From NCBI RefSeq assembly GCF_965641715.1, contig NZ_OZ282453.1: a stretch of DNA of 64,000 bases, one strand, 5' to 3'. Below, in pieces: positions 1-64,000 of the stretch. The translations under genes were made by a program, and so were the position numbers. The notes beneath the pieces were generated by a model. That model saw nothing but the letters and a program-made list of their open reading frames with translations. It made no database searches and was not told the origin of the DNA. The DNA is from Escherichia coli. GTDB taxonomy: Bacteria > Pseudomonadota > Gammaproteobacteria > Enterobacterales > Enterobacteriaceae. Positions within the stretch are counted from its first letter, which is position 1, and every line of letters begins with the position of its first letter.

Positions 1-145
1 AAAGCACTTTGCCACCGGCTTTAAAGCTGTCTGCTAACAGGACCGCCGCGCGCTGAATGGCGTGAATATTGGCGTCATCTTTTAAAAAGTTAGCCAGCGT
101 TTCCGCCGCTTCGTTCAGTTCGTTACGAATAAGATCCTGGTACAT
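1..145 (-). CDS. gmhA: Phosphoheptose isomerase GmhA, N-terminal part (gene continues beyond window start)
   Basis: Minus-strand translation from ATG at 145..143 reads [48 protein letters not shown], which I recognise as the GmhA N-terminus; position divergent from fadE fits the known neighbourhood. Confidence 0.8.
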
Positions 146-384
146 GAGGATATCCTTCAGCATAAATGTAATAGACAAAATGCAGTGTACCGGATACCGC
201 CAAAAGCGAGAAGTACGGGCAGGTGCTATGACCAGGACTTTTTGACCTGAAGTGCGGATAAAAACAGCAACAATGTGAGCTTTGTTGTAATTATATTGTA
301 AACACATTGCTAAATGTTTTTACATCCACTACAACCATATCATCACAAGTGGTCAGACCTCCTACAAGTAAGGGGCTTTTCGTT

Positions 385-2829
385 ATGATGATTTTGAGTA
401 TTCTCGCTACGGTTGTCCTGCTCGGCGCGTTGTTCTATCACCGCGTGAGCTTATTTATCAGCAGTCTGATTTTGCTCGCCTGGACAGCCGCCCTCGGCGT
501 TGCTGGTCTGTGGTCGGCGTGGGTACTGGTGCCTCTGGCCATTATCCTCGTGCCATTTAACTTTGCGCCTATGCGTAAGTCGATGATTTCCGCGCCGGTA
601 TTTCGCGGTTTCCGTAAGGTGATGCCGCCGATGTCGCGCACTGAGAAAGAAGCGATTGATGCGGGCACCACCTGGTGGGAGGGCGACTTGTTCCAGGGCA
701 AGCCGGACTGGAAAAAGCTGCATAACTATCCGCAGCCGCGCCTGACGGCTGAAGAGCAAGCGTTTCTCGACGGCCCGGTAGAAGAAGCCTGCCGGATGGC
801 GAATGATTTCCAGATCACCCATGAACTGGCGGATCTGCCGCCGGAGTTGTGGGCGTACCTTAAAGAGCATCGCTTCTTCGCGATGATTATCAAAAAAGAG
901 TACGGCGGACTGGAGTTCTCAGCTTATGCCCAGTCTCGCGTGCTGCAAAAACTCTCCGGCGTGAGCGGGATCCTGGCGATTACCGTCGGCGTGCCGAACT
1001 CATTAGGCCCGGGCGAGCTGCTGCAACATTACGGCACTGACGAGCAGAAAGATCACTATCTGCCGCGTCTGGCGCGTGGTCAGGAAATCCCTTGCTTTGC
1101 ACTAACCAGCCCGGAAGCGGGTTCCGATGCGGGCGCGATTCCGGACACCGGGATTGTCTGCATGGGCGAATGGCAGGGCCAGCAGGTGCTGGGGATGCGT
1201 CTGACCTGGAACAAACGCTACATTACGCTGGCACCGATTGCGACCGTGCTGGGTCTGGCGTTTAAACTCTCCGACCCGGAAAAATTACTCGGCGGTGCAG
1301 AAGATTTAGGCATTACCTGTGCGCTGATCCCGACCACCACGCCGGGCGTGGAAATTGGTCGTCGCCACTTCCCGCTGAACGTACCGTTCCAGAACGGACC
1401 GACGCGCGGTAAAGATGTCTTCGTGCCGATCGATTACATCATCGGCGGGCCGAAAATGGCCGGGCAAGGCTGGCGGATGCTGGTGGAGTGCCTCTCGGTA
1501 GGCCGCGGCATCACACTGCCTTCCAACTCAACCGGCGGCGTGAAATCGGTAGCGCTGGCAACCGGCGCGTATGCTCACATTCGCCGTCAGTTCAAAATCT
1601 CTATCGGTAAGATGGAAGGGATTGAAGAGCCGCTGGCGCGTATTGCCGGGAACGCTTATGTAATGGATGCTGCGGCATCGCTGATTACCTACGGCATAAT
1701 GCTCGGCGAAAAACCTGCCGTGCTGTCGGCTATCGTTAAGTATCACTGTACCCACCGCGGGCAGCAGTCGATTATTGATGCGATGGATATTACCGGCGGT
1801 AAAGGCATTATGCTCGGGCAAAGCAACTTCCTGGCGCGAGCTTACCAGGGCGCACCGATTGCCATCACCGTTGAAGGGGCCAACATTTTGACCCGCAGCA
1901 TGATGATCTTCGGGCAGGGAGCGATTCGTTGCCATCCGTATGTGCTGGAAGAGATGGAAGCGGCGAAGAACAATGACGTCAACGCGTTCGATAAACTGTT
2001 GTTCAAACATATCGGTCACGTCGGTAGCAACAAAGTTCGCAGCTTCTGGCTGGGCCTGACGCGCGGTTTAACCAGCAGCACGCCAACCGGCGATGCCACT
2101 AAACGCTACTATCAGCACCTGAACCGCCTGAGCGCCAACCTCGCCCTGCTTTCTGATGTCTCGATGGCAGTGCTGGGCGGCAGCCTGAAACGTCGTGAGC
2201 GTATCTCGGCACGTCTGGGGGATATTTTAAGCCAGCTCTACCTCGCCTCCGCCGTTCTGAAACGTTATGACGACGAAGGCCGTAATGAAGCCGACCTGCC
2301 GCTGGTGCACTGGGGCGTACAGGATGCGCTGTATCAGGCAGAACAGGCGATGGACGATTTACTGCAAAACTTCCCGAACCGCGTGGTTGCCGGGCTGCTG
2401 AATGTGGTGATCTTCCCGACCGGACGTCATTATCTGGCACCGTCTGACAAGCTGGATCATAAGGTGGCGAAGATTTTACAAGTGCCGAACGCCACTCGCT
2501 CACGTATTGGTCGGGGTCAGTACCTGACGCCGAGCGAGCATAATCCGGTTGGTTTACTGGAAGAGGCGTTGGTGGATGTGATTGCCGCCGACCCGATTCA
2601 TCAGCGGATCTGTAAAGAGCTGGGTAAAAATCTGCCATTTACCCGTCTGGATGAACTGGCGCACAACGCGCTGGCGAAGGGGCTGATTGATAAAGATGAA
2701 GCCGCTATTCTGGTGAAAGCGGAAGAAAGCCGTCTGCGCAGTATTAACGTTGATGACTTTGATCCGGAAGAGCTGGCGACGAAGCCGGTAAAGTTGCCGG
2801 AGAAAGTGCGGAAAGTTGAAGCCGCGTAA
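385..2829 (+). CDS. fadE: Acyl-CoA dehydrogenase FadE (814 aa)
   Basis: ORF 307..2829; the FadE N-terminus [20 protein letters not shown] begins at internal ATG 385, so the upstream 26 codons are treated as non-coding. Recognised by sequence. Confidence 0.93.
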
Positions 2830-2835
2830 TTGAAT

Positions 2836-2862
2836 AACGGAGCCGAAAGGCTCCGTTTCTTT
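2836..2862 (+). terminator. Rho-independent terminator hairpin between convergent fadE and ivy
   Basis: aacggagcc-gaaa-ggctccgtt stem-loop followed by a T-rich run, directly after the fadE stop. Confidence 0.5.
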
Positions 2863-2871
2863 ATCCGCTAA

Positions 2872-3345
2872 TTATTTAAAATTAAAGCCATCCGGATGGT
2901 TTTCCAGGCTGCCGGTCAACGCCGCGAACAGCACCGTTTTACCATCAATCGAAAGCGCATCGTTCACATTCAGCCAGGTGAGTTTCTCTTGCGACGTTTT
3001 CTCATCAATAGTCGAGAACAGCCCCGTCATCTGATTAGATTTCTCGGACCACATCACAGCGATACGTTGCGAGCCACAGTCATGCGGTTTGCACGCGCTC
3101 ATCACCTGATACGTCTCATCTCCCAACGTTACGGTTTGTGCGGGAGTATAAGTACCGCCTTTCATCACCCATGCAGGTAGCTTATGCCCTTGCACCATCT
3201 GATTAAACGCAGCTTTGGTGGTTTCGCCCTTTGCCAGGCTGCTAATGGTTAAATCATCCTGCGCCATTGCACTGGTGGCGATGACCAGAGCGGCGACTGT
3301 CGTTATTGCCTTAAACATCATTCCTCCCGAGCTTATCCTGCCCAT
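2872..3345 (-). CDS. ivy: Inhibitor of vertebrate lysozyme Ivy (periplasmic, 157 aa)
   Basis: 157 aa ORF with a signal peptide (MFKAITTVAALVIATSAMAQ) and the CKPHDCG segment typical of Ivy; conserved position next to fadE. Confidence 0.88.
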   Translation of the reverse strand: MGRISSGGMMFKAITTVAALVIATSAMAQDDLTISSLAKGETTKAAFNQMVQGHKLPAWVMKGGTYTPAQTVTLGDETYQVMSACKPHDCGSQRIAVMWSEKSNQMTGLFSTIDEKTSQEKLTWLNVNDALSIDGKTVLFAALTGSLENHPDGFNFK

Positions 3346-3498
3346 GTTATTAACCTCCTAAAGCCTGGCGATAACACGATAATTTGCAAATCAGATATTT
3401 CCAATATCAGCATTTGTTATCAATTTATTCTGCGCTAAGGCAACTGCCTGATAAGGTGTTAAAGTTATAAAACCCTTCGCATAAAGGAGTTGTACACC

Positions 3499-4269
3499 GT
3501 GCCTGGTTTGAAGATTACGCTTTTGCAGCAACCACTGGTGTGGATGGATGGTCCTGCCAACCTGCGCCATTTTGATCGTCAACTGGAAGGTATTACCGGG
3601 CGCGATGTGATCGTTCTACCGGAGATGTTTACCAGCGGCTTTGCCATGGAAGCGGCAGCTTCGTCGCTAGCGCAAGATGACGTAGTGAACTGGATGACAG
3701 CTAAAGCGCAGCAGTGCAATGCGCTGATTGCAGGCAGTGTTGCATTACAAACGGAGTCTGGTTCTGTTAACCGCTTTTTGCTGGTTGAGCCGGGCGGCAC
3801 GGTACATTTTTATGATAAGCGTCATCTGTTCCGCATGGCAGATGAGCATCTACATTATAAACCGGGCAATGCGCGAGTGATTGTGGAATGGCGCGGCTGG
3901 CGTATTTTGCCGCTGGTGTGCTACGACTTACGTTTTCCTGTGTGGTCGCGCAATCTCAACGATTATGACCTCGCCCTGTACGTCGCCAACTGGCCTGCTC
4001 CGCGCTCTCTGCACTGGCAGGCATTGCTGACGGCCCGCGCGATTGAGAATCAGGCGTATGTGGCGGGATGCAATCGCGTCGGCAGCGATGGCAACGGCTG
4101 CCATTATCGCGGTGACAGCCGGGTGATTAATCCACAAGGCGAGATTATCGCTACTGCCGACGCGCATCAGGCAACGCGCATTGATGCGGAGCTGTCGATG
4201 GTGGCATTGCGGGAATATAGAGAAAAGTTTCCGGCATGGCGGGATGCGGATGAGTTTAGGTTGTGGTGA
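3499..4269 (+). CDS. yafV: Nitrilase/omega-amidase family hydrolase YafV
   Basis: ORF 3490..4269; probable GTG start at 3499 giving [11 protein letters not shown]; carbon-nitrogen hydrolase family features and conserved position next to ivy. Confidence 0.85.
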
Positions 4270-4289
4270 GTGGGTGTTGTGTTTAGGGC

Positions 4290-4500
4290 AGGGGAGAGTC
4301 GGGGAAGACTACGAAAGCCCGCTCTCCTGCGACCACTTTTATCATAGGAGTGTGGAAGTGCTTTACCATCAATCGCGATGACGTCTTTGTCATTTGATGA
4401 ATGGCAGTCACGCATCCAGTTAATAAAGCACTCGTGAAATTATACTGAACGGATACAAGACATAACTCTAATTATGGTGTCGTGAACAGGATTACCATTT
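4290..4500 (-). mobile_element. Fragment of an ISAs1-family (H-repeat-associated) transposase gene, N-terminal portion only
   Basis: Minus-strand translation gives [40 protein letters not shown], matching the N-terminal region of H-repeat/ISAs1 transposases; truncated at both ends; ~80% identical at DNA level to 6250..6430. Confidence 0.6.
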
Positions 4501-4539
4501 TCAAAATTACAATATTATTTGCAGTAATTATGTTATTAA

Positions 4540-5052
4540 TCATTGTGATATTTCCATCTCTGTGATTAATACCGGATAAGCATTTAATTGCAGAGTTTGC
4601 ACGAAATTATCGCAGATAACTGGCAATAACAATAACCCATCAGCCCGCTGCTGTAATACCTCCATTCGTTCTACTGATTCAACATTAACAACCAAACCAA
4701 GGGCATTTAGCGATTTAAGGATCTCCAGATGTTCACTCATCCAGCGCAGAGAAAAAGGATCATCACCAATTATAAAAACAGGCCCCCAGCCGGTTAATAA
4801 CTGGCGTTTCATTACGGAACCAGGATGAAGTCGAGTACATATTACAGGAAATACCCCCTGTTGCGATGGTTCCGATGATGTGGATAATTCAGAAATATTT
4901 TCCATTGTTAGTGAAGAATTAACATGCATTAATAATGGTGAAACAACCTCACTTTCCTTGCTAGTAATGGCTGCACTAATCTGAAAGGAAAATAACAATA
5001 TTATTACGTATAAACTCATTTTTAACATAACACATTCAATCCGTTTATTCAT
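4540..5052 (-). CDS. Hypothetical protein with N-terminal hydrophobic signal/anchor (170 aa), AT-rich
   Basis: ORF with hydrophobic N-terminus (MSLYVIILLFSFQISAAITS); low GC relative to flanks; sits between two H-repeat fragments. Function unknown. Confidence 0.4.
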   Translation of the reverse strand: MNKRIECVMLKMSLYVIILLFSFQISAAITSKESEVVSPLLMHVNSSLTMENISELSTSSEPSQQGVFPVICTRLHPGSVMKRQLLTGWGPVFIIGDDPFSLRWMSEHLEILKSLNALGLVVNVESVERMEVLQQRADGLLLLPVICDNFVQTLQLNAYPVLITEMEISQ

Positions 5053-5118
5053 GTTATAGAATAATGATGCTATAAATCATCATTAATGTTCAATTATTTA
5101 ATCACACAATTTAAAAAA

Positions 5119-5622
5119 TCATTGACCAATGTGAATTGGCAATGTACCACTCAAGTTAAAATCACTGAATATTTTATCAATTTCTCTTGCAGTTTCTATA
5201 TATTTAACCTCTTTCGTACTTGCATTATAAATAGCCCAAGCCTCGGGATGGGATGTTCCACCAAACCTTACAAAAAAACTTGATTTCATATTATTATATA
5301 AATTAACATCAGGAAAAGGATCTTCTCCAAAATTAGTAGTATTGAATAATGAAAGTTCGTATCGCTTAGAAAATTCTGTTGGTAGGATAGCTTCACTGCC
5401 ATCAATAGCATTCATCCAGAGTTTGTTACCATTATATTCCAACAATAATCTCTGTTTTGCATGTGTCTTATCTCGTTCTTTAACGACAGCGAATACCTTT
5501 TTAACAACTTGCTGTGCGGATGGTCCTATTGTATTACCAAAAGCTGGCAACCCGATTTTGCCATAAACACTCTCCTGAATGAAATAAATATCCGTTTTAT
5601 CGGCCTCGACAATATCTACCAT
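5119..5622 (-). CDS. Hypothetical protein (167 aa), AT-rich, no recognisable motif
   Basis: Intact ORF between H-repeat fragments; the position suggests an orphan toxin/immunity-type cargo ORF, but nothing in the sequence confirms this. Confidence 0.4.
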   Translation of the reverse strand: MVDIVEADKTDIYFIQESVYGKIGLPAFGNTIGPSAQQVVKKVFAVVKERDKTHAKQRLLLEYNGNKLWMNAIDGSEAILPTEFSKRYELSLFNTTNFGEDPFPDVNLYNNMKSSFFVRFGGTSHPEAWAIYNASTKEVKYIETAREIDKIFSDFNLSGTLPIHIGQ

Positions 5623-5850
5623 TTATCCCTCCAAACAAGACCTGACTCCAGGACAAGAGCATAGTGTGTAGTAAACACTTCATGCTCTTGCCCTGACCAT
5701 TGAAATAACAACTTTCGTTTGTTTACTGTACGCTGTCTAAATAGCTGCGTGGAATAAAGTTGCACTTTTTATCATCCCTTGCAGAACAAGATTACGAAAG
5801 CCCGCCCCCGCAAGGACTGACGCGAGGTAGTCTCTGTCCGCAGCTGCTTT

Positions 5851-6620
5851 TCACATCTTACATCTTGCCCCTGCCTTGATTATCTTATCTTTCGTTAAAA
5901 TATTAATAGCGATCTTCCGTATCCCTGAAAATAATTCTGCTGCATTTCCTCTTCTTATTTTGAAGTCGTCTTTATTCATTACCACGTCCAGATGCCAGTG
6001 CAATTTATTCTCCACTTGCCAGTGATTTCGGTTCGCTGTGGCGAACTTCTCTGCGGTTAAATCAGCAGAAATGCTATAATATCTGACCGTCATTTCGGGA
6101 TTTTTCTTTTGTTCTGCTATTATTGAGCGAAATGAGACTGCCATGCATAATTTCTTCAGCCCTTTCCATTCAAACGTAAAATCAATAAATTCATCAGAGA
6201 CATGCAAACAATATGAAGACGGGTTTTAATGACATAAATTGCTCCCTTGTGACGACTTTTATCATAAGAGTGCCGGAGCGTTTTTCCATCAATTGTAATG
6301 ACGTCTTTATCATCTGAAGAATGACAGTCACGCATCCAGTTAATAAAGCACTCATGAAATTTTTCAGGACTGATACAGGATACAACTCTGGCAATGATAT
6401 CGTGAACAGGAATACCATTTTCAAAATCACCATATCACTTCAAAAAATCGGGATGTGTTTCCCCAAATCCTCTATATCTTCCCAGCATTATGCACCAGAA
6501 ATAACGGCGCAAATAGTTAACAGATAGAATATCTGGCAATTTATGTTCCACTTTCCAGGCTTGCCTGTAATCGGGGATAATAGAAATATGTTCCATCAAT
6601 TTTTTAAGTTCCATTTTGCC
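5851..6620 (-). mobile_element. Degenerate ISAs1-family (H-repeat) element: transposase gene with internal deletion and frame disruption
   Basis: Minus strand encodes [18 protein letters not shown] ... [25 protein letters not shown] (N-terminal part, ~6620..6250) joined to the C-terminal part [12 protein letters not shown] ... [37 protein letters not shown] (ORF 5851..6207); the middle of the transposase is missing. Confidence 0.7.
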
Positions 6621-6759
6621 CCCCTTAATTATGCAATGAGTATTTGATCATGTATAAGCAATGAAAAACAGCTTTAGGTAATAAGGAACACCTCAATTAT
6701 TGAACATAAAATGCGAATTATTTAGTACAAAAAAAGCAGCATTACGTGATTTTTCCCTG

Positions 6760-6817
6760 GGAGTACAGTGTGAAGTTTCCGGCATGGCGGGATGCGGATG
6801 GGTTTGAACTGGGGTGA
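6760..6817 (+). repeat. Diverged duplicate of the yafV 3' end (~58 bp, ~80% identical to 4210..4269)
   Basis: aagtttccggcatggcgggatgcggatg is identical to the last codons of yafV, followed by a diverged tail that still ends in gtga. Confidence 0.6.
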
Positions 6818-6871
6818 TTAGGCACTACATGTCTACATTTTCCCGGTCACCACCCCCTCAATCTTATGAAC

Positions 6872-8965
6872 TTAACCTCGGCTCACCGTTTTCGATTCCA
6901 TCCAATAAATGACCCGGTTGGATGTGGGCTGATCGCCAACAACTTTGCCATCTGCAGAGATTAGCTTCAGCTCTTTATTAGCCTCATCACCGAAGTAAAT
7001 CATGCGGTAGCGAAAATAACCGCCCCAGGGTTCGCGTCCACCCAGCGAACTTTGCATAAACCAGGCGCGGGAGTCGTGAACCTGGTCATCATAGAGAGCC
7101 AGTAATTCAGCGCAGGGCTGAGTACGCGTTCCCGTTCCCAGTGAATCAATAAAAAATTGTGGATAGAGTCCGTCTCCCATAGCCTTAATTTGCTGATATT
7201 CTTTTGCTTCATCATCGCCATTAATCAGATACACCGGATATTTAGGAATGACATCCACAAGAATCTGAATGGCTTTCTCCATGACGCTGCCGTTAATATC
7301 GCGCGTCCATCCTTTATAATCGCTCTGAAATTCTCGGGCTGCCTCTCGCAACTGATACTGAGCATTGGTTGGGTCAAGGATAGGAATGCCCTGATTACTT
7401 TCATCAAGTGTGCCATTCCCTTTCTGCTTGTTCGCCCGCTCTTTTTCAATATTTTCCATTTGTTCTTTACGCGCTTTAGCCTCTTTATCAAGTCCATCTT
7501 TATCCAGCTGTGGCGCCTTAATATAAAAAGGTTGCACAAGAAGGCTGTTATTCGCATAGCGACCGATACGCCAGGCGGTGATCCAGCCGATCTGATCGCT
7601 AATTGCGCTTTCAAGAACCTGGGCAAGTTGATAGGAGTGATAATCTTCCCTCGTATCAATCATTTCTTCTGTACCCTGCAAGGTGGTGTTCAGCAGCGTT
7701 TGTCGCCAGATGTTGAAGCGTTTTGTTAATGAATTAGCAATCGTAAATTCCTTTACGCTAGAAGGACTCATAATTCGCAGAGGCGACACACCTTTTATTA
7801 ATGGAGTAACAAATTTAGAATAAACAGCAAGTGGTGCTCCTGAATCAAATGCAGCAAGATACATATCATGCAGTGCTATCTGAGAAAGAATTTCGCCTGA
7901 GTCACCACAGGACTTCCCCTGATCGCGAACGGGATAGCCACCACCGACATCAGAGTGCATCCCCGGATAGATAATTTCCTCTGCATTTAAAGGATAATTT
8001 CCGTCTGGACGACGGATTGAATCCAGCGGAAAGCACAGCCGCTGCTCATGCGCGGCAACGAAGTGGCGGCAGCATTTAATCAGGCCGGGAAACTGCCTCT
8101 CATCAGGGAGTTGCTGAGTACTATCGGCCCATCCCATATGACCGGCAGCGCCCGGTAAAACATGCGCCGCCCCCACAGAAGCTACGGTATCCAGCAGCCC
8201 CAAAAACTCAATACTGACAGCTAACCCGGCCAGCATCACCTGTTGCTCCTGCGGGCAAGCTAACTGAGTCAACCAGTTAACAAAAGTTCGTGCTTCCGCT
8301 GCGCCACGGGAAAATCCGTAGATAAACAGCTTTACGTTTAGCAGGCGCGGACTGGCTTGCTCTAACAGTCCCTGTAATTTTTCCAGGTAGGGGTTAATCA
8401 CATTGCGACGATTCACTTCACCAGTCATAGGCCAGGGAGCGCGCATAAGAGGAATGTGCTCTTTTGCCACATTATCATCCAGTCGCTTATGGGAAGGGTC
8501 AATGGAATAGCTCAGGGCATCCACGAGGCGTAATAATGCCCAATTAATTCGATCTTCACCACCAGTAGCGAACTCCAGCCCGCTGTTGCTGTAATCCATT
8601 TCACCTATCTTGGGAAATGGTGTGCCTACACCCGGTATATAGTAGTTAAAATATCCCTGTTCTTCTGCGTTCTGATAGGTCGTATGAAACAGTTTGGCAA
8701 TATTGATTGGGTGTCCAGGAGTGTCATTATATTCATTATTATTTGTACCATCAAAAAACAGACTAATATGCAGACTTTGATTACACGTAAAGCCAATTCT
8801 AAATCCAGCCTGTTTACTACAGTTGGTTTTGTGCTCTTCTGTTTTATTGATTTGTTTTAGGTAGTTCGCGTTTACCTGCGCTTCAGATAATATTAATCGC
8901 CCATTTTCAGGAAACGCTGGGGGGGCATAACACGGAAAAGCCAGACCACTTATTTCGCTGGACAT
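6872..8965 (-). CDS. T6SS phospholipase effector candidate, Tle1-like (DUF2235 alpha/beta hydrolase, 697 aa)
   Basis: GxSxG nucleophile motif in KLFIYGFSRGAAEARTFVNWL; last gene of a vgrG-remnant/DUF4123 cargo module; family assignment from motif and context only. Confidence 0.55.
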   Translation of the reverse strand: MSSEISGLAFPCYAPPAFPENGRLILSEAQVNANYLKQINKTEEHKTNCSKQAGFRIGFTCNQSLHISLFFDGTNNNEYNDTPGHPINIAKLFHTTYQNAEEQGYFNYYIPGVGTPFPKIGEMDYSNSGLEFATGGEDRINWALLRLVDALSYSIDPSHKRLDDNVAKEHIPLMRAPWPMTGEVNRRNVINPYLEKLQGLLEQASPRLLNVKLFIYGFSRGAAEARTFVNWLTQLACPQEQQVMLAGLAVSIEFLGLLDTVASVGAAHVLPGAAGHMGWADSTQQLPDERQFPGLIKCCRHFVAAHEQRLCFPLDSIRRPDGNYPLNAEEIIYPGMHSDVGGGYPVRDQGKSCGDSGEILSQIALHDMYLAAFDSGAPLAVYSKFVTPLIKGVSPLRIMSPSSVKEFTIANSLTKRFNIWRQTLLNTTLQGTEEMIDTREDYHSYQLAQVLESAISDQIGWITAWRIGRYANNSLLVQPFYIKAPQLDKDGLDKEAKARKEQMENIEKERANKQKGNGTLDESNQGIPILDPTNAQYQLREAAREFQSDYKGWTRDINGSVMEKAIQILVDVIPKYPVYLINGDDEAKEYQQIKAMGDGLYPQFFIDSLGTGTRTQPCAELLALYDDQVHDSRAWFMQSSLGGREPWGGYFRYRMIYFGDEANKELKLISADGKVVGDQPTSNRVIYWMESKTVSRG

Positions 8966-9504
8966 GTTGCTGGTTCCTTCATCTCGCGGGGTTCTTTGAT
9001 GGGATAATTCGGTGTGCCATACTTCTGGCAGACGGTTGTCACTTTAATCTGATTACACGTTAGAAAATGAACGGTCAGGCCACAAAGCTCAGCATCGTAT
9101 TCCGGGATATCAACAATTGCGGTATGTTGAATGTAACTTTCTTTTAGTTTTTTCTCCCAGGCCTGATATTTATCCCAATCCTTATAGAGTGGTGGCGGAG
9201 GTACTGTATTTGGGGTAATTTCCCATTCAACCTGGGCTTTTAATCCAGAATGCCACTTATCTGGCAGCATAACGCAACAATATCCTCCACCGTCTCCGAA
9301 TGGACCAATATTTGGTCCGCCGTAACCATTGATGTGTATATAATTTATATCCTTATCCGTATGATTTATCCCATTAATATCCACAGCAGTGTAATCACCG
9401 CTATTTTTTGCCATTGAACAGCCTGATACTGCAAATAAAATCATTAGAGAATAACATTTGAAAATCGTTCTCATACTGATACTTTTCCTTATTTTGCTGG
9501 ACAT
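8950..9504 (-). CDS. Small lipoprotein, candidate Tle immunity protein (Tli-like)
   Basis: Lipobox-type signal peptide MRTIFKCYSLMILFAVSGC if translation starts at ATG 9474 (ORF track start 9504); 16 nt overlap with the start of the Tle1-like gene. Confidence 0.45.
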   Translation of the reverse strand: MSSKIRKSISMRTIFKCYSLMILFAVSGCSMAKNSGDYTAVDINGINHTDKDINYIHINGYGGPNIGPFGDGGGYCCVMLPDKWHSGLKAQVEWEITPNTVPPPPLYKDWDKYQAWEKKLKESYIQHTAIVDIPEYDAELCGLTVHFLTCNQIKVTTVCQKYGTPNYPIKEPREMKEPATCPAK

Positions 9505-9817
9505 GTTGCTGGTTCTTTTACTTTGAGAGATTTTAATTGATGGGTATTGTTTCTACGACAATAAAGTTTTGACAAAGAAGCAAATAAAATGCATATCTTT
9601 CGATTGTCACACATTGGAATATCGACAGAGCATTGATGATATTACGCAAAATATATTGCAGCCAAGTGAACTGACATTACGATCGAACACAAATGCAACA
9701 TGATGGATACTACCATTACATGTCGAGCTTGATTTTCCGTTTATTTCACGATTATCTCTTGATATTAACAGCTACGGACTTTTAAACAGATAAATCTCCC
9801 CGTACATCACCACAATA

Positions 9818-10588
9818 TTATCCTTCGAAGTCCCGCAAAGCTCCGAAATATTTCGCGTCATTGGCTCTGAAAGCAATATCAAGACAGTGGGCAAAATAGC
9901 TTTCCTGACTGAGTTCACTGACTGCTTTCTCCTTCATCAGGACTTCAGCGTCGCAGATACAGCCCATCAATCCCACCTGTACATCATCCACCCGATTCAT
10001 CTCCGGGTTGTCAGTAAGCCTGCGTTCTGGTGAAAAACTTCCTGATTTCCAGTTAATCTCACCATCACGGTCTAACCAGCTCCAGAACAACGCAATATCA
10101 GTAAATGTCGCCTGCTGCTCGTTAGTCAAAACATGTGTGAACAGTAAAGGGAACACCCGATTATCATAGTAACGCAGCAATCCGGTCTGTTCTTCCCACT
10201 GAACCTGTGACAATACCTGAAGATGCCGCCCCAGCAGGTCGAATGTAAGAGGGGATATCAACAAAGTAAGACGCGGCGTATCAGCAAATGACGCCATCAG
10301 TTGTGCCAGAAATTTGCGATGGCTACTGAGCGCAAAGTACAGGCGTAACACTACAGGGGAATACTCCATCGTCTCAGCTTCAGGCGTTCCTTCAAACAGG
10401 GCATACCAGTGAATGGCTGGCCACAGATGAAGTATCTCATTTTGCAAAGGTTGGTCGGTTCCAGCCTGGTCAACAAGCACATCTATGTAATCCAAACCAG
10501 CGGCAGAACAGAATGATTCAGCCTGCTTCAGCCAGATAATATATTTGTCTTGATCGGTAGCGCGTGGCGATACTGTTATCATCGTCAT
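9818..10588 (-). CDS. DUF4123-family T6SS effector adaptor/chaperone (Tap/Tec-like)
   Basis: 256 aa; N-terminal YIDVLVDQAG and central LLRYYDNRVFPLL resemble the DUF4123 signature segments (compare YAIVDGA / LMRFYDPRNIWVL in ORF 18198..19040); immediately follows a vgrG tail. Confidence 0.55.
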   Translation of the reverse strand: MTMITVSPRATDQDKYIIWLKQAESFCSAAGLDYIDVLVDQAGTDQPLQNEILHLWPAIHWYALFEGTPEAETMEYSPVVLRLYFALSSHRKFLAQLMASFADTPRLTLLISPLTFDLLGRHLQVLSQVQWEEQTGLLRYYDNRVFPLLFTHVLTNEQQATFTDIALFWSWLDRDGEINWKSGSFSPERRLTDNPEMNRVDDVQVGLMGCICDAEVLMKEKAVSELSQESYFAHCLDIAFRANDAKYFGALRDFEG

Positions 10589-10594
10589 TCTCCC

Positions 10595-11051
10595 TTATCC
10601 ACGAGGCGCAAAAGCGGCGGCGGCTTCCTGCGCCCTTTTCAGGCACTCCTTACACACCGATTTTTCTGGCGCTTCCTCACCCTCATCGTTGTTATCATTC
10701 TGATCGGACGATGCATTACTATCATTTTGCTCAGCCGCTAAACTTTTATCATCTGCCAGCGCTTTCAGAACCGCCGGTTGCAGCGTCGGCACCGGCGTTC
10801 CCGGACTACCGCCGCTATTGAGATTGATTTTCGGCCCGACGATGTCCACGCCCCCTGAATGGATGACCACAAACGAACCGCCCACCTTCAGGCTTATCCG
10901 GCTGCTGCTCTCCAGCACCACATCGCCCTCCACCTTTAACCACGCCACCGCAGTCAATGGCATCACCGGTTCTGGCGGTAGGTTTATCGTCGATAAAGGC
11001 GGAAGAGGTGTTTCCGGCTCTTAAGAAATATTTACGCACATGCACCAGCAT
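10595..11051 (-). pseudogene. Remnant fusing the 3' end of a PAAR gene to the 3' tail of a vgrG gene (internal deletion)
   Basis: One frame encodes FIDDKPTARTGDAIDCGGVV (PAAR C-terminus, compare PAAR 15133..15417); the adjacent frame encodes LKVEGDVVLESSSRISLKVGGSFVVIHSGGVDIVGPKINLNSGG (VgrG tail, compare vgrG2) followed by an acidic linker. Confidence 0.6.
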
Positions 11052-11082
11052 TACAGAAAATAAAACCTGCGATACATTTTAA

Positions 11083-11859
11083 TCAATAAGGTTGCTTTAC
11101 CAAGCTTCCATCGATATTGATGGAAAATTCATTAGACCTAATATGAACAGAATGTTGCTCATCATCTTTATCTAATATTTGATTAACAAAAAAAAACGTA
11201 TTTTTATCAAATTCATAATTATCACATCCCTCTCCACTAAATGATATAGCTCTAAAATCATATTCATTACATGAGTATCTTTTCATCAAAATAGAGAGGA
11301 ATGTTTCATTAATTGATTTTAATACAAACCATTTTCTCCTAACAAGTTTGTAGTTTAATGTTTTTATATGATAATTATTTAAACTGGGGAGAAATGAATG
11401 CATATCATTCAATTTTACATCAAAAGATATTTTTTTACCTGCCGTAATTTCCACCCATCGGCTCAAATTCAAATCAAGCTCAAAGGGACAAAAGCCTCCT
11501 AGATAGTCTAAGCTAATATTTCCTGATGTAATCAAGAATTCGTCATCACACAAAGCATCAAATACATCTCCATTTCCTTTTTGGAAGTTCTTTGGATAAT
11601 ATATTCTGGGGAGAAAATACGATTTAGTACTACTGTTATAAAAAGTTATAGTAGCTAAAATATTTTCAGCATGTGGCTTAACCACCAATTTAACAACAAC
11701 ATCATTTGTTAATTCATTACTTATATTTTCCTCTGGCGCTAAATTATGGCTAAGATAAATAATTGGTTTCCCATTGTCACTTCTTCGTTCAAAACCGAAT
11801 CTGTATTTTTTTACAAAAAGATTCTCATTATCTATTGCAATTGCAATAGATAATGGCAA
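11083..11859 (-). CDS. Hypothetical protein, candidate immunity protein for the upstream metallopeptidase-like effector; N-terminal signal peptide is out of frame
   Basis: Body ORF starts at TTG 11859; a 31-codon ORF from ATG 11923 (one nt after the effector stop) encodes MKRLAFYNLNYVVLMVFFSLFFAIIYCNCNR in the other frame; the two frames would join if one base were removed from the homopolymer tract. Confidence 0.45.
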   Translation of the reverse strand: MPLSIAIAIDNENLFVKKYRFGFERRSDNGKPIIYLSHNLAPEENISNELTNDVVVKLVVKPHAENILATITFYNSSTKSYFLPRIYYPKNFQKGNGDVFDALCDDEFLITSGNISLDYLGGFCPFELDLNLSRWVEITAGKKISFDVKLNDMHSFLPSLNNYHIKTLNYKLVRRKWFVLKSINETFLSILMKRYSCNEYDFRAISFSGEGCDNYEFDKNTFFFVNQILDKDDEQHSVHIRSNEFSINIDGSLVKQPY

Positions 11860-11924
11860 AAAACAAAGAAAAAAAAACCATCAGTACAACATAATTTAGA
11901 TTATAGAAAGCCAACCTCTTCATC

Positions 11925-12728
11925 TTATTTCCCCGTCAACTCATCAAAACATTTTTCTATCTCTTTTATTTTATCCTCTACTTTTTTTGCTAACATATTC
12001 TCATCTTGAGCTTCAATATCTTCATCATTTAATTTTATATAAAAATATCTTTCAACATTATATGCATTCTCAAATAACTGATCTTTACGCAATGTAACCA
12101 GATCATTAGCCACTGAAACATGTTTCTCATAGCTAACTTCATCCTTATTACTTGTTGCGAACTTATTAATACCCGTATAATCCTGAGTCCACATACCACC
12201 TTTTTGATTGTCACCCCAATACCAAAATATATGGGACATTTCATGGCAAAGTGTACTTACATGAGAGTCTCTACCTGTAACCGACTGTTTTATACCATGT
12301 CTGTATTCAAAATGCGCTCCGATATTTACAATGTAAGGAGGATCAAGATGTGGACTAATAAAAGCAGCAAATTCATTGCAGTTCGTATAATCTTTATAGC
12401 TTTCGATCGTCAAACCATTTGCAATCGTCATTATTCGTCTGATGCCATCCATTATGAATAGTCTCGCTTGCATTCGTTTCCCAGTATCTTCCCCAACTTT
12501 TCTGATTTTTATAATGTCCTCGCCTTTAAGGCCAAAAACTTTAATAAAATCTCGTTGTTGTTCCCCCTCCCATGACATAATATCATCTGCTCTTTTCAAT
12601 AAAACCATTTTCTGTGCTTTACAAGCCTTACTCATCATTATTTTAAATTTATTTGTAATTTTTTGCGGTACTACACATACTTGCGACTCGGGTTGTGAAG
12701 TCCCACTAGTATTATTATTCCCTGCCAT
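11925..12728 (-). CDS. HExxH zinc-metallopeptidase-like T6SS effector candidate (268 aa)
   Basis: HEMSH motif followed by WTQDYTG (loosely aspzincin-like); start ATG at 12728 (MAGNNNTSG) overlaps the vgrG2 stop; the longer ORF 11925..13103 is not used because it overlaps vgrG2. Confidence 0.55.
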   Translation of the reverse strand: MAGNNNTSGTSQPESQVCVVPQKITNKFKIMMSKACKAQKMVLLKRADDIMSWEGEQQRDFIKVFGLKGEDIIKIRKVGEDTGKRMQARLFIMDGIRRIMTIANGLTIESYKDYTNCNEFAAFISPHLDPPYIVNIGAHFEYRHGIKQSVTGRDSHVSTLCHEMSHIFWYWGDNQKGGMWTQDYTGINKFATSNKDEVSYEKHVSVANDLVTLRKDQLFENAYNVERYFYIKLNDEDIEAQDENMLAKKVEDKIKEIEKCFDELTGK

Positions 12729-15114
12729 AATGCCCCTCCGGCTCAATATAAAAAGCATCCGAAAATAACAATTGGACTTTAATTTCCTGTGCTGTATCTG
12801 TATAAAATATTTCTGTATATCCCTCTCTGTCTGTTTCACCACGCGTCTGTGTGCCATCCTCAAAAAAGGCAATATACTGCGTCTCTGAATACGGTATCCC
12901 GTCATCGTCCGTAAAATGGAACTGGAGGGTATATTTTTCAGGATCATCTTCATCGTCACCGCCATCACCTCCTCCGTCACTCCCTGCGGGATTGCCACTA
13001 TCCTCTCCGGAGTCATCACTGCCATCATCACTGCTCTCATCCTCCGGAGCCTCCAGCACCGCCGGCTGCATCGTCCCCACCGGTGTCCCCGCACTGCCCC
13101 CACCGTTCAGGTTTATCTTCGGCCCGGCAATATCCACTCCGCCCGGCTGAATGACGATAAACGAGCCACCCACCTTCAGGCTTATCCGGCTGCTGCTCTC
13201 CAGCACGATATCCCCGTCCACTTTTATCCCCAGCGCGCCACTCACCTTCTCCGCCAGGTCCCCCTTCACCTCCAGGCTGTGCTTCCCCTCCACCAGGCTG
13301 ATGTGGTTACCCGTCGTCTTATGCTCCTGCTTCCCTTTCACCGTCACCCTACGGTCATTTCTGACGTACAGACCGTCATCGTGACTCACGCTCACCGTCC
13401 GGTCATTTGTCACCTTCAGCGTCTGGTCGTTACGTACCGTTATGCTCCGGTCGTTCGCCACCGTGATACTCTGGTCGTGGCCTCCTTCTTTTCTGGTCCC
13501 GACCTCAACCGTCTGCCCCTTCACCACCGTTATCTTCTGGTCGTTACCAATGGTCTCCGTATGGTCATGTTTCACATCCGTTGTCCGGTCGTTGAGCACC
13601 TCCGTATCCATGTTCTTCTGCGCATGGATATACACCTGCTCATTACTGGTGGCGTCCTCAAAGCGCAACTCGTTAAATCCGCTTCCTTTATAGGTCTTCG
13701 ACCGTATCGTCATCTGCGTCTTCGTCCCCGGCAGGCTCCCCGGCGAACGGTTGTCCTCATGGTACGTCCGGCCCATGACCAGCGGCTGGTCCGGGTCTCC
13801 GTTCAGGAAGTCAACAATCACCTCCTGACCCACCCGCGGTATCGCCAGGTTACCAAACCCCGGCCCCGCCCACGCCTGTGATACCCGCACCCAGCATGAA
13901 CTCGCCTCCGTCATCCCGTGATAACGGTCCCAGTGGAACTTCACCCGTACCCGGCCATGTTCGTCGCAGAATATCTCCTCACCCTTCGGCCCGGTGACAA
14001 TGGCGCTCTGCGGCCCGTCCACCTTCGGTTTGCTTTGCAGCCGTGGACGCCACGTCCGGTCCGCCGGTATCACCTCTAACTGATTTCCCAGCGTGGTTCC
14101 TCTCCCCTGGCTGCCGTGCAGCGCCTGCGGCTGGCTTCCTGACAGTATGCTCTGTACCACCTGCCATTCACGGTTCAGCATCTTCTGCGGATGCCCCGTC
14201 AGCGTAAACCGCGTTCCCGGCCACAGCCTCGGCGAATTACTCTGCCCTGTGGCCTTTTCCGCATCACTGCGCAGGCTCTCCATCTGGTACAGCGTGAAAT
14301 CCTTGCCGTGCTGCTCATCCTTGAACCTTCCCGGATAATCAAATATCTCGTACTGCGCCAGCTGTCCGTTCAGGTTCTCACCCTGCTGCTCATACATCCC
14401 CGGCCAGTCCGGCACCTTAAACGTGTAATCCTGGCTCTGCACCGACGACGGGCGGACATGCGCCTCATAACGGAACATACTGAGACACTCCGTCTCCGCT
14501 CCTGCCGATGTGTCCGGGTTAAACGGAAGCTCTCCCGCCTGTGACAGCCCCGCCACATCGTCGCACAGCGTCAGCTTCTGCTCCGGACTGTCCGCCGCAA
14601 ACCGCTCAAAGAAGAAAATTCCTTCTTCCGCCCACAGCCGAGCCAGAAACGCCAGGTCGCTCTCCCCGTACTGGACACAGAACTCCCGCGCCGGATGGTC
14701 TTCATAAAACAGCGGAGTCCACTCCGTGACGCCGTTCTCGTTCAGTAACGTGGCCGATATCGTCCGGATATCCTGCTGCTGAAAAATACGAAAGTTCTGC
14801 CGCAGCCCGCACCGCCATAACGGCGGCTCAATACGCAGGTGATAACGCATCTGCCAGCCGTTGTTCTCCTGCATGCCAAAGCCCGCCACCACGCCGGTGA
14901 CATAACGCTGCGCCACCGCGCCCTGCCAGATGGCCAGCGTCGCCTTCTTCTCCAGCAGCATCTCCGCCGTCTGCATAAAAGAGTCGCTGGCAACATCCAC
15001 ACTCATCACAAACGGATAAGACTGGTTCTGGATTAACCTGAAATTCACCACTGCAAAGGTGTCCGGCTCCTGGCCGTCAATCTCCAGCGTAAAGCGCAGA
15101 CCGTTTAAGGACAT
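12715..15114 (-). CDS. vgrG: VgrG spike protein with C-terminal extension (799 aa)
   Basis: N-terminal 480 aa identical to the vgrG at 19037..20995; gp27/gp5-like repeats (VKGDLAEKVSG..., ISLKVGGSF...); acidic D/E/G/S linker and an extra ~60 aa C-terminal domain. Confidence 0.9.
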   Translation of the reverse strand: MSLNGLRFTLEIDGQEPDTFAVVNFRLIQNQSYPFVMSVDVASDSFMQTAEMLLEKKATLAIWQGAVAQRYVTGVVAGFGMQENNGWQMRYHLRIEPPLWRCGLRQNFRIFQQQDIRTISATLLNENGVTEWTPLFYEDHPAREFCVQYGESDLAFLARLWAEEGIFFFERFAADSPEQKLTLCDDVAGLSQAGELPFNPDTSAGAETECLSMFRYEAHVRPSSVQSQDYTFKVPDWPGMYEQQGENLNGQLAQYEIFDYPGRFKDEQHGKDFTLYQMESLRSDAEKATGQSNSPRLWPGTRFTLTGHPQKMLNREWQVVQSILSGSQPQALHGSQGRGTTLGNQLEVIPADRTWRPRLQSKPKVDGPQSAIVTGPKGEEIFCDEHGRVRVKFHWDRYHGMTEASSCWVRVSQAWAGPGFGNLAIPRVGQEVIVDFLNGDPDQPLVMGRTYHEDNRSPGSLPGTKTQMTIRSKTYKGSGFNELRFEDATSNEQVYIHAQKNMDTEVLNDRTTDVKHDHTETIGNDQKITVVKGQTVEVGTRKEGGHDQSITVANDRSITVRNDQTLKVTNDRTVSVSHDDGLYVRNDRRVTVKGKQEHKTTGNHISLVEGKHSLEVKGDLAEKVSGALGIKVDGDIVLESSSRISLKVGGSFIVIQPGGVDIAGPKINLNGGGSAGTPVGTMQPAVLEAPEDESSDDGSDDSGEDSGNPAGSDGGGDGGDDEDDPEKYTLQFHFTDDDGIPYSETQYIAFFEDGTQTRGETDREGYTEIFYTDTAQEIKVQLLFSDAFYIEPEGHYGRE

Positions 15115-15132
15115 AAATACCTCTCAGACATA

Positions 15133-15417
15133 TCAGCCTATATTTACCGTACCGCCACCAATGACCACACCACCACAGTCGATGGCATCACCGGTTCTGG
15201 CGGCGGGCAGGCCGTCAATAAAGACGGTTGAAGAACCTCTGGCGATTTTACGGGGATGAGGTGGATGCTTCGGTTTAGCATGCGGCGTCAGCGGATCTCC
15301 CTGGCGAGCAGCAGGTAATCCATCAATAAATACCGTGGATGAAGCCGCAATGATGACTGTCTCACGGTAGCCATCATGCTGAGTACCTTTGTCGTTTAAT
15401 CTGGCAGCTAAAGGCAT
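15133..15417 (-). CDS. PAAR-domain spike tip protein (94 aa)
   Basis: Duplicated SSTVFIDGLPAAR(Q/T)GD motifs and C-terminal AIDCGGVVIGGG; located directly upstream of vgrG2. Confidence 0.8.
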   Translation of the reverse strand: MPLAARLNDKGTQHDGYRETVIIAASSTVFIDGLPAARQGDPLTPHAKPKHPPHPRKIARGSSTVFIDGLPAARTGDAIDCGGVVIGGGTVNIG

Positions 15418-15527
15418 AATTCCTCCTGTTCAGAATATCAGCGACAAAAAATTTAAAAAACGGTAAGGTGCTTAACTCAGCAATAATCACCTTACCGGAC
15501 ATCCTGATTTGTAGCCCAACAGGTTAA

Positions 15528-16538
15528 TCAAGTAACAGGGATAAACTGACCATCAATCAGCGAAAATACCGGAGCGTAATACCCCATACGCTCTTCACCA
15601 CTTTCATCTGTAAAACGGTAAGTCAGTGGGGAATACGTTGGCATTGATTTATTATATAATTGCACCATACGCCCATTATTCATAACCCGGACGGCATAAT
15701 CGTTCCACCTGATAGGCAGTATTTTGGCTTTTCCACCCTCAAGGTTATCTTTCGGAAAGTGGGAGAGTAATATGTCATCCTCAGAGTCACCGGTTGTGGC
15801 TGACCATGCCTTCAGCGCCTCTGTGTTATATAACTTAAGACGTGCTCTGTCCCCGCTGTTAATAATTGTTGCCATTTCGGTATAGGTGGCTTTTAACTTC
15901 CGTAGCTGCTCGTCGCTTCCGGTATAGGGGGTTGCCCGCGTCCAGGCCCATTCAGGAAGCCCCGTCACCGTGACTTTTTGTGTAAACTGATACACCTTCA
16001 TCCCTTTCGGAAAATAGGTTTCATCAAAATAATCTGGATCTATAAATCCTGGCTCCGCCTGCTCTGCCAGGATCTCTTTCCTGATAACGGGATGCACGCT
16101 GTCTGACCGGGCTTCAGGTATGCCCTGCTGGTTGATGGTCACTTTTATCGAAGAAAGCAGGGTTTCTTCCTGTTTAATAAAACGAACCAAATCCAGGCTG
16201 CACCCTGCTTTTTGGAAAAAACGCCCCCGTTCTTCCGTACTGGCAGGCTTGTCAGAAAACCATCCTAACGCCCCGATTTCCAGACTGATTTCATTTTCTC
16301 CATTCGCCATCAGCATCATGGCATTGGTGCTGGATATGGCCCCGGTGGAATCACCATTCTCTCGCCATGCGTTCATTCGGTTACTGAAGCCGAGGACACC
16401 GTTGGTTTTGATGGCACAATATGATTCCTCAATATTAAACTTACTGCGGATTTTTTGTGGATTTTCACCCGAGTACAATCCTGCTCCCATAATACCTCCT
16501 GACAGTAAAATAACCGATATTAAATGTTTTACCTTCAT
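15528..16538 (-). CDS. Secreted hypothetical protein (336 aa), candidate immunity protein for the 523 aa effector
   Basis: N-terminal signal/anchor MKVKHLISVILLSGGIMGAGLYSG; immediately downstream of the effector candidate. Confidence 0.45.
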   Translation of the reverse strand: MKVKHLISVILLSGGIMGAGLYSGENPQKIRSKFNIEESYCAIKTNGVLGFSNRMNAWRENGDSTGAISSTNAMMLMANGENEISLEIGALGWFSDKPASTEERGRFFQKAGCSLDLVRFIKQEETLLSSIKVTINQQGIPEARSDSVHPVIRKEILAEQAEPGFIDPDYFDETYFPKGMKVYQFTQKVTVTGLPEWAWTRATPYTGSDEQLRKLKATYTEMATIINSGDRARLKLYNTEALKAWSATTGDSEDDILLSHFPKDNLEGGKAKILPIRWNDYAVRVMNNGRMVQLYNKSMPTYSPLTYRFTDESGEERMGYYAPVFSLIDGQFIPVT

Positions 16539-16604
16539 AATTATTTTCTCTTAAAAGGAAAAGACTCTCATTATATTGAGTGATTTTAATTGCTGTAATA
16601 TCAC

Positions 16605-18176
16605 TTAATAATCCATGCCTATTGTCCACGTTGTCACTGGCTTCGGCGGTATTACTTTTTTCTCTACCGTGCGTTCTTTACCGTATAAATTAACCCGCAA
16701 TGGTGAATCTTTTATCTCCATAGGATCACATAACTGCCACTCAACGGTATCTTTCTTCTCGGGTTTCTCACTCTTTTCTTTCCCCTTTCCCTTCCCTTTA
16801 CTTTCACCATAAGATACATCCGCCTTAAATTCGAACTTTCCTTTAATGCCGTCATGAAATAATGCCAGGTCCAGTCCGTCATCATGTGAATCGAATCCAA
16901 AGCCAGCTTTCGCCTCTATAGAAGCGGTCGCTTCTGCGGTCAGTTGTACAACAAAAACATTCGCCTCAAACGTCGCACTCACCACACCTTTTAAACCGAG
17001 CTTGATGTTACTTTCCTTTACATTAAACTCCCATTTTTTATCCTTTTCAGCGTATACTGCGCCAAGATCAAGATTAATCTCCGCTGAAATCTCGATATAG
17101 CATTCAACACTGGCTCCGTTTTTACGGAGATATTCACGACATCTGTTGACCAATGACTCGACTTTACAGTATGCACATATAAATGAAATAATATCGAATC
17201 TGAACGACGCTTCAAAAAATGGGGCACCAAACAAACCATAAAAATGACAGGGGCCATCCTGGATATCGGTATATTGATAGGCATACGATATACCCAGTTT
17301 AACGGGTTCTATTTTTGCACTGAACAATGCATATTTGCGCGTACCATTATTATTGTCAGGATCTGGCGCAAAATATTTATTGACATTCTTGACCAGAGAG
17401 TCAATTCTTCCTATCTGTTCCAGTTGCTTTGTTTGTCGAAGTTTTTTTATCTCTTTTTCATATTCACTTGTGTGTTCAACATTAGCTATTTTTACGCCAA
17501 AATCGACAGTCAGGGAAGTCTTGTTTATCCACTCAAACTCAGCAGTGGTATTTGTCCAGCCGCTACGGAGTTTATTTTTATCCCTGGGCTTGGTGTTCTC
17601 CATTGCGTCCCTGGCTTTTATTCTTTCGTCACGCCGCTCTTTTACTGTTCGCGTCTGTTTTGATGACGAAATCTCATAGCTGAACCCTGTAGTAAACCTA
17701 ATTTCCATTGTAGGATAAACATCAATTTCAACATAATTGCCACATTCGTAACAACTGTCAATTCTGACTGAATAATGGGCAGGTTCATAATGATTCTTAA
17801 GTGGAGAGGATATTGCCCCCAAATAATCCCATGGTACGCGAAATGTACCCATAGCAATTATTTCACCTTCAGACAAGTTATCATCCAAAGTGACCTTATT
17901 AGGTATTCCGAAAGGTTGCAGTATCTTATGATTATTTTCTGATTCTTCCTCTAACCATGCCTCATGTGTTCCACTTTTATCGCACTGGTAGGTAATGGTA
18001 ATTATACCATCACATCCGGAACCATCATCCAGTAGCTTAAAACGCGCCACTCCTTCTTTTGACCAGAAATGTTTCTCGCCGGCCTCTGGAAAATCACTAA
18101 TAACATCAAAAATACATGGATCAGGTATGCCGCATTCCACACAGGGCTTTCCGGCTGTCGAAGATGGAGATGTCAT
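16605..18176 (-). CDS. Unassigned T6SS effector candidate (523 aa), DUF4123-adaptor dependent
   Basis: Follows vgrG1 and a DUF4123 adaptor; no catalytic motif recognised; lysine-rich low-complexity stretch (KGKGKGKEKSEKPEKK) near the C-terminus. Confidence 0.5.
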   Translation of the reverse strand: MTSPSSTAGKPCVECGIPDPCIFDVISDFPEAGEKHFWSKEGVARFKLLDDGSGCDGIITITYQCDKSGTHEAWLEEESENNHKILQPFGIPNKVTLDDNLSEGEIIAMGTFRVPWDYLGAISSPLKNHYEPAHYSVRIDSCYECGNYVEIDVYPTMEIRFTTGFSYEISSSKQTRTVKERRDERIKARDAMENTKPRDKNKLRSGWTNTTAEFEWINKTSLTVDFGVKIANVEHTSEYEKEIKKLRQTKQLEQIGRIDSLVKNVNKYFAPDPDNNNGTRKYALFSAKIEPVKLGISYAYQYTDIQDGPCHFYGLFGAPFFEASFRFDIISFICAYCKVESLVNRCREYLRKNGASVECYIEISAEINLDLGAVYAEKDKKWEFNVKESNIKLGLKGVVSATFEANVFVVQLTAEATASIEAKAGFGFDSHDDGLDLALFHDGIKGKFEFKADVSYGESKGKGKGKEKSEKPEKKDTVEWQLCDPMEIKDSPLRVNLYGKERTVEKKVIPPKPVTTWTIGMDY

Positions 18177-18197
18177 ATAATCTATCCGTTTGTCTTT

Positions 18198-19040
18198 TTA
18201 TTGCGGGATAAATCCCAGTTCCTGTTGTGCAAGTTCATGTACCCGAATATGTCCCGGGTATGACTGATTGCTGAGTTGTTCATACCAGTCATCCGGAATA
18301 TATCTGAGATCGATTATATTTTTTTTCAGTAATATAAGCGTCATTGTTCTGACGGAACGATCATCTGCTATATTTAATGACTGGCAAAAAGAGAAATAAT
18401 CTTCTGCCAGAATTCGGGATGATTCAGCTTTTGATAAATCATCCCATCCGTCTTTATCTACATTTTCTTCGATAAATGCAGATAATATATCAAGATAATT
18501 ATCCCGTGCCTTTCGTTCCAGTTGGCTATATTGTCTGTAACTCAGCGTCAGTTGTGATGGCCGTTCTGCCCTTATATTCATAGTTTCTGCGGGACGGACG
18601 GAAGAAAAATTATCCTCACGACATTCTTCACCATAGCGGGTACTTAGCTGTCTGACGGGGCTGATAAAAGAAAGAAGCTGGCGGGGGGTCAGAACTTCCG
18701 CTAATACCCATATATTCCGGGGATCATAAAATCGCATGAGAACAGGTTTCTCCTGTTCGGGGATCATAACCCACAGATAACGTCTGAAGTGTTGCTGTAG
18801 CTCACGTATGGATGACTCAGAAGTAAGATATATTCCCCACGGCGACGCCTTATCACTCAGCCATGCTTCAACTTCCGGAACAACCTCCACGAGATAAGGG
18901 GCCAGCGCGACCAGATCCGGTTGTATGGGTTCTGCATACAGACAACAGTGCGGGGGATTCACCTCGTTCAGAAAATCCAGCAATCCTTCCTCCACAGCGC
19001 CATCCACAATGGCGTACTGCACGGGTGCCGTTTCCATCAC
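18198..19040 (-). CDS. DUF4123-family T6SS effector adaptor/chaperone
   Basis: YAIVDGA near the N-terminus and LMRFYDPRNIWVL in the middle; 4 nt overlap with the vgrG1 stop. Confidence 0.65.
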   Translation of the reverse strand: MMETAPVQYAIVDGAVEEGLLDFLNEVNPPHCCLYAEPIQPDLVALAPYLVEVVPEVEAWLSDKASPWGIYLTSESSIRELQQHFRRYLWVMIPEQEKPVLMRFYDPRNIWVLAEVLTPRQLLSFISPVRQLSTRYGEECREDNFSSVRPAETMNIRAERPSQLTLSYRQYSQLERKARDNYLDILSAFIEENVDKDGWDDLSKAESSRILAEDYFSFCQSLNIADDRSVRTMTLILLKKNIIDLRYIPDDWYEQLSNQSYPGHIRVHELAQQELGFIPQ

Positions 19041-20995
19041 TTATCCTCCTTCGGACAATGCGACACGAACATCGAACCACTTCCGGCTGCGGCTTTCAGG
19101 ATCACCGGGCGCATCGGCAGGATCACATCCCCCGGACTGCCCCCGCCGTTAAGATTGATTTTCGCGCCCTTAATATCCACGCCGCCGGAATGGATCACCA
19201 CAAATGAACCGCCCACCCGCAGACTGATTTTGCTGTCGCTCTGTAAAACAATATCGCCCTGTACGCTGATACCCAGCGCGCCGCTTATTTTCTGTGCCAG
19301 ATCGCCTTTCACCTCCAGTCCCTGATTGCCCTCTGTCAGGCTGACGTGGTCTTTGGTGGTTTTATGGTCCTGTTTACCTTCAACCGTCACTTTCCGGTCA
19401 TTTGCCACCACCAGGGATTCATCATGCCCGATGCTGACCGTCCGGTCATAGTTGACCCGCTTATCCTTGCTGTTCAGCACAACGACCTGCATATTTTTCT
19501 GTGCGTGCAGATAAATTTCTTCCTTGTCCGTGGCGTCCTCAAACCGCAGTTCGTTAAATCCGCTTCCTTTATAGGTCTTTGACCGTATCGTCATCTGCGT
19601 CTTCGTCCCCGGCAGACTCCCCGGCGAACGGTTGTCCTCATGGTATGTCCGGCCCATGATTATCGGCTGGTCCGGGTCTCCGTTCAGGAAGTCAACAATC
19701 ACCTCCTGACCCACCCGCGGTATCGCCAGGTTACCGAACCCCGGCCCCGCCCACGCCTGCGATACCCGCACCCAGCATGAACTCGCCTCCGTCATCCCGT
19801 GATAACGGTCCCAGTGGAACTTCACCCGTACCCGGCCATGTTCGTCGCAGAATATCTCCTCACCCTTCGGCCCGGTCACAATGGCACTCTGCGGCCCGTC
19901 CACCTTCGGTTTGCTTTGCAGCCGTGGACGCCACGTCCGGTCTGCCGGTATCACCTCTAACTGATTTCCCAGCGTGGTTCCCCTCCCCTGGCTGCCGTGC
20001 AGCGCCTGCGGCTGGCTTCCTGACAGTATGCTCTGTACCACCTGCCATTCACGGTTCAGCATCTTCTGCGGATGCCCCGTCAGCGTAAACCGCGTTCCCG
20101 GCCACAGCCTCGGCGAATTACTCTGCCCTGTGGCCTTTTCCGCATCACTGCGCAGGCTCTCCATCTGGTACAGCGTGAAATCCTTGCCGTGCTGCTCATC
20201 CTTGAACCTTCCCGGATAATCAAATATCTCATACTGCGCCAGCTGTCCGTTCAGGTTCTCACCCTGCTGCTCATACATCCCCGGCCAGTCCGGCACCTTA
20301 AACGTGTAATCCTGGCTCTGCACCGACGACGGGCGGACATACGCCTCATAACGGAACATACTGACACACTCTGTCTCCGCTCCTGCCGATGTGTCCGGGT
20401 TAAACGGAAGCTCTCCCGCCTGTGACAGCCCCGCCACATCGTCGCACAGCGTCAGCTTCTGCTCCGGACTGTCCGCCGCAAACCGCTCAAAGAAGAAAAT
20501 TCCCTCCTCCGCCCACAGCCGCGCCAGAAACGCCAGGTCCGACTCCCCGTACTGCACACAGAACTCCCGCGCCGGATGGTCCTCATAAAACAGCGGCGTC
20601 CACTCCGTGACGCCGTTCTCGTTCAGTAACGTGGCCGATATCGTCCGGATATCCTGCTGCTGGAAGATACGGAAGTTCTGCCGCAGCCCGCACCGCCATA
20701 ACGGCGGCTCAATACGCAGGTGATAACGCATCTGCCAGCCATTGTTCTCCTGCATACCAAAACCCGCCACCACGCCGGTGACATAACGCTGCGCCACCGC
20801 GCCCTGCCAGATGGTCAGCGTCGCCTTCTTCTCCAGCAGCATCTCCGCCGTCTGCATAAAAGAGTCGCTGGCAACATCCACACTCATCACAAACGGATAT
20901 GACTGGTTCTGGATTAACCTGAAATTCACCACTGCAAAGGTGTCCGGCTCCTGGCCGTCAATCTCCAGCGTAAAGCGCAGACCGTTTAAGGACAT
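19037..20995 (-). CDS. vgrG: VgrG spike protein (652 aa, no C-terminal extension)
   Basis: Full-length VgrG architecture; first ~480 aa identical to vgrG2, diverging in the C-terminal third. Confidence 0.9.
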   Translation of the reverse strand: MSLNGLRFTLEIDGQEPDTFAVVNFRLIQNQSYPFVMSVDVASDSFMQTAEMLLEKKATLTIWQGAVAQRYVTGVVAGFGMQENNGWQMRYHLRIEPPLWRCGLRQNFRIFQQQDIRTISATLLNENGVTEWTPLFYEDHPAREFCVQYGESDLAFLARLWAEEGIFFFERFAADSPEQKLTLCDDVAGLSQAGELPFNPDTSAGAETECVSMFRYEAYVRPSSVQSQDYTFKVPDWPGMYEQQGENLNGQLAQYEIFDYPGRFKDEQHGKDFTLYQMESLRSDAEKATGQSNSPRLWPGTRFTLTGHPQKMLNREWQVVQSILSGSQPQALHGSQGRGTTLGNQLEVIPADRTWRPRLQSKPKVDGPQSAIVTGPKGEEIFCDEHGRVRVKFHWDRYHGMTEASSCWVRVSQAWAGPGFGNLAIPRVGQEVIVDFLNGDPDQPIIMGRTYHEDNRSPGSLPGTKTQMTIRSKTYKGSGFNELRFEDATDKEEIYLHAQKNMQVVVLNSKDKRVNYDRTVSIGHDESLVVANDRKVTVEGKQDHKTTKDHVSLTEGNQGLEVKGDLAQKISGALGISVQGDIVLQSDSKISLRVGGSFVVIHSGGVDIKGAKINLNGGGSPGDVILPMRPVILKAAAGSGSMFVSHCPKEDK

Positions 20996-21215
20996 AATGA
21001 CCTCCCTGATTTATTCACGGACCAAATGATTCTCACCATGCAGCAAAGGGTGCCAGTGCAGCGTTACACTCATCTTTACATTTTCAGGTACGCTACCGCC
21101 CGGGTTTCCGGCATCCGCCATCTCCCTCATGAAAGCGTAACTCCTTACTGACACTCATTTTTTACACGTACAAAAACAACATCCTGCACGAAGGCAGGAT
21201 GTTGTTGACTCAGAT

Positions 21216-21734
21216 TTATGCTTCCAGCGGTGCACGCCAGTCATCGGCACCAGAAGTACCGGATTTGATGTGCTCCCACTCAACCTTACGGTATGCCAGT
21301 GATACTGCGAGCAATTGCGTAAACTCACGCTGTGCAGGGTCCTGGCAGTGCGGCATGTGCAGGTTCATGTCCACAATCGTCGCGTCAGTAAGACGTGTGG
21401 TGAAGTAGTGCTCCTGCTTGCCTTCAACTGAAGTACGCCACCAGTGCAGCTCCACTTTCGGCAGCATTTCACCGGAGGCCAGCGCGTTGTACAGCAGCGG
21501 AACGGCTTTGTTCAGCGCCACGGTGAAAATGAACGGTTTGTGCGCGCGCTGCCCGGAAGGTTGACCAGACTGTGGATCGGTTGGAACAGTAACGTTATGC
21601 AGAAACTCCTGCACCAGCATTTCATCTTCGTGTCCCTGCACGTAGATATTGCCGACAGAATCTGCGGTGAAAGCACCGGCAGTGATGTTCCCCTGGGTCT
21701 GACCTGTAATTGAAATGTAACATGGGGTTGGCAT
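21216..21734 (-). CDS. hcp: Hcp tube protein (172 aa)
   Basis: Hcp family sequence (MPTPCYISITGQTQGNITAGAFT...); first gene of the minus-strand hcp-vgrG cargo operon. Confidence 0.88.
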   Translation of the reverse strand: MPTPCYISITGQTQGNITAGAFTADSVGNIYVQGHEDEMLVQEFLHNVTVPTDPQSGQPSGQRAHKPFIFTVALNKAVPLLYNALASGEMLPKVELHWWRTSVEGKQEHYFTTRLTDATIVDMNLHMPHCQDPAQREFTQLLAVSLAYRKVEWEHIKSGTSGADDWRAPLEA

Positions 21735-22437
21735 TTATGAACTCCTTGTGAAATTATCAACTGCTGTTTTACGAACAACCCGTCGTTAATCCCCGACGGG
21801 TTAGAGTGTGATGCGGCTCACATCAGGAACCACACCCTTTTCTTTATTCGAGTTACAGGCACACGTAATTAGCACCTACTGAAAAACTCTTTTATGGTGT
21901 TTAAATATATTTTTAGTCAATTTCAGAACACGGTCACATAAGCTAAAAATATATCAACTTCAACAGCAGAATTATCCATAACGTATCTTCCCCCCCCATA
22001 AAAATCCACAGCCGCGTCAAAAACAAATTATTACGACACTTACTCCGCCATCGTTCCAGCACGCAATTAAGACATTCCTTAAAGGAATTTCTTATGATGT
22101 ATTGCCAGCAATTAATTAATTGATAAAACCATACATAAAACTTATTAATCAATTTAATAAATGCATATAAATCAATATATTATGGTATTTTATTAACCGT
22201 AAAATCATATTCATCAAGTCTATAAATACCAAAATTTATTTCACTATAATATATTAGCAAGGAAGAATACATCTCTTTCTAAAATATAAATAGTTCTTTT
22301 AATATTTTATTTCATGAGTAGAATACTGATCACAACAGAAGGAAGGTTACATTATCTAACTGCCACTGAAACGGTATCTTCGGTATTTTTATGCAGTACG
22401 AAAATGCTGTGCTCATGGCCTGAACGGGAACATTTTT
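21735..22437. promoter_or_regulatory. AT-rich divergent control region between hcp (-) and tssB (+)
   Basis: ~700 bp non-coding, strongly AT-rich (long A/T tracts 22080..22320), single GATC at 22328..22331; expected to hold the promoters of both T6SS operons. Confidence 0.35.
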
Positions 22438-22941
22438 ATGAGCAAAATGAACAACAATGGCGGCAGTGTCGCGCCGAAAGAAAGAATCAGCGTTCGGTAT
22501 ACACCAAAAGTTGATGGGGTGGCTGCTGATATCGAATTGCCGCTGAATTTATTGATCACCGGCAATCTGAAAGGGAAACCAGATAACACGCCGTTGGACG
22601 AGCGAACTGCCATTGCTATCAACCGCTATAACCTCAACGCAGTCATTTCAGAAGCTGACATTGAACGGGAGTTTGTTGTTCCGGCTGAACTCAGTGACGC
22701 TCCCAATGAGCAAATGTACGTCAACCTGAAAGTCAAATCTATGGATGACCTTTCTCCGGACCATATTGCCAGCCAGGTACCAGAAATAAAACGTCTTCTC
22801 GAATTGCGTGAAGCTCTGGTCGCACTTAAGTCTCCACTAGGCAATATTCCGGCCTTCCGCGCACAACTTCAGGCGCTACTGGAAAACGAAGACAGCCGCG
22901 AGCAGCTGATCCATGAACTGGGTATCGCCGTTCAGAAATAA
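22438..22941 (+). CDS. tssB: T6SS sheath small subunit TssB (VipA)
   Basis: 167 aa, TssB-like sequence; first gene of the core operon. Confidence 0.88.
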   Translation: MSKMNNNGGSVAPKERISVRYTPKVDGVAADIELPLNLLITGNLKGKPDNTPLDERTAIAINRYNLNAVISEADIEREFVVPAELSDAPNEQMYVNLKVKSMDDLSPDHIASQVPEIKRLLELREALVALKSPLGNIPAFRAQLQALLENEDSREQLIHELGIAVQK

Positions 22942-22963
22942 TTTTCACAGAAGGATTTTCAGT

Positions 22964-24448
22964 ATGTCAGTAAAGGAAGATATTGCTCCCGTCAGCGCGT
23001 CGCAAACCGCCGCGCCCCCATCTCTGCTTGATGAAATCATGGCGCAAACCCGCGTCCAGCCTAAATCAGAAAGCTACGATATCACCCGCCAGGGCGTGAG
23101 CGCCTTTATTGCCGCCATGTTACAGGGCGACAGTAGCGCTGAACCTATCAATATCCTGGCCGTTGACGCCATGATTGCTGATATTGATGCCCGAACCAGC
23201 AGGCAGATGGATGCCATTATTCATGCCCCGGAGTTTCAGGAACTGGAATCCCTGCTGCGCTCGCTGAAGCTGCTGGTTGAACGCGCGGATACACGGGAAA
23301 ACATCAAGGTCCATTTCCTGAATGTCACTCAGGAAGAACTGCTGGATGATTTCGAATTTGCACCTGAAATCACGCAGTCTGCATATTACAAGCATGTATA
23401 TTCAAGCGGTTACGGACAATTTGGCGGTGAGCCAGTGGCGGCGGTAATCGGCAACTTTGCCTTTAAGAACACCACGCCGGATATGAAGTTGCTGAAATAT
23501 ATCAGCCAGGTCAGTGCGATGGCGCACAGCCCGTTCCTCTCATCAGTATCATCCGAATTTTTCGGTCTGGACTCATGGACAGAGTTACCGGGGATTAAAG
23601 AACCAGGAGCCATCTTTGAAGGCCCGGCCTATTCCCGCTGGCGTGCCTTGCGTGAATCAGAAGATTCACGCTACCTGGGGCTGACCGCCCCCCGGTTCCT
23701 GCTGCGTCACCCTTACTCGCCGGATGAGAACCCAGCCAGGACCTTCCGTTACCATGAAGACGTCAGCCAGAGTCACGAGTCTTATTTGTGGGGGAACACC
23801 TCGTTTTTACTAGCTGCGAACCTGGCTGAAAGTTTTGCTAAATATCGCTGGTGTCCCAATATCATTGGCCCTTCCAGCGGCGGCGCAGTCAAAGACCTCC
23901 CGGTGCATCTGTATGAATCCATGGGGCAAATGCAGGCAAAAATTCCGACTGAAGTGTTGATCACTGACCGGAGAGAGTATGAGCTGGCGGAAGAAGGCTT
24001 TATCACACTGACCATGCGTAAAGGGTCTGATAATGCGTGCTTTTTCTCGGCCAACTCGGTGCAGAAACCCAAAACATTCCCCAAAACCCCCGAAGGCAAG
24101 GCTGCGGAGACCAACTATAAACTCGGCACCCAGCTACCATACTTATTTGTTATCAGTAGGTTAGCGCATTACATCAAGGTAATTCAGCGCGAACAGCTTG
24201 GCTCATGGAAAGAACGCAGTGACCTGGAGCGCGAGCTGAACACCTGGATTCGCCAGTATGTGGCCGACCAGGAGAATCCGCCTGCCGAAGTCCGCAGCCA
24301 CCGGCCATTACGTCAGGCGAAGATCGAGGTACTTGATGTGGATGGTGAGCCAGGCTGGTACCAGGTCGCGATTTCTGTCAGACCGCATTTTAAATACATG
24401 GGTGCCAGTTTCGACCTGAGCTTGGTCGGACGACTGGATAAGGAATAA
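22964..24448 (+). CDS. tssC: T6SS sheath large subunit TssC (VipB)
   Basis: ORF 22913..24448; start placed at ATG 22964 (MSVKEDIAPVS), just past the tssB stop; ~495 aa TssC-like. Confidence 0.88.
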   Translation: MSVKEDIAPVSASQTAAPPSLLDEIMAQTRVQPKSESYDITRQGVSAFIAAMLQGDSSAEPINILAVDAMIADIDARTSRQMDAIIHAPEFQELESLLRSLKLLVERADTRENIKVHFLNVTQEELLDDFEFAPEITQSAYYKHVYSSGYGQFGGEPVAAVIGNFAFKNTTPDMKLLKYISQVSAMAHSPFLSSVSSEFFGLDSWTELPGIKEPGAIFEGPAYSRWRALRESEDSRYLGLTAPRFLLRHPYSPDENPARTFRYHEDVSQSHESYLWGNTSFLLAANLAESFAKYRWCPNIIGPSSGGAVKDLPVHLYESMGQMQAKIPTEVLITDRREYELAEEGFITLTMRKGSDNACFFSANSVQKPKTFPKTPEGKAAETNYKLGTQLPYLFVISRLAHYIKVIQREQLGSWKERSDLERELNTWIRQYVADQENPPAEVRSHRPLRQAKIEVLDVDGEPGWYQVAISVRPHFKYMGASFDLSLVGRLDKE

Positions 24449-24452
24449 TCAG

Positions 24453-24878
24453 ATGCAAAGACGGGATTCAGGGCCAACCAGCAGTCTTTTTGAACGTATC
24501 CGTGAGGCGGCCAACCCACCTTCATACCAGAATCCAAAAGAAGCACTGATACGTTCCATCAGACGTAACCTGCGACAGGTCCTGAATACCCGCTCCGGCA
24601 GTTGTTATGGCTCACCAGAGCTGGGGATTACTGATTTAAATGATGAATCGCTGGCCTCCAGCGATTTCAGACGAGAAATCCGTAAGTCCATTAGCCAGTG
24701 CATTTTACATTACGAACCTCGTATTACCGATGTTGTTGTTACGGCTGCGGCACCGGATGAATACGCCCCTGTGGAACTACGTTTTCATATTGTGGCTACG
24801 GTCGATGTCAGCGAAACCAGGGGAGTGTTTGAATTTGACATTTTGCTGGACAATCATCAACGCTATTGTGTGGAGTGA
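24453..24878 (+). CDS. tssE: T6SS baseplate protein TssE (gp25-like)
   Basis: 141 aa; size and conserved position after tssC. Confidence 0.8.
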   Translation: MQRRDSGPTSSLFERIREAANPPSYQNPKEALIRSIRRNLRQVLNTRSGSCYGSPELGITDLNDESLASSDFRREIRKSISQCILHYEPRITDVVVTAAAPDEYAPVELRFHIVATVDVSETRGVFEFDILLDNHQRYCVE

Positions 24879-26725
24879 TCTCTGTGGCTTTTGAAGAACG
24901 TTACTACCGCGAAGAGCTGGATTATCTTCGCCAGCTTGGCAAACTGCTGGCGCAGGAAAAACCACATCTGGCCCACTTTCTGGCCGAGAAAGAGGGTGAT
25001 CCGGACGTGGAGCGTCTGATGGAAGCCTTTGCCTTTATGTCCGGTAGCCTGCGTCAGAAACTTGAGGACGAATTCCCCGAATTCACCCATGGGCTAATCC
25101 GTATGCTGTGGGCAAACTATTTACGCCCAGTTCCGGCCATGACGGTTATTGCCTATGAACCCAAAACCGATCAGTTAAAAGTCCCTGTTCAAGTCTGCCG
25201 TAATGAACTGATCAGAAGCCGCTCAGAAAAGTCCGCCCTGGCTGCTCAGAAGGTGCTGTCTGACAATCATGATAAAATCGTTTCTTCCGTAGCCTGTCAT
25301 TTCACGCTGGCGCGCGATATCTGGCTGCAACCACTGCGCATTCTCGACACCCGCAACGCCAGCAGCCTGAAAGAAGGCATCATAGATATCAGTTTTACCG
25401 CAGATAACAATGTCTCCCCCGCCATGCTTGACCTGAACAAAATAACGTTCTGGCTGGGTAATGAAGACGATTATACCCGACACCAGCTTTATCTGTGGTT
25501 TTGCGAATGCCTGATGGATGCGGAACTGATTGCCGGAGAGTACCGCCTGCCGCTGCCGGATCTGTGGCTGGAGGCCGCCGGGTTTGAAAACCAGGACGCC
25601 CTGCTGCCGTGGCCGAAAAATGTCCACAGCGGCTATCGGGTACTCCAGGAATATTTCTGCTATCCCGAAGCCTTCTTCTTTTTTCATCTGCGCGATGTTG
25701 CGCCGCTACCAGACGATTTCCCGGTCAGCGCGTTTACGCTGCGCCTGCACTTTAACCGCCCGTTACCTGCCGACATCAAGCTGCGTCAGGACTCAATGCG
25801 TCTGCACTGTACGCCAGCCATTAACCTGTTTACGCATTATGCGGAACCCGTCAGGCCTGATGGACGGATAGCGGAATACCCGCTGCGCGCCAGCCACCGG
25901 CATCCCGACGCTTATGACATTTTTCAGATAAGCACAGTCACCAGCAAAGTCAAAGTTTCAGGTACTGAATCCAACCCTGGCAGCCAGGCGCGTGTCTGGC
26001 CCGAATTTGAAAGTTTCCAGCACCAGATGGAGTACAGCCGCCAGCGGGAAGTCGTCTACTGGCATCACCGGACTAAAACATCCCTGTTTCACCGCGGGCT
26101 TGAACATAGTATCGCCTTTGTCCATGCGGACGGCAGCATTCCGGACAGCTCACGGTTTAATGATGATGTGATCACCACGTCATTAATCTGTACCAACCGT
26201 ATGATCCCTGCTCGGCTGCATATCGGCGATATCTGCGTGGCCGTCAACAAAAACCCGGCGGTGGCCTCATTTCATAATGTCACACGCCCAACGCAGCCGC
26301 TCTGGCCAGTCACGGACGGCGACATGCACTGGTCGCTGATTTCCGCGATGAACCTGAACTACCTCTCCCTGCTGGACAGGGAGACACTGATCCAGATCCT
26401 GCGGACCTTCGACCTGCCAGGCGCTCACCATCCGCAGCGGGCCAGACTGTCGCGCCAGAAACTGGATGCCATAGAAAAACTCGAAACCAAACCTGTTGAC
26501 AGGTTGTTTAAAGGCGTGCCGGTTCGCGGGCTGGCGACCACGCTGTGGATACGTCCCGATCCATTTATCTGCGAAGGTGAAATTTATCTTCTTGGTACAG
26601 TGCTCTCGCACTTTTTTGCTCTCTACGCCAGCATCAATTCGTACCACTGTCTGAAAATTATCAACACGGAAAGTCAGGAGGCCTGGGAATGGCAGGAGAA
26701 AATGGGTCAGCACGCCCTTATATAG
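24866..26725 (+). CDS. tssF: T6SS baseplate protein TssF
   Basis: 619 aa, N-terminus FEERYYREELDYLRQLG typical of TssF; exact start uncertain (overlaps tssE stop). Confidence 0.82.
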   Translation: MCGVISVAFEERYYREELDYLRQLGKLLAQEKPHLAHFLAEKEGDPDVERLMEAFAFMSGSLRQKLEDEFPEFTHGLIRMLWANYLRPVPAMTVIAYEPKTDQLKVPVQVCRNELIRSRSEKSALAAQKVLSDNHDKIVSSVACHFTLARDIWLQPLRILDTRNASSLKEGIIDISFTADNNVSPAMLDLNKITFWLGNEDDYTRHQLYLWFCECLMDAELIAGEYRLPLPDLWLEAAGFENQDALLPWPKNVHSGYRVLQEYFCYPEAFFFFHLRDVAPLPDDFPVSAFTLRLHFNRPLPADIKLRQDSMRLHCTPAINLFTHYAEPVRPDGRIAEYPLRASHRHPDAYDIFQISTVTSKVKVSGTESNPGSQARVWPEFESFQHQMEYSRQREVVYWHHRTKTSLFHRGLEHSIAFVHADGSIPDSSRFNDDVITTSLICTNRMIPARLHIGDICVAVNKNPAVASFHNVTRPTQPLWPVTDGDMHWSLISAMNLNYLSLLDRETLIQILRTFDLPGAHHPQRARLSRQKLDAIEKLETKPVDRLFKGVPVRGLATTLWIRPDPFICEGEIYLLGTVLSHFFALYASINSYHCLKIINTESQEAWEWQEKMGQHALI

Positions 26726-27738
26726 CGGTAAAACCGCCGTTATCGGCGGATGTGCGCAACTGCAATTTCTATGTGCTGATGGAGGCGCTGTACCGTCGGT
26801 ATGGCGCTCCGGGCCAGGATATTTCCCTGCGTACCGAGCCAGCCCAAGAGATCGTGCGTTTCAGCTCTGACGCCAATATCGGTTTTCCGGGTACGGACCT
26901 GAGTGTGCTTTCCCGTAGCCAGAACGGACAGTATGTACTGCAAACCCGTTTCCTGGGCTTTTCCGGCAGCCAGTCGCCGCTACCGGGCTATTATCTGGAT
27001 CAGATGGCGCAGGAGTCCGCACAGAACGAAGACGGCCTGAAAGAATTTCTCGATCTGTTCAGCCACCGCTGGACGCAGTTTGCCTACCATGCCTGGCGCA
27101 AATACCGCTACTACATCTGCTTTCGTAACGGCGGTAATGACACCTTTTCACAGCGCATGTACGCACTGGTCGGACTGGGTAATCAGAGCGTGCGTGACAG
27201 GCTTGCCATTAACCACAGCAAAATGCTGGCCTACGCCGGAATTCTGGCGACACCTGGCCGCGCGCCGGAGGTTATCTGTAATCTGGTGTCGCACTGTTTC
27301 GATTTGCCGGATGTCACCATTGAACGCTGGCAACTGCGTAAAGTCGCCATTGATCCGGCACACCAGAACCGGCTGGGTGTACGTAATCCGAAAGGAAAAA
27401 CGGCTGGACATATTCCGGGACGCTCCATACTCGGCGTTAATTTTACCCTCGGCGCACGGGTACCGGATCGCAGCGGAAAATTCCTGTTGCAGATTGGCGG
27501 CCTGTCGCGGGAGCGTTATCTCTCATTTTTACCCGATGGCGAAAATCACCTGCCTCTGACCATGTTCCTTTCCTTTATTCTGCGCGACCAGTTTGCCTGG
27601 GATTTACGGCTGTGCCTGGCACCACAGCAGGCTAAAGGGATGCGCCTTGGCGATCCGGCCAGCTCCCGCCTCGGCAGAACCAGCTTTATTGGTCAGCCGA
27701 AAGTACCGCCCGCCATCACCATCCGAATCAGGGAATAA
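26689..27738 (+). CDS. tssG: T6SS baseplate protein TssG
   Basis: 349 aa, follows tssF; start uncertain. Confidence 0.78.
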   Translation: MAGENGSARPYIAVKPPLSADVRNCNFYVLMEALYRRYGAPGQDISLRTEPAQEIVRFSSDANIGFPGTDLSVLSRSQNGQYVLQTRFLGFSGSQSPLPGYYLDQMAQESAQNEDGLKEFLDLFSHRWTQFAYHAWRKYRYYICFRNGGNDTFSQRMYALVGLGNQSVRDRLAINHSKMLAYAGILATPGRAPEVICNLVSHCFDLPDVTIERWQLRKVAIDPAHQNRLGVRNPKGKTAGHIPGRSILGVNFTLGARVPDRSGKFLLQIGGLSRERYLSFLPDGENHLPLTMFLSFILRDQFAWDLRLCLAPQQAKGMRLGDPASSRLGRTSFIGQPKVPPAITIRIRE

Positions 27739-27742
27739 TTCT

Positions 27743-29035
27743 ATGGAACCACTTATGGCTGAGGAAAAACAGCAATCCCGCCAGGCCTCACTGACTTTAC
27801 AGGTGATGAATGGCAACGAACTGGAAAGCGGACGCGCCGCAAAATGCCTGTTCAGCGAAAACGGCGGTGATATTGGTCATACGCCGGAATGTCACTGGCA
27901 GGTACAGGATCGGGCGGGAAGCATTGCTGCGCGTGCCTGTACCGTTATCCGGCACGACGGAGCCTATTGCCTGCGGTGCCTGACGCCGGGACTGATGATT
28001 AATCTGGCCCCGGTTTCTTCCGATGCGCTCATCCGCCTGCGCCAAGGGGATGAGATCCAGCTCGGTGCACTGGCGTTGAAAGCGTTTCTGCATGACGGCG
28101 CGGCTGTCACCTACGACGAGCGGATGGCAACCCCGGAAACGATTGTGATGAACCGCGACAGTCTGGCGGACACCCTGCTGACCACCGAGGGACAACCGTC
28201 CTATCCGGGAATGCCGTTCCAGCATCAGCTTGCCCCCACGGTGGCGCACGGTTTTTCCAGCGATCCGCTCCAGGCACTCCAGACGGAAAGCCTGATGGTG
28301 GCAGATGATCCGATCGCACCACGCGTTTCCCGGCCCGTCGCCCCCGCCTCCGAACTGACAGGTGCAAACGGGATCAATACGCCGTTTATGGATCTGCCGC
28401 CCGGCAATGCCCGTTATGAGGACGACGATGAATTTTCTGCCATGGCGCAGTACCACCTGGCCGTGACCCCGCTGCTGCGCGGTATGGAGTGCCCGCTGAC
28501 GCTGCACGATTCTCAGGATGCGGATGAGTTTCTCGAAGAGGCCGGACGGGCGTTGCAGTCTGCCATTAAGGGATTGCTGAGCCTGCAACAACAACAGAAC
28601 AGCCTGTCGGATAAACATCTGCGTCCACTGGAAGACAACCCGCTTCGCCTTGATATGGACTACGCCACTGCGCTGAACGTCATGTTCGCTGAGGGTAAAA
28701 GTCCGGTACATCTCGCAGCACCCGCGGCCATCGGCGAAAGCCTGCGCAACATCCGGCATCATGAAGAGGCTAACCGGGCGGCGATTGTGGAAGCGTTGCG
28801 TGTCATGCTGGAGGCCTTCTCGCCGGGCAACCTGATGCGCCGCTTTGCGCAATACCGCCGCAGCCATGAACTGCGCCAGAAAATGGACGACGCCTGGGCA
28901 TGGCAGATGTACAGCAACTATTACGATGAGCTGGCCTCCAGCCGACAGCAAGGATTTGAAATGCTGTTCAATGAAGTTTATGCCCAGGTCTATGACCGGG
29001 TGCTGCGAGAAAAACAGCGGGAGCCGGAAGCATGA
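27743..29035 (+). CDS. FHA-domain T6SS protein (TagH/Fha-like)
   Basis: ORF 27593..29035; start placed at ATG 27743 (MEPLMAEEKQ) after the tssG stop; N-terminal region (LTLQVMNGNELESGRAAKCLF...) looks FHA-like; position matches the FHA gene in vas-type clusters. Confidence 0.65.
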   Translation: MEPLMAEEKQQSRQASLTLQVMNGNELESGRAAKCLFSENGGDIGHTPECHWQVQDRAGSIAARACTVIRHDGAYCLRCLTPGLMINLAPVSSDALIRLRQGDEIQLGALALKAFLHDGAAVTYDERMATPETIVMNRDSLADTLLTTEGQPSYPGMPFQHQLAPTVAHGFSSDPLQALQTESLMVADDPIAPRVSRPVAPASELTGANGINTPFMDLPPGNARYEDDDEFSAMAQYHLAVTPLLRGMECPLTLHDSQDADEFLEEAGRALQSAIKGLLSLQQQQNSLSDKHLRPLEDNPLRLDMDYATALNVMFAEGKSPVHLAAPAAIGESLRNIRHHEEANRAAIVEALRVMLEAFSPGNLMRRFAQYRRSHELRQKMDDAWAWQMYSNYYDELASSRQQGFEMLFNEVYAQVYDRVLREKQREPEA

Positions 29036-29556
29036 ACGGCAAAGCGTTTCTGGCCTGCGTTCTGATGAGCGTCGTATTAACTGGCTGTGAAACAGCGAAA
29101 AAAATCAGCCAGGTGATCCGCAATCCGGATATTCAGGTCGGAAAGCTGATGGATCAGTCAACCGAGCTAACCGTCACGCTGCTGACCGAGCCGGACAGCA
29201 ACCTGACGGCGGACGGCGAAGCTGCGCCGGTGGATGTCCAACTGGTTTACCTGAGCGACGACTCCAAATTCCAGGCCGCCGACTACGACCAGGTTGCCAC
29301 CACCGCGCTGCCCGACGTGCTGGGGAAAAACTATATCGATCATCAGGACTTCAACCTGTTGCCGGACACCGTAAAAACACTGCCGCCGATCAAGCTGGAT
29401 GAGAAAACCAGTTATATCGGTGTCATTGCCTATTTTTCAGACGACCAGGCCACAGAATGGAAACAAATTGAGCCGGTAGAAAGTATCGGCCACCACTATC
29501 GCCTGCTGGTGCACATCCGCGCCAGTGCGATTGAGATGAAAAAAGAGGAAAACTGA
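29032..29556 (+). CDS. tssJ: T6SS outer-membrane lipoprotein TssJ (SciN-like)
   Basis: 174 aa with lipobox (VVLTGC); conserved position. Confidence 0.85.
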   Translation: MNGKAFLACVLMSVVLTGCETAKKISQVIRNPDIQVGKLMDQSTELTVTLLTEPDSNLTADGEAAPVDVQLVYLSDDSKFQAADYDQVATTALPDVLGKNYIDHQDFNLLPDTVKTLPPIKLDEKTSYIGVIAYFSDDQATEWKQIEPVESIGHHYRLLVHIRASAIEMKKEEN

Positions 29557-29558
29557 CG

Positions 29559-30905
29559 ATGGCAACAATGAAAAACAAGGTGATCTGGCAGGAAGGGCTG
29601 TTTGCCCTGCCGCAGCATTTTCAGCAACAGCAGCGTCACTGCGAGTACCTGCTGACCCGTCGTCTGGATGCACTGGGTGATTTTTTCTGGGGCTTTACGG
29701 AACTCTCCATCAATACCGAACTGCTTGCTCAGGGCAAAATTATGATTGACCGTGCGGCGGGCTGCATGCCTGACGGCACCGTATTCAGTATTCCCGACCA
29801 GGATCTGCTGCCGGAACCTTTCCAGCCGGGAACCCTTTCATCGAAAGAGAGCCACAGTATTTATCTGGCGCTGCCGGTGATAAGCGACGTGATCAATGAA
29901 ATCCAGGGGTTGCACAGCGCCGGTCAGGGTACGGAGCGTTACCGCCTCACCCATACCCGCGTCCGTGATTTTCACACTGACGAAGGCGACGAACAGCCAG
30001 TCGGTCTGGGACAGTTGATCCCCAGGATAGTCAGCGGCGCAGATGATCTCAGCGCGATGGTGACTCTCCCCCTGTGCCGTATCCTCAATAAAAATGCCAC
30101 CGGCGCGCTGGTGCTGGACAACACCTTTATTCCCACCATTCAGGCCGTCCGTGTCAGCGGGTTGCTCGGGGCATTCTCCGGCGAGGTGCAGGGACTGCTT
30201 GCCACCCGCGCCGCTGACCTGGCCGGGCGCATTGGTTCGCCTGAACAGAGCGGGATCGCCGATGTAGCCGAATTTATGATGTTGCAGATGCTTAACCGCC
30301 ATCAAATGCAGTTCACGCATCGTTCCCAACTGCACACGCTGCATCCGGAAGCCTTCTACCGGGATCTGGTGGGGCTGCTGGGAGAACTGATGACCTTTAC
30401 CGAAGGTAATCGCCTGCCCTGCACCGTGGAGCCATATAATCACAGGGATCTTACCGCGACCTTCACCAGAACCGTGATCCCGGAACTGCGGCGCGCGCTC
30501 AATACCGTACTGGTGCCGCGTGCGCAGAATCTGCCGCTGTTCTTTTCAGAGGGGACCTGGATCGCCACCATCAACGATCCCACACTGTTGCAGTCCTGCA
30601 AGCTGGTACTGGCAGTGCGCGCCAGGATGCCCTACGACCAGGTACAACGCCAGTTCATCCAGCAGTCGAAAGTGGCCGCTACCGACAAAATCCGCAGCGT
30701 GGTCAGCGTGCAGGTGCCGGGTATTCCGCTGCACACGCTTACCGCTGCGCCGCGTCAGTTGCCCTGGCATGAAGGTTATGTTTACTTCGAACTGGAAAAA
30801 GGCACCCCAGCCTGGCAGGACGTGATAAAAGCGGGCGCGCTGGCGCTGCATATCTCCGGCACCTTCCCCGATCTGAACCTTCAGCTCTGGGCGATAAGGG
30901 GATAA
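29559..30905 (+). CDS. tssK: T6SS baseplate protein TssK
   Basis: 448 aa, TssK-like N-terminus (VIWQEGLFALPQHFQQQ). Confidence 0.85.
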   Translation: MATMKNKVIWQEGLFALPQHFQQQQRHCEYLLTRRLDALGDFFWGFTELSINTELLAQGKIMIDRAAGCMPDGTVFSIPDQDLLPEPFQPGTLSSKESHSIYLALPVISDVINEIQGLHSAGQGTERYRLTHTRVRDFHTDEGDEQPVGLGQLIPRIVSGADDLSAMVTLPLCRILNKNATGALVLDNTFIPTIQAVRVSGLLGAFSGEVQGLLATRAADLAGRIGSPEQSGIADVAEFMMLQMLNRHQMQFTHRSQLHTLHPEAFYRDLVGLLGELMTFTEGNRLPCTVEPYNHRDLTATFTRTVIPELRRALNTVLVPRAQNLPLFFSEGTWIATINDPTLLQSCKLVLAVRARMPYDQVQRQFIQQSKVAATDKIRSVVSVQVPGIPLHTLTAAPRQLPWHEGYVYFELEKGTPAWQDVIKAGALALHISGTFPDLNLQLWAIRG

Positions 30906-30909
30906 GTGA

Positions 30910-31683
30910 ATGAGCGATATCAGCGATATGGGTGAACCGTCGGTTTTTCCCATGGAGCCGGAGAGCGGAACATCAGGACGTCAGTACCGTCTCGCCCTTC
31001 GCGGCAACAGCCTGAACCCAATGATTGACGCCGCCACGCCGTTGCTCGGCATGGTGATGCGTCTGTCCACCATGAACAGCCAGGCCATGCCAGAACATCT
31101 GTTTGCCCAGGTGGTAACCGATGTCCAGGCCGTAGAACAACTACTCCAGGAACAGGGATACGAACCGGGCGTCATTGTTTCGTTCCGCTACATTCTCTGC
31201 ACGTTTATTGACGAAGCGGCGCTGGGCAACGGCTGGTCCAACAAAAACGAATGGATCAAACAGTCGCTGCTGGTTCATTTTCATAACGAAGCCTGGGGCG
31301 GCGAGAAAGTGTTTATCCTGCTCGAACGCCTTATCCGGGAGCCGATACGTTACCAGGATCTGCTGGAATTTTTATACCTTTGTTTTTCGCTCGGCTTTCG
31401 CGGGCGCTACAAGGTTGCCATTCAGCAACAGGATGAATTTGAGCGGATCTACCAGCGCCTGCACCATGCCCTGCACAAACTGCGCGGCGATGCGCCATTT
31501 CCGCTGCTTCACCAGAAGAACAACATACAGGGTGGGCGTTATCAGTTAATCCGGCGGCTGACCATCAGGCATGTAATGTGCGGAGGTCTTGTTGTGCTGG
31601 CCGTATTTTATCTGTTTTATCTGCTGCGTCTGGACAGCCAGACACAGGATATTCTGCATCAGCTCAATAAATTACTCCGATAA
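30910..31683 (+). CDS. tssL: T6SS membrane protein TssL (DotU-like)
   Basis: 257 aa with a C-terminal transmembrane segment (VVLAVFYLFYLL); conserved position. Confidence 0.8.
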   Translation: MSDISDMGEPSVFPMEPESGTSGRQYRLALRGNSLNPMIDAATPLLGMVMRLSTMNSQAMPEHLFAQVVTDVQAVEQLLQEQGYEPGVIVSFRYILCTFIDEAALGNGWSNKNEWIKQSLLVHFHNEAWGGEKVFILLERLIREPIRYQDLLEFLYLCFSLGFRGRYKVAIQQQDEFERIYQRLHHALHKLRGDAPFPLLHQKNNIQGGRYQLIRRLTIRHVMCGGLVVLAVFYLFYLLRLDSQTQDILHQLNKLLR

Positions 31684-31692
31684 GGACATCTT

Positions 31693-34425
31693 ATGATCCA
31701 GATTGATTTAGCCACGCTGGTAAAGCGGCTTAACCCCTTTGCAAAACAGGCGCTGGAAATGGCTGCCTCGGAGTGTATGAGCCAGCAGGCCAGTGAGATC
31801 ACCGTTGCCCATGTGCTGTTACAGATGCTGGCAATCCCGCGCAACGACGTAAGGGTGATTGCCGAACGCACAGGCATCAGTGCGGAGGATTTACGCCAGG
31901 CGCTGACCGTGGAGAGTTATCCCGGCGGACGTTCCGCCGATGGCTATCCCAGCTTCTCCCCGATGCTGGTCGAATGGCTCAAGGAGTCATGGCTGCTGGC
32001 CTCGGCCCAGATGCAGCACAGCGAACTGCGCAGCGGCGTCCTGCTGCTTACTCTGTTGCATTCACCGCTGCGCTATATTCCACCCGCTGCTGCCCGTCTG
32101 CTGACGGCCATAAACCGCGACCAGTTACAGCAGGATTTCGCCGCATGGACAAAAGAATCCGCCGAATCCGTGGATCTGGCTGGCGGGCAAACGCCCCGCG
32201 CAACGGAAACCAGCGACACCCTGCTTGCCCGCTACGCCAAAAACATGACCGCAGACGCCCGTAACGGCAGGCTAGACCCAGTACTGTGCCGCGACCACGA
32301 AATCGACCTGATGATCGACATTCTCTGCCGCCGCCGTAAAAATAACCCGGTGGTGGTGAGCGAAGCAGGCGTGGGTAAAAGCGCGCTGATCGAAGGGCTG
32401 GCGCTGCGCATCGTGGCAGGGCAGGTGCCGGATAAGCTGAAAAACACCGATATCATGACTCTTGACCTGGGCGCATTGCAGGCCGGAGCATCGGTGAAAG
32501 GTGAGTTTGAAAAACGTTTCAAGGGGCTGATGGCGGAGGTCATTTCCTCTCCGGTGCCGGTCATTCTGTTTATCGACGAAGCGCATACCCTGATTGGCGC
32601 GGGCAACCAGCAGGGCGGGCTGGATATCTCCAACCTGCTCAAACCGGCACTGGCGCGTGGCGAGCTGAAAACCATCGCCGCCACCACCTGGAGCGAGTAC
32701 AAAAAATACTTCGAGAAAGACGCCGCCCTGTCGCGTCGCTTCCAGTTGGTGAAGGTCAGTGAACCCAGTGCTGCCGAAGCCACCATTATTCTGCGCGGCC
32801 TCTCTTCGGTCTATGAACAGTCTCACGGTGTGCTGATTGATGATGACGCCTTGCAGGCCGCTGCGACATTAAGTGAGCGTTATCTCTCCGGGCGTCAGTT
32901 GCCAGACAAAGCCATTGATGTGCTGGATACGGCCTGCGCACGTGTGGCAATCAACCTGTCATCGCCACCGAAGCAAATCTCGGCGCTGACCACCCTGAGC
33001 CACCAGCAGGAGGCGGAAATTCGCCAGCTTGAGCGCGAGCTTCGCATCGGGCTGCGTACCGACACTTCACGGATGACTGAGGTGCTGGTGCAGTACGATG
33101 AAACGCTGACGGCGCTGGATGAACTGGAAGCGGCCTGGCACCAGCAGCAGACGCTGGTACGGGAAATTATCGCGCTGCGCCAGCTATTGCTGGGTGTGAC
33201 AGAGGACACAGATGCCGTAGTGGATACGCCGCCAGAGTCAGAACAGGATAATACCGGTACCGCACCGGCTGATGATGCGGGCAGTACACAGCCGGAAGAG
33301 ACCGCTGAAACAGTTTCCCCGGTGCAGCAGCTAGTACAACTCACTGCCGAACTGGACGCCCTGCATAACGACCGGTTGCTGGTTTCCCCGCACGTCGATA
33401 AAAAACAGATTGCGGCGGTGATTGCCGAATGGACCGGCGTACCGCTTAACCGCCTGTCGCAGAATGAAATGTCGGTCATCACCGACCTGCCGAAGTGGCT
33501 TGGTGACACCATCAAAGGCCAGGACCTGGCAATTGCCAGCCTGCATAAACACCTGCTGACCGCACGCGCCGACCTGCGCCGTCCGGGACGCCCGCTCGGC
33601 GCGTTCCTGCTGGCTGGCCCCAGCGGCGTGGGTAAAACCGAAACCGTCCTGCAACTGGCAGAGCTGCTCTACGGCGGTCGCCAGTACCTGACCACCATCA
33701 ATATGTCCGAGTTCCAGGAGAAACACACCGTCTCGCGGCTGATTGGCTCCCCTCCGGGCTATGTCGGCTATGGCGAAGGCGGCGTACTGACCGAAGCGAT
33801 CCGCCAGAAACCCTACTCGGTGGTGCTGCTCGATGAAGTGGAAAAAGCGCACCCGGATGTCCTCAACCTGTTCTACCAGGCGTTCGACAAGGGCGAGATG
33901 GCAGACGGCGAAGGCCGCCTGATTGACTGTAAAAACATCGTTTTCTTCCTTACCTCCAACCTTGGTTATCAGGTGATTGTCGAACACGCCGATGACCCGG
34001 AAACCATGCAGGAAGTGCTCTATCCGGTGCTGGCGGACTTCTTTAAACCGGCGCTGCTGGCGCGTATGGAAGTGGTGCCATACCTGCCGCTGTCGAAAGA
34101 GACGCTCGCCACCATTATTGCCGGGAAACTGGCCCGCCTGGATAACGTGCTGTGCAGTCGCTTTGGTGCGGAAGTGATTATTGAACCGGAAGTGACGGGC
34201 GAAATCATGAGCCGCGTCACCCGCGCGGAAAACGGCGCGAGGATGCTCGAATCGGTCATCGATGGCGACATGCTGCCGCCGCTCTCGCTGCTGCTGTTGC
34301 AGAAAATGGCAGCCAACACGGCGATTGCCCGTATCCGCCTGTCGGCGGCAGACGGCGCGTTCACGGCAGACGTGGAAGATGCTCAGGACGACGAGTTTGT
34401 CACAAAGGATGAAACGGTTTTATGA
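31693..34425 (+). CDS. clpV: T6SS AAA+ ATPase ClpV (TssH)
   Basis: 910 aa with two Walker A motifs (GEAGVGKSALIEGL and GPSGVGKTE); Clp/Hsp100 architecture. Confidence 0.92.
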   Translation: MIQIDLATLVKRLNPFAKQALEMAASECMSQQASEITVAHVLLQMLAIPRNDVRVIAERTGISAEDLRQALTVESYPGGRSADGYPSFSPMLVEWLKESWLLASAQMQHSELRSGVLLLTLLHSPLRYIPPAAARLLTAINRDQLQQDFAAWTKESAESVDLAGGQTPRATETSDTLLARYAKNMTADARNGRLDPVLCRDHEIDLMIDILCRRRKNNPVVVSEAGVGKSALIEGLALRIVAGQVPDKLKNTDIMTLDLGALQAGASVKGEFEKRFKGLMAEVISSPVPVILFIDEAHTLIGAGNQQGGLDISNLLKPALARGELKTIAATTWSEYKKYFEKDAALSRRFQLVKVSEPSAAEATIILRGLSSVYEQSHGVLIDDDALQAAATLSERYLSGRQLPDKAIDVLDTACARVAINLSSPPKQISALTTLSHQQEAEIRQLERELRIGLRTDTSRMTEVLVQYDETLTALDELEAAWHQQQTLVREIIALRQLLLGVTEDTDAVVDTPPESEQDNTGTAPADDAGSTQPEETAETVSPVQQLVQLTAELDALHNDRLLVSPHVDKKQIAAVIAEWTGVPLNRLSQNEMSVITDLPKWLGDTIKGQDLAIASLHKHLLTARADLRRPGRPLGAFLLAGPSGVGKTETVLQLAELLYGGRQYLTTINMSEFQEKHTVSRLIGSPPGYVGYGEGGVLTEAIRQKPYSVVLLDEVEKAHPDVLNLFYQAFDKGEMADGEGRLIDCKNIVFFLTSNLGYQVIVEHADDPETMQEVLYPVLADFFKPALLARMEVVPYLPLSKETLATIIAGKLARLDNVLCSRFGAEVIIEPEVTGEIMSRVTRAENGARMLESVIDGDMLPPLSLLLLQKMAANTAIARIRLSAADGAFTADVEDAQDDEFVTKDETVL

Positions 34426-35165
34426 GCAGGTTGCGCGTTTTCCGGCAGGCAGGATGGTTTATCGCGGGCCTGATGGCGGGCTTACCCGCCAGTGCCGCGC
34501 CCGCAGAAACATCGTCAATGGCCGGTGCGGCGGTCGCCGTCGCCACCACGCCCCCGCCGGATGCGACAGCCACGTTACAGGCCATGCAGTCCTGTCGGCG
34601 GGAGTCTGCGGCGCTGGAGCGGCTTGACTGTTATGACCGCATTCTTGCACCGGAACAGCCCGGCTTCGGCAACGCCGCACTGGTCAAAGCCAGCTTTGTG
34701 GGCGAAGCCTGGACCCGCGCCACAGAGCAGGAAAAACGCCGCCAGGGCAACACCACGGAGCTGCTGGCGACGCAGGTGCCGGGGGAACGCCCGACGGTAG
34801 TGATAACCACCCCGGATATCGGCCATGTTCCGCCGCGCCCGGTGCTGATGTTCAGTTGCGTGGACAATATCACCCGGATGCAGGTGGCGCTGATGCATCC
34901 TCTGGATGTTCATGATATCGCCGTCACCCTGAATGCCGACAACCGGGCATTGCGCAGCCACTGGTTTGTGCGCGAGAACGGCACCCTGCTGGAGTCCAGC
35001 CGGGGGCTGTCCGGGATTGATGAAATTAAGCAACTGTTCGGCGCAAAAACGCTGACGGTGGATACCGGCGCAGATAACGCCGCCGGAAAGCTGACCTTTA
35101 ACATTGACGGATTGGCACGGGTTATTGCGCCACTACGCGACGCCTGCCACTGGGCGGGAGAATAA
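34422..35165 (+). CDS. T6SS-associated secreted protein (VasI-like position)
   Basis: 247 aa with N-terminal signal peptide; translationally coupled to clpV (ATGA overlap); assignment by position relative to the Vibrio vas gene order. Confidence 0.45.
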   Translation: MSRLRVFRQAGWFIAGLMAGLPASAAPAETSSMAGAAVAVATTPPPDATATLQAMQSCRRESAALERLDCYDRILAPEQPGFGNAALVKASFVGEAWTRATEQEKRRQGNTTELLATQVPGERPTVVITTPDIGHVPPRPVLMFSCVDNITRMQVALMHPLDVHDIAVTLNADNRALRSHWFVRENGTLLESSRGLSGIDEIKQLFGAKTLTVDTGADNAAGKLTFNIDGLARVIAPLRDACHWAGE

Positions 35166-35169
35166 GAAT

Positions 35170-36612
35170 ATGGAAATGGACTTACGTAATCCTGATGTAT
35201 GGCTTGCACACCTGCTGGAAAACCTGCCGGAAGATAAGCTGTCCGCCGCGCTGGACGATGGCAATACTGACTGGGAGTTTATCGACAGCGAAATCGTCAA
35301 GCTCGGCTCACTGGCGCACAGCCAGCTTGATATCCCCGAACTTCAGCGCCGGGGCCTGATGCTTCTGGCCTCAGAAACCAAAGATTTTCGCCTGCTGGCC
35401 CACCTGCTGCGTACCCTGCAACATGACGGTGATATTCTGCTGGCCTCCAGGATACTGACACAATATACAGAGCACTACTGGACATGCGCCGCACCGCAGA
35501 ACATGGCCCACAAAAAACGCTTTGCCGCCCAGGTGATAAAACGCTTTGAGTCTGCCGTTCAGGACTTTGCCGGGAATGCTGCGACAACACAGCGCGATGC
35601 TTTGCTGGGAGAGCTGGCTAAACTGGCACAGTGCTGGCAGGCGCACAACGCGCCGGAGTTGGCTAAGGCGACAGACGATTTATTTGCTCTGTTTCAGCGC
35701 GCGTTTCGTGATGTCGCGCCTGAAATGCCATCATCTGCACGAACCGCCTCCATTGCGCCGCAGGCCACGGCCGGATCTGTACCGGATATGTCACCGCACA
35801 CGGTTGCCGCTCAGCCTCCTGTTGCAGCCACTCCAATCCCGCAGGTCACTGTTGACAGCCACGACGATAAAGCATGGCGCGACACCCTGCTGAAGGTGGC
35901 CGCCATTCTCTGTGAGCGCCAGCCGGAGTCACCGCAGGGTTACCGACTGCGCCGCCATGCGCTGTGGCAGACCATCACCAGTACCCCGCAGGCAGAAAGC
36001 GATGGCCGGACCCCACTGGCAGCCTTCCCTGTCGATATGATGGATGATTACCTGGCGCGTCTGAACAATGCCGACATGGCGCTATGGCAGCAGGTGGAAA
36101 AAAGCCTGCTGCTGGCCCCGTACTGGCTGGACGGCCATTACCTCTCAGCACAGACCGCGTTGCGCCTTGGTTATATACAGGTGGCGGATGCTATCCGTGA
36201 TGAAGTTACCAGTTTTCTTGCTCGCCTGCCCGCACTGCTCAACCTGTTGTTTAACGACCGCACTCCGTTTGTGTCCGAACAGACGAAACAGTGGCTGGCA
36301 TCACCGGGCTCAGGCAACCAAACCGCAGCAGCTGTACAGACCGATGAAGAATTACAGGCGGCCAGGGCGTGCTTCGATGAGAACGGGCTGGAAACCGCGC
36401 TGCGGTATCTGGAAAACCTGCCCGAAGGTGATCCCCGTAACCAGTTTCATCGCCAATTTTTCGGCGCGCAGTTACTGGAAGAAGCCGGTATGGTTCAGCT
36501 TGCACAACAGCAGTACCGGATGCTCTTCAAAACAGGCTTACACATGATGCTACCCGAATGGGAGCCTTCCCTGCTGAAAGCGCTGGAACAAAAACTCACG
36601 GCAGAACAGTAA
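35170..36612 (+). CDS. tssA: T6SS protein TssA (ImpA N-terminal domain)
   Basis: ORF 35104..36612; start placed at ATG 35170 (MEMDLRNPDVW) after the upstream stop; ~480 aa. Confidence 0.78.
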   Translation: MEMDLRNPDVWLAHLLENLPEDKLSAALDDGNTDWEFIDSEIVKLGSLAHSQLDIPELQRRGLMLLASETKDFRLLAHLLRTLQHDGDILLASRILTQYTEHYWTCAAPQNMAHKKRFAAQVIKRFESAVQDFAGNAATTQRDALLGELAKLAQCWQAHNAPELAKATDDLFALFQRAFRDVAPEMPSSARTASIAPQATAGSVPDMSPHTVAAQPPVAATPIPQVTVDSHDDKAWRDTLLKVAAILCERQPESPQGYRLRRHALWQTITSTPQAESDGRTPLAAFPVDMMDDYLARLNNADMALWQQVEKSLLLAPYWLDGHYLSAQTALRLGYIQVADAIRDEVTSFLARLPALLNLLFNDRTPFVSEQTKQWLASPGSGNQTAAAVQTDEELQAARACFDENGLETALRYLENLPEGDPRNQFHRQFFGAQLLEEAGMVQLAQQQYRMLFKTGLHMMLPEWEPSLLKALEQKLTAEQ

Positions 36613-36631
36613 AAGATAACAAGGAGTTACA

Positions 36632-39600
36632 GTGTTCAAATTTCCCACATCCCGACTGTTCAGCACGTTGAAATCTGCGCTCAGGCCAGCGATGCCGCGG
36701 TTTAAAGTTTCCGCCACCTGGCTACTGATGCTGGCATGGTTTTTTCTGCTGGTATGGATCTGGTGGCAGGGTCCGAAATGGACGCTCTATGAGCAGCACT
36801 GGCTGGCTCCCCTGGCAAACCGCTGGCTTGCGACTGCCGTCTGGGGACTTACCGCTCTGATCTGGCTCACCTGGCGGGTAATGAAGCGTCTGCAAAAGCT
36901 GGAAAAACAGCAGAAACAGCAGCGGGAGGAAGAAAAAGATCCGCTGACCGTGCAACTCCACCGCCAGCAGCAATATCTGGATCACTGGCTGCTGCGCCTG
37001 CGCCGCCATCTGGATAACCACCGCTATCTGTGGCAACTGCCGTGGTATATGGTCATTGGACCTGCCGGTAGCGGTAAAAGCACGCTGTTGCGTGAGAGCT
37101 TTCCATCTGACGTTATTTACACGCCGGAAAGCATCCGGGGTGTGGAATACCATCCGCTGATCACACCGCGAGTGGGCAACCAGGCGGTGATTTTCGATGT
37201 TGACGGTGTACTGGCCTCCCCCGGCGGGGATGATCTGCTCCACCGCCGCCTGCGCGAACACTGGCTGGGCTGGCTAATGCAAACACGCGCACGCCAGCCG
37301 CTCAACGGTCTGATCCTGACACTCGATCTTCCCGATCTGCTGACGGCGGATAAACCCCGCCGCGAAGCACTGGTACAAAATCTGCGTCAGCAACTTCAGG
37401 AGATCCGCCAGTGCCTGCATTGCCGGTTGCCCGTTTATGTGGTGCTGACCCGGCTGGATCTGCTGACTGGCTTTGCCGCACTTTTCCATTCGCTGGATAA
37501 AAAAGGCCGCGATGCGATCCTCGGCGTCACATTTACCCGCCGCGCCCATGAAAACGATGACTGGAGCAGTGAGCTGAGTGCGTTCTGGCAGACGTGGGGG
37601 CAACAGATGAACCTGGCGCTGTCAGACCTGATGCTCGTGCAGACCGGTGCTGCGCTACGCAGCGCCGTGTTCAGTTTCTCCCGTCAGATGCAGGGAACGG
37701 GAGAAATCGTCACTTCACTGCTCGCCGCATTGCTGGACGGCGAGAATATGGATGTGATGCTGCGCGGCGTCTGGCTCACATCCTCGCTACAGCGCGGCCA
37801 GGTGGATGATATTTTCACGCAGTCCGCCGCCCGCCAGTACGGGCTGGGCAACAGCTCGCTGGCGACCTGGCCCCTGGTGGAAACAACGCCGTATTTCACC
37901 CGCCGCCTCTTCCCGGAAGTCCTGCTGGCCGAGCCAAACCTTGCAGGTGAAAACAGCGTCTGGCTGAACAGCTCCCGGCGCAGGCTGACCGCCTTTTCCG
38001 CCTGTTGCGCGGCACTGGCGGCATTGCTGGTCGGAAGCTGGCACCATTATTACAACCAGAACTGGCAGTCTGGCGTTAACGTACTGGCGCAGGCTAAAGC
38101 TTTTATGGACGTTCCGCCGCCGCAGGGAACGGATGAATTCGGTAATCTGCAACTGCCGTTACTCAACCCGGTACGCGATGCCACCCTCGCCTACGGCGAT
38201 TACCGCGATCACGGTTTTCTGGCGGATATGGGATTGTACCAGGGCGTCCGCGTAGGGCCATATGTGGAACAAACCTACATTCAGCTTCTTGAGCAGCGTT
38301 ATCTCCCCTCGTTAATGAACGGCCTGATCCGGGATCTGAACAATGCCCCGCCTGAGAGTGAAGAAAAACTCGCCGTGCTGCGCGTAGTGCGCATGATGGA
38401 AGACAAAAGTGGGCGCAACAACGAGGCGGTAAAACAGTACATGGCGCGGCGCTGGAGCAATGAATTTCACGGCCAGCGTGATATTCAGGCGCAACTGATG
38501 GCACATCTGGACTATGCGCTGGAACACACCGACTGGCACGCGCAGCGCCAGAGCGGCGACAGCGACGCCATCAGCCGCTGGACACCCTATGATAAACCGG
38601 TCATTAATGCGCAACATGAACTGAGCAAACTGCCGATATACCAGCGTGTCTACCAGACCCTACGCACCAAAGCATTAAGCGTGTTGCCCGCCGATTTGAA
38701 TTTGCGCGACCAGGTTGGTCCCACCTTCGACAACGTGTTCGTCGCCGGTAATGATGAAAAACTGGTGATCCCGCAGTTTCTCACCCGCTATGGCCTGCAA
38801 AGCTATTTTATCAAACAACACGACGGTCTCGTTGAGTTGACCGCGCTGGATTCGTGGGTGCTGAACCTGACGCAAAGCGTCGCCTACAGCGAGGCCGACC
38901 GTGAAGAGATCCAGCGCCATATCACTGAACAGTACCTCAGTGACTATACCGCTACATGGCGTGCCGGAATGGATAATCTCAACGTCCGTGACTATGAGGC
39001 CATGCCGGCGCTGACCGACGCGCTGGAGCAGATTATCAGCGGCGATCAGCCATTCCAGCGTGCGCTGACGGCGCTGCGCGATAATACACACGCGCTGACG
39101 CTCTCCGGCAAACTGGATGATAAGGCGAGGGAAGCGGCGATAAATGAGATGGATTACCGCCTGTTATCCCGGCTGGGACATGAGTTCGCGCCGGAAAATA
39201 GCGCACTGGAGGAGCAAAAGGACAAGGCGAGTACGCTACAGGCCGTGTACCAGCAACTGACCGAGCTGCACCGTTACCTGCTGGCGATTCAGAACTCGCC
39301 AGTGTCTGGGAAATCGGCGCTGAAAGCTGTACAGCTACGGCTGGATCAAAACAGCAGCGATCCAATCTTCGCCACCCGTCAGATGGCAAAAACCCTGCCT
39401 GCGCCTCTTAACCGCTGGGTGGGCAAGCTGGCGGATCAGGCCTGGCATGTAGTGATGGTGGAAGCCGTTCATTACATGGAAGTGGACTGGCGCGACAATG
39501 TAGTGAATCCCTTCAACGAACAGCTTGCCGACAACTATCCATTTAATCCACGCGCCACACAGGATGCCTCACTGGATGCGTTTGAACGTTTCTTTAAACC

Positions 39601-40159
39601 GGATGGCATTCTGGACAATTTCTATAAGGACAACCTGCGACTGTTCCTTGAAAACGATCTGACCTTTGGCGACGACGGCAGAGTGCTGATCCGTGAAGAT
39701 ATCCGACAACAACTGGATACCGCGCAAAAAATCCGCGACATCTTCTTCAGCCAGCAGAACGGGCTGGGCACACAATTTGCCGTGGAAACGGTGTCGCTTT
39801 CCGGCAATAAACGGCGCAGCGTACTTAACCTGGACGGCCAGTTAGTGGACTACAGCCAGGGACGCAACTATACCGCCCATCTGGTCTGGCCAAACAACAT
39901 GCGTGAAGGCAATGAAAGCAAGCTGACGCTGGTTGGCACCAGCGGTGGAGCACCGCGCAGTATCGCTTTCAGTGGACCGTGGGCGCAGTTCCGCCTGTTC
40001 GGCGCGGGCCAGTTGACCAACGTGACCAGTGACACCTTTAACGTGCGCTTTAACGTGGACGGCGGCGCGATGGTTTATCGGGTGCATGTGGATACCGAAG
40101 ATAACCCGTTCACCGGTGGTCTGTTCAGCCAATTCCGTTTACCGGATACGTTGTATTAA
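36632..40159 (+). CDS. tssM: T6SS membrane complex protein TssM (IcmF-like)
   Basis: 1175 aa, N-terminal transmembrane segments, Walker A (GPAGSGKST); likely GTG start. Confidence 0.9.
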   Translation: MFKFPTSRLFSTLKSALRPAMPRFKVSATWLLMLAWFFLLVWIWWQGPKWTLYEQHWLAPLANRWLATAVWGLTALIWLTWRVMKRLQKLEKQQKQQREEEKDPLTVQLHRQQQYLDHWLLRLRRHLDNHRYLWQLPWYMVIGPAGSGKSTLLRESFPSDVIYTPESIRGVEYHPLITPRVGNQAVIFDVDGVLASPGGDDLLHRRLREHWLGWLMQTRARQPLNGLILTLDLPDLLTADKPRREALVQNLRQQLQEIRQCLHCRLPVYVVLTRLDLLTGFAALFHSLDKKGRDAILGVTFTRRAHENDDWSSELSAFWQTWGQQMNLALSDLMLVQTGAALRSAVFSFSRQMQGTGEIVTSLLAALLDGENMDVMLRGVWLTSSLQRGQVDDIFTQSAARQYGLGNSSLATWPLVETTPYFTRRLFPEVLLAEPNLAGENSVWLNSSRRRLTAFSACCAALAALLVGSWHHYYNQNWQSGVNVLAQAKAFMDVPPPQGTDEFGNLQLPLLNPVRDATLAYGDYRDHGFLADMGLYQGVRVGPYVEQTYIQLLEQRYLPSLMNGLIRDLNNAPPESEEKLAVLRVVRMMEDKSGRNNEAVKQYMARRWSNEFHGQRDIQAQLMAHLDYALEHTDWHAQRQSGDSDAISRWTPYDKPVINAQHELSKLPIYQRVYQTLRTKALSVLPADLNLRDQVGPTFDNVFVAGNDEKLVIPQFLTRYGLQSYFIKQHDGLVELTALDSWVLNLTQSVAYSEADREEIQRHITEQYLSDYTATWRAGMDNLNVRDYEAMPALTDALEQIISGDQPFQRALTALRDNTHALTLSGKLDDKAREAAINEMDYRLLSRLGHEFAPENSALEEQKDKASTLQAVYQQLTELHRYLLAIQNSPVSGKSALKAVQLRLDQNSSDPIFATRQMAKTLPAPLNRWVGKLADQAWHVVMVEAVHYMEVDWRDNVVNPFNEQLADNYPFNPRATQDASLDAFERFFKPDGILDNFYKDNLRLFLENDLTFGDDGRVLIREDIRQQLDTAQKIRDIFFSQQNGLGTQFAVETVSLSGNKRRSVLNLDGQLVDYSQGRNYTAHLVWPNNMREGNESKLTLVGTSGGAPRSIAFSGPWAQFRLFGAGQLTNVTSDTFNVRFNVDGGAMVYRVHVDTEDNPFTGGLFSQFRLPDTLY

Positions 40160-40167
40160 GGGGGTTA

Positions 40168-57300: not shown

Positions 57301-57875
57301 CATTGCGCCGGTTTTTGCTGCTTTTTTATCGCTTGCGGCAGGTCTGCCAGGCTATTTAACACCCAATCTGCCGCGTTTTCTGCTTCAGGTGTAATAGGTT
57401 TACCCGTACGCACCAGCACTTTTGTTCCCACGTTCGCCGCAACCGCTGCCTGCATATCTTCTAATTTATCGCCCACCATATAAGAAGCGGCCATATCAAT
57501 ATGCAAATAATCGCGTGCTGACAAAAGCATCCCCGGATGTGGTTTGCGGCAATCGCAGACCTGGCGAAACTCTTCAACACTACCCTGCGGATGATGCGGG
57601 CAATAATATATACCATCCAGATCGACATCTCGGTCCGCCAGCGACCAGTCCATCCACTCGGTCAGCGTTTCAAACTGTGCTTCGGTAAATTTACCGCGAG
57701 CAATGCCAGACTGGTTGGTTACTACCACCAGCGCAAAGCCCATTTTTTTTAGCTCGCGCATGGCGTCAATAACACCGTCGATAAATTCAAAGTTGTCGAT
57801 CTCATGGACATAGCCGTGATCGACATTAATAGTGCCGTCACGGTCAAGAAAAATTGCGGGTACGCTCTTCGCCAC
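57300..57875 (-). CDS. gmhB: D,D-heptose 1,7-bisphosphate phosphatase
   Basis: 191 aa HAD-family phosphatase (FLDRDGTIN ...); conserved position between rrnH and metN. Confidence 0.9.
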
Positions 57876-57964
57876 CTTTTATAGCTCCTTAATAAGGCAT
57901 GTGACGCTAGTATCGCATGTTTCGACCTGCAAGAAAGTGCTCTTCGCATAAACCTGATTGATTT

Positions 57965-57996
57965 AGACGTCTGGATGCCTTAACATCCATTTCATT
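57965..57996 (+). promoter_or_regulatory. Candidate MetJ operator (tandem 8 bp met boxes) upstream of metN
   Basis: AGACGTCT followed by the degenerate 8-mers GGATGCCT TAACATCC ATTTCATT, ~70 bp upstream of metN. Confidence 0.4.
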
Positions 57997-58062
57997 GACG
58001 GCGTTGCCCGTTTCAGGCATTCGAGATGCCACGACTAACTTAATGACGATAATAAATAATCA

Positions 58063-59094
58063 ATGATAAAACTTTCGAATATCACCAAAGTGTTCCACCA
58101 GGGCACCCGCATCATCCAGGCGTTGAACAACGTCAGCCTGCATGTGCCAGCTGGACAAATTTATGGCGTTATCGGTGCCTCAGGCGCGGGTAAGAGTACG
58201 CTTATACGTTGTGTAAACCTGCTGGAGCGCCCAACCGAGGGTAGCGTGCTGGTCGATGGCCAGGAACTGACCACGCTGTCAGAATCCGAGTTGACCAAAG
58301 CTCGTCGCCAGATTGGTATGATTTTCCAGCATTTTAACCTGCTCTCTTCGCGTACTGTTTTTGGCAACGTGGCTCTGCCGCTGGAGCTGGACAATACACC
58401 GAAAGACGAGATCAAACGTCGCGTGACGGAATTGCTGTCATTGGTTGGTCTTGGCGATAAGCATGATAGCTACCCGTCGAATCTTTCCGGTGGGCAGAAA
58501 CAACGTGTGGCGATTGCCCGTGCATTAGCCAGCAATCCCAAAGTATTGCTGTGTGATGAAGCCACCAGCGCGCTGGACCCGGCAACGACACGTTCTATTC
58601 TCGAACTGCTGAAAGACATCAACCGCCGTCTGGGTTTGACGATTCTGTTGATCACCCACGAAATGGACGTTGTGAAGCGTATTTGTGATTGCGTTGCGGT
58701 CATCAGCAATGGCGAACTAATCGAGCAGGACACGGTAAGTGAAGTGTTCTCACATCCGAAAACGCCGCTGGCGCAGAAGTTTATTCAGTCAACCCTGCAT
58801 CTGGATATCCCGGAAGATTACCAGGAACGTCTGCAAGCGGAGCCATTCACTGACTGCGTGCCGATGCTGCGTCTGGAGTTTACCGGTCAATCGGTCGATG
58901 CCCCACTGCTTTCTGAAACCGCGCGTCGTTTCAACGTCAACAACAACATTATTAGCGCGCAGATGGACTACGCTGGTGGCGTTAAATTCGGCATCATGCT
59001 GACTGAAATGCACGGCACACAACAAGATACGCAAGCCGCCATTGCCTGGCTGCAGGAACACCATGTAAAAGTAGAGGTACTGGGTTATGTCTGA
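58063..59094 (+). CDS. metN: Methionine ABC transporter ATP-binding protein
   Basis: 343 aa; Walker [13 protein letters not shown] signature LSGGQKQR. Confidence 0.95.
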
Positions 59095-59740
59095 GCCGAT
59101 GATGTGGCTGCTGGTTCGTGGCGTATGGGAAACGCTGGCAATGACCTTCGTATCCGGATTTTTTGGGTTTGTGATTGGTCTGCCGGTTGGCGTCCTGCTT
59201 TATGTCACGCGTCCGGGGCAAATTATTGCTAACGCGAAGCTGTATCGTACCGTTTCTGCGATTGTGAACATTTTCCGTTCCATCCCGTTCATTATCTTGC
59301 TGGTATGGATGATTCCGTTTACCCGCGTTATTGTCGGTACATCGATTGGTTTGCAGGCAGCAATTGTTCCGTTAACCGTTGGTGCAGCACCGTTTATTGC
59401 CCGTATGGTCGAGAACGCTCTGCTGGAGATCCCAACCGGGTTAATTGAAGCTTCCCGCGCAATGGGTGCCACGCCAATGCAGATCGTCCGTAAAGTGCTG
59501 TTACCGGAAGCGTTGCCGGGTCTGGTGAATGCGGCAACTATCACCCTGATTACCCTGGTCGGTTATTCCGCGATGGGTGGTGCAGTCGGTGCCGGTGGTT
59601 TAGGTCAGATTGGCTATCAGTATGGCTACATCGGCTACAACGCGACGGTGATGAATACGGTACTGGTATTGCTGGTCATTCTGGTTTATTTAATTCAGTT
59701 CGCAGGCGACCGCATCGTCCGGGCTGTCACTCGCAAGTAA
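59087..59740 (+). CDS. metI: Methionine ABC transporter permease
   Basis: 217 aa polytopic membrane protein; 8 nt overlap with metN. Confidence 0.93.
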
Positions 59741-59779
59741 CGTTCAACACAACATAAATAATTGAAGAAGGAATAAGGT

Positions 59780-60595
59780 ATGGCGTTCAAATTCAAAACC
59801 TTTGCGGCAGTGGGAGCCCTGATTGGATCACTGGCACTGGTAGGCTGCGGTCAGGATGAAAAAGATCCAAACCACATTAAAGTCGGCGTGATTGTTGGTG
59901 CCGAACAGCAGGTTGCAGAAGTCGCGCAGAAAGTTGCGAAAGACAAATATGGCCTGGACGTTGAGCTGGTAACCTTCAACGACTATGTTCTGCCAAACGA
60001 AGCATTGAGCAAAGGCGATATCGACGCCAACGCCTTCCAGCATAAACCGTACCTTGATCAGCAACTGAAAGATCGTGGCTACAAACTGGTCGCAGTAGGC
60101 AACACTTTTGTTTATCCGATTGCTGGTTACTCCAAGAAAATCAAATCACTGGATGAACTGCAGGATGGTTCGCAGGTTGCCGTGCCAAACGACCCAACTA
60201 ACCTTGGTCGTTCACTGCTGCTGCTGCAAAAAGTGGGCTTGATCAAACTGAAAGATGGCGTTGGCCTGCTGCCGACCGTTCTTGATGTTGTTGAGAACCC
60301 CAAAAATCTGAAAATTGTTGAGCTGGAAGCACCGCAACTGCCGCGTTCTCTGGACGACGCGCAAATCGCTCTGGCAGTTATTAACACCACCTATGCCAGC
60401 CAGATTGGCCTGACTCCAGCGAAAGACGGTATCTTTGTCGAAGATAAAGACTCCCCGTACGTAAACCTGATCGTAACGCGTGAAGATAACAAAGACGCCG
60501 AGAACGTGAAGAAATTCGTCCAGGCTTATCAGTCTGACGAAGTTTACGAAGCAGCAAACAAAGTGTTTAACGGCGGCGCTGTTAAAGGCTGGTAA
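59780..60595 (+). CDS. metQ: Methionine-binding lipoprotein
   Basis: 271 aa with lipobox (LALVGC); NlpA-family substrate-binding protein. Confidence 0.93.
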   Translation: MAFKFKTFAAVGALIGSLALVGCGQDEKDPNHIKVGVIVGAEQQVAEVAQKVAKDKYGLDVELVTFNDYVLPNEALSKGDIDANAFQHKPYLDQQLKDRGYKLVAVGNTFVYPIAGYSKKIKSLDELQDGSQVAVPNDPTNLGRSLLLLQKVGLIKLKDGVGLLPTVLDVVENPKNLKIVELEAPQLPRSLDDAQIALAVINTTYASQIGLTPAKDGIFVEDKDSPYVNLIVTREDNKDAENVKKFVQAYQSDEVYEAANKVFNGGAVKGW

Positions 60596-60712
60596 TTTTT
60601 AGGCTGTTTCCACAATTTGTAATATCATTCAGGACGGGCGCTTGCCCGTCTTGTCATTTTTACAAGCTCCTGATTCAATATTGACGTTTTGATCATACAT
60701 TGAGGAAATACT

Positions 60713-61117
60713 ATGCGTGCTTTACCGATCTGTTTAGTAGCACTCATGCTAAGCGGCTGTTCCATGTTAAGCAGATCCCCCGTCGAACCCGTTCAAAGCA
60801 CTGCACCCCAGCCGAAAGCGGAGCCTGCAAAACCGAAAGCGCCGCGCGCCACGCCGGTCCGAATTTATACCAATGCAGAAGAATTAGTCGGCAAACCGTT
60901 CCGCGATCTCGGTGAAGTCAGTGGCGACTCTTGCCAGGCCTCTAATCAGGACTCTCCGCCGAGCATTCCAACCGCGCGTAAGCGGATGCAAATCAACGCC
61001 TCGAAAATGAAAGCCAATGCGGTATTACTGCATAGCTGCGAAGTCACCAGCGGTACGCCAGGCTGCTATCGTCAGGCTGTATGTATCGGTTCTGCGCTTA
61101 ACATTACGGCGAAATGA
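60713..61117 (+). CDS. rcsF: Outer-membrane lipoprotein RcsF (Rcs phosphorelay sensor)
   Basis: 134 aa, lipobox MLSGC, proline-rich linker, C-terminal cysteines. Confidence 0.9.
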   Translation: MRALPICLVALMLSGCSMLSRSPVEPVQSTAPQPKAEPAKPKAPRATPVRIYTNAEELVGKPFRDLGEVSGDSCQASNQDSPPSIPTARKRMQINASKMKANAVLLHSCEVTSGTPGCYRQAVCIGSALNITAK

Positions 61118-61821
61118 GCAGTTTCCAGTTCGAGCAAATAGGCGTTATTCGCTCGCCCTATAAAGAAAAATTCGCCGTTCCGCGCCAGCCTGGTCTGGTA
61201 AAAAGCGCCAACGGCGAACTGCATCTCATTGCTCCCTACAACCAGGCCGACGCCGTTCGCGGCCTGGAAGCATTCAGCCATTTATGGATCCTTTTCGTCT
61301 TTCATCAAACGATGGAAGGCGGCTGGCGTCCGACTGTGCGTCCGCCTCGTCTTGGCGGTAATGCCAGAATGGGTGTTTTCGCTACGCGTTCCACTTTTCG
61401 CCCTAACCCAATTGGTATGTCGCTGGTAGAGCTGAAAGAGGTTGTTTGCCATAAAGACAGCGTGATTCTGAAGCTCGGCAGTCTGGATCTGGTCGATGGT
61501 ACGCCGGTAGTGGATATCAAACCGTATCTCCCCTTTGCCGAATCGCTTCCCGATGCCTGTGCCAGCTATGCGCAAAGTGCGCCAGCGGCAGAGATGACGG
61601 TGAGTTTTACCGCAGAGGTCGAAAAGCAGCTTTTGACGCTGGAGAAGCGTTATCCGCAGTTAACCCTGTTTATCCGCGAAGTACTGGCGCAAGACCCGCG
61701 CCCGGCCTATCGTAAAGGTGAGGAAACGGGCAAAACCTATGCCGTCTGGCTGCATGATTTTAACGTTCGCTGGCGCATCACCGACGCAGGTTTTGAAGTC
61801 TTTGCGCTGGAACCGCGTTAA
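61114..61821 (+). CDS. tsaA: tRNA (adenine37-N6)-methyltransferase TsaA (YaeB)
   Basis: 235 aa; overlaps the rcsF stop; conserved position upstream of proS. Confidence 0.88.
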   Translation: MSSFQFEQIGVIRSPYKEKFAVPRQPGLVKSANGELHLIAPYNQADAVRGLEAFSHLWILFVFHQTMEGGWRPTVRPPRLGGNARMGVFATRSTFRPNPIGMSLVELKEVVCHKDSVILKLGSLDLVDGTPVVDIKPYLPFAESLPDACASYAQSAPAAEMTVSFTAEVEKQLLTLEKRYPQLTLFIREVLAQDPRPAYRKGEETGKTYAVWLHDFNVRWRITDAGFEVFALEPR

Positions 61822-61931
61822 ATTCACGCCCTTCTCTTTTGACATTTCTTTTGCACTGGTAAACTAAATCACTTTTTTTGTCCCAGGCTCGCCTTGAGCC
61901 TGTTCTACCTTCCAACTGGAACCGTAACAAC

Positions 61932-63650
61932 ATGCGTACTAGCCAATACCTGCTCTCCACTCTCAAGGAGACACCTGCCGACGCCGAGGTGATCAGCCAT
62001 CAGCTGATGCTGCGCGCCGGGATGATCCGCAAGCTGGCCTCCGGGTTATATACCTGGCTGCCGACCGGCGTGCGCGTTCTGAAAAAAGTCGAAAACATCG
62101 TGCGTGAAGAGATGAACAACGCCGGTGCAATCGAGGTGTCGATGCCGGTGGTTCAGCCAGCCGATTTGTGGCAAGAGAGTGGTCGTTGGGAACAGTACGG
62201 TCCGGAACTGCTGCGTTTTGTTGACCGTGGCGAGCGTCCGTTCGTACTCGGCCCAACTCATGAAGAAGTTATCACTGACCTGATTCGTAACGAGCTTAGC
62301 TCTTACAAACAGCTGCCGCTGAACTTCTATCAGATCCAGACCAAGTTCCGCGACGAAGTGCGTCCGCGTTTCGGCGTCATGCGTTCCCGCGAATTCCTGA
62401 TGAAAGATGCTTACTCTTTCCATACTTCTCAGGAATCCCTGCAGGAAACCTACGATGCAATGTATGCGGCCTACAGCAAAATCTTCAGCCGCATGGGGCT
62501 GGATTTCCGCGCCGTACAGGCCGACACCGGTTCTATCGGCGGCAGCGCCTCTCACGAATTCCAGGTGCTGGCGCAGAGCGGTGAAGACGATGTGGTCTTC
62601 TCCGACACCTCTGACTATGCAGCGAACATTGAACTGGCAGAAGCTATCGCGCCGAAAGAACCGCGCGCTGCTGCTACCCAGGAAATGACGCTGGTTGATA
62701 CGCCGAACGCGAAAACCATCGCGGAACTGGTTGAACAGTTCAATCTGCCGATTAAGAAAACGGTTAAGACTCTGCTTGTTAAAGCGGTTGAAGGCAGTAG
62801 CTTCCCGCTGGTTGCGCTGCTGGTGCGCGGTGATCACGAGCTGAACGAAGTTAAAGCAGAAAAACTGCCGCAGGTTGCCAGCCCGCTGACTTTCGCGACC
62901 GAAGAAGAAATTCGTGCCGTGGTTAAAGCCGGTCCGGGTTCACTGGGTCCGGTAAACATGCCGATTCCGGTGGTGATTGACCGTACCGTTGCGGCGATGA
63001 GTGATTTCGCTGCTGGTGCTAACATCGATGGTAAACACTACTTCGGCATCAACTGGGATCGCGATGTCGCTACCCCGGAAGTTGCGGATATCCGTAACGT
63101 GGTGGCAGGCGATCCAAGCCCGGATGGCCAGGGTACGCTGCTGATCAAACGTGGTATCGAAGTTGGTCACATCTTCCAGCTGGGTACCAAGTACTCCGAA
63201 GCACTGAAAGCCTCCGTACAGGGTGAAGATGGCCGTAACCAAATCCTGACTATGGGTTGCTACGGTATCGGGGTAACGCGCGTAGTGGCTGCGGCGATTG
63301 AGCAGAACTACGACGAGCGCGGCATCGTATGGCCTGACGCTATCGCGCCGTTCCAGGTGGCGATTCTGCCGATGAACATGCACAAATCCTTCCGCGTACA
63401 AGAGCTTGCTGAGAAACTGTACAGCGAACTACGCGCGCAAGGTATCGAAGTGCTGCTGGATGACCGCAAAGAGCGTCCGGGCGTGATGTTTGCTGATATG
63501 GAACTGATCGGTATTCCGCACACTATTGTGCTGGGCGACCGTAACCTCGACAACGACGATATCGAATATAAATATCGTCGCAACGGCGAGAAACAGTTAA
63601 TTAAGACTGGTGACATCGTCGAATATCTGGTGAAACAGATTAAAGGCTGA
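61932..63650 (+). CDS. proS: Prolyl-tRNA synthetase
   Basis: ORF 61878..63650; ProS N-terminus [30 protein letters not shown] at ATG 61932; 572 aa. Confidence 0.95.
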
Positions 63651-63656
63651 TGCCAG

Positions 63657-63687
63657 AAAGGGTCCTGAATTTCAGGGCCCTTTTTTA
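63657..63687 (+). terminator. Rho-independent terminator after proS
   Basis: aaagggtcctgaa / ttcagggcccttt stem followed by a T-run. Confidence 0.5.
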
Positions 63688-63702
63688 CATGGATTGTATA
63701 AA

Positions 63703-64000
63703 ATGGATAAACCAAAGGCGTACTACCGCCTGCTTCTCCCCAGCTTTCTTTTACTTTCGGCCTGTACCGTTGATATCAGCCAGCCAGACTCCTCTGCCAC
63801 AGCAGTAGATGCCGAGGCGAAAACATGGGCTGTCAAATTCCAGCATCAAAGCTCTTTCACCGAACAATCAATAAAAGAAATAACGGTACCTGATCTCAAA
63901 CCCGGCGATTTGCTGTTCTCCTCAAGCCTTGGGGTAACCTCATTTGGAATCCGCGTCTTCAGCACTTCCTCTGTGAGTCACGTTGCAATCTATCTGGGTG
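63703..64000 (+). CDS. yaeF: Lipoprotein YaeF (NlpC/P60-family), N-terminal part; gene continues beyond window end
   Basis: ATG at 63703, lipobox (LLLSAC); open to the end of the window. Confidence 0.65.
   Translation, partial: MDKPKAYYRLLLPSFLLLSACTVDISQPDSSATAVDAEAKTWAVKFQHQSSFTEQSIKEITVPDLKPGDLLFSSSLGVTSFGIRVFSTSSVSHVAIYLG

Follow-up and report, generated by a model that had tools for sequence, protein, structure and literature searches.

The left edge of the T6SS island analyzed here raises the question of how the 3' end of a housekeeping gene, yafV, came to be present twice, in diverged form, and in which order the DNA around the two copies was assembled. The window, a stretch of 64,000 nucleotides from Escherichia coli contig NZ_OZ282453.1, carries an intact resident yafV of E. 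coli type (3499..4269, plus strand), which is 98% identical to K-12 yafV and encodes a 2-oxoglutaramate amidase of 256 aa according to the RefSeq annotation of near-identical genomes. Counted in frame, its last 58 nt (4212-4269, plus strand) match positions 6760-6817 at 47 of 58 sites with the TGA codon at the same position in both copies, and the alignment covers 64 nt (4211-4274 against 6759-6822) at 80% identity. An earlier reading made from the sequence only, which had described a recurrence of the last ~58 bp of yafV at ~80% identity beside the end of a Tle1-like gene, is borne out on both points, the second copy lying 54 nt from the stop codon of that gene (6872-8965, minus strand). That the repeat is a chance or low-complexity match can be ruled out: an exact 28-nt core, AAGTTTCCGGCATGGCGGGATGCGGATG, occurs twice in the window (4225-4252 and 6773-6800), and 100 dinucleotide-preserving shuffles yielded 0.00 matches to this core even with three mismatches permitted. 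Moreover, frame and stop codon are kept, and the similarity that a coincidence would lack extends over 2.5 kb in Pseudocitrobacter faecalis (P. faecalis), as described below.

The DNA between the two copies begins with 30 native nucleotides 3' of yafV (4270..4299), common to K-12, PMV-1, E. albertii and Tig207, and is framed by two remnants of ISAs1/H-repeat elements. Both H-repeat fragments recognized by the sequence-only reading exist, although their coordinates required correction: copy A spans ~4300-4520 and not 4290..4500, and copy B spans 5782-6759 and not 5851-6620. Copy A (minus strand, annotated as a partial ISAs1 transposase) consists of a terminal repeat (4300-4327) and an internal transposase fragment (4321-4520) that is 81% identical to positions 6241-6440 of copy B; it lacks most of the C-terminal half of the transposase, the N-terminal part and the other end of the element. 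Its insertion site, 30 nt past the yafV stop, is common to the IS of K-12 (yafF) and of E. albertii. Copy B (5782..6759, minus strand) is defective and, in two pieces, 90% identical to a full-length copy in Tig207, relative to which it has a 312-nt internal deletion at 6226/6227 along with frameshifts and stops. Its right end, ...TTTTTCCCTG, terminates at 6759 and reads CAGGGAAAAATCA on the minus strand (6747-6759), and its left end at 5782, CAGAACAAGATTACG, is degenerate, full copies reading CAGGGCAAGATTACG; the ISAs1 pattern of CAGGG at both ends of a ~1.3-kb unit is thus recognizable, with a degenerate left end. RefSeq annotates copy B in near-identical genomes as "ISAs1 family transposase, frameshifted; internal stop", which together with the 90% nucleotide identity to the Tig207 copy identifies it as an ISAs1-family transposase pseudogene.

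Two open reading frames, both on the minus strand, lie between copies A and B, in a region with a GC content of 29-40% compared with 50-59% in yafV, as expected from their earlier description as AT-rich. The product of orf170 (4540..5052) has a hydrophobic N-terminus resembling a signal peptide by eye, and its residues 67-170 match TIGR03765 with 120.6 bits (cut-off 59.75); a match to PF11072 (DUF2859) had an E value of 2.8e-28. By the TIGR03765 cut-off, it is predicted to be a PFL_4695-family integrating conjugative element protein; no conjugation genes were annotated near it in the contexts read, where the neighbors are yafV, IS remnants and T6SS effector genes. The uncharacterized product of orf167 (5119..5622) had no match in Pfam, NCBIfam or the PDB sequences, and its AF2 model (pLDDT 83.9) had no PDB neighbor. 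We found 31 distant relatives, which adjoin hcp or tssBC or share small islets with a multi-pass membrane protein as partner. Neither ORF matched PADLOC, and the search for Rhs-tip or immunity homologs that the sequence-only reading had suggested found none for either. K-12 yafU and ykfM were ruled out as homologs of the two ORFs, with which they share no DNA similarity. Between orf167 and copy B there is a 47-nt hairpin (5649..5695), detected as an inverted repeat and by pattern matching, both arms of which resemble ISAs1 terminal repeats (CAGGRCAAGAGCA); it occurs at one place per genome in 546 genomes, a single-copy distribution that rules it out as a dispersed MITE. Nor is the segment from copy A through the two ORFs to copy B a composite transposon, since copy A has lost one end and the bulk of the transposase, there is no target duplication and the pair of ORFs is confined to a single locus in 758 genomes.

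The second copy of the yafV end, henceforth the stub, has a different affiliation. Together with the 54-nt convergent intergenic spacer (6818..6871), tle1 and most of tli1a, it belongs to a single colinear block (6759-9294) that is 89.8% identical over 2,548 nt to P. faecalis GCA_965231505.1. The similarity runs past the yafV stop through the spacer and into tle1, with 54/58 identical positions in the stub, 47/54 (87%) in the spacer and 90.3% nucleotide identity in tle1; the core genes of the window are 78.7-83.0% identical to those of P. faecalis (about 10 kb). In GCA_965231505.1 the gene order is DUF3304, tle1 and then, convergently, an intact CN_hydrolase gene of 256 aa (yafV), ivy and fadE, with a spacer as long as that of the window, tle1 ending at 9887 and yafV at 9942 of that locus. 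At the sites that distinguish the yafV ends of E. coli and P. faecalis, the stub has the P. faecalis base in seven out of seven cases and the E. coli base in none, four further changes being private to it. Its translation gives 18 residues in frame to the same stop as P. faecalis yafV. The 58-nt end is identical in an island-bearing P. faecalis and in the island-free type strain, and the allele is therefore native to Pseudocitrobacter. When the stub was compared with 80 listed species-level yafV loci, P. faecalis was the best match (54/58) and the second reached 46/58, although these 80 loci do not include Salmonella, Klebsiella, E. fergusonii and others, so that a closer lineage may exist. 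With 90% identity, P. faecalis is to be taken as the nearest sampled relative and not as the actual donor. Within E. coli, the stub is present in ~70 of 5,426 complete genomes, and no genome among the 5,426 has a yafV with a stub-type 3' end. By these comparisons the stub is identified as a remnant of a foreign, Pseudocitrobacter-type yafV, colinear with tle1. The alignment with diverse Enterobacteriaceae proposed beforehand thus upholds, through the 89.8% block and the seven diagnostic sites, the idea of a relic from a donor-lineage yafV.

The genes next to the stub are predicted to form a T6SS effector-immunity pair, Tle1/Tli1a, as judged from their domains and the DUF3304 neighbor. The 697-aa product of the tle1-like gene is a candidate phospholipase effector, homologs of which carry the PF09994 and PF22137 domains, and the product of tli1a (8950..9504, minus strand, the Pseudocitrobacter-like block reaching 9294) matches NF053804 (Tli1a_fam) with 211 bits (cut-off 110). 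Among 5.8 billion proteins, the nearest Tle1 outside E. coli was the P. faecalis fragment (85% aa identity), the following ones reaching 75% and 74%; the tle1 of P. faecalis with which the window gene shares 90.3% of its nucleotides is a pseudogene. Megablast of the window against PMV-1 and the annotation delimit a variable effector tail of 12.8 kb (6760..19527), which stands in place of 3.5 kb in islands of the PMV-1 type (cpi1-cpe1-DUF2169); the window becomes homologous to PMV-1 again within vgrG at 19528 and stays so at 96% identity. The earlier supposition that the donor yafV came in with the island needs qualifying, as a Pseudocitrobacter-like character is shown only for the terminal tle1-tli1a cassette (to 9294); from 19528 on, the island shares 96% identity with those of ordinary E. 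coli.

The foreign block and the resident edge meet at a single base. The stub starts right after the terminus of copy B, and the homology to P. faecalis starts exactly there. In PMV-1 and E. albertii the sequence departs directly after the ...CCCTG of copy B, and LP5-1 shares with the window its junction of IS end and stub. This end of copy B adjoins a cpe1/cpi1 cassette in 298 genomes, and the 312-nt deletion is common to both junction types, which implies that copy B, if it moved, needed transposase in trans. The flanks of copy B (left ...ATCATCCCTTG, right GGAGTACAGTG) contain no target-site duplication, which fits a rearranged joint; four ISAs1 copies at the locus were inspected in all, with the same negative result, and the literature yielded nothing usable on the length of ISAs1 duplications. 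Relative to PMV-1, SNP density showed diffuse patches of divergence (4300-4500 and 6000-6300), with neither a step close to the right end of copy B nor a clear crossover inside it. The pair of ORFs was found in 758 of the 5,426 genomes, once per genome and always at this locus, and Tig207 has a 76%-diverged version of it. The comparison among genomes thus places the boundary exactly at the IS end and shows a wider spread of the resident segment: the edge consisting of yafV, copy A, the ORF pair and copy B is the older and more widespread component, and the stub with tle1 the newcomer.

Taken together, these results make it probable, in our judgment, that the second copy derives from the 3' end of a foreign Pseudocitrobacter-type yafV which was imported joined to tle1-tli1a and became attached to the resident edge where copy B ends in its terminal repeat. 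The donor would have had an intact yafV and tle1 in convergent orientation 54 nt apart, as is still the case in P. faecalis, and the yafV end would have entered E. coli physically linked to the effector/immunity cassette. The foreign block would then have been fused to the resident edge, made up of its own yafV, the ancient copy A, orf170, orf167 and copy B, with the terminal inverted repeat of copy B as the exact point of junction, and the foreign yafV would have lost its first 713 nt there. Two routes to this joint may be envisaged: an ISAs1 element could have entered the foreign yafV 58 nt ahead of its stop, followed by homologous recombination within or to the left of that IS with the resident edge, or transposase could have caused an adjacent deletion that started at the right end of copy B and reached into a foreign yafV lying on its right. 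None of the 5,426 E. coli genomes contained the predicted intermediate, in which ISAs1 would interrupt a yafV of foreign or hybrid type. As for the stub itself, it is most likely a functionless pseudogene fragment that marks the boundary of the import; a scan of 4200-7000 for promoters and terminators gave promoter-like sites at a level matching that of shuffled sequence, and nothing that it called fell in the stub or the spacer.

Other histories deserve consideration. The direct orientation of the two copies and the IS material that they flank would suit a duplication in situ of the E. coli yafV 3' end, for instance during IS insertion, with a subsequent divergence of 20%, and an old duplication had been offered as an alternative by the sequence-only reading. 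Such a divergence is at odds with the mere 1-3% by which the neighboring DNA varies among E. coli strains, and the stub agrees with the yafV of E. albertii at only 43/58 positions and with a divergent Escherichia allele at 40/58; above all, the 7:0 distribution of diagnostic sites and the colinear foreign block that continues for 2.5 kb beyond the stop codon effectively refute this explanation, to which we attach hardly any credence. Scarcely more credible is a transfer of the tle1 cassette in the reverse direction, from E. coli to Pseudocitrobacter, which would make the stub an E. coli sequence. It is true that tle1 is intact in E. coli and a split pseudogene (392 + 235 aa) in P. faecalis, and that the island is missing from this site in the P. 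faecalis type strain; nevertheless, the stub allele matches the intact yafV end of both P. faecalis genomes, island-bearing and island-free, and is found in no intact E. coli yafV, which refutes this direction for the stub. The direction could differ for tle1 alone if a third lineage supplied the cassette to both species.

The remaining alternative concerns the order of events. The foreign yafV end might have arrived first, as a hybrid yafV beside tle1, and an E. coli-type yafV end with copy A, the ORFs and copy B might later have come in by insertion, or have been regained through recombination with another E. coli, splitting off the stub. Its end product would be topologically identical to that of the import described above, copy B does abut the stub, and the intact ISEc1 copies present at the locus in some strains mean that transposase is available. 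Against it, a hybrid yafV directly beside tle1 was found in 0 of the 5,426 E. coli genomes, and the segment is not a mobile unit, occurring once per genome at one site, with one end of copy A missing, the left end of copy B degenerate and no target duplication. The segment is also about ten times as widespread as the stub (758 against ~70 genomes) and has left traces in K-12 and E. albertii. We regard this order as improbable, if less so than the two preceding histories. The idea that the ISAs1 segment and its two ORFs were inserted later between the copies is not supported by these counts, and is further disfavored by the site of copy A shared with K-12 and E. albertii, the diverged ORF pair of Tig207 and the 298 genomes in which copy B borders cpe1/cpi1.

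Altogether, joining of an imported Pseudocitrobacter-type yafV end to the resident edge leaves the stub as a natural label by which the Tle1 phospholipase of E. coli and its antidote may be traced to a Pseudocitrobacter-like relative. It also suggests that, on its left side, the aspV/yafV T6SS island has a fixed, IS-scarred platform for the exchange of alternative effector cassettes, of use in following the diversification of T6SS arsenals in gut Enterobacteriaceae. The stub itself is a clear but ordinary example, a fresh case of a familiar gene-transfer scar, as homeologous import, IS-bounded rearrangement and pseudogene relics are all known. It is tempting to speculate further, although we consider the two proposals taken jointly doubtful, that the terminus of copy B is a recurrent docking point for swaps of whole T6SS effector tails, including cassettes from other genera, given that tle1/tli1a with its stub and cpe1/cpi1 share this boundary, and, separately, that orf167 is a degenerate representative of small T6SS-linked toxins which form an undescribed family, of uncharacterized fold and usually paired with a multi-pass membrane immunity protein.

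Several known systems help to situate this arrangement. An aspV T6SS island and the H-repeat gene yhhI have been described in LF82 (PMC2941450). Like the aspV/yafV T6SS-1 islands of E. coli (PAI I of LF82, ExPEC; in K-12 the relics yafF, yafU, ykfM and yafT), the window has its island between yafV and the tRNA-Asp gene aspV, the same core T6SS genes (96% to PMV-1 from 19528) and an H-repeat/ISAs1 pseudogene adjoining yafV; it differs from the others in the 12.8-kb tail ending in tle1-tli1a and the foreign yafV stub, present in ~70/5,426 complete genomes. Copies A and B resemble the E. coli ISAs1 family/H-repeat (ISEc1), whose termini begin with CAGGG, whose full length is ~1.29 kb, which encode an ISAs1-family transposase and of which decayed copies border a polymorphic toxin locus. 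Unlike such elements, both copies are dead through deletions and frameshifts and have no visible target-site duplications, and copy B is the common boundary of alternative effector cassettes. At the P. faecalis junction (GCA_965231505.1), the yafV 3' end, the 54-nt spacer, tle1 and DUF3304 are colinear with the window at ~90% nucleotide identity; there yafV is intact and tle1 frameshifted, whereas the window keeps 58 nt of that yafV and an intact tle1. Finally, as in other swappable vgrG-linked effector-immunity tails (tle1/tli1, cpe1/cpi1), alternative cassettes occupy one position and the right crossover lies in vgrG. In the window, by contrast, an IS terminus forms the left boundary, and the import has retained part of a housekeeping gene that flanked the cassette in the donor, a part which reveals both the gene order of the donor and the direction of transfer.

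The window opens with three core genes of E. coli, fadE (307-2829), ivy (2872-3345, minus strand) and yafV (3499-4269). After them comes a type VI secretion (T6SS) island that reaches to the tRNA-Asp gene aspV (43483-43559), beyond which lies dnaQ; this is the aspV T6SS island already described for E. coli, PAI I of LF82 (PMC2941450). At the left edge of the island, the repeat search of the window paired 4211-4274 with 6759-6822, with 80% identity across 64 nt. The final 58 nt of yafV (4212-4269) and their second copy, the stub yafV' (6760-6817, plus strand), have 47 of 58 bases in common, in frame and with TGA at the identical position, and a 28-nt exact core occurs in only two places in the window, the own yafV end and the stub. 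A chance or low-complexity match is ruled out by this core, which gave 0 matches in 100 shuffled sequences even with three mismatches permitted. The layout described by the sequence-only reading was thus confirmed: the second copy lies beside the end of a Tle1-like gene (6872-8965, minus strand), 54 nt from its stop codon, and between the copies two ISAs1/H-repeat remnants (copies A and B) accompany two AT-rich ORFs with a GC content of 29-40% versus 50-59% in yafV.

The stub is carried by about 70 of 5,426 complete E. coli genomes, and its type of 3' end was found in no intact yafV of these 5,426. We compared it with the last 58 nt of yafV from 80 species-level genomes. Among these 80 listed loci, outside which several genera lie, the best match was Pseudocitrobacter faecalis (54/58), with an identical C-terminal peptide (...DADGFELG and stop), and the next best reached 46/58; E. 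albertii and a divergent Escherichia genome gave 43/58 and 40/58. Evidence independent of this comparison came from a search of 5.8 billion proteins, in which the closest non-E. coli relative of Tle1 was a P. faecalis fragment (85% aa), followed by Kluyvera (75%) and Salmonella (74%). The P. faecalis contig reads DUF3304 (the family of the immunity gene tli1a), tle1 (split into two ORFs), a convergent intact yafV of 256 aa, ivy and fadE, with the tle1 and yafV stop codons 54 nt apart. Window positions 6759-9294 align to it in one piece at 89.8% over 2,548 nt (stub 54/58, spacer 47/54, tle1 90.3%), and the core genes on either side of the island are 78.7-83.0% identical. Furthermore, the last 58 nt of yafV do not differ between the island-bearing P. 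faecalis genome and the island-free type strain, and the allele is therefore native to that genus. The stub agrees with P. faecalis at 7/7 sites separating the yafV ends of that species and E. coli. Four further changes are private to the stub, and three of these fall in the codons where YRE has become YSV.

Taken together, the best match, the colinear 2,548-nt block, the native allele and the 7/7 sites identify the stub, as judged from sequence comparison, as the tail of a foreign yafV imported joined to tle1-tli1a, and bear out the earlier proposal of a relic of a donor-lineage yafV. Since identity is 90%, P. faecalis is not itself the donor but, among the lineages sampled, the donor's closest relative.

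The family ends at this locus, taken from the full-length ISAs1 copy of E. coli Tig207, are CAGGGCAAGATTACG... and ...GATCTTTCCCTG. By comparison with that copy, copy B extends over 5782-6759, from a degenerate left end CAGAACAAGATTACG to the right end ...TTTTTCCCTG, with a 312-nt internal deletion at 6226/6227. PMV-1 and E. albertii have a like right end and diverge immediately past ...CCCTG, which places the IS terminus at 6759; the next base is the first of the stub. Copy A (about 4300-4520) consists of a terminal repeat and, fused to it, an internal piece of the transposase gene with 81% identity to copy B. This terminal repeat lies 30 nt past the yafV stop in the window, PMV-1 and K-12; the K-12 pseudogene yafF is the transposase piece next to it. 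An ISAs1 occupies this site in E. albertii as well. The ISAs1 copies at this edge seem to insert into one another, and no target-site duplication was found at any copy examined at the locus. In E. coli B1.H1.1 (L098 4092-5700), the place of copy B is taken by an intact ISEc1, behind which lie nested ISAs1 ends together with a group II intron. Directly upstream of orf167, a 47-nt hairpin (5649-5695), both arms of which resemble ISAs1 terminal repeats (CAGGRCAAGAGCA), looks as if the two ends of an element alone remained, back to back; it is single-copy and confined to this locus in 546 E. coli genomes.

The sequence-only reading had taken the ISAs1 segment with its two ORFs for a later insert, an order which the distributions speak against. 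The ORF pair is present in 758 of the 5,426 genomes (541 at >=80% coverage), as a single copy in each and nowhere but at this locus, versus about 70 for the stub, and the site of copy A is common to K-12 and E. albertii. Copy B with the identical deletion adjoins the alternative cassette cpi1/cpe1 in PMV-1 and LF82, and in 298 genomes overall; in Tig207, copy B is absent and a 76%-diverged ORF pair lies to the right of the full-length ISAs1. The window is colinear with PMV-1 to 6759 and again from 19528, inside vgrG, so that a 12.8-kb tail (6760-19527) stands where PMV-1 has 3.5 kb. The distribution of the ORF pair, the site of copy A, copy B and the colinearity with PMV-1 show a resident edge that is old and common to different strains; what varies is the tail, tipped by the stub, and alternative tails have one left boundary in common, the dead IS terminus. 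Three modules are stacked in the tail: tle1-tli1a-DUF4123 with a vgrG fragment, the one module compared with other genera; an M35-peptidase-like gene with a second vgrG; and three further ORFs ahead of the vgrG in which PMV-1 homology resumes. Empty sites also occur: dnaQ lies about 280 nt downstream of yafV in the P. faecalis type strain DSM 27453 (L016 6772-7050), and aspV directly follows yafV in the divergent Escherichia genome (L005 6772-6950), so that both gain and loss of the island at the yafV site occur inside single genera.

The flanks of copy B are of separate origin, resident E. coli DNA on the left and foreign yafV on the right, and two routes to this joint may be considered. An ISAs1 could have entered the foreign yafV 58 nt before its stop and been linked to the resident edge by later homologous recombination, within the IS or to its left. 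Alternatively, a transposase-mediated adjacent deletion might have started at copy B's right end and extended into foreign yafV DNA located further right. SNP density relative to PMV-1 shows no clear crossover within copy B. Other strains have intact ISEc1 at this locus, inserted in older copies, which makes a transposase source plausible. No intermediate was found among the 5,426 E. coli genomes, and the identical IS-end/stub/tle1 junction is present in about 66 of the roughly 70 stub genomes. LP5-1 (L002 6120-7130) shares the IS-end/stub junction of the window: its resident edge, copy B, stub and the 22 nt beyond are all in place, and an IS1 comes next, joined straight to aspV; the entire T6SS island has therefore been deleted there, leaving the stub behind.

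As to the two ORFs, for which the sequence-only reading had raised Rhs-tip or immunity homologues, no such homology was found. The product of orf170 (4540-5052, minus strand) starts with a hydrophobic stretch that by eye resembles a signal peptide, and it carries a DUF2859/TIGR03765 domain ("PFL_4695 family integrating conjugative element protein"); there are no conjugation genes near it at the island edge. In Tig207 the orf170 gene region is 76% identical (nt), and a thioredoxin-domain gene comes next beyond the ORF pair. Searches of Pfam, NCBIfam, PADLOC and PDB sequences gave no match to orf167 (5119-5622, minus strand), and its family has no fold neighbour in the PDB. An exhaustive HMMER search gave 31 relatives, most of about 190 aa and 30-40% identical. 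Five of their contexts were read (L089 2444-3016, L091 6001-6579, L090 6001-6582, L092 6001-6591 and L095 3452-4033): one directly after hcp, one after tssBC and three in two- or three-gene islets. The relatives in islets and the one after tssBC are followed on their own strand by a small ORF without Pfam match, and the two such ORFs that were translated, from L090 and L091, are multi-pass membrane proteins; two of the three islets also contain a DUF805 gene, and the sole small membrane ORF by the hcp-linked relative is on the opposite strand. The family can be regarded as a candidate for small T6SS toxins whose immunity partner is a membrane protein. About 30 residues found in the rest of the family are missing from the E. 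coli orf167, and the gene would suit a toxin-like orphan of the T6SS in decay, a lead rather than a result.

What is new here is the reading of the stub as a Pseudocitrobacter-type yafV remnant, which gives the origin of the tle1-tli1a cassette, the donor gene order and the direction of transfer, together with the dead IS terminus as a left boundary common to alternative tails. The elements themselves are all of known kinds, namely an aspV T6SS island, H-repeat/ISAs1 edge pseudogenes and swappable effector-immunity tails, and pseudogene relics of homeologous import are likewise a known kind.

Follow-up and report, generated by a model that had tools for sequence, protein, structure and literature searches.

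Two AT-rich open reading frames, ORF2 and ORF1, form a conserved gene pair at the yafV end of the T6SS-1 island in the 64,000-nt stretch of Escherichia coli DNA analysed here (the window). ORF2 may be a T6SS cargo effector and ORF1 a recruited immunity protein of the DUF2859 family, a reading to which we give an even chance of being right. Both genes are on the minus strand. ORF2 (5119–5622, 167 aa) is predicted to be cytoplasmic and represents an unnamed T6SS-linked family, and it is followed after 66–90 nt, depending on the start chosen for ORF1, by a 170-aa reading frame (4540–5052) of the DUF2859/PFL_4695 family, predicted to be exported. The original prediction of two AT-rich ORFs of 170 and 167 aa within 4540–5622 was correct for the location, for the base composition (GC 0.35–0.38 against about 0.55 in the flanks) and for the size of ORF2, but probably not for the size of ORF1. 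The true start of the latter is probably the ATG at 5028, which gives a 162-aa protein (MLKMSLYV...) encoded at 4540–5028; this start is used by PGAP, and in a second E. coli allele (locus L002) a stop codon comes immediately after the upstream ATG. The GC fraction is 0.378 in ORF1 and 0.347 in ORF2, compared with 0.547 in yafV, 0.561 in fadE and 0.504 over the whole island.

The boundary of the island is marked by the core gene yafV (2-oxoglutaramate amidase; 3490–4269, plus strand), an ORF 98% identical to the K-12 gene and annotated as yafV in a 99.4%-identical genome (L001). The pair is located at this distal end of the 39-kb aspV T6SS-1 island, at the end of the effector array, and shares its strand with the Tle1, DUF3304, DUF4123, vgrG and hcp genes of the island. 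The next gene, an ORF at 6872–8965 (minus strand) annotated by PGAP in L001 as a Tle1-type T6SS phospholipase effector, has the same orientation as the pair. Of the hcp genes in the window, none is adjacent, and the nearest (21216–21734) is about 16 kb away. A remnant copy of the yafV 3′-end (6759–6822, plus strand) was detected as direct repeat D2, being 80% identical to 4211–4274. Just upstream of the ORF2 ribosome-binding site, an inverted repeat with 21-nt arms and a 5-nt loop (5649–5695) was identified by repeat search. Rfam search of 4200–6900, including this repeat, gave no match, and a promoter scan returned 11 sites against 9.4 expected, which is no better than shuffled sequence, and none of the sites was convincing.

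ORF2 produced no match in Pfam, NCBIfam or PADLOC. Its family, comprising 31 clusters among 1.84 billion representatives in an exhaustive HMMER search, is on this sequence evidence rare and unnamed. AlphaFold (AF2) with a 30-sequence alignment gave a confident, mostly beta model (pLDDT 84.3), whereas the single-sequence prediction (pLDDT 36.5) was not usable. Structure search with the model found no neighbour in the PDB or BFVD, and PDB sequence and profile searches with ORF2 and its alignment returned only chance matches. The protein has a mass of about 19 kDa, usually regarded as small enough for the lumen of the Hcp tube, and has neither a signal peptide nor conserved Cys, His or Ser; its near-invariant residues are mostly Gly and Pro, and no catalytic motif was recognisable. 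Known delivery determinants (PAAR, MIX, Rhs, a dedicated DUF4123 partner, fusion to VgrG or Hcp) were likewise not found. Compared with every other family member, the two E. coli alleles are short of about 30 residues, and the activity of E. coli ORF2 may be altered or lost given this deletion.

Occurrence of E-S, GPSxxQ and AxYN motifs in ORF2 (cf. ES, GLMQ and AYNxG of the SLT reference), together with the SLT gene that precedes DUF2859 in integrative and conjugative elements (ICE), had prompted the idea that ORF2 is a divergent SLT lytic transglycosylase. This candidate was rejected, as the model is mostly beta and not alpha-helical and lysozyme-like, PF01464 was not matched, and BLASTP against the enzyme of plasmid pEB102 gave an E-value of 3.3.

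The relatives of ORF2 outside E. coli were located by 12 exact-sequence look-ups, one of which had no result, in about 10 distinct contexts, including Burkholderia, Paraburkholderia, Serratia-like gene neighbourhoods and soil metagenomes. Three of these contexts touch T6SS core genes. The closest relative (P0008, 40% identity) starts 16 nt after hcp, in a small island that is flanked by wecH and yiaB-type genes and is absent from E. coli genomes; a second (P0041) is placed between tssL/tssM and tssF/tssG, and a third (P0018) directly follows tssB-tssC, at the usual position of hcp. For a further relative (P0039), a Tai4 immunity gene is found at a distance of about 2 kb. Next to the ORF2 relative, almost all non-E. 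coli loci have a gene for a protein of 145–165 aa with about four hydrophobic helices. These partners are mutually homologous across five loci, and a DUF805 gene is often next; at one exceptional locus (L004) the partner is convergent, and at another (L009) the contig was too short to assess it. The membrane partner is also kept where relatives of ORF2 are orphans, in cassettes of two or three genes remote from T6SS genes.

In E. coli the gene following ORF2 is of another kind. ORF1 is by profile similarity a clear member of the DUF2859/TIGR03765 (PFL_4695) family, matching PF11072 with 99.3 bits (cut-off 25; E = 2.3e-28) and TIGR03765 with 120.6 bits (cut-off 59.75; E = 2.2e-35) over model positions 1–105 of 105. 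The earlier statement that no motif was recognised in the two ORFs therefore holds for ORF2 only, with the TIGR03765 match (E = 2e-35) standing against it for ORF1. The signal-peptide-like N-terminus noted before was found again, as a hydrophobic stretch with an ISA|A site and a predicted Sec-type signal peptide. RefSeq names the two products of the pair "hypothetical protein" and "integrating conjugative element protein". An alignment of ORF1, the L002 allele and five ICE/plasmid homologues had 26 invariant columns (25 beyond the initiator Met), which ORF1 keeps by definition, being itself part of the alignment. PDB sequence and profile searches with ORF1 and its alignment returned only chance matches. 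On the basis of the GDDPFSLRW segment we suspect a TraF-like thioredoxin fold lacking CxxC in DUF2859, a candidate idea that is not claimed here.

With ORF1 as query, a word-based search found close E. coli relatives and nothing further, and the more distant contexts of DUF2859 were obtained by tblastn against plasmids. Five ICE/plasmid loci were compared, from pEB102 and from plasmids of K. pneumoniae, S. marcescens, Pantoea and Rhizobium. The canonical gene order has PilL, TIGR03759 and an SLT lytic transglycosylase upstream and TraD downstream. In all five loci DUF2859 directly follows an annotated or presumed lytic transglycosylase, frequently with a 4-nt overlap, the upstream gene lacking a transglycosylase annotation in two of them. 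Because of this direct succession to an envelope-active enzyme, a protective or regulatory partnership of DUF2859 with an envelope-active protein is plausible. The neighbours of ORF1 are instead ISAs1, ORF2, yafV and T6SS genes, and T4SS genes are absent within 9 kb of it in the annotated, near-identical locus L001. Our literature search found no report of DUF2859 as an immunity protein, and none mentioning the pair.

The 2.7-kb arrangement seen in the window recurs in 540 of 5,426 complete E. coli genomes. ORF2 (at least 80% of the length) is present in 554 genomes, ORF1 DNA in 754, and both genes in 553; the pair is present in roughly a tenth of complete E. coli genomes. Among 559 genomes, 546 have an ORF2 of at least 99% identity. 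ORF2 almost never occurs without ORF1, while about 200 genomes contain ORF1 DNA without ORF2. The single ORF1-only genome inspected, CFT073, has IS630 in place of ORF2, and its ORF1 is a pseudogene with a frameshift and a stop codon. The carrier isolates include human, poultry and livestock sources. The pair resides at essentially one chromosomal locus, with a median of one place per genome; three places were labelled "plasmid", and a comparable PLSDB record that was inspected is a chromosomal fragment with yafV, ivy and fadE.

The second allele shares 76% protein identity in ORF1 and 68% in ORF2. Between the alleles, dN/dS is 0.35 for ORF1 (Fisher p = 3e-5) and 0.30 for ORF2 (p = 9e-8), and dS is 0.39–0.60 for the pair against 0.057 for the adjacent yafV. 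Compared in this way, the two alleles of the pair have co-diverged. Since homologues of the same length exist and dN/dS indicates purifying selection on both genes, the ORFs are by these measures real genes and not chance reading frames; conservation elsewhere, the lack of which had been named beforehand as a ground for abandoning the original prediction, is in this part confirmed. In strain ETEC6335 the divergent allele of the pair comes immediately after PAAR-like/DUF4150 effector genes, from which no IS element separates it.

In the reading that we prefer, the two genes would be a bicistronic module of effector (ORF2) and immunity protein (ORF1) at the yafV end of the island. ORF2, as a small cargo effector, would be carried by Hcp or the spike into neighbouring cells and act there on the cell envelope; ORF1 would be exported to the periplasm of the producer and neutralise incoming ORF2. 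Elsewhere in the family this protection would be given by the four-helix inner-membrane protein, in whose place the E. coli lineage would have acquired a DUF2859 protein. Secretion through the T6SS, toxicity, target and neutralisation by ORF1 are the parts of this proposal that we infer. Linkage to the T6SS is seen in the island location, in the relatives at hcp, at tssBC and between tssM and tssF, and in the divergent allele after PAAR-like genes. A layout of effector and membrane-located immunity is suggested because the relatives of ORF2 precede four-helix membrane proteins, as Ssp4 precedes Sip4 (see below), and in E. coli the successor on the same strand, after the short gap, has a signal peptide. 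With both genes in 553 of the 554 genomes that contain ORF2, the putative toxin is essentially never kept without its putative immunity gene. In this form the toxin/immunity-like accessory cargo of the original prediction is favoured by context, by the location at the end of the effector array and the T6SS-embedded relatives, though not as an orphan Rhs tip. Against the proposal, the DUF2859 partner is unrelated to the usual four-helix partner, the residues that ORF1 shares with ICE/plasmid homologues would equally fit an unchanged conjugation-type role, and ORF2 has no recognisable delivery marker or catalytic motif. The residues missing from both E. coli alleles of ORF2, the ISAs1 copy that parts the pair from the upstream T6SS operon, the lack of a convincing promoter in the scan and the sample of about ten non-E. 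coli contexts also speak against it.

If ORF2 is a T6SS-1 effector, it would represent an unrecognised weapon in E. coli gut competition and a new effector family; if ORF1 is an immunity protein, this would be the first functional clue for an uncharacterised ICE/MPF_G component, and a case in which one effector family has exchanged its immunity gene. A more far-reaching version is tentative at best: ORF2 would found a new family of T6SS antibacterial effectors with an unseen beta-rich fold, non-enzymatic and envelope-targeting, the four-helix immunity protein would have been replaced by DUF2859 from ICE machinery, and the native role of DUF2859 in MPF_G would be to bind or restrain the adjacent lytic transglycosylase. 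In that case, a type VI secretion system would have taken over a protective module of type IV origin.

It is fairly improbable that both genes are functional outside an effector-immunity relationship, with ORF2 as a T6SS chaperone, adaptor or regulator and a co-inherited ORF1 keeping a conjugation-type activity. The missing catalytic signature of ORF2, the placement of P0018 exactly where hcp usually stands after tssBC, the retention in ORF1 of all residues invariant in the alignment with its ICE/plasmid homologues and the purifying selection on both genes would agree with such roles. However, orphan cassettes far from T6SS genes, always with a membrane partner, fit the logic of toxin and immunity better, the surroundings of ORF1 in L001 are free of T4SS genes, and in CFT073 ORF1 decays after the loss of ORF2.

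Somewhat less probable again, and unlikely, is that the pair is a decaying relic with little or no function, composed of an old ICE fragment (ORF1) and a crippled effector without its immunity gene (ORF2). The dead ISAs1 copies on both sides, the deletion of about 30 family residues from ORF2, the low GC content, and the approximately 200 genomes with ORF1 DNA alone, including the inspected pseudogene of CFT073, point in that direction. On the other hand, both genes are intact in about 553 genomes, without a PGAP pseudogene flag in the records listed, ORF2 is almost invariant among its carriers (at least 99% identity in the 546 genomes given above), and the dN/dS of 0.30–0.35 over a dS of 0.4–0.6 is significantly below 1. 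The deletion in ORF2 is moreover common to both alleles, so selection acted after it arose. Even as a relic, the locus would still help to trace past recombination at the yafV border of the island.

The pair is enclosed by degenerate ISAs1 (H-repeat) fragments, as originally described: both flanks match NF033564 and the DDE_Tnp_1/DDE_Tnp_1_assoc models, and both are pseudogenes according to PGAP in L001. Remnant A (4283–4520, minus strand; NF033564; "incomplete, internal stop") is related to copy B by direct repeats D1, D3 and D7. In it a 3′ terminal motif (4305–4322) is fused directly to an internal segment (4321–4520), with the remaining element deleted. Copy B (5787–6735, minus strand; NF033564 at 9e-28, DDE_Tnp_1, DDE_Tnp_1_assoc; "frameshifted; internal stop") stands between the pair and the upstream T6SS operon, and has a 312-nt internal deletion, frameshifts and stop codons. 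It is 90% identical to the ISAs1 of L002 in two blocks that skip positions 9758–10069 of the latter, whereas remnant A is 81% identical to copy B over a 200-nt stretch and 81% identical to the full ISAs1 that occupies the same position in L002. By these identities A and B are of different lineages, and both are dead. Remnant A appears to have diverged together with the cassette, so that a recent delivery of the cassette by this copy is not demonstrated; the delivery by IS elements assumed in the original prediction cannot be shown.

We regard it as very unlikely that the pair is IS-borne cargo unrelated to the T6SS, for example for phage defence, moved as an ISAs1 composite transposon. Two ISAs1 copies of the same orientation do bracket both genes, and the duplicated yafV 3′-end around the block is a sign of insertion or recombination. 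The features of a composite transposon are nevertheless lacking, as the copies are only 81% identical and both defective, and the pair occupies essentially a single chromosomal locus. In the L002/L019 allele there is a single ISAs1, on one side only, and the pair is contiguous with PAAR-type effector genes; the relatives of ORF2 are tied to T6SS genes and not to IS elements, and PADLOC, run on both genes and their L002 neighbours, found no defence system. Finally, H-repeat/ISAs1 elements are classically found near rhs loci and the pair is within a T6SS effector region, but an orphan Rhs C-terminal tip with its immunity gene, as the original prediction suggested, is hardly credible, since ORF2 has its own ATG and a GGAGGG Shine-Dalgarno sequence kept in both alleles, aligns from residue 1 with free-standing proteins of 165–196 aa, has no RHS or PAAR match in Pfam/NCBIfam, and is not preceded by an annotated rhs core fragment in L001.

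Among known systems, the DUF2859 proteins of ICE/MPF_G resemble ORF1 in size, in layout (signal peptide and a C-terminal domain of about 105 aa) and in a score far above the cut-off. They differ from it in their PilL, TIGR03759, SLT and TraD neighbours, missing around ORF1, in an upstream transglycosylase to which ORF2 is unrelated, and in the motif LNVIADxGG, absent from ORF1 but located behind the signal peptide of four of these ICE/plasmid proteins, with a variant in the fifth. Hcp-linked orphan effector islands are similar to the ORF2 family in that P0008 is located 16 nt after hcp, but differ from the window in having hcp adjacent.

Serratia marcescens Ssp4, a largely alpha-helical protein of 13 helices, is followed by Sip4, an integral-membrane immunity protein (PMC12669606). 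Ssp4 and the ORF2 family have in common that no domain is recognised and no PDB neighbour found, and that they are encoded within T6SS clusters or, as orphans, in insertions of two or three genes; Sip4, like the non-E. coli partners of the ORF2 family, is a small inner-membrane protein encoded after the effector. By description, the 13 helices of Ssp4 set it apart from the mostly beta model of ORF2, and Sip4 as an integral-membrane protein differs from ORF1, a soluble DUF2859 protein predicted to be exported. Tle1 of E. coli T6SS-1 has a DUF2235 lipase domain, GxSxG and known VgrG delivery, features that ORF2 lacks; the Tle1/Tli1 pair nevertheless has the same island, the same strand and the same combination of an effector with an exported partner as proposed here for ORF2 and ORF1.

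The two ORFs occupy the yafV edge of a T6SS-1 island of ca. 39 kb and are best read, as a prediction from sequence and context, as a cargo effector (ORF2) with its periplasmic immunity protein (ORF1), a reading in which our confidence and our doubt are about equal. The window is a segment of the E. coli chromosome with fadE (307-2829), ivy (2872-3345) and yafV (3490-4269), and accessory DNA extends from yafV to the tRNA-Asp gene aspV (43483-43559). According to the PGAP annotation of a 99.4% identical genome, the first part of this accessory block encodes a Tle1-like phospholipase, DUF3304, DUF4123, a vgrG fragment, an M35 peptidase, vgrG and hcp, and the corresponding yafV-aspV interval of K-12 holds only yafF, yafU, ykfM and yafT. 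The 123-aa C-terminal vgrG fragment (10595-10966, minus strand) precedes DUF4123, DUF3304 and Tle1, and PGAP classes it as incomplete VgrG; the spike gene of the Tle1 module itself thus appears to be lost. Downstream of vgrG, two very AT-rich ORFs (11083-11859 and 11925-13103, minus strand, GC ca. 0.29), one of 258 aa and the other a peptidase M35 by PGAP annotation of the near-identical genome, are probably another effector-immunity pair.

Both ORFs were confirmed on the minus strand, ORF1 as an open frame at 4540-5052 and ORF2 at 5119-5622. The predicted length of 167 aa stands for ORF2, and the 170 aa proposed for ORF1 is to be shortened to 162 aa with the start most likely at 5028, since PGAP places the start there and the upstream ATG of the divergent allele runs straight into a stop codon. 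The AT-richness and the enclosure by H-repeat fragments in the original prediction were also borne out, with GC contents of 0.378 (ORF1) and 0.347 (ORF2) versus 0.547 in yafV (a further value of 0.561 is taken here for T6SS core genes, and is ascribed to fadE in the earlier part), and with ISAs1 remnants on both flanks. On the Tle1 side, ISAs1 copy B (5787-6735) shares 90% identity with an almost full-length ISAs1 of a related locus and has a 312-nt internal deletion. In the yafV-side remnant A (4283-4520) only the 3′ terminal motif is left, joined to an internal stretch; the remnant is 81% identical to both copy B and the related-locus element. A second copy of the yafV 3′-end was found between copy B and the stop codon of Tle1 (6759-6822, 80% identical to 4211-4274, the last ca. 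64 nt of yafV), which places the whole block of ISAs1-A, ORF1, ORF2 and ISAs1-B inside a duplicated yafV end and suggests that recombination brought the block into a strain in which Tle1 had lain directly next to yafV. The 2.7-kb arrangement was present in 540 of 5,426 complete E. coli genomes at a query coverage of at least 80%, and the exact yafV-end/Tle1 junction in only 70. An inverted repeat (5649-5695) with 21-nt arms and a 5-nt loop, situated ca. 25 nt ahead of the ORF2 start codon, had no Rfam match; a promoter scan performed no better than on shuffled sequence.

ORF1, for which no motif had been recognised, clearly matched DUF2859 (2.3e-28) and TIGR03765, the PFL_4695 family of integrating conjugative element proteins (2.2e-35; 120.6 bits, cut-off 59.75), and its hydrophobic N-terminus ends in ISA|A. 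When ORF1 and its divergent E. coli allele (L002) were aligned with five ICE/plasmid homologues (34–37% identity), 26 columns were invariant in all seven sequences, and thus every residue common to the ICE versions is retained in ORF1. Absent from ORF1 is the LNVIADxGG motif seen after the signal peptide in four ICE/plasmid versions and, as a variant, in the fifth. These five elements (Erwinia, Klebsiella, Serratia, Pantoea and Rhizobium) share an essentially constant gene order, i.e. PilL, DUF2275 or a hypothetical protein, TIGR03759, SLT lytic transglycosylase, DUF2859, in some a restriction endonuclease, and TraD, with the gene upstream of DUF2859 carrying no transglycosylase annotation in two of them. 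A 4-nt overlap between the transglycosylase gene and DUF2859 is common, and on account of this adjacency and translational coupling it is conceivable that DUF2859 binds or restrains an envelope-active partner. No part of the PilL-to-TraD conjugation module was present at the window locus, and by its sequence ORF1 is accordingly a DUF2859 family member outside the defining context of the family. Three E. coli records with ORF1 are filed as plasmids in PLSDB (NZ_CP010208.1, NZ_CP061330.1, NZ_CP141089.1); judged from NZ_CP010208.1, which contains yafV, ivy, fadE and lpcA, and the 4.9-Mb NZ_CP141089.1, they look like chromosomal DNA.

ORF2 matched nothing in Pfam, NCBIfam or PADLOC, and a word-indexed search returned E. 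coli relatives only, including the 68% identical allele. Exhaustive HMMER search of 1.84 billion cluster representatives yielded 31 matches, among them proteins of 180–196 aa at 30–40% identity, and further members, from Burkholderia and Paraburkholderia, came from a profile search. Some 30 residues found in all other family members are missing from both E. coli alleles. The near-invariant positions are chiefly Gly and Pro, together with D101 and Y109, and the family alignment contains no conserved Cys, His or Ser. AlphaFold modelling with a 30-sequence alignment gave a confident, mainly beta structure (pLDDT 84.3, pTM 0.79); this beta-rich model and the lack of similarity ruled out a divergent SLT transglycosylase.

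The second ORF2-ORF1 allele, found in 12 genomes, is preceded by a same-strand run of DUF4150, PAAR-like, WD40-like, 411-aa and thioredoxin-like genes leading directly into ORF2 and ORF1, and a nearly full-length ISAs1 separates its ORF1 from yafV. In two such loci (L019, 8456-12797; L002, 4931-7576) the three uncharacterised genes between the PAAR-like protein and the ORF2 homologue encode a WD40/BNR-like protein (ca. 327–342 aa), a 411-aa protein without family assignment, and a cytoplasmic, thioredoxin-like protein of 137 aa that contains CxxC. Between alleles, protein identity was 76% for ORF1 (dS 0.39, dN/dS 0.35, Fisher p 3e-5) and 68% for ORF2 (dS 0.60, dN/dS 0.30, Fisher p 9e-8), versus 98% for the adjacent yafV (dS 0.057, dN/dS 0.15). 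The ISAs1 beside ORF1 has diverged similarly (81% nucleotide identity), and given the high dS of the pair, ISAs1-ORF1-ORF2 looks like an old, co-diverging haplotype next to a recombining core gene. The Shine-Dalgarno sequence GGAGGG ahead of ORF2 is retained in both alleles.

In the census, ORF2 (at least 80% of length) was present in 554 genomes, both genes in 553 and ORF1 DNA in 754. ORF2 hardly varied, with an identity of 99% or more in 546 of the 559 genomes that gave a match. ORF1 was less uniform (99% or more in 197 of 757 genomes, 95–99% in 547), pseudogenised copies of the CFT073 type accounting for part of the variation. ORF2 was missing from ca. 200 genomes with ORF1 DNA; in the one inspected, CFT073 (L018, 5001-6409), ORF2 has given way to an IS630 remnant and ORF1 is broken by a frameshift and an early stop codon, though RefSeq still annotates a 66-aa “PFL_4695 family” CDS there. 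Retention of ORF2 in the absence of ORF1 is thus practically never seen, and loss of ORF2 goes with decay of ORF1, the pattern expected of a toxin and its dedicated antidote, although simple linked decay would look similar. That both are functional genes of some other kind, consistent with the same dN/dS values, is a lesser but real possibility; a relic with little function is somewhat less probable again, being weakened by the selection and census data.

The effector-immunity reading draws further on the surroundings of ORF2 relatives, surveyed by exact-sequence look-ups of members in about ten independent contexts. The closest non-E. coli relative (P0008) has its start 16 nt downstream of hcp (Pfam Hcp, 1e-25), within a small island bounded by wecH-like and yiaB-like genes, a Paraburkholderia member (P0041) lies between tssK-tssL-tssM-dotU and tssF-tssG, and P0018 directly follows tssB-tssC, with several small exported proteins, ImpE, tssE, tssF and tssG thereafter. 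P0039 has a Tai4 immunity gene ca. 2 kb away, and other members form orphan cassettes of two or three genes amid housekeeping genes. In the P0018 locus, a metagenomic T6SS cluster (L023, 5837-16543), the ORF2 homologue thereby occupies a slot commonly held by hcp; none of the eight small ORFs scanned after it matched the Hcp Pfam model, and one 126-aa ORF has a GHCAKY motif reminiscent of amidase effectors. T6SS core genes were touched in three of the ca. ten contexts, far above chance against a background (well below 1% of the genome) that is an estimate and not a computed value. Cargo borne by IS elements and unrelated to T6SS, to which the ISAs1 flanks might point, appears improbable beside this contact. 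The orphan Rhs tip of the original prediction is hardly credible even with such flanks, being contradicted by ORF2's own start, its lack of Rhs sequence and its alignment from the first residues with free-standing homologues.

T6SS effector-immunity pairs in E. coli T6SS islands are already well known. What is new is that the putative effector family has neither a name nor a structural match, PDB sequence searches being likewise empty for both proteins, and that a conjugation family with no assigned function is the source of the putative immunity protein. Searches of the literature, Rfam and PADLOC returned nothing on the pair. The pair is common and easily tested, and could supply the first function for DUF2859; only a genuine connection of conjugation proteins with T6SS proteins would make it a conceptual surprise.

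In nearly all non-E. coli loci the gene next to the ORF2 homologue encodes a 145–165 aa protein with about four hydrophobic helices (convergent in L004; the L009 contig is too short to count). Several of these partners are mutually homologous, and a DUF805 membrane protein often comes next. If ORF2 is a T6SS-1 cargo effector restrained by ORF1 in the periplasm, the usual four-helix immunity protein would have been swapped in the E. coli lineage for a DUF2859 protein derived from conjugative elements. [quoted passage not shown]

What the first reader, a model, noticed from the sequence alone, without database searches (positions are those of the whole stretch)
6872..11051. Third cargo module behind a deleted PAAR-vgrG: remnant, DUF4123 adaptor, lipoprotein, Tle1-like phospholipase candidate
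10595..11051 contains the last ~20 codons of a PAAR gene joined, with a frame change, to the last ~120 codons of a vgrG whose acidic tail differs from vgrG1 and vgrG2. That indicates a former third PAAR-vgrG unit was collapsed by a deletion. Its cargo (adaptor, lipoprotein, 697 aa GxSxG hydrolase) is intact but now lacks its own spike gene, which raises the question of whether the Tle1-like effector is still delivered, and by which VgrG.
Basis: partly seen in the sequence, partly recalled or inferred. Interest (0 to 1): 0.55.

Follow-up and report, generated by a model that had tools for sequence, protein, structure and literature searches.

The report
Tle1 toxin module without its spike
In this E. 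coli type VI secretion island, a phospholipase toxin, its chaperone and its immunity gene are intact, but the spike gene that should carry the toxin is reduced to a 3' stub, so the toxin is probably stranded; this is a well-understood kind of gene decay.

Summary
Window 10595-10941 (-) is the last 115 codons of a vgrG, 96.8% identical to the intact vgrG that precedes tla1 in other E. coli. Window 10927-11006 (-) is an internal-to-3' piece of a PAAR gene, joined to it out of frame across about 15 nt of imperfect homology.

The cargo is an ortholog set of the P. aeruginosa Tle1 locus:
- Tle1-like phospholipase, matching PDB 4O5P at E 3e-117.
- Tla1, the DUF4123 chaperone.
- Tli1a, the DUF3304 lipoprotein.

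RefSeq already annotates these genes and the vgrG stub.

The same junction occurs in 12 of 5,426 complete E. coli genomes, always with the upstream M35 module. Strain N96 keeps the intact order M35-X-PAAR-vgrG-tla1-tli1a-tle1.

In 66 of 74 tla1 loci from many genera, the upstream VgrG ends in a conserved motif, SVC(K/E)(E/D)CLK(K/R)A...R. In P. aeruginosa the corresponding last 20 residues bind Tla1 and Tle1. In the window only the stub encodes this motif; VgrG1 and VgrG2 lack it.

I infer that Tle1 can no longer be loaded, and that the module survives mainly as immunity. This is an ordinary new member of a known kind.

The parts
6872..8965 (-). tle1-like phospholipase effector, 697 aa, intact. 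Its ATG overlaps the tli1a stop by 16 nt.
   Evidence: phmmer to PDB 4O5P (P. aeruginosa Tle1) gives E 3.4e-117 over residues 11-677. Pfam PF09994 catalytic and PF22137 C-terminal domains are present. GFSRG is at 217, LDTV at 258 and HSDVGGGY at 337. RefSeq calls it 'T6SS phospholipase effector Tle1-like'.
8919..8925 (-). C7 homopolymer in codons 14-16 of tle1. It is polymorphic (C6) in sister genomes.
   Evidence: C6 is found in 8 of 12 junction-bearing genomes on two allele backgrounds, and C7 in 10 of 10 canonical genomes.
8950..9504 (-). tli1a, a DUF3304 outer-membrane lipoprotein immunity candidate. There is a single copy here, against 2-3 tandem copies in canonical strains.
   Evidence: NCBIfam NF053804 Tli1a_fam scores 211 bits against a cut-off of 110. 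The lipobox is VSGC with Cys29. Copy number is shown.
9818..10588 (-). tla1, the DUF4123 chaperone/adaptor of Tle1, intact.
   Evidence: NCBIfam NF053803 Tla1 equivalog scores 220.2 bits against a cut-off of 200. Homologs carry PF13503. The AF2 model has pLDDT above 90 over residues 10-250.
10595..10941 (-). vgrG 3' remnant: the last 115 codons plus stop. It holds the last beta-helix rungs, an acidic linker and the conserved C-terminal docking motif SVCKECLKRAQEAAAAFAPRG.
   Evidence: It is 96.8% identical to the 3' end of the intact EC28/A42 vgrG. The motif is shared with 66 of 74 tla1-linked VgrGs. RefSeq relatives annotate it as a partial VgrG pseudogene.
10927..10941 (-). Deletion junction, with about 15 nt of imperfect homology between the PAAR 3' end and vgrG codon ~629, and a frame change.
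   Evidence: The BLAST matches overlap. The identical junction is present in 12 genomes.
10927..11006 (-). PAAR gene fragment, about codons 62-88 of 94, truncated at both ends.
   Evidence: blastn to the window PAAR (15227..15152) gives 79%. NCBIfam NF033420 covers profile positions 59-91 at 35.8 bits, below the cut-off of 124.
11007..11082 (-). Spacer with no PAAR or vgrG homology, between the stop of the 258-aa gene and the PAAR fragment.
   Evidence: Nothing aligns upstream of 11006. The Salmonella homolog region ends at 11081-11123.
11083..12728 (-). Upstream module cargo: an M35-like metallopeptidase candidate (11925-12728, HEMSH motif) and a 258-aa protein (11083-11859, presumed immunity). 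This module always travels with the remnant.
   Evidence: The block occurs in the same 12 genomes as the junction, at 99.4% identity or more. Pfam Aspzincin_M35 is weak at E 0.002. Salmonella homologs lie in hcp-vgrG-M35-X islands.
12715..15417 (-). Intact PAAR (15133-15417) and vgrG2 (12715-15114, 799 aa, long C-terminal extension without the Tla1 docking motif).
   Evidence: NCBIfam PAAR scores 157 bits and TIGR03361 scores 599 bits.
19037..20995 (-). vgrG1 (652 aa), with its own DUF4123 adaptor downstream. Its tail lacks the docking motif.
   Evidence: TIGR03361 scores 598 bits. The motif regex hits only the remnant in the whole window.

Best explanation
This is the vgrG/effector end of the E. 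coli T6SS-1 island, which lies between yafV and tRNA-Asp aspV.

Ancestral operon (inferred from the canonical genomes and from Yersinia, Serratia and Pseudomonas). The order is hcp-vgrG-tla1-tli1a(n)-tle1. VgrG carries a flexible C-terminal extension ending in a short helix plus a terminal strand. The chaperone Tla1 (DUF4123) and the catalytic domain of Tle1 clamp that tail, so Tle1 rides on the spike. Tli1a, an outer-membrane lipoprotein, protects sister cells. These interactions were shown experimentally in P. aeruginosa.

This lineage (shown by sequence). Two further spike/cargo modules sit between hcp and tla1. The Tle1-specific spike gene was decapitated. About 1.9 kb, running from the last codons of a preceding PAAR gene to vgrG codon ~629, was lost across a ~15-nt imperfect homology. 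The first ~61 PAAR codons are also gone. What remains is an out-of-frame PAAR'-'vgrG stub. The stub still encodes the docking tail but has no gp27/gp5 spike body.

Consequence (inferred). No VgrG encoded in the window carries the docking motif, so Tla1-Tle1 can no longer be mounted on a spike and Tle1 is not delivered by its canonical route. The module persists because tli1a still protects against Tle1-armed relatives, and because tla1 and tle1 have not yet decayed in this strain.
For: Component identity:
- Tle1-like matches 4O5P at E 3e-117 and has both Pfam Tle1 domains.
- Tla1 and Tli1a score above the curated NCBIfam cut-offs.

Remnant anatomy.

Arrangements in relatives:
- The canonical arrangement with an intact vgrG is seen.
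- The intact PAAR-vgrG-tla1 order is seen in N96.
- The junction and the M35 block occur in the same 12 of 5,426 genomes.

Docking tail:
- In P. aeruginosa the last 20 residues of VgrG4a bind Tla1 and Tle1, and point mutants lose binding (PMC13133936).
- In 66 of 74 tla1 loci across Enterobacterales, Pseudomonas and others, the VgrG immediately upstream ends with LPELPxSVCxxCLxxA...R. Both Cys and the Ala are invariant (66/66) and the Arg is present in 62/66.
- The stub has this motif.
- VgrG1 and VgrG2 do not have it.
- A six-frame motif search of the 64 kb hits only the stub.
- Tail-coding DNA occurs once per genome in all 67 E. coli genomes that have it. In the 12 junction genomes, that single copy is the stub.

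The machine itself is complete in the window: TssA-M, ClpV, Hcp and TagH.

Signs of decay in sister genomes:
- tla1 is frameshifted in PapRG-04-4.
- An IS600 lies between the stub and tla1 in FDAARGOS_943.
- A C7-to-C6 slip removes the coupled ATG start of tle1 in 8 of 12 junction genomes, against 0 of 10 canonical genomes.
Against: - No experiment exists on the E. coli proteins. The requirement for the tail is transferred from an ortholog whose Tla1 is about 35% identical.
- My AF2 test of Tla1-linker-tail docking was not discriminating. The non-cognate VgrG1 tail gave the same helix-plus-strand topology with only slightly lower confidence.
- Only 64 kb of this genome is visible. In the sister genomes, only DNA-level searches were possible, so a VgrG elsewhere with a strongly diverged copy of the motif cannot be excluded.
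- tle1, tla1 and tli1a are all intact in the window, which could equally mean they are still in use.
- The C6 variants keep a long ORF from a downstream GTG, and they could in part be homopolymer assembly errors.
Confidence: 0.62

Rival explanations
1. Tle1 is still delivered by another carrier. Tla1-Tle1 might bind VgrG1 or VgrG2 (alone or in heterotrimers), a PAAR protein, Hcp, or a VgrG encoded outside the window, so the stub would be irrelevant debris.
For: - The three cargo genes are intact in the window and the T6SS core is complete.
- In P. aeruginosa, Tle1 also contacts VgrG directly.
- In the distantly related EAEC system, Tle1 binds a VgrG C-terminal domain without an adaptor (6SJL matches at E 6e-7; the mechanism is from my own knowledge of Flaugnatti et al.).
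- In Yersinia, Serratia and Photorhabdus a PAAR gene follows tle1.
Against: - The docking motif is nearly universal in tla1-linked VgrGs and absent from VgrG1 and VgrG2.
- VgrG1 has its own DUF4123 adaptor, and VgrG2 its own cargo.
- No second copy of the tail DNA exists in the 12 sister genomes.
- Several sister genomes carry lesions in tla1 or in the tle1 start.
Confidence: 0.22
2. The stub was never a local deletion. The PAAR'-'vgrG-tail(-tla1) segment is the right-hand end of an imported vgrG2-M35-immunity cassette. It served as the homology arm for integration, replacing the resident full-length vgrG in one recombination step. This is an alternative history with the same functional outcome.
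For: - The junction and the M35 block are strictly co-distributed in 12 of 12 genomes.
- The block is at least 99.4% identical among these genomes, while tle1 downstream varies from 92 to 99.9% and tli1a alleles differ.
- Allele switches occur inside the last 35 nt of the stub.
- Related Salmonella islands also contain PAAR and vgrG debris.
Against: - N96 shows that an intact PAAR-vgrG(tail)-tla1 intermediate exists in E. coli.
- The pattern is also explained by one ancestral deletion followed by later recombination in tle1/tli1a.
- No donor with the cassette plus stub was found outside E. coli.
Confidence: 0.4
3. The stub is expressed as a small protein of about 115-123 aa (beta-helix end plus docking tail). 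It would act on Tla1-Tle1 either as a decoy that keeps the toxin unloaded or as a bridging piece.
For: - An uninterrupted ORF (10595-10966) is conserved in all 7 sister genomes examined.
- It lies inside an operon with no convincing terminator upstream.
- It retains the complete motif.
Against: - The ORF begins with GTG/ATG without a recognisable Shine-Dalgarno sequence (read).
- The sister copies are nearly identical, so conservation says nothing about selection.
- RefSeq treats it as a pseudogene.
- No precedent is known to me.
Confidence: 0.05

Closest known systems
P. aeruginosa tle1 locus: VgrG4a-Tla1-Tli1a/Tli1b-Tle1 (PA3294-PA3290). Sources: Lefebvre et al. 2026, PMC13133936; Tle1 structure 4O5P.
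   Same: - Same gene order.
- Tle1 is homologous over almost its whole length (E 3e-117).
- Tla1 is a DUF4123 protein scoring above the Tla1 equivalog cut-off.
- Tli1a is a DUF3304 lipoprotein.
- The VgrG tail carries the same CxxCL...R terminal motif that docks Tla1 and Tle1.
   Different: - Here the VgrG is reduced to its last 115 codons and fused out of frame to a PAAR fragment.
- The E. coli VgrG body is of the T6SS-1 type, with an acidic Asn/Asp-rich linker.
- The E. coli Tle1 is 697 aa, against 884 aa for the P. aeruginosa chain.
- Nothing has been tested experimentally in E. coli.
Canonical E. coli T6SS-1 cargo operon hcp-vgrG-tla1-tli1a x2-3-tle1 (e.g. strains NC101, EC28, A42, AF5, PSUO2).
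   Same: - Same chromosomal site (yafV-aspV).
- tle1 is 98.4% identical, tla1 97-98%, and the vgrG tail 97-100%.
   Different: - Those strains have a full-length 743-aa vgrG and no M35 or PAAR modules.
- They usually have three tli1a copies and always C7 in the tle1 poly-C tract.
EAEC Sci-1 Tle1-Tli1-VgrG1 (PDB 6SJL/6SK0).
   Same: A Tle1-family phospholipase carried on a VgrG C-terminal extension in an E. coli T6SS-1, with a lipoprotein immunity protein.
   Different: - It is only distantly related (E 6e-7 over ~140 residues).
- Binding to a TTR domain of VgrG1 is direct and needs no DUF4123 adaptor (own knowledge).
- The immunity family is different.
Effector-module displacement in T6SS auxiliary clusters, which leaves orphan immunity genes and truncated vgrG/rhs 3' ends. 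Own knowledge: V. cholerae, Kirchberger et al. 2017; Agrobacterium vgrG C-termini, Bondage et al. 2016; displaced Rhs tips.
   Same: Recombination in conserved spike or adaptor genes stacks or replaces modules and leaves non-functional leftovers next to retained immunity genes.
   Different: Here the leftover keeps the whole effector, chaperone and immunity set and loses only the spike body. The junction also involves a PAAR gene and is illegitimate (microhomology) rather than homologous.

Membership tests
Tle1 family T6SS phospholipase effectors (DUF2235) | Tle1-like catalytic domain plus Tle1-like C-terminal (membrane-anchoring) domain | tested here: met
   PF09994 is found in two stretches (E 1e-13 and 5e-7) and PF22137 at E 1e-56. 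4O5P matches at E 3.4e-117 over residues 11-677.
Tle1 family T6SS phospholipase effectors (DUF2235) | GxSxG nucleophile motif with conserved Asp and His | tested here: met
   GFS219RG, LD259TV and H337SDVGGGY all align to identical motifs in 4O5P.
Tle1 family T6SS phospholipase effectors (DUF2235) | Phospholipase activity, periplasmic toxicity, T6SS-dependent export | not testable with these tools
   This needs enzyme, toxicity and secretion assays.
Tla1 (DUF4123 chaperone/adaptor of Tle1) | Scores above the curated equivalog cut-off and is encoded between vgrG and tli1a-tle1 | tested here: met
   NF053803 scores 220.2 bits against a cut-off of 200. The synteny is conserved in Yersinia, Serratia and Pseudomonas and in 56 of 66 motif-bearing loci with tle1 downstream.
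Tla1 (DUF4123 chaperone/adaptor of Tle1) | Binds the VgrG C-terminal tail and Tle1 | tested here: inconclusive
   AF2 on the Tla1-linker-tail fusion gave a helix plus a 3-residue strand with pLDDT up to 85. The non-cognate VgrG1 tail gave a similar result at pLDDT 63-76.
Tli1a (DUF3304 immunity lipoprotein) | Family profile above cut-off, plus a lipoprotein signal peptide | tested here: met
   NF053804 scores 211 bits against a cut-off of 110. The lipobox is VSGC with Cys29, and there is no Asp at +2.
Functional VgrG spike (TssI) | gp27-like and gp5-like N-terminal body (TIGR03361/TIGR01646) | tested here: not met
   The 123-aa remnant ORF has no NCBIfam hit. Only the last 115 codons align to intact vgrG.
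Tla1-docking VgrG tail | C-terminal motif SVCxxCLxxA(9-10 residues)R within 18-24 residues of the C-terminus | tested here: met
   The remnant ends in SVCKECLKRAQEAAAAFAPRG. The consensus comes from 66 loci. VgrG1 and VgrG2 of the window do not have it.
PAAR protein | Complete PAAR domain (NF033420, 94 positions, cut-off 124 bits) | tested here: not met
   The fragment covers positions 59-91 only and scores 35.8 bits. The intact PAAR at 15133-15417 scores 157 bits.

The most novel reading that the evidence does not exclude
The PAAR'-'vgrG-tail stub is the portable right-hand homology arm of the vgrG2-M35-immunity cassette. Each time the cassette recombines into a canonical T6SS-1 locus it decapitates the resident Tle1-specific spike. 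This would turn a Tle1 attacker into a Tle1-immune, M35-armed strain. The stranded tle1 would then be silenced recurrently by slippage in its 5' C7 tract. The tract is C6 on two allele backgrounds in 8 of 12 junction genomes, and never in 10 canonical genomes.
Probability: 0.25. Interest if true: 0.45.

Novelty: new member of a known kind. Interest (0 to 1): 0.3.

Why it matters
The window gives a natural loss-of-carrier allele for a recently characterised effector-loading mechanism (Tle1-Tla1-VgrG tail). It also extends that mechanism by comparison: the VgrG docking tail is a short, nearly invariant CxxCL...R motif from E. coli to Pseudomonas. For annotation and for predicting a strain's T6SS arsenal, the lesson is that an intact effector, chaperone and immunity trio should not be counted as a usable weapon unless a VgrG with the matching tail exists. 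Beyond that, the finding is routine genome decay in a hypervariable island.

Tried and rejected
1. Mosaic vgrG. I first read the stub as a mosaic, with a vgrG2-like 60 nt followed by the canonical tail, because AF5 and N96 differ from it at 10880-10941. I rejected this when the EC28/A42 allele of the canonical vgrG matched the whole 347 nt.

2. Donor search for the M35 cassette. Homologs of the 258-aa protein exist only in E. coli and, at about 50% identity, in Salmonella. There the gene is followed by IS elements or other genes, not by an intact PAAR-vgrG. This did not decide between in-situ deletion and import.

3. Protein search with the 40-aa tail. It returned only 2 candidates and was uninformative.

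4. AF2 docking of the tail on Tla1 as a single-chain fusion. The cognate result looked like the published AF3 model. The control with the VgrG1 tail in the query row behaved similarly, so I do not count this as evidence.

5. Promoter and terminator scan of 6500-13000. Counts were no more than chance, and there was no convincing terminator between the M35 module and tla1.

6. tle1 decay. I considered that tle1 is simply decaying. In the window it is intact. The C6 frameshift in sister genomes leaves a GTG-initiated ORF, so inactivation is not proven.

7. EAEC-type adaptor-free loading on the VgrG2 C-terminal extension. The two Tle1 proteins are only remotely related, and VgrG2 is followed by its own cargo.

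Full report
**Where we are.** The window is E. coli chromosome. fadE (307-2829), ivy and yafV (3490-4269) flank one side, and tRNA-Asp aspV (43483-43559) followed by an rrn operon flanks the other. Between them lies a complete T6SS-1 cluster with tssB, C, E, F, G, tagH, tssJ, K, L, clpV, vasI, tssA, tssM and a second hcp. The finding sits at the divergently transcribed hcp/vgrG end.

Reading the minus strand from hcp (21216-21734), there are three modules:
- Module 1 is vgrG1 (652 aa), a DUF4123 protein, a 523-aa protein and a 336-aa protein.
- Module 2 is PAAR (15133-15417), vgrG2 (799 aa), an M35-like peptidase and a 258-aa protein.
- Module 3 is the stub (10595-11006), tla1, tli1a and tle1-like, followed by ISAs1 debris.

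- Within the window, 10941..10749 matches vgrG2 (78%, E 2e-41) and vgrG1. Window 11002..10927 matches the PAAR gene (79%, E 4e-13). The two matches overlap by 15 nt.
- Against the intact 743-aa vgrG that precedes tla1 in strains EC28 and A42, the stretch 10941..10595 has 11 mismatches in 347 nt. It is therefore the last 115 codons plus stop of that gene.
- PAAR homology spans 11006..10927, which is profile positions 59-91 of 94. Nothing upstream of 11006 resembles PAAR, so the PAAR piece is cut at both ends.
- At the junction, GTTAAAGGTGGAGGG resembles both the PAAR 3' end and vgrG codons ~629-633. This is typical of an illegitimate, microhomology-guided deletion.
- Using N96 or EC28 as the yardstick, about 1.9 kb is missing.
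- The vgrG frame is +1 relative to the PAAR frame.

**What the cargo is.**
- The 697-aa protein matches the solved P. aeruginosa Tle1 (4O5P) at E 3e-117 over residues 11-677. GFS219RG, D259 and H337 are aligned, and both Pfam Tle1 domains are present.
- The 256-aa protein exceeds the curated NCBIfam cut-off for the Tla1 chaperone.
- The 184-aa protein exceeds the cut-off for the Tli1a immunity family and has a lipobox.
- RefSeq already uses these names, and it calls the stub a partial VgrG pseudogene.
- The PAAR fragment is not annotated in any of the records I examined.

**Population context.**
- Among 5,426 complete E. coli genomes, the tail-coding DNA occurs in 67, always once per genome.
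- Every non-junction genome I examined shows the canonical hcp-vgrG-tla1-tli1a(2-3)-tle1 order.
- Twelve genomes have the same PAAR'-'vgrG junction, and exactly those twelve have the M35/258-aa block.
- None has the window's full three-module arrangement.
- Strain N96 has hcp-vgrG-M35'-X-PAAR-vgrG(tail)-tla1-tli1a x3-tle1.
- The M35-stub block is at least 99.4% identical among the twelve genomes, whereas tle1 ranges from 92 to 99.9% and tli1a alleles differ. Allele switches fall within the last 35 nt of the stub. Either the block has spread by recombination, using the stub and tla1 as a homology arm, or tle1/tli1a were exchanged later. I cannot tell which.

**Which VgrG could carry Tle1?**
- In P. 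aeruginosa, the last 20 residues of the VgrG4a extension sit in a crevice between Tla1 and the Tle1 catalytic domain. These residues form a short helix and a three-residue terminal strand. Charge mutants in the tail abolish binding (PMC13133936).
- I collected 71 tla1 loci from species-representative genomes plus three from protein look-ups.
- In 66 of these 74 loci, the ORF ending just upstream of tla1 ends with LPELPxSVC(K/E)(E/D)CL(K)(K/R)A(Q/R)xxAxG(F/L)VxR. Forty-nine of those ORFs are full-length VgrGs and most of the rest are cut by contig ends.
- Both Cys and the Ala are invariant (66/66) and the Arg is present in 62/66.
- The VgrG bodies differ. Yersinia, Serratia and Pseudomonas have DUF2345-type bodies, while E. 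coli has an acidic linker. The tail is what stays conserved.
- The stub ends in PEKSVCKECLKRAQEAAAAFAPRG, so it carries the motif.
- VgrG1 (...SMFVSHCPKEDK) and VgrG2 (...EPEGHYGRE) have nothing like it.
- A six-frame motif search of the whole window hits only the stub.
- By inference, Tla1-Tle1 has lost its mounting point.

**Limits of that inference.**
- It rests on an ortholog and on comparative conservation.
- My attempt to test docking with AF2 failed its control. A Tla1-(GGGGS)6-tail fusion with a paired alignment of 26 loci reproduced a helix (299-307) and a terminal strand (312-314) at pLDDT 61-85. Replacing the query tail with the VgrG1 tail gave the same topology at pLDDT 63-76.
- I could search the rest of the sister genomes only at the DNA level.

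**Signs of decay in sister genomes.**
- PapRG-04-4 has a frameshifted tla1 and has lost the T6SS core.
- 2018-05-2CC has lost the core and tli1a.
- FDAARGOS_943 has an IS600 between the stub and tla1, and an IS1 in tli1a.
- A C7 tract in codons 14-16 of tle1 (window 8919-8925) is C6 in 8 of the 12 junction genomes, on two different allele backgrounds. It is C7 in all 10 canonical genomes examined (Fisher p 0.0017, uncorrected for relatedness).
- C6 ends the frame that starts at the ATG overlapping the tli1a stop. An overlap of 13-16 nt is also seen in Yersinia, Serratia and Pseudomonas. C6 leaves only a GTG-initiated ORF.
- This fits relaxed selection on a stranded toxin. It could also be harmless or partly an assembly artefact.
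- In the window itself the tract is C7 and all three genes are intact.

**Verdict.** The object is a known system: an E. coli ortholog of the Tle1-Tla1-Tli1a-VgrG module, in a known kind of state, namely a pseudogenised spike in a recombining vgrG island. The useful additions are:
- the mapped junction;
- the population picture;
- the cross-genus docking motif;
- the inference that Tle1 is orphaned here.

Interest is modest.

Noticed in passing
window 8919-8925 (-), inside tle1 codons 14-16: A C7 homopolymer is shortened to C6 in 8 of 12 junction-bearing complete genomes, on two tle1 allele backgrounds. It is C7 in 10 of 10 canonical genomes. C6 destroys the ATG start that overlaps the tli1a stop, and PGAP then calls a GTG start 32-47 nt downstream. 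This could be recurrent silencing, phase variation or a homopolymer assembly error.
   Followed up: partly
window 11083-15114 (-): vgrG2 has a ~150-aa acidic and beta-rich C-terminal extension. It is followed, with overlapping ORFs, by an M35-like metallopeptidase candidate (HEMSH at residue 163; Pfam Aspzincin_M35 only E 0.002) and a 258-aa protein with no family. Homologs at about 50% identity occur only in Salmonella hcp-vgrG-M35-X islands. This looks like an uncharacterised effector/immunity pair.
   Followed up: partly
window 15528-19040 (-): The VgrG1 module contains a second, divergent DUF4123 adaptor (36.8 bits to Tla1, far below the cut-off), a 523-aa protein with no Pfam or NCBIfam hit, and a 336-aa protein with an N-terminal signal-like segment. 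This is a candidate unknown effector/immunity pair, common in many E. coli (about 96% identical over window 13649-21995).
   Followed up: no
L013 (Salmonella enterica serovar Moero, AAZOCN010000020.1) 3522-3708 and 8375-8713: A related M35 island contains a PAAR gene with an internal deletion (residues 1-36 joined to 51-79) and vgrG 3'-end debris. PAAR and vgrG wreckage therefore seems recurrent in these islands.
   Followed up: no
window 8950-9504; L002, L004, L017: The tli1a copy number varies from 1 (window) to 2-3 in other E. coli, where one copy is often frameshifted, and to 5 in Serratia marcescens. Alleles are only 76-90% identical between E. coli strains while tla1 stays at 97% or more. 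The 313-nt gap between tla1 and the first tli1a is conserved.
   Followed up: partly
L015 (Citrobacter freundii CP056473.1) 4110-10796: This is another decayed Tle1 module. The vgrG upstream of tla1 matches only in two tblastn pieces and has no called gene, no tli1a gene was called, and tle1 is split by an IS3-family element.
   Followed up: no
loci L027, L032, L055, L061, L067, L071, L082, L089: Eight of 74 tla1 loci lack a motif-bearing VgrG immediately upstream, yet most still have tle1 downstream. Orphaned Tla1-Tle1 modules may therefore be fairly common. L050 (Pseudomonas agarici) has a 294-aa motif-bearing ORF that may be another vgrG 3' stub.
   Followed up: no
window 4300-6650: The distal end of the island consists of ISAs1 (H-repeat) transposase debris (5851-6614 and 4167-4415) and two low-GC ORFs (4540-5052, annotated 'integrating conjugative element protein' in relatives; 5119-5622). 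GC content is 34-40%, against about 51% for the flanks.
   Followed up: no
L001/L003 (strains 23CRST031 and 23CRST027) and window 12715-20995: These sister genomes look like the window with the vgrG1 cargo and the PAAR removed by recombination between the nearly identical 5' parts of vgrG1 and vgrG2. Their single vgrG is annotated as frameshifted. No complete genome in the collection has the window's full three-module layout.
   Followed up: partly

What the first reader, a model, noticed from the sequence alone, without database searches (positions are those of the whole stretch)
8941..9520. Duplicated 27 bp translation-start block shared by the Tle1-like gene and the upstream lipoprotein gene
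ttatttcgctggacatgttgctggttc (8950..8976) and ttattttgctggacatgttgctggttc (9480..9506) are near-identical, so both genes begin MSS(E/K)I with the same upstream context. This looks like a scar of cassette insertion or exchange, with the lipoprotein gene placed in front of the effector by recombination at the start region. It also places the putative immunity gene upstream of its effector, with a 16 nt overlap.
Basis: seen in the sequence. Interest (0 to 1): 0.45.

Follow-up and report, generated by a model that had tools for sequence, protein, structure and literature searches.

The report
Joint of a tandem immunity-gene array
The duplicated 27-base block is the conserved stop/start overlap that links copies of a type VI secretion immunity gene (tli1a) to each other and to the toxin gene tle1. 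It is an ordinary product of gene duplication and homologous recombination, not the scar of a foreign cassette insertion.

Summary
The repeat is real: 26 of 27 bases match, at 8950-8976 and 9489-9515. On the coding (minus) strand the block reads GAACCAGCAACATGTCCAGCRAAATAA. That is the last codons of the lipoprotein Tli1a (EPATCPAK*), overlapping by 16 nt the first five codons of the next gene (MSS[E/K]I).

The locus is vgrG fragment, tla1 (DUF4123), tli1a (DUF3304), tle1, an arrangement already described in Pseudomonas aeruginosa. In ten related E. coli loci the number of junction copies is always the number of tli1a units plus one, with 0 to 3 units.

One strain has no tli1a, a single exact hybrid junction and a frameshifted tle1. 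Two near-identical loci keep different single units. Pantoea, Rahnella, Hafnia and Superficieibacter have the same array (1-5 units) and the same overlapped junction, in which the MKEP codons supply the Shine-Dalgarno sequence.

The upstream copy in the window ends a 42-56 nt relic of a tli1a 3' end, next to a 302-nt AT-rich spacer. The block occurs only at this locus, in 69 of 5,426 E. coli genomes.

Verdict: an ordinary recombining tandem immunity array. The insertion-scar reading is only partly right. Interest is low.

The parts
8950..8976 (-). Junction J1. It holds the last 9 codons of tli1a (EPATCPAK, then the stop codon). These overlap the tle1 start by 16 nt (ATG at 8965-8963). The AAGGAA Shine-Dalgarno sequence lies just upstream, at about 8978-8983.
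9489..9515 (-). Junction J0. It has the same 27-mer with 1 mismatch, at the 3' end of the tla1-tli1a spacer. It contains the ATG at 9504-9502, which opens the long tli1a ORF. The Shine-Dalgarno position here reads AAAGAA, a degraded form.
9489..9544 (-). Relic of a tli1a 3' end. It includes J0, has a 2-nt indel and is no longer in an open frame upstream of KEPATCPAK*.
   Evidence: 56-nt local alignment; nhmmer with a tli1a profile, positions 501-542, E 3.6e-5
8950..9504 (-). tli1a, the immunity lipoprotein (DUF3304). The ORF is 184 aa from the ATG at 9504, or 174 aa from the ATG at 9474 (the start PGAP uses in strain A30). The lipobox is LFAVSG|C.
   Evidence: NF053804, 211 bits against a cutoff of 110; PF11745, 4e-28
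6872..8965 (-). tle1, the T6SS phospholipase effector. It is 697 aa, intact, and carries a GFSRG (GxSxG) motif.
   Evidence: PDB 4o5p, E 3.4e-117; PF09994 and PF22137
9516..9817 (-). The 302-nt AT-rich (34% GC) spacer between tla1 and J0. Apart from its last ~30 nt it is not recognisably related to tli1a.
9818..10588 (-). tla1, the DUF4123 adaptor/chaperone for Tle1.
   Evidence: NF053803, 220 bits against a cutoff of 200
10595..10966 (-). A C-terminal fragment of the vgrG gene that originally headed the tla1-tli1a-tle1 module. The N-terminal part is missing.
   Evidence: PGAP: incomplete VgrG; the full-length gene is present in NC101-type loci

Best explanation
The 27-mer is the inter-unit joint of a tandem array of tli1a immunity genes that lies between tla1 and tle1.

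Each tli1a gene ends ...M-K-E-P-A-T-C-P-A-K-stop. The next gene, either another tli1a or tle1, starts at an ATG inside the T-C codons. The two genes therefore overlap by 16 nt, and the M-K-E codons (ATGAAGGAA/G) act as the Shine-Dalgarno sequence for that ATG. This implies translational coupling of immunity to toxin.

Because the joint is carried by every unit, an array of n units has n+1 copies of it. The window has one unit and so two copies. The upstream copy (J0) is the tail of a former tli1a 3' end that now abuts a non-coding spacer.

Homologous recombination between these joints, and between the conserved 3' parts of the paralogues, expands, trims and reshuffles the array. The window's one-unit state most likely arose by such deletions from a multi-unit array.

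Shown: the anatomy, the n+1 rule, the hybrid junction of the unit-less strain, and conservation across genera.

Inferred: the direction of the events (deletion), translational coupling, and recombination as the mechanism.
For: 1. Gene identity. Tli1a family NF053804 scores 211 bits against a cutoff of 110, and Tla1 NF053803 scores 220 against 200. Pfam finds DUF3304 and the Tle1 domains. Tle1 matches the P. aeruginosa Tle1 structure 4o5p at E 3e-117.

2. The n+1 rule.
- 2018-05-2CC: 0 units, 1 junction.
- Window, A30 and PapRG-04-4: 1 unit, 2 junctions.
- FDAARGOS_944 and FEX669: 2 units, 3 junctions.
- N96, NC101, SCU-124 and ChlosBP-23-1: 3 units, 4 junctions.

3. Census of 69 E. coli genomes with the locus (60 listed). 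By span, 51 have 3 units, 7 have 1, one has 2 and one has 0.

4. The 0-unit strain. Its flanks are at least 98% identical to the flanks of the one-unit and three-unit loci, and its tle1 differs from the window's at 14 of 2,094 positions. Its single junction is an exact hybrid: tle1-side flank, the 27-mer, then the spacer-side flank. Its tle1 is frameshifted by a 1-nt deletion in a run of seven C at nt 41.

5. Exchange between constant flanks. PapRG-04-4 keeps the tle1-proximal unit type, while the window keeps the type closest to NC101 unit 2 (89%). FEX669 has a unit-2/unit-3 hybrid gene.

6. Other genera. Pantoea, Rahnella, Hafnia and Superficieibacter all have vgrG-tla1-[tli1a]x1-5-tle1. The junction motif ATGAAGGAGCC..C..CATGTCC.G is the same, with 13- or 16-nt overlaps.

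7. Relic. A tli1a DNA profile matches the end of the E. coli spacer (E 3.6e-5) and a relic in the Superficieibacter spacer (E 1e-8).

8. J0 is not specially conserved. Window and NC101 agree at 22/27 in J0, against 94% in the spacer, 98.6% in tla1 and 99% in tle1. This fits a junction rebuilt by recombination.

9. Locus-specific. A 61-nt query spanning the junction finds only the same 69 of 5,426 genomes, at 1-4 places each, all chromosomal.

10. Published layout. The order vgrG4a-tla1-tli1b-tli1a-tle1, with immunity genes upstream, is described in PMC13133936.
Against: - Apart from its last 42-56 nt, the 302-nt spacer shows no significant similarity to any tli1a gene. A whole decayed upstream unit is therefore not demonstrated. 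J0 could instead result from gene conversion, or from a crossover that copied an internal junction onto an older relic.
- The direction of change (deletion from three units, or expansion from one) is inferred from outgroups and from the pseudogene state. It is not shown by a rooted phylogeny.
- Translational coupling and the start codon actually used (9504 or 9474) are untested.
- All recombination events are inferred from end products. None has been observed.
Confidence: 0.85

Rival explanations
1. Insertion scar. A mobile or exchanged cassette carrying the lipoprotein gene was inserted at the start of tle1 and duplicated its translation-start block, as a target-site duplication would.
For: The unit is bounded by direct repeats. 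A genome without the unit and with a single copy of the block exists.
Against: - The block is the coding 3' end of the unit itself (EPATCPAK*). It recurs at every joint between paralogous units.
- The same array and junction are present in four other genera and the layout is published for P. aeruginosa, so immunity upstream of tle1 is ancestral.
- The 'empty' strain has a frameshifted tle1 and flanks 98-99.7% identical to those of filled loci, which marks it as derived.
- The unit has no transposase, integrase or terminal inverted repeats.
Confidence: 0.04
2. J0 is kept by selection because it is the working translation-initiation region of the first tli1a gene, with the true start at 9504 (MSSKIRKSIS...). 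On this view it is not a mere relic.
For: - The junction ATG is in frame with the signal peptide in all three E. coli unit types and in every unit of the other genera.
- In Hafnia and Rahnella it opens the signal peptide directly (MSGLRFVF...). NC101 unit 1 has no internal ATG.
- The region around the start is unstructured as RNA.
Against: - In the window the Shine-Dalgarno position of J0 reads AAAGAA instead of AAGGAA.
- An internal ATG at 9474 has its own AAGGAA 11 nt upstream, and PGAP chose that start in strain A30.
- J0 is the least conserved segment between the two E. coli locus lineages (22/27, against 94-99% for the flanks).
- This reading is compatible with the main explanation. It concerns only whether J0 is still used.
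Confidence: 0.5
3. The junction is a site for a dedicated site-specific recombination system, integron-like, that shuffles immunity cassettes.
For: Three of the four inferred events have their crossover within or beside the junction: the 0-unit strain, PapRG-04-4 and the window lineage.
Against: - No recombinase gene lies in the module.
- There is no inverted repeat or hairpin at the junction.
- One event, in FEX669, has its crossover inside the gene.
- The junction and the adjoining 3' region are simply the longest near-identical stretch between otherwise 65-90% identical paralogues, which is where ordinary homologous recombination would occur.
Confidence: 0.03
4. Chance similarity of two start regions.
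For: None.
Against: The match is 26/27, against an expected chance count of about 1e-9 in this window (my estimate). The same pairing recurs at every unit boundary in ten E. coli loci and four other genera.
Confidence: 0

Closest known systems
Pseudomonas aeruginosa vgrG4a-tla1-tli1b-tli1a-tle1 locus (PA3294-PA3290; J Biol Chem 2026, PMC13133936)
   Same: - The gene families and their order are the same: a DUF4123 adaptor, then one or more DUF3304 outer-membrane lipoprotein immunity genes upstream of tle1.
- One paralogue is often a pseudogene.
- Tle1 is clearly homologous (PDB 4o5p, E 3e-117).
   Different: - In the window the vgrG is only a fragment, there is a single tli1a unit, and a 302-nt spacer precedes it.
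- The paper does not discuss the overlapped junction or copy-number variation (0 occurrences of 'overlap').
- I could not inspect the P. aeruginosa junction sequence.
Tandem or 'orphan' immunity-gene arrays next to T6SS effectors. Examples: several DUF3304 genes per Tle1 in Xanthomonas (PMC6653060) and Klebsiella (PMC12469244); Burkholderia thailandensis Tle1 with several immunity genes and Vibrio cholerae auxiliary-cluster orphan immunity genes (the last two from my own knowledge).
   Same: Several paralogous immunity genes sit beside one effector. The copy number and the set of paralogues vary between strains, and some copies decay.
   Different: Here the joints can be read base by base. The result is an n+1 set of identical stop/start overlaps, an exact hybrid junction in a strain that lost all units, and a terminal relic.
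EAEC Sci-1 Tle1/Tli1 pair
   Same: It is a Tle1-family phospholipase with a lipoprotein immunity protein and a second, truncated immunity gene nearby (as summarised in PMC13133936).
   Different: - The EAEC Tle1 structure is only distantly related to this Tle1 (6sjl, E 6e-7).
- From my own knowledge, EAEC tli1 lies downstream of tle1 and is not a DUF3304 protein. I did not test this here.
Translationally coupled overlapping genes in bacterial operons (general knowledge)
   Same: The upstream stop codon lies a few bases after the downstream start, and the downstream Shine-Dalgarno sequence is embedded in the upstream coding sequence.
   Different: The overlap is 16 nt, longer than the common 1- or 4-nt overlaps. 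It is conserved across at least five genera and is repeated at every array joint.

Membership tests
Tli1a family immunity protein (NCBIfam NF053804) / DUF3304 (Pfam PF11745) | Whole-protein score above the curated cutoff, with the DUF3304 domain present | tested here: met
   NF053804 scores 211 bits against a cutoff of 110, covering profile positions 2-155 of 155. PF11745 matches at 4e-28 over positions 1-97 of 97.
Tli1a family immunity protein | Lipoprotein signal peptide with a lipobox, and no Asp at +2 (outer-membrane sorting) | tested here: met
   Read directly from the translation...YSLMILFAVSG|CS. The lipobox is V-S-G-C and the +2 residue is Ser. No dedicated signal-peptide predictor was available.
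Tli1a family immunity protein | Encoded next to a Tle1 effector, between tla1 and tle1 | tested here: met
   The order is tla1 (10588-9818), tli1a (9504-8950), tle1 (8965-6872).
Tli1a family immunity protein | Binds Tle1 and neutralises it | not testable with these tools
   There is only circumstantial evidence: the one E. coli genome without any tli1a has a frameshifted tle1.
T6SS phospholipase effector Tle1 | Tle1 catalytic and C-terminal domains, a GxSxG motif, and homology to a solved Tle1 structure | tested here: met
   PF09994 (1.4e-13 and 5e-7) and PF22137 (1e-56) match. PDB 4o5p matches at E 3.4e-117 over residues 11-677. GFSRG is seen in the translation.
Tla1 (DUF4123 Tle1 chaperone, NF053803) | Score above the curated equivalog cutoff | tested here: met
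   220.2 bits against a cutoff of 200.
Tandem gene array shaped by homologous recombination | Head-to-tail paralogous units with a constant joint, n+1 joints for n units, and copy number varying between otherwise identical loci | tested here: met
   0-3 units in E. coli; 1-5 units in other genera.
Tandem gene array shaped by homologous recombination | Rearrangements depend on the homologous-recombination machinery (recA) or on homology length | not testable with these tools
   This needs genetics. The only support here is that the crossover points fall in the most identical segments.
Mobile-element insertion with target-site duplication | The direct repeats are duplicated target DNA outside the element, and the element has its own ends or a transposase | tested here: not met
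   The repeat is the unit's own coding 3' end and recurs between paralogues. No terminal inverted repeats or transposase belong to the unit.
Integron-type gene cassette | An attC-like imperfect palindrome at the cassette boundary and an integrase nearby | tested here: not met
   No inverted repeat lies at the junction. The junction RNA or DNA folds less stably than its shuffles. No integrase is present in the module.

The most novel reading that the evidence does not exclude
The overlapped joint, which codes in two frames, is more than a by-product. On this reading it is a selected, portable 'cassette joint'. It couples translation of each immunity gene to the next gene and finally to the toxin. 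Because it is the one segment kept near-identical among otherwise divergent paralogues, it also directs recombination to exact unit boundaries. Whole immunity genes can then be swapped, added or dropped without breaking any reading frame. The terminal relic J0 would be retained as the upstream anchor for such exchanges.
Probability: 0.12. Interest if true: 0.4.

Novelty: new member of a known kind. Interest (0 to 1): 0.15.

Why it matters
The significance is modest.

- It explains a puzzling repeat as the normal joint of a T6SS immunity-gene array.
- It shows at base resolution how E. coli strains trim and reshuffle their Tle1 immunity repertoire, from 0 to 3 units between identical flanks.
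- It offers a natural example in which loss of all immunity genes goes together with inactivation of the toxin.
- It exposes inconsistent start-codon annotation of tli1a in RefSeq, where the junction ATG and an internal ATG are both used.

No new kind of element or mechanism is implied.

Tried and rejected
- **Whole spacer as a decayed tli1a unit.** I ran local alignments of the 302-nt spacer against four tli1a genes, with 300 shuffles each, and none was significant. blastn and tblastx against the four outgroup loci found only the junction. A visual resemblance between the spacer's 5' end and the Hafnia/Rahnella signal-peptide region is not statistically supported. Only the last 42-56 nt are tli1a-derived.
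- **RNA structure that hides the tle1 start, as a coupling hairpin.** Both junctions fold less stably than their shuffles.
- **Known RNA families.** Rfam gave no match up to E = 1 in 8500-10700.
- **Internal promoter or terminator in the spacer.** Five promoter-like sites were found against 3.7 ± 1.7 in shuffles, and no terminator. This is uninformative.
- **Generic repeated element.** The junction occurs only at this locus in E. coli and only twice in the window.
- **A four-unit array in ChlosBP-23-1.** The four annotated DUF3304 CDS are three units, one of them split by a frameshift.
- **The 125-nt length difference in some three-unit loci.** It is an insertion in the spacer that looks like an ERIC/IRU repeat. 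It is not extra tli1a relic.
- **Solved structure for Tli1a.** None was found by sequence.
Full report
**1. The observation**

The two quoted 27-mers are present and differ at one base. The first lies at 8950-8976, as stated. The second lies at 9489-9515, not 9480-9506, so its coordinates are off by 9. The copies are 539 nt apart.

Ungapped similarity extends to 31 nt (8949-8979 and 9488-9518, 94%). With a 2-nt indel, weaker similarity extends to about 56 nt. Allowing up to five mismatches, no other copy exists on either strand of the window. A 26/27 match is far beyond chance; I estimate about 1e-9 expected in 128 kb.

On the minus strand both copies read GAACCAGCAACATGTCCAGC(G/A)AAATAA. ORFs start at the internal ATG in both: tle1 at 8965 and the lipoprotein ORF at 9504. 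The lipoprotein stop codon (8950-8952) lies 16 nt inside tle1.

**2. The genes**

Reading the minus strand, the order is as follows.

- A C-terminal vgrG fragment, 10966-10595.
- tla1, 10588-9818. It is a DUF4123 protein (NCBIfam NF053803, 220 bits against a cutoff of 200).
- A 302-nt spacer with 34% GC.
- tli1a, 9504-8950. It matches NF053804 (211 bits against 110) and Pfam DUF3304 (4e-28), and its lipobox is LFAVSG|C.
- tle1, 8965-6872. It has the Pfam Tle1 catalytic and C-terminal domains, matches PDB 4o5p at E 3e-117, and carries a GFSRG motif.

RefSeq annotates the near-identical locus of E. coli A30 in the same way.

The gene order vgrG-tla1-tli1-tle1, with the immunity genes upstream of the toxin, has been described experimentally for P. 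aeruginosa. There Tli1a is an outer-membrane lipoprotein that binds Tle1 (PMC13133936). An immunity gene upstream of its effector is therefore normal for this Tle1 subfamily.

**3. What the 27-mer is**

In one frame it encodes the last residues of Tli1a, E-P-A-T-C-P-A-K-stop. In another frame, from the ATG inside the T-C codons, it encodes the first five codons of the following gene, M-S-S-(E/K)-I.

Just upstream, the M-K-E codons of Tli1a read ATGAAGGAA. This places AAGGA 9 nt before that ATG, which is a good Shine-Dalgarno position.

**4. Comparison within E. coli**

The locus occurs in 69 of 5,426 complete E. coli genomes, always on the chromosome. In the ten loci I read, junction copies always number one more than tli1a units.

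| Strains | tli1a units | Junction copies |
|---|---|---|
| 2018-05-2CC | 0 | 1 |
| Window, A30, PapRG-04-4 | 1 | 2 |
| FDAARGOS_944, FEX669 | 2 | 3 |
| N96, NC101, SCU-124, ChlosBP-23-1 | 3 | 4 |

I also took a census from the distance between the tle1 and tla1 flanks in the 60 listed genomes. It gives 51 with three units, 7 with one, one with two and one with none.

The units are true paralogues, 65-97% identical. Their signal-peptide region and last ~55 codons are conserved, and their central third is variable.

The 61-nt junction region is found only in those same 69 genomes, at 1-4 places each.

**5. Evidence for recombination at the joints**

- *The unit-less strain.* Strain 2018-05-2CC has a single exact hybrid junction: the tle1-side flank, the 27-mer, then the spacer-side flank. 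Its flanks are 98-99.7% identical to those of one-unit and three-unit loci. Its tle1 is frameshifted by loss of one C in a run of seven at nt 41. The toxin is therefore dead in the one genome that lacks all immunity genes.
- *Different units between near-identical flanks.* PapRG-04-4 and the window each keep one unit, but a different one. PapRG-04-4 keeps the tle1-proximal type (MSSKIRNGMNITK...). The window keeps the type closest to NC101 unit 2 (89% identity, against 69% to unit 3).
- *A crossover inside the gene.* FEX669 carries a unit-2/unit-3 hybrid gene, so crossovers also occur within the conserved 3' part of the genes.
- *J0 is not specially conserved.* Between the window-type and NC101-type lineages, J0 is the least conserved segment. 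It matches at 22/27, against 94% for the spacer, 98.6% for tla1 and 99% for tle1. The window's J0 is identical to an internal NC101 junction. This fits a joint rebuilt by a crossover and does not fit a specially conserved site.

From general knowledge (Shen and Huang 1986), 23-27 bp of identity is about the minimum for efficient RecA-dependent recombination in E. coli. The junction meets that length.

**6. Comparison outside E. coli**

A scan of 100,044 species genomes with Tle1 returned four loci, from Pantoea, Rahnella, Hafnia and Superficieibacter, with Tle1 67-71% identical. All have vgrG-tla1-[tli1a]n-tle1, with n = 1, 3, 5 and 1 respectively.

Every joint has the same motif...ATGAAGGAGCC..C..CATGTCC.G.... 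The tli1a/tle1 overlap is 16 nt, and the tli1a/tli1a overlaps are 13 or 16 nt. The array and its overlapped joint are therefore ancestral to these Enterobacterales, and the E. coli unit-less state is derived.

In Hafnia and Rahnella the first unit follows tla1 directly, with no spacer. In Superficieibacter a ~330-nt spacer contains a clear relic of a tli1a 3' end (nhmmer E 1e-8). The same profile matches the last 42 nt of the E. coli spacer (E 3.6e-5).

The rest of the E. coli spacer shows no significant similarity to tli1a. I therefore claim only a 42-56 nt relic, not a whole decayed gene.

**7. Mechanism proposed**

*Shown:*
- The block is the stop/start overlap of a tandem immunity array.
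- Copy number varies between constant flanks.
- Junction hybrids exist.

*Inferred:*
- Translation of each downstream gene, including tle1, is coupled to translation of the preceding tli1a through the embedded Shine-Dalgarno sequence and the overlapped start.
- Array length changes by homologous recombination or slippage between joints and between the conserved 3' segments.
- The window's one-unit array descends from a longer one. The truncated vgrG upstream supports this, because it suggests a decaying module under relaxed selection.

**8. Which start does tli1a use?**

For the ATG at 9504:
- The junction ATG is in frame with the signal peptide in all unit types and in all genera.
- It is the only possible start in Hafnia and Rahnella units and in NC101 unit 1.
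- The region is unstructured as RNA.

For the ATG at 9474:
- In the window's J0 the Shine-Dalgarno sequence has degraded to AAAGAA.
- The internal ATG has its own AAGGAA 11 nt upstream.
- PGAP chose this start in A30.

This cannot be settled by computation. I put it at about even, slightly favouring 9504.

**9. Rivals rejected**

- *Target-site duplication or foreign-cassette insertion.* The repeat is the unit's own coding end, and no mobile-element features belong to the unit.
- *Integron-like site-specific recombination.* There is no palindrome, no hairpin and no integrase, and one crossover lies inside a gene.
- *An RNA element.* No Rfam match and no stable fold.
- *Chance.* See section 1.

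**10. Novelty and score**

The gene families, their order and the existence of multiple DUF3304 immunity genes per Tle1 are all known (PMC13133936; PMC6653060; PMC12469244).

The base-level description of the joint, the n+1 rule and the natural deletion series in E. coli are tidy, but a specialist would expect them. I file this as a new member of a known kind, with interest 0.15.

The most novel reading not excluded is that the joint is a selected, frame-preserving recombination and coupling module. I give that about 0.12.

Noticed in passing
window 10595-10966 (-): Only a 123-codon C-terminal fragment remains of the vgrG that heads the tla1-tli1a-tle1 module. Its tail, ...CKECLKRAQEAAAAFAPRG, is conserved at the end of the full-length VgrG upstream of tla1 in Pantoea, Hafnia and Superficieibacter. 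Without its own spike protein, Tle1 may not be deliverable in this strain.
   Followed up: partly
window 15528-20995 (-): There is a third VgrG module: vgrG (652 aa, 20995-19037), a DUF4123-like gene (19040-18198), a 523-aa putative effector (18176-16605) and a 336-aa protein with a signal-like N-terminus (16538-15528). It is absent from the otherwise near-identical strain A30 locus, which accounts for about 5.9 kb of extra sequence. The two full-length VgrGs are almost identical over their first ~450 residues.
   Followed up: partly
window 11083-13103 (-): An M35-family metallopeptidase effector (HEMSH motif, about 11925-12728) overlaps the end of the 799-aa VgrG. It is followed by a 258-aa hypothetical protein (11859-11083) with no family match, which may be its immunity protein.
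   Followed up: no
window 4167-4415 and 5851-6614 (-); 4540-5052 (-): Downstream of tle1 there are decayed ISAs1-family transposase fragments. There is also a gene for a PFL_4695-family integrating-conjugative-element protein (TIGR03765, 2e-35). These suggest junk or mosaic DNA at the yafV end of the T6SS island.
   Followed up: partly
tli1a codons ~96-131 (window about 9110-9220); L003, L004, L013 units: The central third of Tli1a falls into three sharply different sequence types, while both ends are conserved. This might be the Tle1-contacting or specificity region. Different single-unit strains keep different types next to nearly identical tle1 genes.
   Followed up: partly
L010-L013 unit 1 (e.g. 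L013 2718-3282): In the common three-unit (NC101-type) loci, the tla1-proximal tli1a unit is frameshifted in all four loci I read. RefSeq annotates it variously as a pseudogene or as two short CDS. This made ChlosBP-23-1 appear to have four genes.
   Followed up: yes
L012 (SCU-124) about 3585-3710, inside the tla1-tli1a spacer: A 125-nt insertion is present in a subset of three-unit loci (the 4429-4434 nt spans). From memory, its sequence (...GAATCCCCAGGAGCGTGCATAAGTACGTGACTGGGGTGAGTGAACGCAGCCAACGCAG...) looks like an ERIC/IRU intergenic repeat.
   Followed up: partly
RefSeq annotations of tli1a: Start-codon choice is inconsistent between copies. Some copies are annotated from the overlapped junction ATG (543-558 nt CDS). 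Others are annotated from an internal ATG 30 nt downstream (525-528 nt CDS).
   Followed up: partly
window 31693-34425 (+) vs L014 10764-13496: tssH (clpV) is an intact 910-codon ORF in the window, but it is annotated with an internal stop in the closely related strain A30.
   Followed up: partly

Follow-up and report, generated by a model that had tools for sequence, protein, structure and literature searches.

A T6SS cassette of Escherichia coli that encodes a VgrG with a transthyretin-like tail, a predicted M35-type peptidase effector and a frameshifted immunity gene

The described systems closest to the locus analysed here are two T6SS modules of E. coli that contain an M35 protein. In E. 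coli BCE049, the 'M35-peptidase' FQU84_13640 (WP_000342575) belongs to effector module 5, together with VgrG-O2 and a PAAR protein, and FQU84_13640 was toxic solely when targeted to the periplasm (PMC7904677). In E. coli PAR, the genes AKO63_2953-2956 form a VgrG / 'DUF2345' / M35 / immunity module, whose M35 protein is toxic, is neutralised by AKO63_2956, and binds the VgrG fragment AKO63_2954 (PMC10673891). The same study attributed this binding to DUF2345 and equated the M35 protein with the toxin domain of VgrG2b. VgrG2b of P. aeruginosa is a spike-delivered HExxH zinc peptidase, toxic in the periplasm and paired with the exported immunity protein PA0261 (PMC6899460). As for cargo loading, the transthyretin-like (TTR) domain of EAEC VgrG1 (PDB 6SJL) loads the Tle1 phospholipase (PMC10715212).

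The window, by which we mean the whole 64,000-nt stretch of E. coli DNA that was analysed, carries on its minus strand a cassette that is part of an E. coli T6SS gene cluster beside fadE-ivy-yafV, with T6SS core genes adjoining it. Over positions 11000-15123 the window shares 98.7% identity with the JX21CE8 chromosome. The genes are ordered PAAR, VgrG2 with a C-terminal TTR-like domain, M35-like effector and immunity gene. Immediately upstream of vgrG2, positions 15133 to 15417 (minus strand) encode a PAAR spike-tip protein of 94 aa (NCBIfam NF033420, T6SS_PAAR_dom, E 7e-47, above the curated cut-off). The PAAR, vgrG2 and effector ORFs are each intact. G+C content is about 0.59-0.60 in the vgrG2 core and drops to about 0.30 across the effector and immunity genes, which suggests that the cassette was acquired.

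The vgrG2 gene (12715 to 15114, minus strand) is a single ORF for a T6SS spike protein of 799 aa, matched by TIGR03361 among the TssI/VgrG models with an E value of 5e-180. The protein is built from a gp27/gp5 core with a beta-helix, an acidic linker and a C-terminal TTR-like domain. Its Pfam matches were Phage_GPD, Phage_base_V and Gp5_trimer_C, and DUF2345 was marginal at most (Pfam, i-E 0.062). The linker, as read from the translation, is a flexible stretch rich in Asp, Gly and Ser at aa 688-726 (12937 to 13053, minus strand). The TTR-like domain, the putative docking site of the effector, begins with KYTLQFHF at aa 727 and extends to aa 784 (12763 to 12936, minus strand). Comparison with vgrG1 (19037-20995), whose product is nearly identical to VgrG2 across aa 1-480 and has neither the linker nor the C-terminal domain, confirmed the sequence-only reading that vgrG2 bears an acidic linker and an extra domain of about 60 aa absent from vgrG1. 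The fold of this tail resembles that of EAEC VgrG1, a beta-sandwich at the extreme C-terminus behind a flexible linker, and VgrG2 is 90% identical to VgrG-O2 of BCE049, C-terminal domain included. The extension is a transthyretin-like cargo-loading domain of a known type and not a new feature.

The gene that follows (11925 to 12728, minus strand) encodes the predicted cargo effector, a putative aspzincin (M35-like) zinc metallopeptidase. Its ATG at 12728 overlaps the 3' end of vgrG2 by 14 nt and its stop codon lies at 11925-11927; the overlap had been recognised earlier, with a product length of 268 aa that we correct to 267 aa. The motifs HEMSH and WTQDYTG, also recognised then, are located at aa 162-166 and aa 180-186. 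HEMSH (12231 to 12245, minus strand) aligned with the HExxH of Aeromonas AsaP1 (2x3a) and of the Grifola frondosa peptidyl-Lys metalloendopeptidase (GfMEP, 1g12) as the zinc-binding and catalytic motif, and its residues H162, E163 and H166 are invariant across 29 family members. Asp183 within GGMWTQD (12180 to 12182, minus strand), at the aspzincin 'GTxD' position, is the candidate third zinc ligand. At least 90% of the family sequences retain it, and profile alignment placed it opposite the Asp of the TKD/DDL segments of GfMEP and AsaP1. Compared with the canonical aspzincin motif GTxDxxYG, the effector has GGMWTQDYT, in which TxD alone is retained (family consensus GGMGTxD), and Asp183 lies 17 residues past HExxH as against about 9-11 in M35.

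Searches with the effector family profile against PDB sequences recovered AsaP1 (E 2e-7) and GfMEP (E 6.5e-6), in alignments spanning both HExxH and the Asp ligand. The best five Foldseek matches of the effector model were all M35 enzymes, and an identical protein is recorded in RefSeq as 'peptidase M35' (WP_047624962). No NCBIfam model matched the effector, and Pfam Aspzincin_M35 matched below significance over part of the model (i-E 0.0022, 18.9 bits). Profile and structure comparison, proposed beforehand as the way to place the protein, thus supports the aspzincin fold and the HExxH motif; the Pfam match is sub-significant, and the Asp ligand is assigned by alignment over a partial motif. 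The effector is predicted from its sequence and model to have an aspzincin/M35 fold with H162, E163, H166 and D183 as the zinc-site residues.

The effector is 57% identical to FQU84_13640 of BCE049 over its full length (E 1e-120), with every motif retained, and 28% identical to AKO63_2955 of PAR (E 7e-29), with which it shares the motifs TGxDSxVSxLCHExxH, GGMxxxD and NAYNxERYF. The PAR locus was assigned through an exact match to the published forward primer; the published reverse primers matched it at the amino-acid level only, with no match at the DNA level. The AKO63_2954 fragment includes the same TTR-like C-terminal domain as VgrG2, and its binding to the M35 protein may lie in that domain or in the beta-helix/DUF2345 part. 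Among 1.84 billion representative proteins, the effector family formed 49 clusters at 50% identity, mostly enterobacterial. Linkage was scored in the other loci that could be inspected: homologues of the effector, of the immunity gene and of the vgrG end with its TTR domain co-occur in PAR (twice), in Buttiauxella and in metagenome contigs, and an immunity-type gene comes after the effector at each locus examined. The three-part unit moves jointly among unrelated VgrG backbones. The TTR-like tail is the sole element common to all VgrG carriers, which would refine the published 'DUF2345' loading model.

The sequence-only reading had taken 11083-11923 as the next gene, starting one nucleotide after the effector stop and encoding a protein with a predicted signal peptide, and had overlooked a frameshift. 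The ATG at 11923 is indeed one base past the effector stop, and the signal-peptide-like segment is found in an ORF of 31 codons. The interval, however, is 841 nt long, a length not divisible by three, and does not form one ORF. The 5' piece (11828 to 11923, minus strand) has a signal-peptide-like N-terminus (MKRLAFYNLNYVVLMVFF...) and runs out of frame past a T9 homopolymer (11869 to 11877, minus strand; A9 on the plus strand). The body of the gene lies in another frame (258 codons, 11083 to 11859, minus strand), with TTG as its first start and no export signal there. In other genomes this first tract is T8 in intact alleles, where the ATG opens an intact immunity ORF of 279 aa (WP_105458168 is an example), and T7 or a G-deleted T8 in other alleles. 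A second variable T tract (11188 to 11196, minus strand) is T9 in the window, which keeps the conserved C-terminal frame; in other genomes it is T8 and yields a truncated immunity protein. The C-terminal motif IRxNxxxINIxG is common to the window and the PAR homologue in the T9 frame only. Where both tracts were readable, in 19 loci including the window, the fully in-frame combination was present in four.

Because of the one additional T in the homopolymer, the immunity gene as written has no exported full-length product; the split reflects either a genuine mutation that inactivates the gene or an error in sequencing the homopolymer. An immunity gene out of frame, here and often among other carriers, is an odd finding for a toxin in active use. 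The intact allele aligned with AKO63_2956 of PAR at 31% identity (E 3e-30) as far as the C-terminus, and the body is 41% and 43% identical to the homologues of UPEC132 and Buttiauxella, respectively. Pfam and NCBIfam searches assigned no family to the body. Immunity homologues have hydrophobic N-terminal segments, and five of them share three invariant Cys; both features fit the expectation for an exported immunity protein.

Taken together, the region is best explained, with a probability of about 0.8, as a T6SS cassette that would combine a spike with a cargo-docking tail, a periplasm-acting peptidase toxin of M35 type and its immunity gene. Each of the three parts has homologues in E. coli modules that have been tested and published. 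The earlier proposal of a VgrG-linked, periplasm-acting metallopeptidase with a downstream immunity gene is thus supported by the tested homologues (PMC7904677, PMC10673891) and by the conserved linkage. Its companion, that the metallopeptidase is unassigned and the toxin-immunity pair undescribed, is not supported, given the RefSeq record, the predicted aspzincin fold, and relatives that are already known to be toxic, to act in the periplasm and to be neutralised by the protein encoded next to them downstream. The window module is a further member of the described T6SS M35 toxin/immunity family. By analogy with these systems, the effector would dock on the TTR domain, hung from the spike by the acidic linker, possibly through its conserved, disordered N-terminal residues (about 24) by strand complementation as for Tle1. 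It would then be delivered into an adjacent Gram-negative cell and, once in the periplasm, cut a protein or peptide of the envelope, and the exported immunity protein would bind the peptidase in sister cells and so protect them.

The cassette might instead be decaying and effectively unused here, the immunity gene being a pseudogene, the effector silent or undelivered and the pair non-functional. We regard this as unlikely. It would agree with the T9 split where intact alleles have T8, with the four of 19 loci whose tracts are fully in frame, with the vgrG frameshift (23CRST027, 23CRST031) or IS600 insertion in related genomes, and with the loss of vgrG from the adjoining Tle1 module. Against it stand the intact effector, vgrG2 and PAAR ORFs of the window, and one base of difference in a homopolymer could stem from faulty sequencing. 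Moreover, nine-T runs permit transcriptional slippage in E. coli, and slippage at this run could restore some full-length immunity product.

It is also conceivable, though we doubt it, that the same cassette acts as a cell-wall hydrolase, whose target would be the peptide part of peptidoglycan or the Lpp tether and not a folded periplasmic protein. Damage to the cell wall was predicted by the authors of the BCE049 study (PMC7904677), and the closest enzymes that have been characterised are specific for Lys; the PDB entry of GfMEP, for one, names it a peptidyl-Lys metalloendopeptidase. To place the cleavage site at Lys-like diaminopimelate or at the C-terminal Lys of Lpp is speculation. A wider reading, improbable as a whole, joins several of these points. 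In it the effector family would be the first of aspzincin class among antibacterial T6SS effectors and would stand apart from the VgrG2b gluzincin; loading would be determined by the TTR-like tail and not by DUF2345; an M35-like, Lys-type specificity would be directed at an envelope tether (Lpp or the diaminopimelate-containing stem peptide); and the T tracts of the immunity gene would serve as an on/off or dosage switch. If this were true, mutation or transcriptional slippage at the slippery T tracts would change the set of sister cells that have immunity.

It seems very improbable that the peptidase serves chiefly as a virulence protease against the host, in the manner of AsaP1, a secreted M35 toxin of Aeromonas salmonicida, and not as an antibacterial toxin. 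AsaP1 is among the nearest structural and sequence matches, and BCE049 became less virulent in mice when its T6SS1 and T6SS2 clusters were deleted in full (PMC7904677). However, deletion of the effector locus holding the M35 protein left mouse survival unchanged, and the orthologue is lethal to E. coli when it acts from the periplasm (PMC7904677); a dedicated immunity-type gene, moreover, stands next to the effector in all loci examined.

Membership of the effector in the VgrG2b C-terminal metallopeptidase family (DUF4157 gluzincin), with a like stripping of lipoproteins from the envelope, is hardly credible: both share HExxH, T6SS delivery, periplasmic toxicity and an adjacent exported immunity protein (PMC6899460, PMC10673891), and VgrG2b has a TTR-like region ahead of its toxin domain, but the VgrG2b C-terminus is a thermolysin-like gluzincin with Glu983, on a helix 44 residues past the motif, as third ligand (PMC6899460), whereas the aligned ligand of the effector is an Asp at 17 residues and its predicted fold is aspzincin. 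Family profile searches of proteins and PDB chains matched no protein of VgrG2b length and no VgrG2b chain, and sequence and structure searches found no detectable similarity between the effector and the VgrG2b C-terminus. On the aligned Asp, the predicted fold and the lack of a match in these searches, this identity was rejected.

The cassette of spike, M35-type peptidase and immunity gene adds one allele to a small family of T6SS peptidase toxins, and places that family with the aspzincins and not with gluzincins of the VgrG2b type. The substrate of these toxins is the chief prize ahead. The BCE049 module has the same order of PAAR, vgrG with a TTR-like tail, M35 protein and immunity-type gene, and its effector is a diverged allele of that in the window. 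It stands apart as an orphan island flanked by yddH and yncG, whereas the present module is inside a T6SS cluster; the two immunity proteins are 41% identical, and the BCE049 toxicity data concern the effector alone. The PAR locus belongs to the other T6SS cluster of E. coli, which lies at the metV tRNA genes. A frameshift interrupts the vgrG of PAR, in contrast to the intact vgrG2, and the VgrG backbone is only 25% identical to VgrG2 and contains a long DUF2345 region where VgrG2 has a marginal match at most. VgrG2b, although similar in mode, carries its peptidase fused to VgrG, in contrast to the separate cargo protein of the window. EAEC VgrG1 likewise ends in a TTR beta-sandwich of about 60 aa behind a flexible linker, with the cargo effector gene immediately downstream (PMC10715212). 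Its TTR domain is 25% identical to that of VgrG2, its backbone is of a different type, and its cargo is the phospholipase Tle1 where VgrG2 would bind a peptidase. Finally, the M35 aspzincins considered, GfMEP, AsaP1 and deuterolysin (1eb6), share HExxH with the effector and, by alignment, have an Asp further along that pairs with Asp183, at 14-20% sequence identity. The effector differs from them in an eight-residue insertion separating HExxH from the Asp, in having neither secretion signal nor propeptide, in an additional disordered N-terminus and C-terminal helix, and, by analogy with its tested relatives, in its probable delivery by a T6SS and its pairing with an immunity protein.

The relevant genes of the cassette all lie on the minus strand. 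A gene for a 94-aa PAAR protein (15133-15417; NCBIfam T6SS_PAAR_dom, E 7e-47) is followed by vgrG2 (12715-15114), whose 799-aa product matched TIGR03361 (E 5e-180) and the Pfam families Phage_GPD, Phage_base_V, and Gp5_trimer_C. The 267-aa effector ORF (11925-12728) shares 14 nt with the 3' end of vgrG2, its ATG lying inside that gene, and HEMSH and WTQDYTG could be read in this ORF at aa 162-166 and 180-186, respectively. Another ATG is present at 11923, one base past the effector stop. The sequence-only reading was largely right on this layout and erred on the third gene, which it presented as a single gene at 11083-11923. These 841 nt cannot be one ORF; they hold a 31-codon ORF (MKRLAFYNLNYVVLMVFF...), which opens at the ATG at 11923, stops at 11828-11830 and constitutes the 5' piece of the immunity gene, and a 258-codon ORF (11083-11859) in another frame, which lacks an export signal.

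To which family the effector belongs was examined by database and profile searches. RefSeq already holds the identical protein as 'peptidase M35' (WP_047624962). The sole Pfam match was Aspzincin_M35, at a sub-threshold i-E value of 0.0022, and no NCBIfam model matched. A word-indexed protein search gave 9 relatives, and an exhaustive profile search of 1.84 billion representative proteins was required to recover the family, which is small (49 clusters at 50% identity). Alignment of 29 members revealed the invariant signature TGxDSxVSxLCHExSH, followed by GGMGTxD and NAYNIERYF. The profile built from the family alignment matched M35 enzymes, namely AsaP1 (E 2e-7) and the Grifola peptidyl-Lys metalloendopeptidase (E 6.5e-6), with alignments spanning from HExxH to the Asp that serves as their third zinc ligand. 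The AlphaFold model of the effector was confident (pLDDT 90.3), with residues 1-24 disordered, and the best five Foldseek matches to it were all M35 structures. On family profile and predicted fold, the effector is classed as an aspzincin (M35-like) metallopeptidase. From the profile alignment with M35 enzymes, H162, H166, and D183 were assigned as the predicted zinc ligands and E163 as the predicted catalytic base. Our literature search found no paper joining an aspzincin with type VI secretion.

The cassette is located between fadE-ivy-yafV and the hcp/tssBC genes of the T6SS cluster. The DNA of the window is that of E. coli, and the stretch 11000-15123 is 98.7% identical to E. coli JX21CE8. 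Of 5,426 complete genomes, just 12 contained 80% or more of the stretch 11000-15200. The vgrG2 core has a G+C content of about 0.59-0.60, whereas that of the genes for the effector and its immunity protein is about 0.30. At the DNA level, the opening ~1,445 nt of the second vgrG gene of the window, vgrG1 (19037-20995), are about 98% identical to those of vgrG2; beyond this point the genes diverge, and vgrG1 lacks the linker as well as the C-terminal domain of vgrG2. The two genes form a direct repeat of ~1.45 kb with roughly 98% identity. In JX21CE8 and similar genomes, hcp is directly followed by the M35-type vgrG, and the block of vgrG1, DUF4123, 523-aa, 336-aa, and PAAR genes is missing. 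Together, the repeat and the missing block are consistent with gain or loss of cassettes through recombination between vgr genes.

The block carries genes of its own downstream of vgrG1: a DUF4123 adaptor gene (18198-19040), followed on the minus strand by genes encoding proteins of 523 aa (16605-18176) and 336 aa (15528-16538), of which the latter has a hydrophobic N-terminus. Neither protein matched NCBIfam, nor did the 523-aa protein match Pfam, and the two (15528-18176) are a candidate for an uncharacterised effector/immunity pair. On the other side of the cassette, there is a gene remnant (10595-11051, minus strand) in which ~70 nt from the 3' part of a PAAR gene run straight into the final ~340 nt of a third vgrG, which has its own distinct tail. 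Behind this remnant are genes for DUF4123/Tla1 (9818-10588), DUF3304 (8950-9504), and Tle1 (6872-8965). Since only remnants of PAAR and vgrG precede these genes, the Tle1 module has lost the spike gene that belonged to it.

We compared the immunity gene with its counterparts. The first T tract, at 11869-11877, contains nine T in the window and eight in JX21CE8, and this extra T accounts for the split of the gene. No Pfam or NCBIfam family covers the immunity protein or its homologues. Hydrophobic segments at the N-terminus, three invariant cysteines, and a conserved motif at the C-terminus are common to the homologues, features that fit exported proteins. Two T tracts of the gene vary among genomes. 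The in-frame state, T8 and T9, encodes 279 aa and was found in PapRG-04-4, A30, 33F4, and 32F4. Other genomes have T8/T8, giving a 249-aa product with a truncated C-terminus, or T7/T8 or a one-base deletion beside the first tract, either of which shifts the N-terminus into another frame; the window itself is T9/T9. Among the loci in which both tracts were readable, the window included, only 4 of 19 had both in the in-frame state. The loci of the second set had been picked for an identical effector, and they are uninformative on effector conservation.

Variable tracts of this kind could act as a selected phase-variation device. This reading is unsupported, as a gene with 29% G+C would be expected to contain two A/T runs of 8 bases or more often enough (Markov-1 simulation, P ~0.10), and the immunity homologues bear other tracts at other positions. 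On these two grounds, we read the tract changes as mutational decay, or partly as sequencing error, rather than as a designed switch. In E. coli BCE049, the immunity homologue beside the experimentally tested M35 peptidase (L015 8118-8889) is annotated as two fragments and differs from the intact gene of UPEC132 (L002 5104-5889) at four homopolymers within ~780 nt, which reflects either decay or long-read homopolymer error. These four homopolymers are a caution that sequencing errors may underlie some of the tract differences among public assemblies. Damage was also seen in the M35-linked vgrG itself, which is frameshifted in some carriers among E. coli 23CRST027, 23CRST031, and 2018-05-2CC (L004, L005, and L012); in one of these three, it is cut by IS600, which truncates the peptidase gene too.

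How the effector may be loaded was considered from the tail of VgrG2. The last 161 aa had no match when searched by sequence against the PDB. A structure model was required for the TTR assignment; in it, the last ~60 structured residues form a five-stranded beta domain. The match of VgrG2 to DUF2345 was only marginal. In EAEC, a TTR domain on a flexible linker engages Tle1 through fold complementation with its N-terminal strand (PMC10715212). A TTR-like domain, 52-67% identical to that of the window, ends the vgrG preceding every family member with available context, namely that of Buttiauxella, both VgrGs of E. coli PAR, where the backbone shares just 25% identity with VgrG2, and two metagenome lineages in which the effectors are only ~30% identical. 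This distribution suggests that the TTR-like tail is the effector-specific docking element, and the conserved, disordered N-terminus of the effector is a plausible partner for it. On one metagenome contig (L028), a stand-alone 78-aa ORF (317-553) consists of the TTR-like domain alone and sits between a TTR-bearing vgrG end and an M35-family effector.

Two homologues of the effector have been tested. The matches included the BCE049 locus FQU84_13630-13640, in which the peptidase shares 57% identity with the effector of the window and VgrG-O2 shares 90% with VgrG2, C-terminal domain included. This 'M35-peptidase' of effector module 5 lowered E. coli survival only as a PelB-leader fusion (PMC7904677). 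In E. coli PAR, AKO63_2955 is toxic and is neutralised by AKO63_2956, and the fragment AKO63_2954 binds VgrG as well as the peptidase (PMC10673891). The guess of a toxin with its immunity protein is supported by these tests on homologues, whereas the proposal of an undescribed pair was wrong: besides the RefSeq entry, an E. coli module of toxin, immunity protein, and TTR-VgrG had already been described.

The AKO63 genes were placed in the PAR chromosome by gene order and by the published forward primer, which gave an exact and unique match. Neither reverse primer of that paper, for AKO63_2955 or for AKO63_2956, had a DNA-level match to RefSeq PAR, and the two agreed with it at the amino-acid level only: that for AKO63_2956 codes for the same C-terminal residues, and the residues coded by that for AKO63_2955 fit the ORF end by our own reading. 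PAR also holds a second effector/immunity pair beside another VgrG. The 'VgrG' and 'DUF2345' genes of PMC10673891 correspond to one PGAP-annotated vgrG that is frameshifted and also contains an internal stop (L014 21121-23638). The 'DUF2345' construct, AKO63_2954, contains the TTR-like domain, which bears on how the published binding is read.

AKO63_2955 shares 28% identity with the effector of the window (E 7e-29), and AKO63_2956 shares 31% with the intact allele of the downstream gene (E 3e-30), with the alignment extending to the C-terminus. The locus is a further allele of the described E. coli T6SS module of peptidase toxin, immunity protein, and TTR-VgrG. The PAR M35 protein was taken as the counterpart of the VgrG2b toxin domain of P. 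aeruginosa (PMC10673891). That domain is described as a thermolysin-like gluzincin of the DUF4157 family, in which Glu983 is the third ligand (Wood et al., PMC6899460), whereas the window effector is predicted to be an aspzincin with an Asp ligand, and we reject its membership in the VgrG2b family. The two toxins are similar in their way of working and belong to different families.

Follow-up and report, generated by a model that had tools for sequence, protein, structure and literature searches.

Among the described systems closest to the locus analysed here are the Tpe/Tpi pairs, in which a VgrG-associated zinc-peptidase toxin with an HExxH motif is followed by a downstream immunity gene; examples are the C-terminal domain of VgrG2b with PA0261 in P. 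aeruginosa and Tpe1-Tpi1 in A. baylyi (PMC6899460). The immunity proteins of these pairs possess an N-terminal export signal and conserved cysteines, and PA0261 loses its protective effect against the periplasmic VgrG2b metallopeptidase when the signal peptide is removed (PMC6899460). In E. coli PAR, a vgrG island (AKO63_2953-2956) specifies an "M35" toxin lethal to E. coli, and the gene following it encodes the neutralising protein (PMC10673891). Reading frames that depend on the length of a homopolymer are also known. In a "pseudo-pseudogene" (Baranov et al. 2005), a frameshift lengthens an A/T run of 8 nt to a slippage-prone run of 9, and the orthologues are intact single ORFs (PMC1088944). 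In Neisseria, Haemophilus, and Campylobacter, slipped-strand phase-variable (contingency) genes have their frame set by a homopolymer near the 5' end of the coding region, whose length varies among isolates.

The sequence studied here, referred to as the window, is a stretch of 64,000 nucleotides from the T6SS-1 region of E. coli. On its minus strand, the genes for a PAAR protein, VgrG, a 267-aa HExxH protein, and the candidate immunity protein are followed by a 3' fragment of vgrG, Tla1, Tli1a, and Tle1 (Table 1). A VasL-domain gene in the window has a premature stop (W383*). The stop codon of the effector gene lies one nucleotide ahead of the ATG of the immunity gene. This adjacency of effector and immunity genes is kept in Salmonella (L022), in the homologous locus L025, and in a commoner paralogue of ExPEC strains, and in L024 an intact immunity homologue adjoins a truncated effector. 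As expected for T6SS effector-immunity pairs in general, the immunity gene is thus found directly downstream of a toxin gene linked to vgrG and PAAR, in a conserved adjacency. The window shares with the Tpe/Tpi pairs the VgrG-associated HExxH toxin and the downstream immunity gene, whose product has, in the restored reading, an N-terminal export signal and conserved cysteines, but its effector is specified by a separate gene and not by a VgrG fusion. The locus of E. coli PAR, with VgrG, DUF2345, M35, and immunity genes, resembles it by description as a vgrG island with a toxin named M35 and an antidote encoded by the next gene. There, the DUF2345 part is a separate gene, whereas VgrG of the window is a single ORF of 799 aa.

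Table 1. Positions of features at the effector-immunity locus, numbered along the window
Feature	Position	Strand	Remarks
PAAR protein gene	15133..15417	-	upstream of vgrG; annotated PAAR in PapRG-04-4
VgrG spike gene, 799 aa	12715..15114	-	3' end overlaps effector start
Effector gene, 267-aa HExxH (M35/aspzincin-like) metallopeptidase	11925..12728	-	intact; identical to WP_047624962.1 of A30
31-codon ORF MKRLAFYNLNYVVLMVFFSLFFAIIYCNCNR	11828..11923	-	start ATG 11923..11921, end 11828
Tract 1, T9 (A9 on + strand)	11869..11877	-	codons V16-F17-F18, signal-peptide h-region
T6 run	11858..11863	-	invariant, not the lesion site
Perfect 13-bp inverted repeat, 4-nt loop (CATTATCTATTGC AATT GCAATAGATAATG)	11826..11855	-	PLSIAIAIDNE codons, 12-13 nt downstream of tract 1
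Immunity gene body, 258 codons, TTG start	11083..11859	-	+1 frame relative to 31-codon ORF; mature domain, ~22-279 in the 279-aa protein
Tract 2, T9	11188..11196	-	codons F243-F244-F245, in frame in the window
vgrG 3' fragment	10595..10966	-	follows the immunity gene; marks where the older Tla1-Tli1-Tle1 module joins

The original prediction had described a 31-codon ORF, runs of T9 and T6, and a 258-codon body in the +1 frame, and all of them are present in the sequence. Read directly on the minus strand, the effector stop and the start of the gene appear as TAA G ATG AAG AGG, tract 1 as GTT TTT TTT TCT, and the T6 run, closely downstream, as TTG TTT TTT GCC; the frame then closes with AAT AGA TAA. 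The 31-codon ORF consists of the n- and h-regions of a signal peptide (MKRLAFYNLNYVVLMVFF), followed by 13 out-of-frame codons and the stop. Its residues 1-18 are the same as those of the intact 279-aa protein WP_105458168.1. At tract 1, T8 is in frame, while T7 and T9 are out of frame. Removal of one T from tract 1, which had been proposed to fuse the two ORFs, yields MKRLAFYNLNYVVLMVFFLCFLPLSIAIAIDNEN..., exactly the N-terminus of the RefSeq entry WP_105458168.1 (279 aa) of strains with T8. The alternative offered at the same time, a fusion by loss of a T from the T6 run, was rejected because this run is constant in 22 of 22 copies examined. A separate start of translation at the TTG codon of the body was rejected as well, as this codon is preceded by T-rich sequence only and not by a purine-rich Shine-Dalgarno sequence. 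The frame relationship of the two ORFs exceeds chance, and intact orthologues confirm it.

A comparison of tract lengths across related genomes, suggested earlier as a check, revealed T7, T8, or T9 at tract 1 among the copies, with T9 confined to the window. Among 5,426 complete E. coli genomes, 12 carry the gene at an identity of at least 99.5%. Naming the haplotypes by the lengths of tracts 1 and 2, T8/T9 is present in A30, 33F4, 32F4, 33E, and PapRG-04-4 and encodes the intact 279-aa protein WP_105458168.1, in agreement with the view that T8 represents the intact state. T8/T8, specifying a C-terminally truncated protein of 249 aa, was found in ECNB21-M121, JX21CE8, 23CRST027, and 23CRST031, and T7/T8, combining both lesions, in FDAARGOS_943, FDAARGOS_944, and 2018-05-2CC. 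T9/T9, with the signal peptide out of frame, is represented by the strain of the window only. The 279-aa form is accordingly annotated in five of the 12 complete genomes. In a collection of 15 billion proteins, about 96 contigs with the 279-aa form and about 120 with the 249-aa form were detected among the members listed. Forms of 258 aa were recorded for 12 contigs among the listed cluster members and for 24 and 2 contigs by index look-up; in 12 contigs examined (L010-L021), the DNA behind these forms is T7/T9, on two SNP backgrounds. One further protein (P0010) has T8 on a CAA background, and another (P0014) an in-frame deletion of 6 nt in the IAIAIA repeat. Overall, most public alleles of the immunity gene are disrupted. 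The second variable tract (11188-11196), the recurrence of such lesions across E. coli, and the likely partial rescue through slippage of RNA polymerase at T9 had not been part of the original prediction.

In distant homologues (47-54% identity), the signal peptide is in frame and the C-terminus complete, with many invariant residues past position 250, and the Salmonella homologue has an in-frame T8 within its signal peptide. The full C-terminus of the distant homologues and the Salmonella T8 argue that T8/T9 is the ancestral, intact state. The 249-aa form, resulting from T8 at tract 2, loses two conserved C-terminal beta-strands predicted with confidence in the AF2 model. The window is SNP-identical to A30 over 2.1 kb, and this background carries T8/T9, T9/T9, and T8/T8. 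T7 at tract 1 occurs on at least four SNP backgrounds, and all four tract combinations exist. For some pairs of SNPs all four gametes are present, and part of the tract homoplasy may therefore stem from recombination instead of repeated mutation. The L025 homologue shows a +1 change of this kind as well: at the equivalent position of the h-region it has T10, and T9 would keep the frame. In the ExPEC immunity paralogue (hhalign probability 99.96%), three homopolymer indels of 1 nt distinguish two complete genomes, one of them within the signal peptide. Several carriers have a broken T6SS, with IS21 in tssC (FDAARGOS_943), a stop in tssH (A30), or no core cluster (PapRG-04-4). ECNB21-M121, with an apparently intact T6SS, an intact effector, and yet the truncated 249-aa immunity allele, is awkward for a simple model of essential immunity, unless a truncated or leaky form is sufficient or the system stays silent.

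The immunity protein is not matched by any model of Pfam or NCBIfam. A word-indexed search detected only four clusters at 90% identity, and an exhaustive profile search 83 representatives at 50% identity, of which 72 had E<1e-10. In AFDB50, the family is wholly from Enterobacterales and labelled "uncharacterized". That the short ORF constitutes an export signal, as had been assumed, is well supported: 43 of 53 family representatives begin with a strongly hydrophobic segment and have an AxA-like site after it, and a helix spans residues 5-26 of the AF2 model. The restored precursor has an M-K-R n-region, a hydrophobic core (2.96 in a 12-residue Kyte-Doolittle window), and A27-I28-A29 in front of I30, features of a Sec-type signal peptide cleaved by SPase I according to a heuristic call from charge, hydrophobicity, and a small-x-small motif. 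Signal peptides of homologues end with ALA|N or TIA|R. Cys20 was considered as a lipoprotein cysteine, but this reading was rejected because there is no lipobox. Two representatives without a signal peptide (P0029 and P0056) were considered as further frameshifts; in both, the start was merely called too late, and the signal peptide lies in frame ahead of it. C125, C145, and C218 are conserved in at least 90% of the family, and C233 is also invariant among close relatives.

The AF2 model of the immunity protein is confident (pLDDT 84.6) and shows a beta-rich core behind the N-terminal helix. Two independent fold methods matched it to protease-inhibitor beta-sandwiches of the type of the AsaP1 pro-domain and BsuPI; strong matches in the PDB include the AsaP1 pro-enzyme, an M35 aspzincin (2x3a/b/c), and BsuPI of B. 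subtilis (3isy), with 10-13% identity. Neither match list contains M35 catalytic domains such as 1g12, and the other matches are all-beta sandwiches of about 115 residues. From these two observations we infer that the matching part of AsaP1 is its inhibitory pro-domain. Searching the family profile against PDB sequences yielded just hemocyanin matches, which were considered spurious. In the AsaP1 pro-enzyme inhibitor and protease are joined, whereas they are separate genes in the window, where the inhibitor is predicted to be exported alone. The family can be likened to PA0261 and Tpi1 by shared traits only; its fold points to an M35 propeptide/BsuPI-like inhibitor. The designation of the body as an immunity-type gene, made in the original prediction, gains support from its position directly after the VgrG-linked HExxH effector, from the adjacency kept in Salmonella and L025, and from the protease-inhibitor fold. 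On these grounds we infer immunity function and binding mode of the 279-aa protein.

For the effector, the name in RefSeq/NCBI is "peptidase M35". The family is small, with nine clusters in which HEMSH and GGMWTQDYT are invariant; M35 (aspzincin) peptidases of MEROPS combine HExxH with an Asp ligand further downstream in a motif resembling GTxDxxYG. Its similarity to Aspzincin_M35 of Pfam is weak (E=0.0022), and the best profile matches in the PDB are M35 enzymes at non-significant E values of 0.3-1.3. Searches of PDB sequences with phmmer yielded no match at E<=1 and profile searches no significant match, including none to VgrG2b, for which a structure of the C-terminal domain exists. Homology to the VgrG2b metallopeptidase domain, as expected for a member of the Tpe/Tpi group, was consequently not detected among PDB sequences (phmmer E<=1, profile E<=10). 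The structure prediction of the effector was poor (pLDDT 53) and unusable for a fold search.

The change from T8 to T9 at tract 1 corresponds exactly to the situation described for pseudo-pseudogenes, including intact orthologues, with the difference that here slippage is predicted and that, for rescue, one U must be lost or two gained. In E. coli, RNA polymerase slips on poly(T) in the sense strand: +1 reporters are rescued by deletion of a U at about 10% for T8, an effect that rises with length and does not occur at poly(A), and -1 reporters by insertion at about 5% (T7) and 10% (T8), percentages obtained with reporter constructs in a different sequence context (PMC6260861). Being a sense-strand T9, tract 1 should be prone to this slippage, and the allele is therefore probably leaky; in a minority of its transcripts, about 10%, the loss of one U should bring back the full-length precursor. 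All tract alleles, T9 included, are probably hypomorphs rather than nulls, as judged from these reporter data. Downstream of the tract, the inverted repeat listed in Table 1 forms a hairpin in the minimum-free-energy fold of the RNA, and a 13-bp stem was obtained in none of 2000 composition shuffles of the gene. It is present in all E. coli alleles examined and absent from the Salmonella, L024, and L025 homologues.

Three causes had been offered for the frameshift: a pseudogene, a phase-variable switch, and a sequencing error. The first, in the form of a pseudogenised or hypomorphic slipped-strand allele, fits the data best; the switch received no positive support, and the error has to be considered as T9 is unique to the window. 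If it were an error of assembly or sequencing, the strain would truly have T8 and an intact 279-aa gene, the ninth T being a homopolymer miscall. T9 at tract 1 was found in none of the 12 other complete genomes and in none of the 12 examined contigs with 258-aa forms (L010-L021), the 31-aa peptide specific for T9 had no record in an exact look-up, and gapped-pattern scans of genome and metagenome contigs allowing any tract length gave no match. Moreover, the A30 haplotype, identical in all SNPs over 2.1 kb, carries T8, runs of nine bases are the longest and most error-prone of the window, and A30 itself under-calls runs in 23S rRNA and tRNA-Ala, so that such miscalls do reach finished genomes. 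Against a miscall, comparison with A30 across 59.6 kb shows no frame-changing indel in coding sequence apart from T9 at tract 1. At three homopolymers differing from A30 in 23S rRNA and tRNA-Ala (C4-C6 runs), the window has the functional lengths, and ARAGORN detected a tRNA-Ala of 76 nt in it. All other comparable runs of at least 7, including C8, A8, T8, and the second T9, have the same length in one or more independent genomes. Furthermore, genuine tract-length alleles of the immunity gene occur commonly in assemblies that many laboratories produced independently, which gives a real change a far higher prior than an isolated miscall. Taking both sides together, we consider an artefact unlikely, though not negligible, and are reasonably confident that T9 is a real mutation.

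A real T9 could belong to a contingency switch, with a poly-T tract kept to toggle export of the immunity protein reversibly and at high frequency. Tract 1 does lie in the 5' coding region and toggles the frame, on and off lengths occur among near-identical strains, having changed faster than any SNP in 2.1 kb, and the L025 homologue is independently off by +1 at the equivalent site. Within clones, however, a single tract state was seen per set (33F4=32F4=33E, 23CRST027=23CRST031), so that high-frequency switching was not observed in this small sample, and the tract does not exceed what composition and protein sequence predict. The T runs follow from FF and FFF motifs, with TTT accounting for 80% of the Phe codons in the immunity gene; permutation of synonymous codons gave P=0.84 for at least one run of T>=8 and P=0.32 for at least two. 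Two T9 runs per 64 kb are likewise unexceptional relative to shuffled sequences (expected 1.37, sd 1.59; 32 of 100 shuffles reach two), and TTC codons interrupt the tract in the L024 homologue. Many alleles contain a second inactivating indel or an effector lesion that a switch could not reverse, and off states alongside broken T6SS genes, such as the VasL-domain gene of the window with its premature stop, look like decay. Runs of 7-9 A/T in mismatch-repair-proficient E. coli mutate far slower than classical contingency loci. The window thus differs from these loci by a short A/T run, a mismatch-repair-proficient host, no variation within clones, a tract explained by codons, and extra irreversible lesions in many alleles, and a phase switch is very improbable. 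Still harder to credit is programmed recoding, in which slippage at T9 or ribosomal frameshifting stimulated by the hairpin would keep the dose of exported immunity protein low and fixed. In its favour, E. coli RNA polymerase is prone to slip at T9, the tracts are followed by a stem-loop that is far from random, and T7 alleles contain in the zero frame the -1 slippery heptamer U_UUU_UUC, where shifting by -1 would produce precisely the wild-type protein. However, the ancestral and widespread state is plain in-frame T8, the T9 allele requires +1 (or -2) whereas hairpin-stimulated sites give -1, the spacer to the hairpin is 12-13 nt instead of the usual 5-9 nt, and neither hairpin nor tract is conserved in the Salmonella, L024, and L025 homologues.

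The pattern favours a mutational hotspot in a decaying accessory module over a contingency locus. On balance, T9 is best explained as an allele from a slipped-strand +1 hotspot, an explanation we hold with moderate confidence: it would cause loss of function or a hypomorphic state, would probably be leaky, and would not be a programmed switch. According to this explanation, the 279-aa precursor would be a Sec-exported periplasmic immunity protein against the adjacent VgrG-delivered M35-like metallopeptidase toxin, and its mature domain a disulfide-bearing beta-sandwich, resembling protease-inhibitor modules, that probably blocks the active site of the toxin. One T would have been added by slipped-strand mispairing to the T8 run encoding Val-Phe-Phe in the core of the signal peptide, and standard decoding of the resulting allele would produce a 31-residue peptide only. 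As the mature domain is left with neither a ribosome-binding site nor an export signal of its own, the allele should be loss-of-function or strongly hypomorphic; the need of PA0261 for its signal peptide provides a functional precedent. T9 would then be one of several recurrent homopolymer-indel alleles in an AT-rich accessory gene under relaxed or fluctuating selection.

For annotation, the two ORFs should be regarded as a single allele of the gene for a 279-aa exported protein, frameshifted and possibly leaky, and the public 258-aa "hypothetical protein" entries are the same artefact, derived from T7 alleles. The frameshift as such is ordinary. More interesting are its by-products, an uncharacterised immunity family with a fold like a protease propeptide and the repeated breakage at homopolymers beside intact toxins. 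The fold match suggests that toxin and antidote resemble a split pro-M35 zymogen, with the antidote as the inhibitory pro-domain, and provides a concrete model for binding. The intact toxin next to an antidote repeatedly broken at homopolymers raises the question of how such strains avoid self-intoxication. Leaky tract alleles could reconcile intact toxins with seemingly broken antidotes. A more speculative idea, to which we give little credence, is that the immunity gene is kept dimmable: through its two poly-T tracts and the non-random 13-bp hairpin close behind the first of them, slippage of RNA polymerase at T9 and T8, or -1 ribosomal frameshifting in T7 alleles, would supply a low, tunable dose of exported antidote, and replication slippage would move lineages between dose states. 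If true, this would explain why intact M35 toxins are often found beside "broken" immunity genes, both at this locus and at the ExPEC paralogue.

Besides the T9 run that puts the signal peptide out of frame, the immunity gene contains a second T9 run, which is in frame in the window. In about half of the public E. coli alleles this tract is T8, giving a 249-aa protein without the conserved C-terminal strands. The T8 allele is also present in strains with intact T6SS and effector, such as ECNB21-M121.

Comparable homopolymer lesions were detected in homologues of the immunity gene. At the paralogous ExPEC locus, UTI89_C1677-type PAAR-VgrG-M35 genes precede another gene of this immunity family. 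Its copies in two complete genomes (L037 versus L038) differ in the length of three homopolymers, each by 1 nt: A8/A7 at signal-peptide codon 5, A8/A7 mid-gene, and T5/T6 near the 3' end. Neither copy looks full-length, and the effector is intact in both. An independent homologue with 54% identity (comparison contig L025) carries a T10 run at the equivalent h-region position, and its frameshifted signal peptide is adjoined by an intact effector homologue.

Features of the window and of homologous loci
Feature	Location	Strand	Remarks
Homopolymer at tle1 5' end	8919-8925		G7 on + strand, C7 on coding strand; APPA codons
Second T9 run, immunity gene	11188-11196	minus	FFF codons 243-245; in frame in window
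Perfect inverted repeat	11826-11855	minus	13 bp, 4-nt loop; in IAIAI codons, shortly 3' of the T9 and T6 runs of the signal-peptide region
Extra vgrG-linked module	15124-19529		not present in A30
PAAR gene of extra module	15133-15417
Second vgrG-like ORF of extra module	19037-20995
VasL-domain T6SS gene	40171-41529	+	in-frame premature stop at 41314-41316
ExPEC paralogous immunity locus	L037 (CP026491.1) 4851-5570; L038 (CP025251.1) 4880-5634
Out-of-frame signal peptide of L025 homologue	L025 1183-1250 (Logan SRR26188682)		T10 run; in frame = T9

Just downstream of the T9 and T6 runs of the signal-peptide region, a perfect inverted repeat specific to E. coli was found, which is far beyond chance, since it was matched in none of 2000 shuffles. 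It may form an mRNA hairpin or promote replication slippage, or it may simply result from the tandem ATTGCA repeat.

The window carries an intact effector gene, and lesions of this gene were detected in some other strains: a 1-nt deletion in the A7 run (window 11982-11988) in contigs L020 and L021, resulting in 249 aa, a 1-nt deletion at window position 12045 in 2018-05-2CC, and an ATG to ATA change of the start codon in L013. A further homopolymer polymorphism of the island is the run at the 5' end of tle1, which is 6 in ECNB21-M121, one base fewer than in the window, the annotated Tle1 CDS being correspondingly shorter. The extra vgrG-linked module also holds ORFs of 336, 523 and 280 aa.

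In the complete A30 genome (NZ_CP028745.1), homopolymers of 23S rRNA and of the tRNA-Ala 5' end are under-called by 1 nt (window 53525, 54091, 55205), positions at which the window, unlike A30, has functional lengths; A30 tssH contains an internal stop. These under-calls caution against treating finished genomes as truth for homopolymers.

All tss ORFs in the window have their usual lengths except the VasL-domain gene, in which IKTVTW is changed to IKTVT followed by a stop at about codon 383 of 452. The T6SS of the window strain may be impaired.
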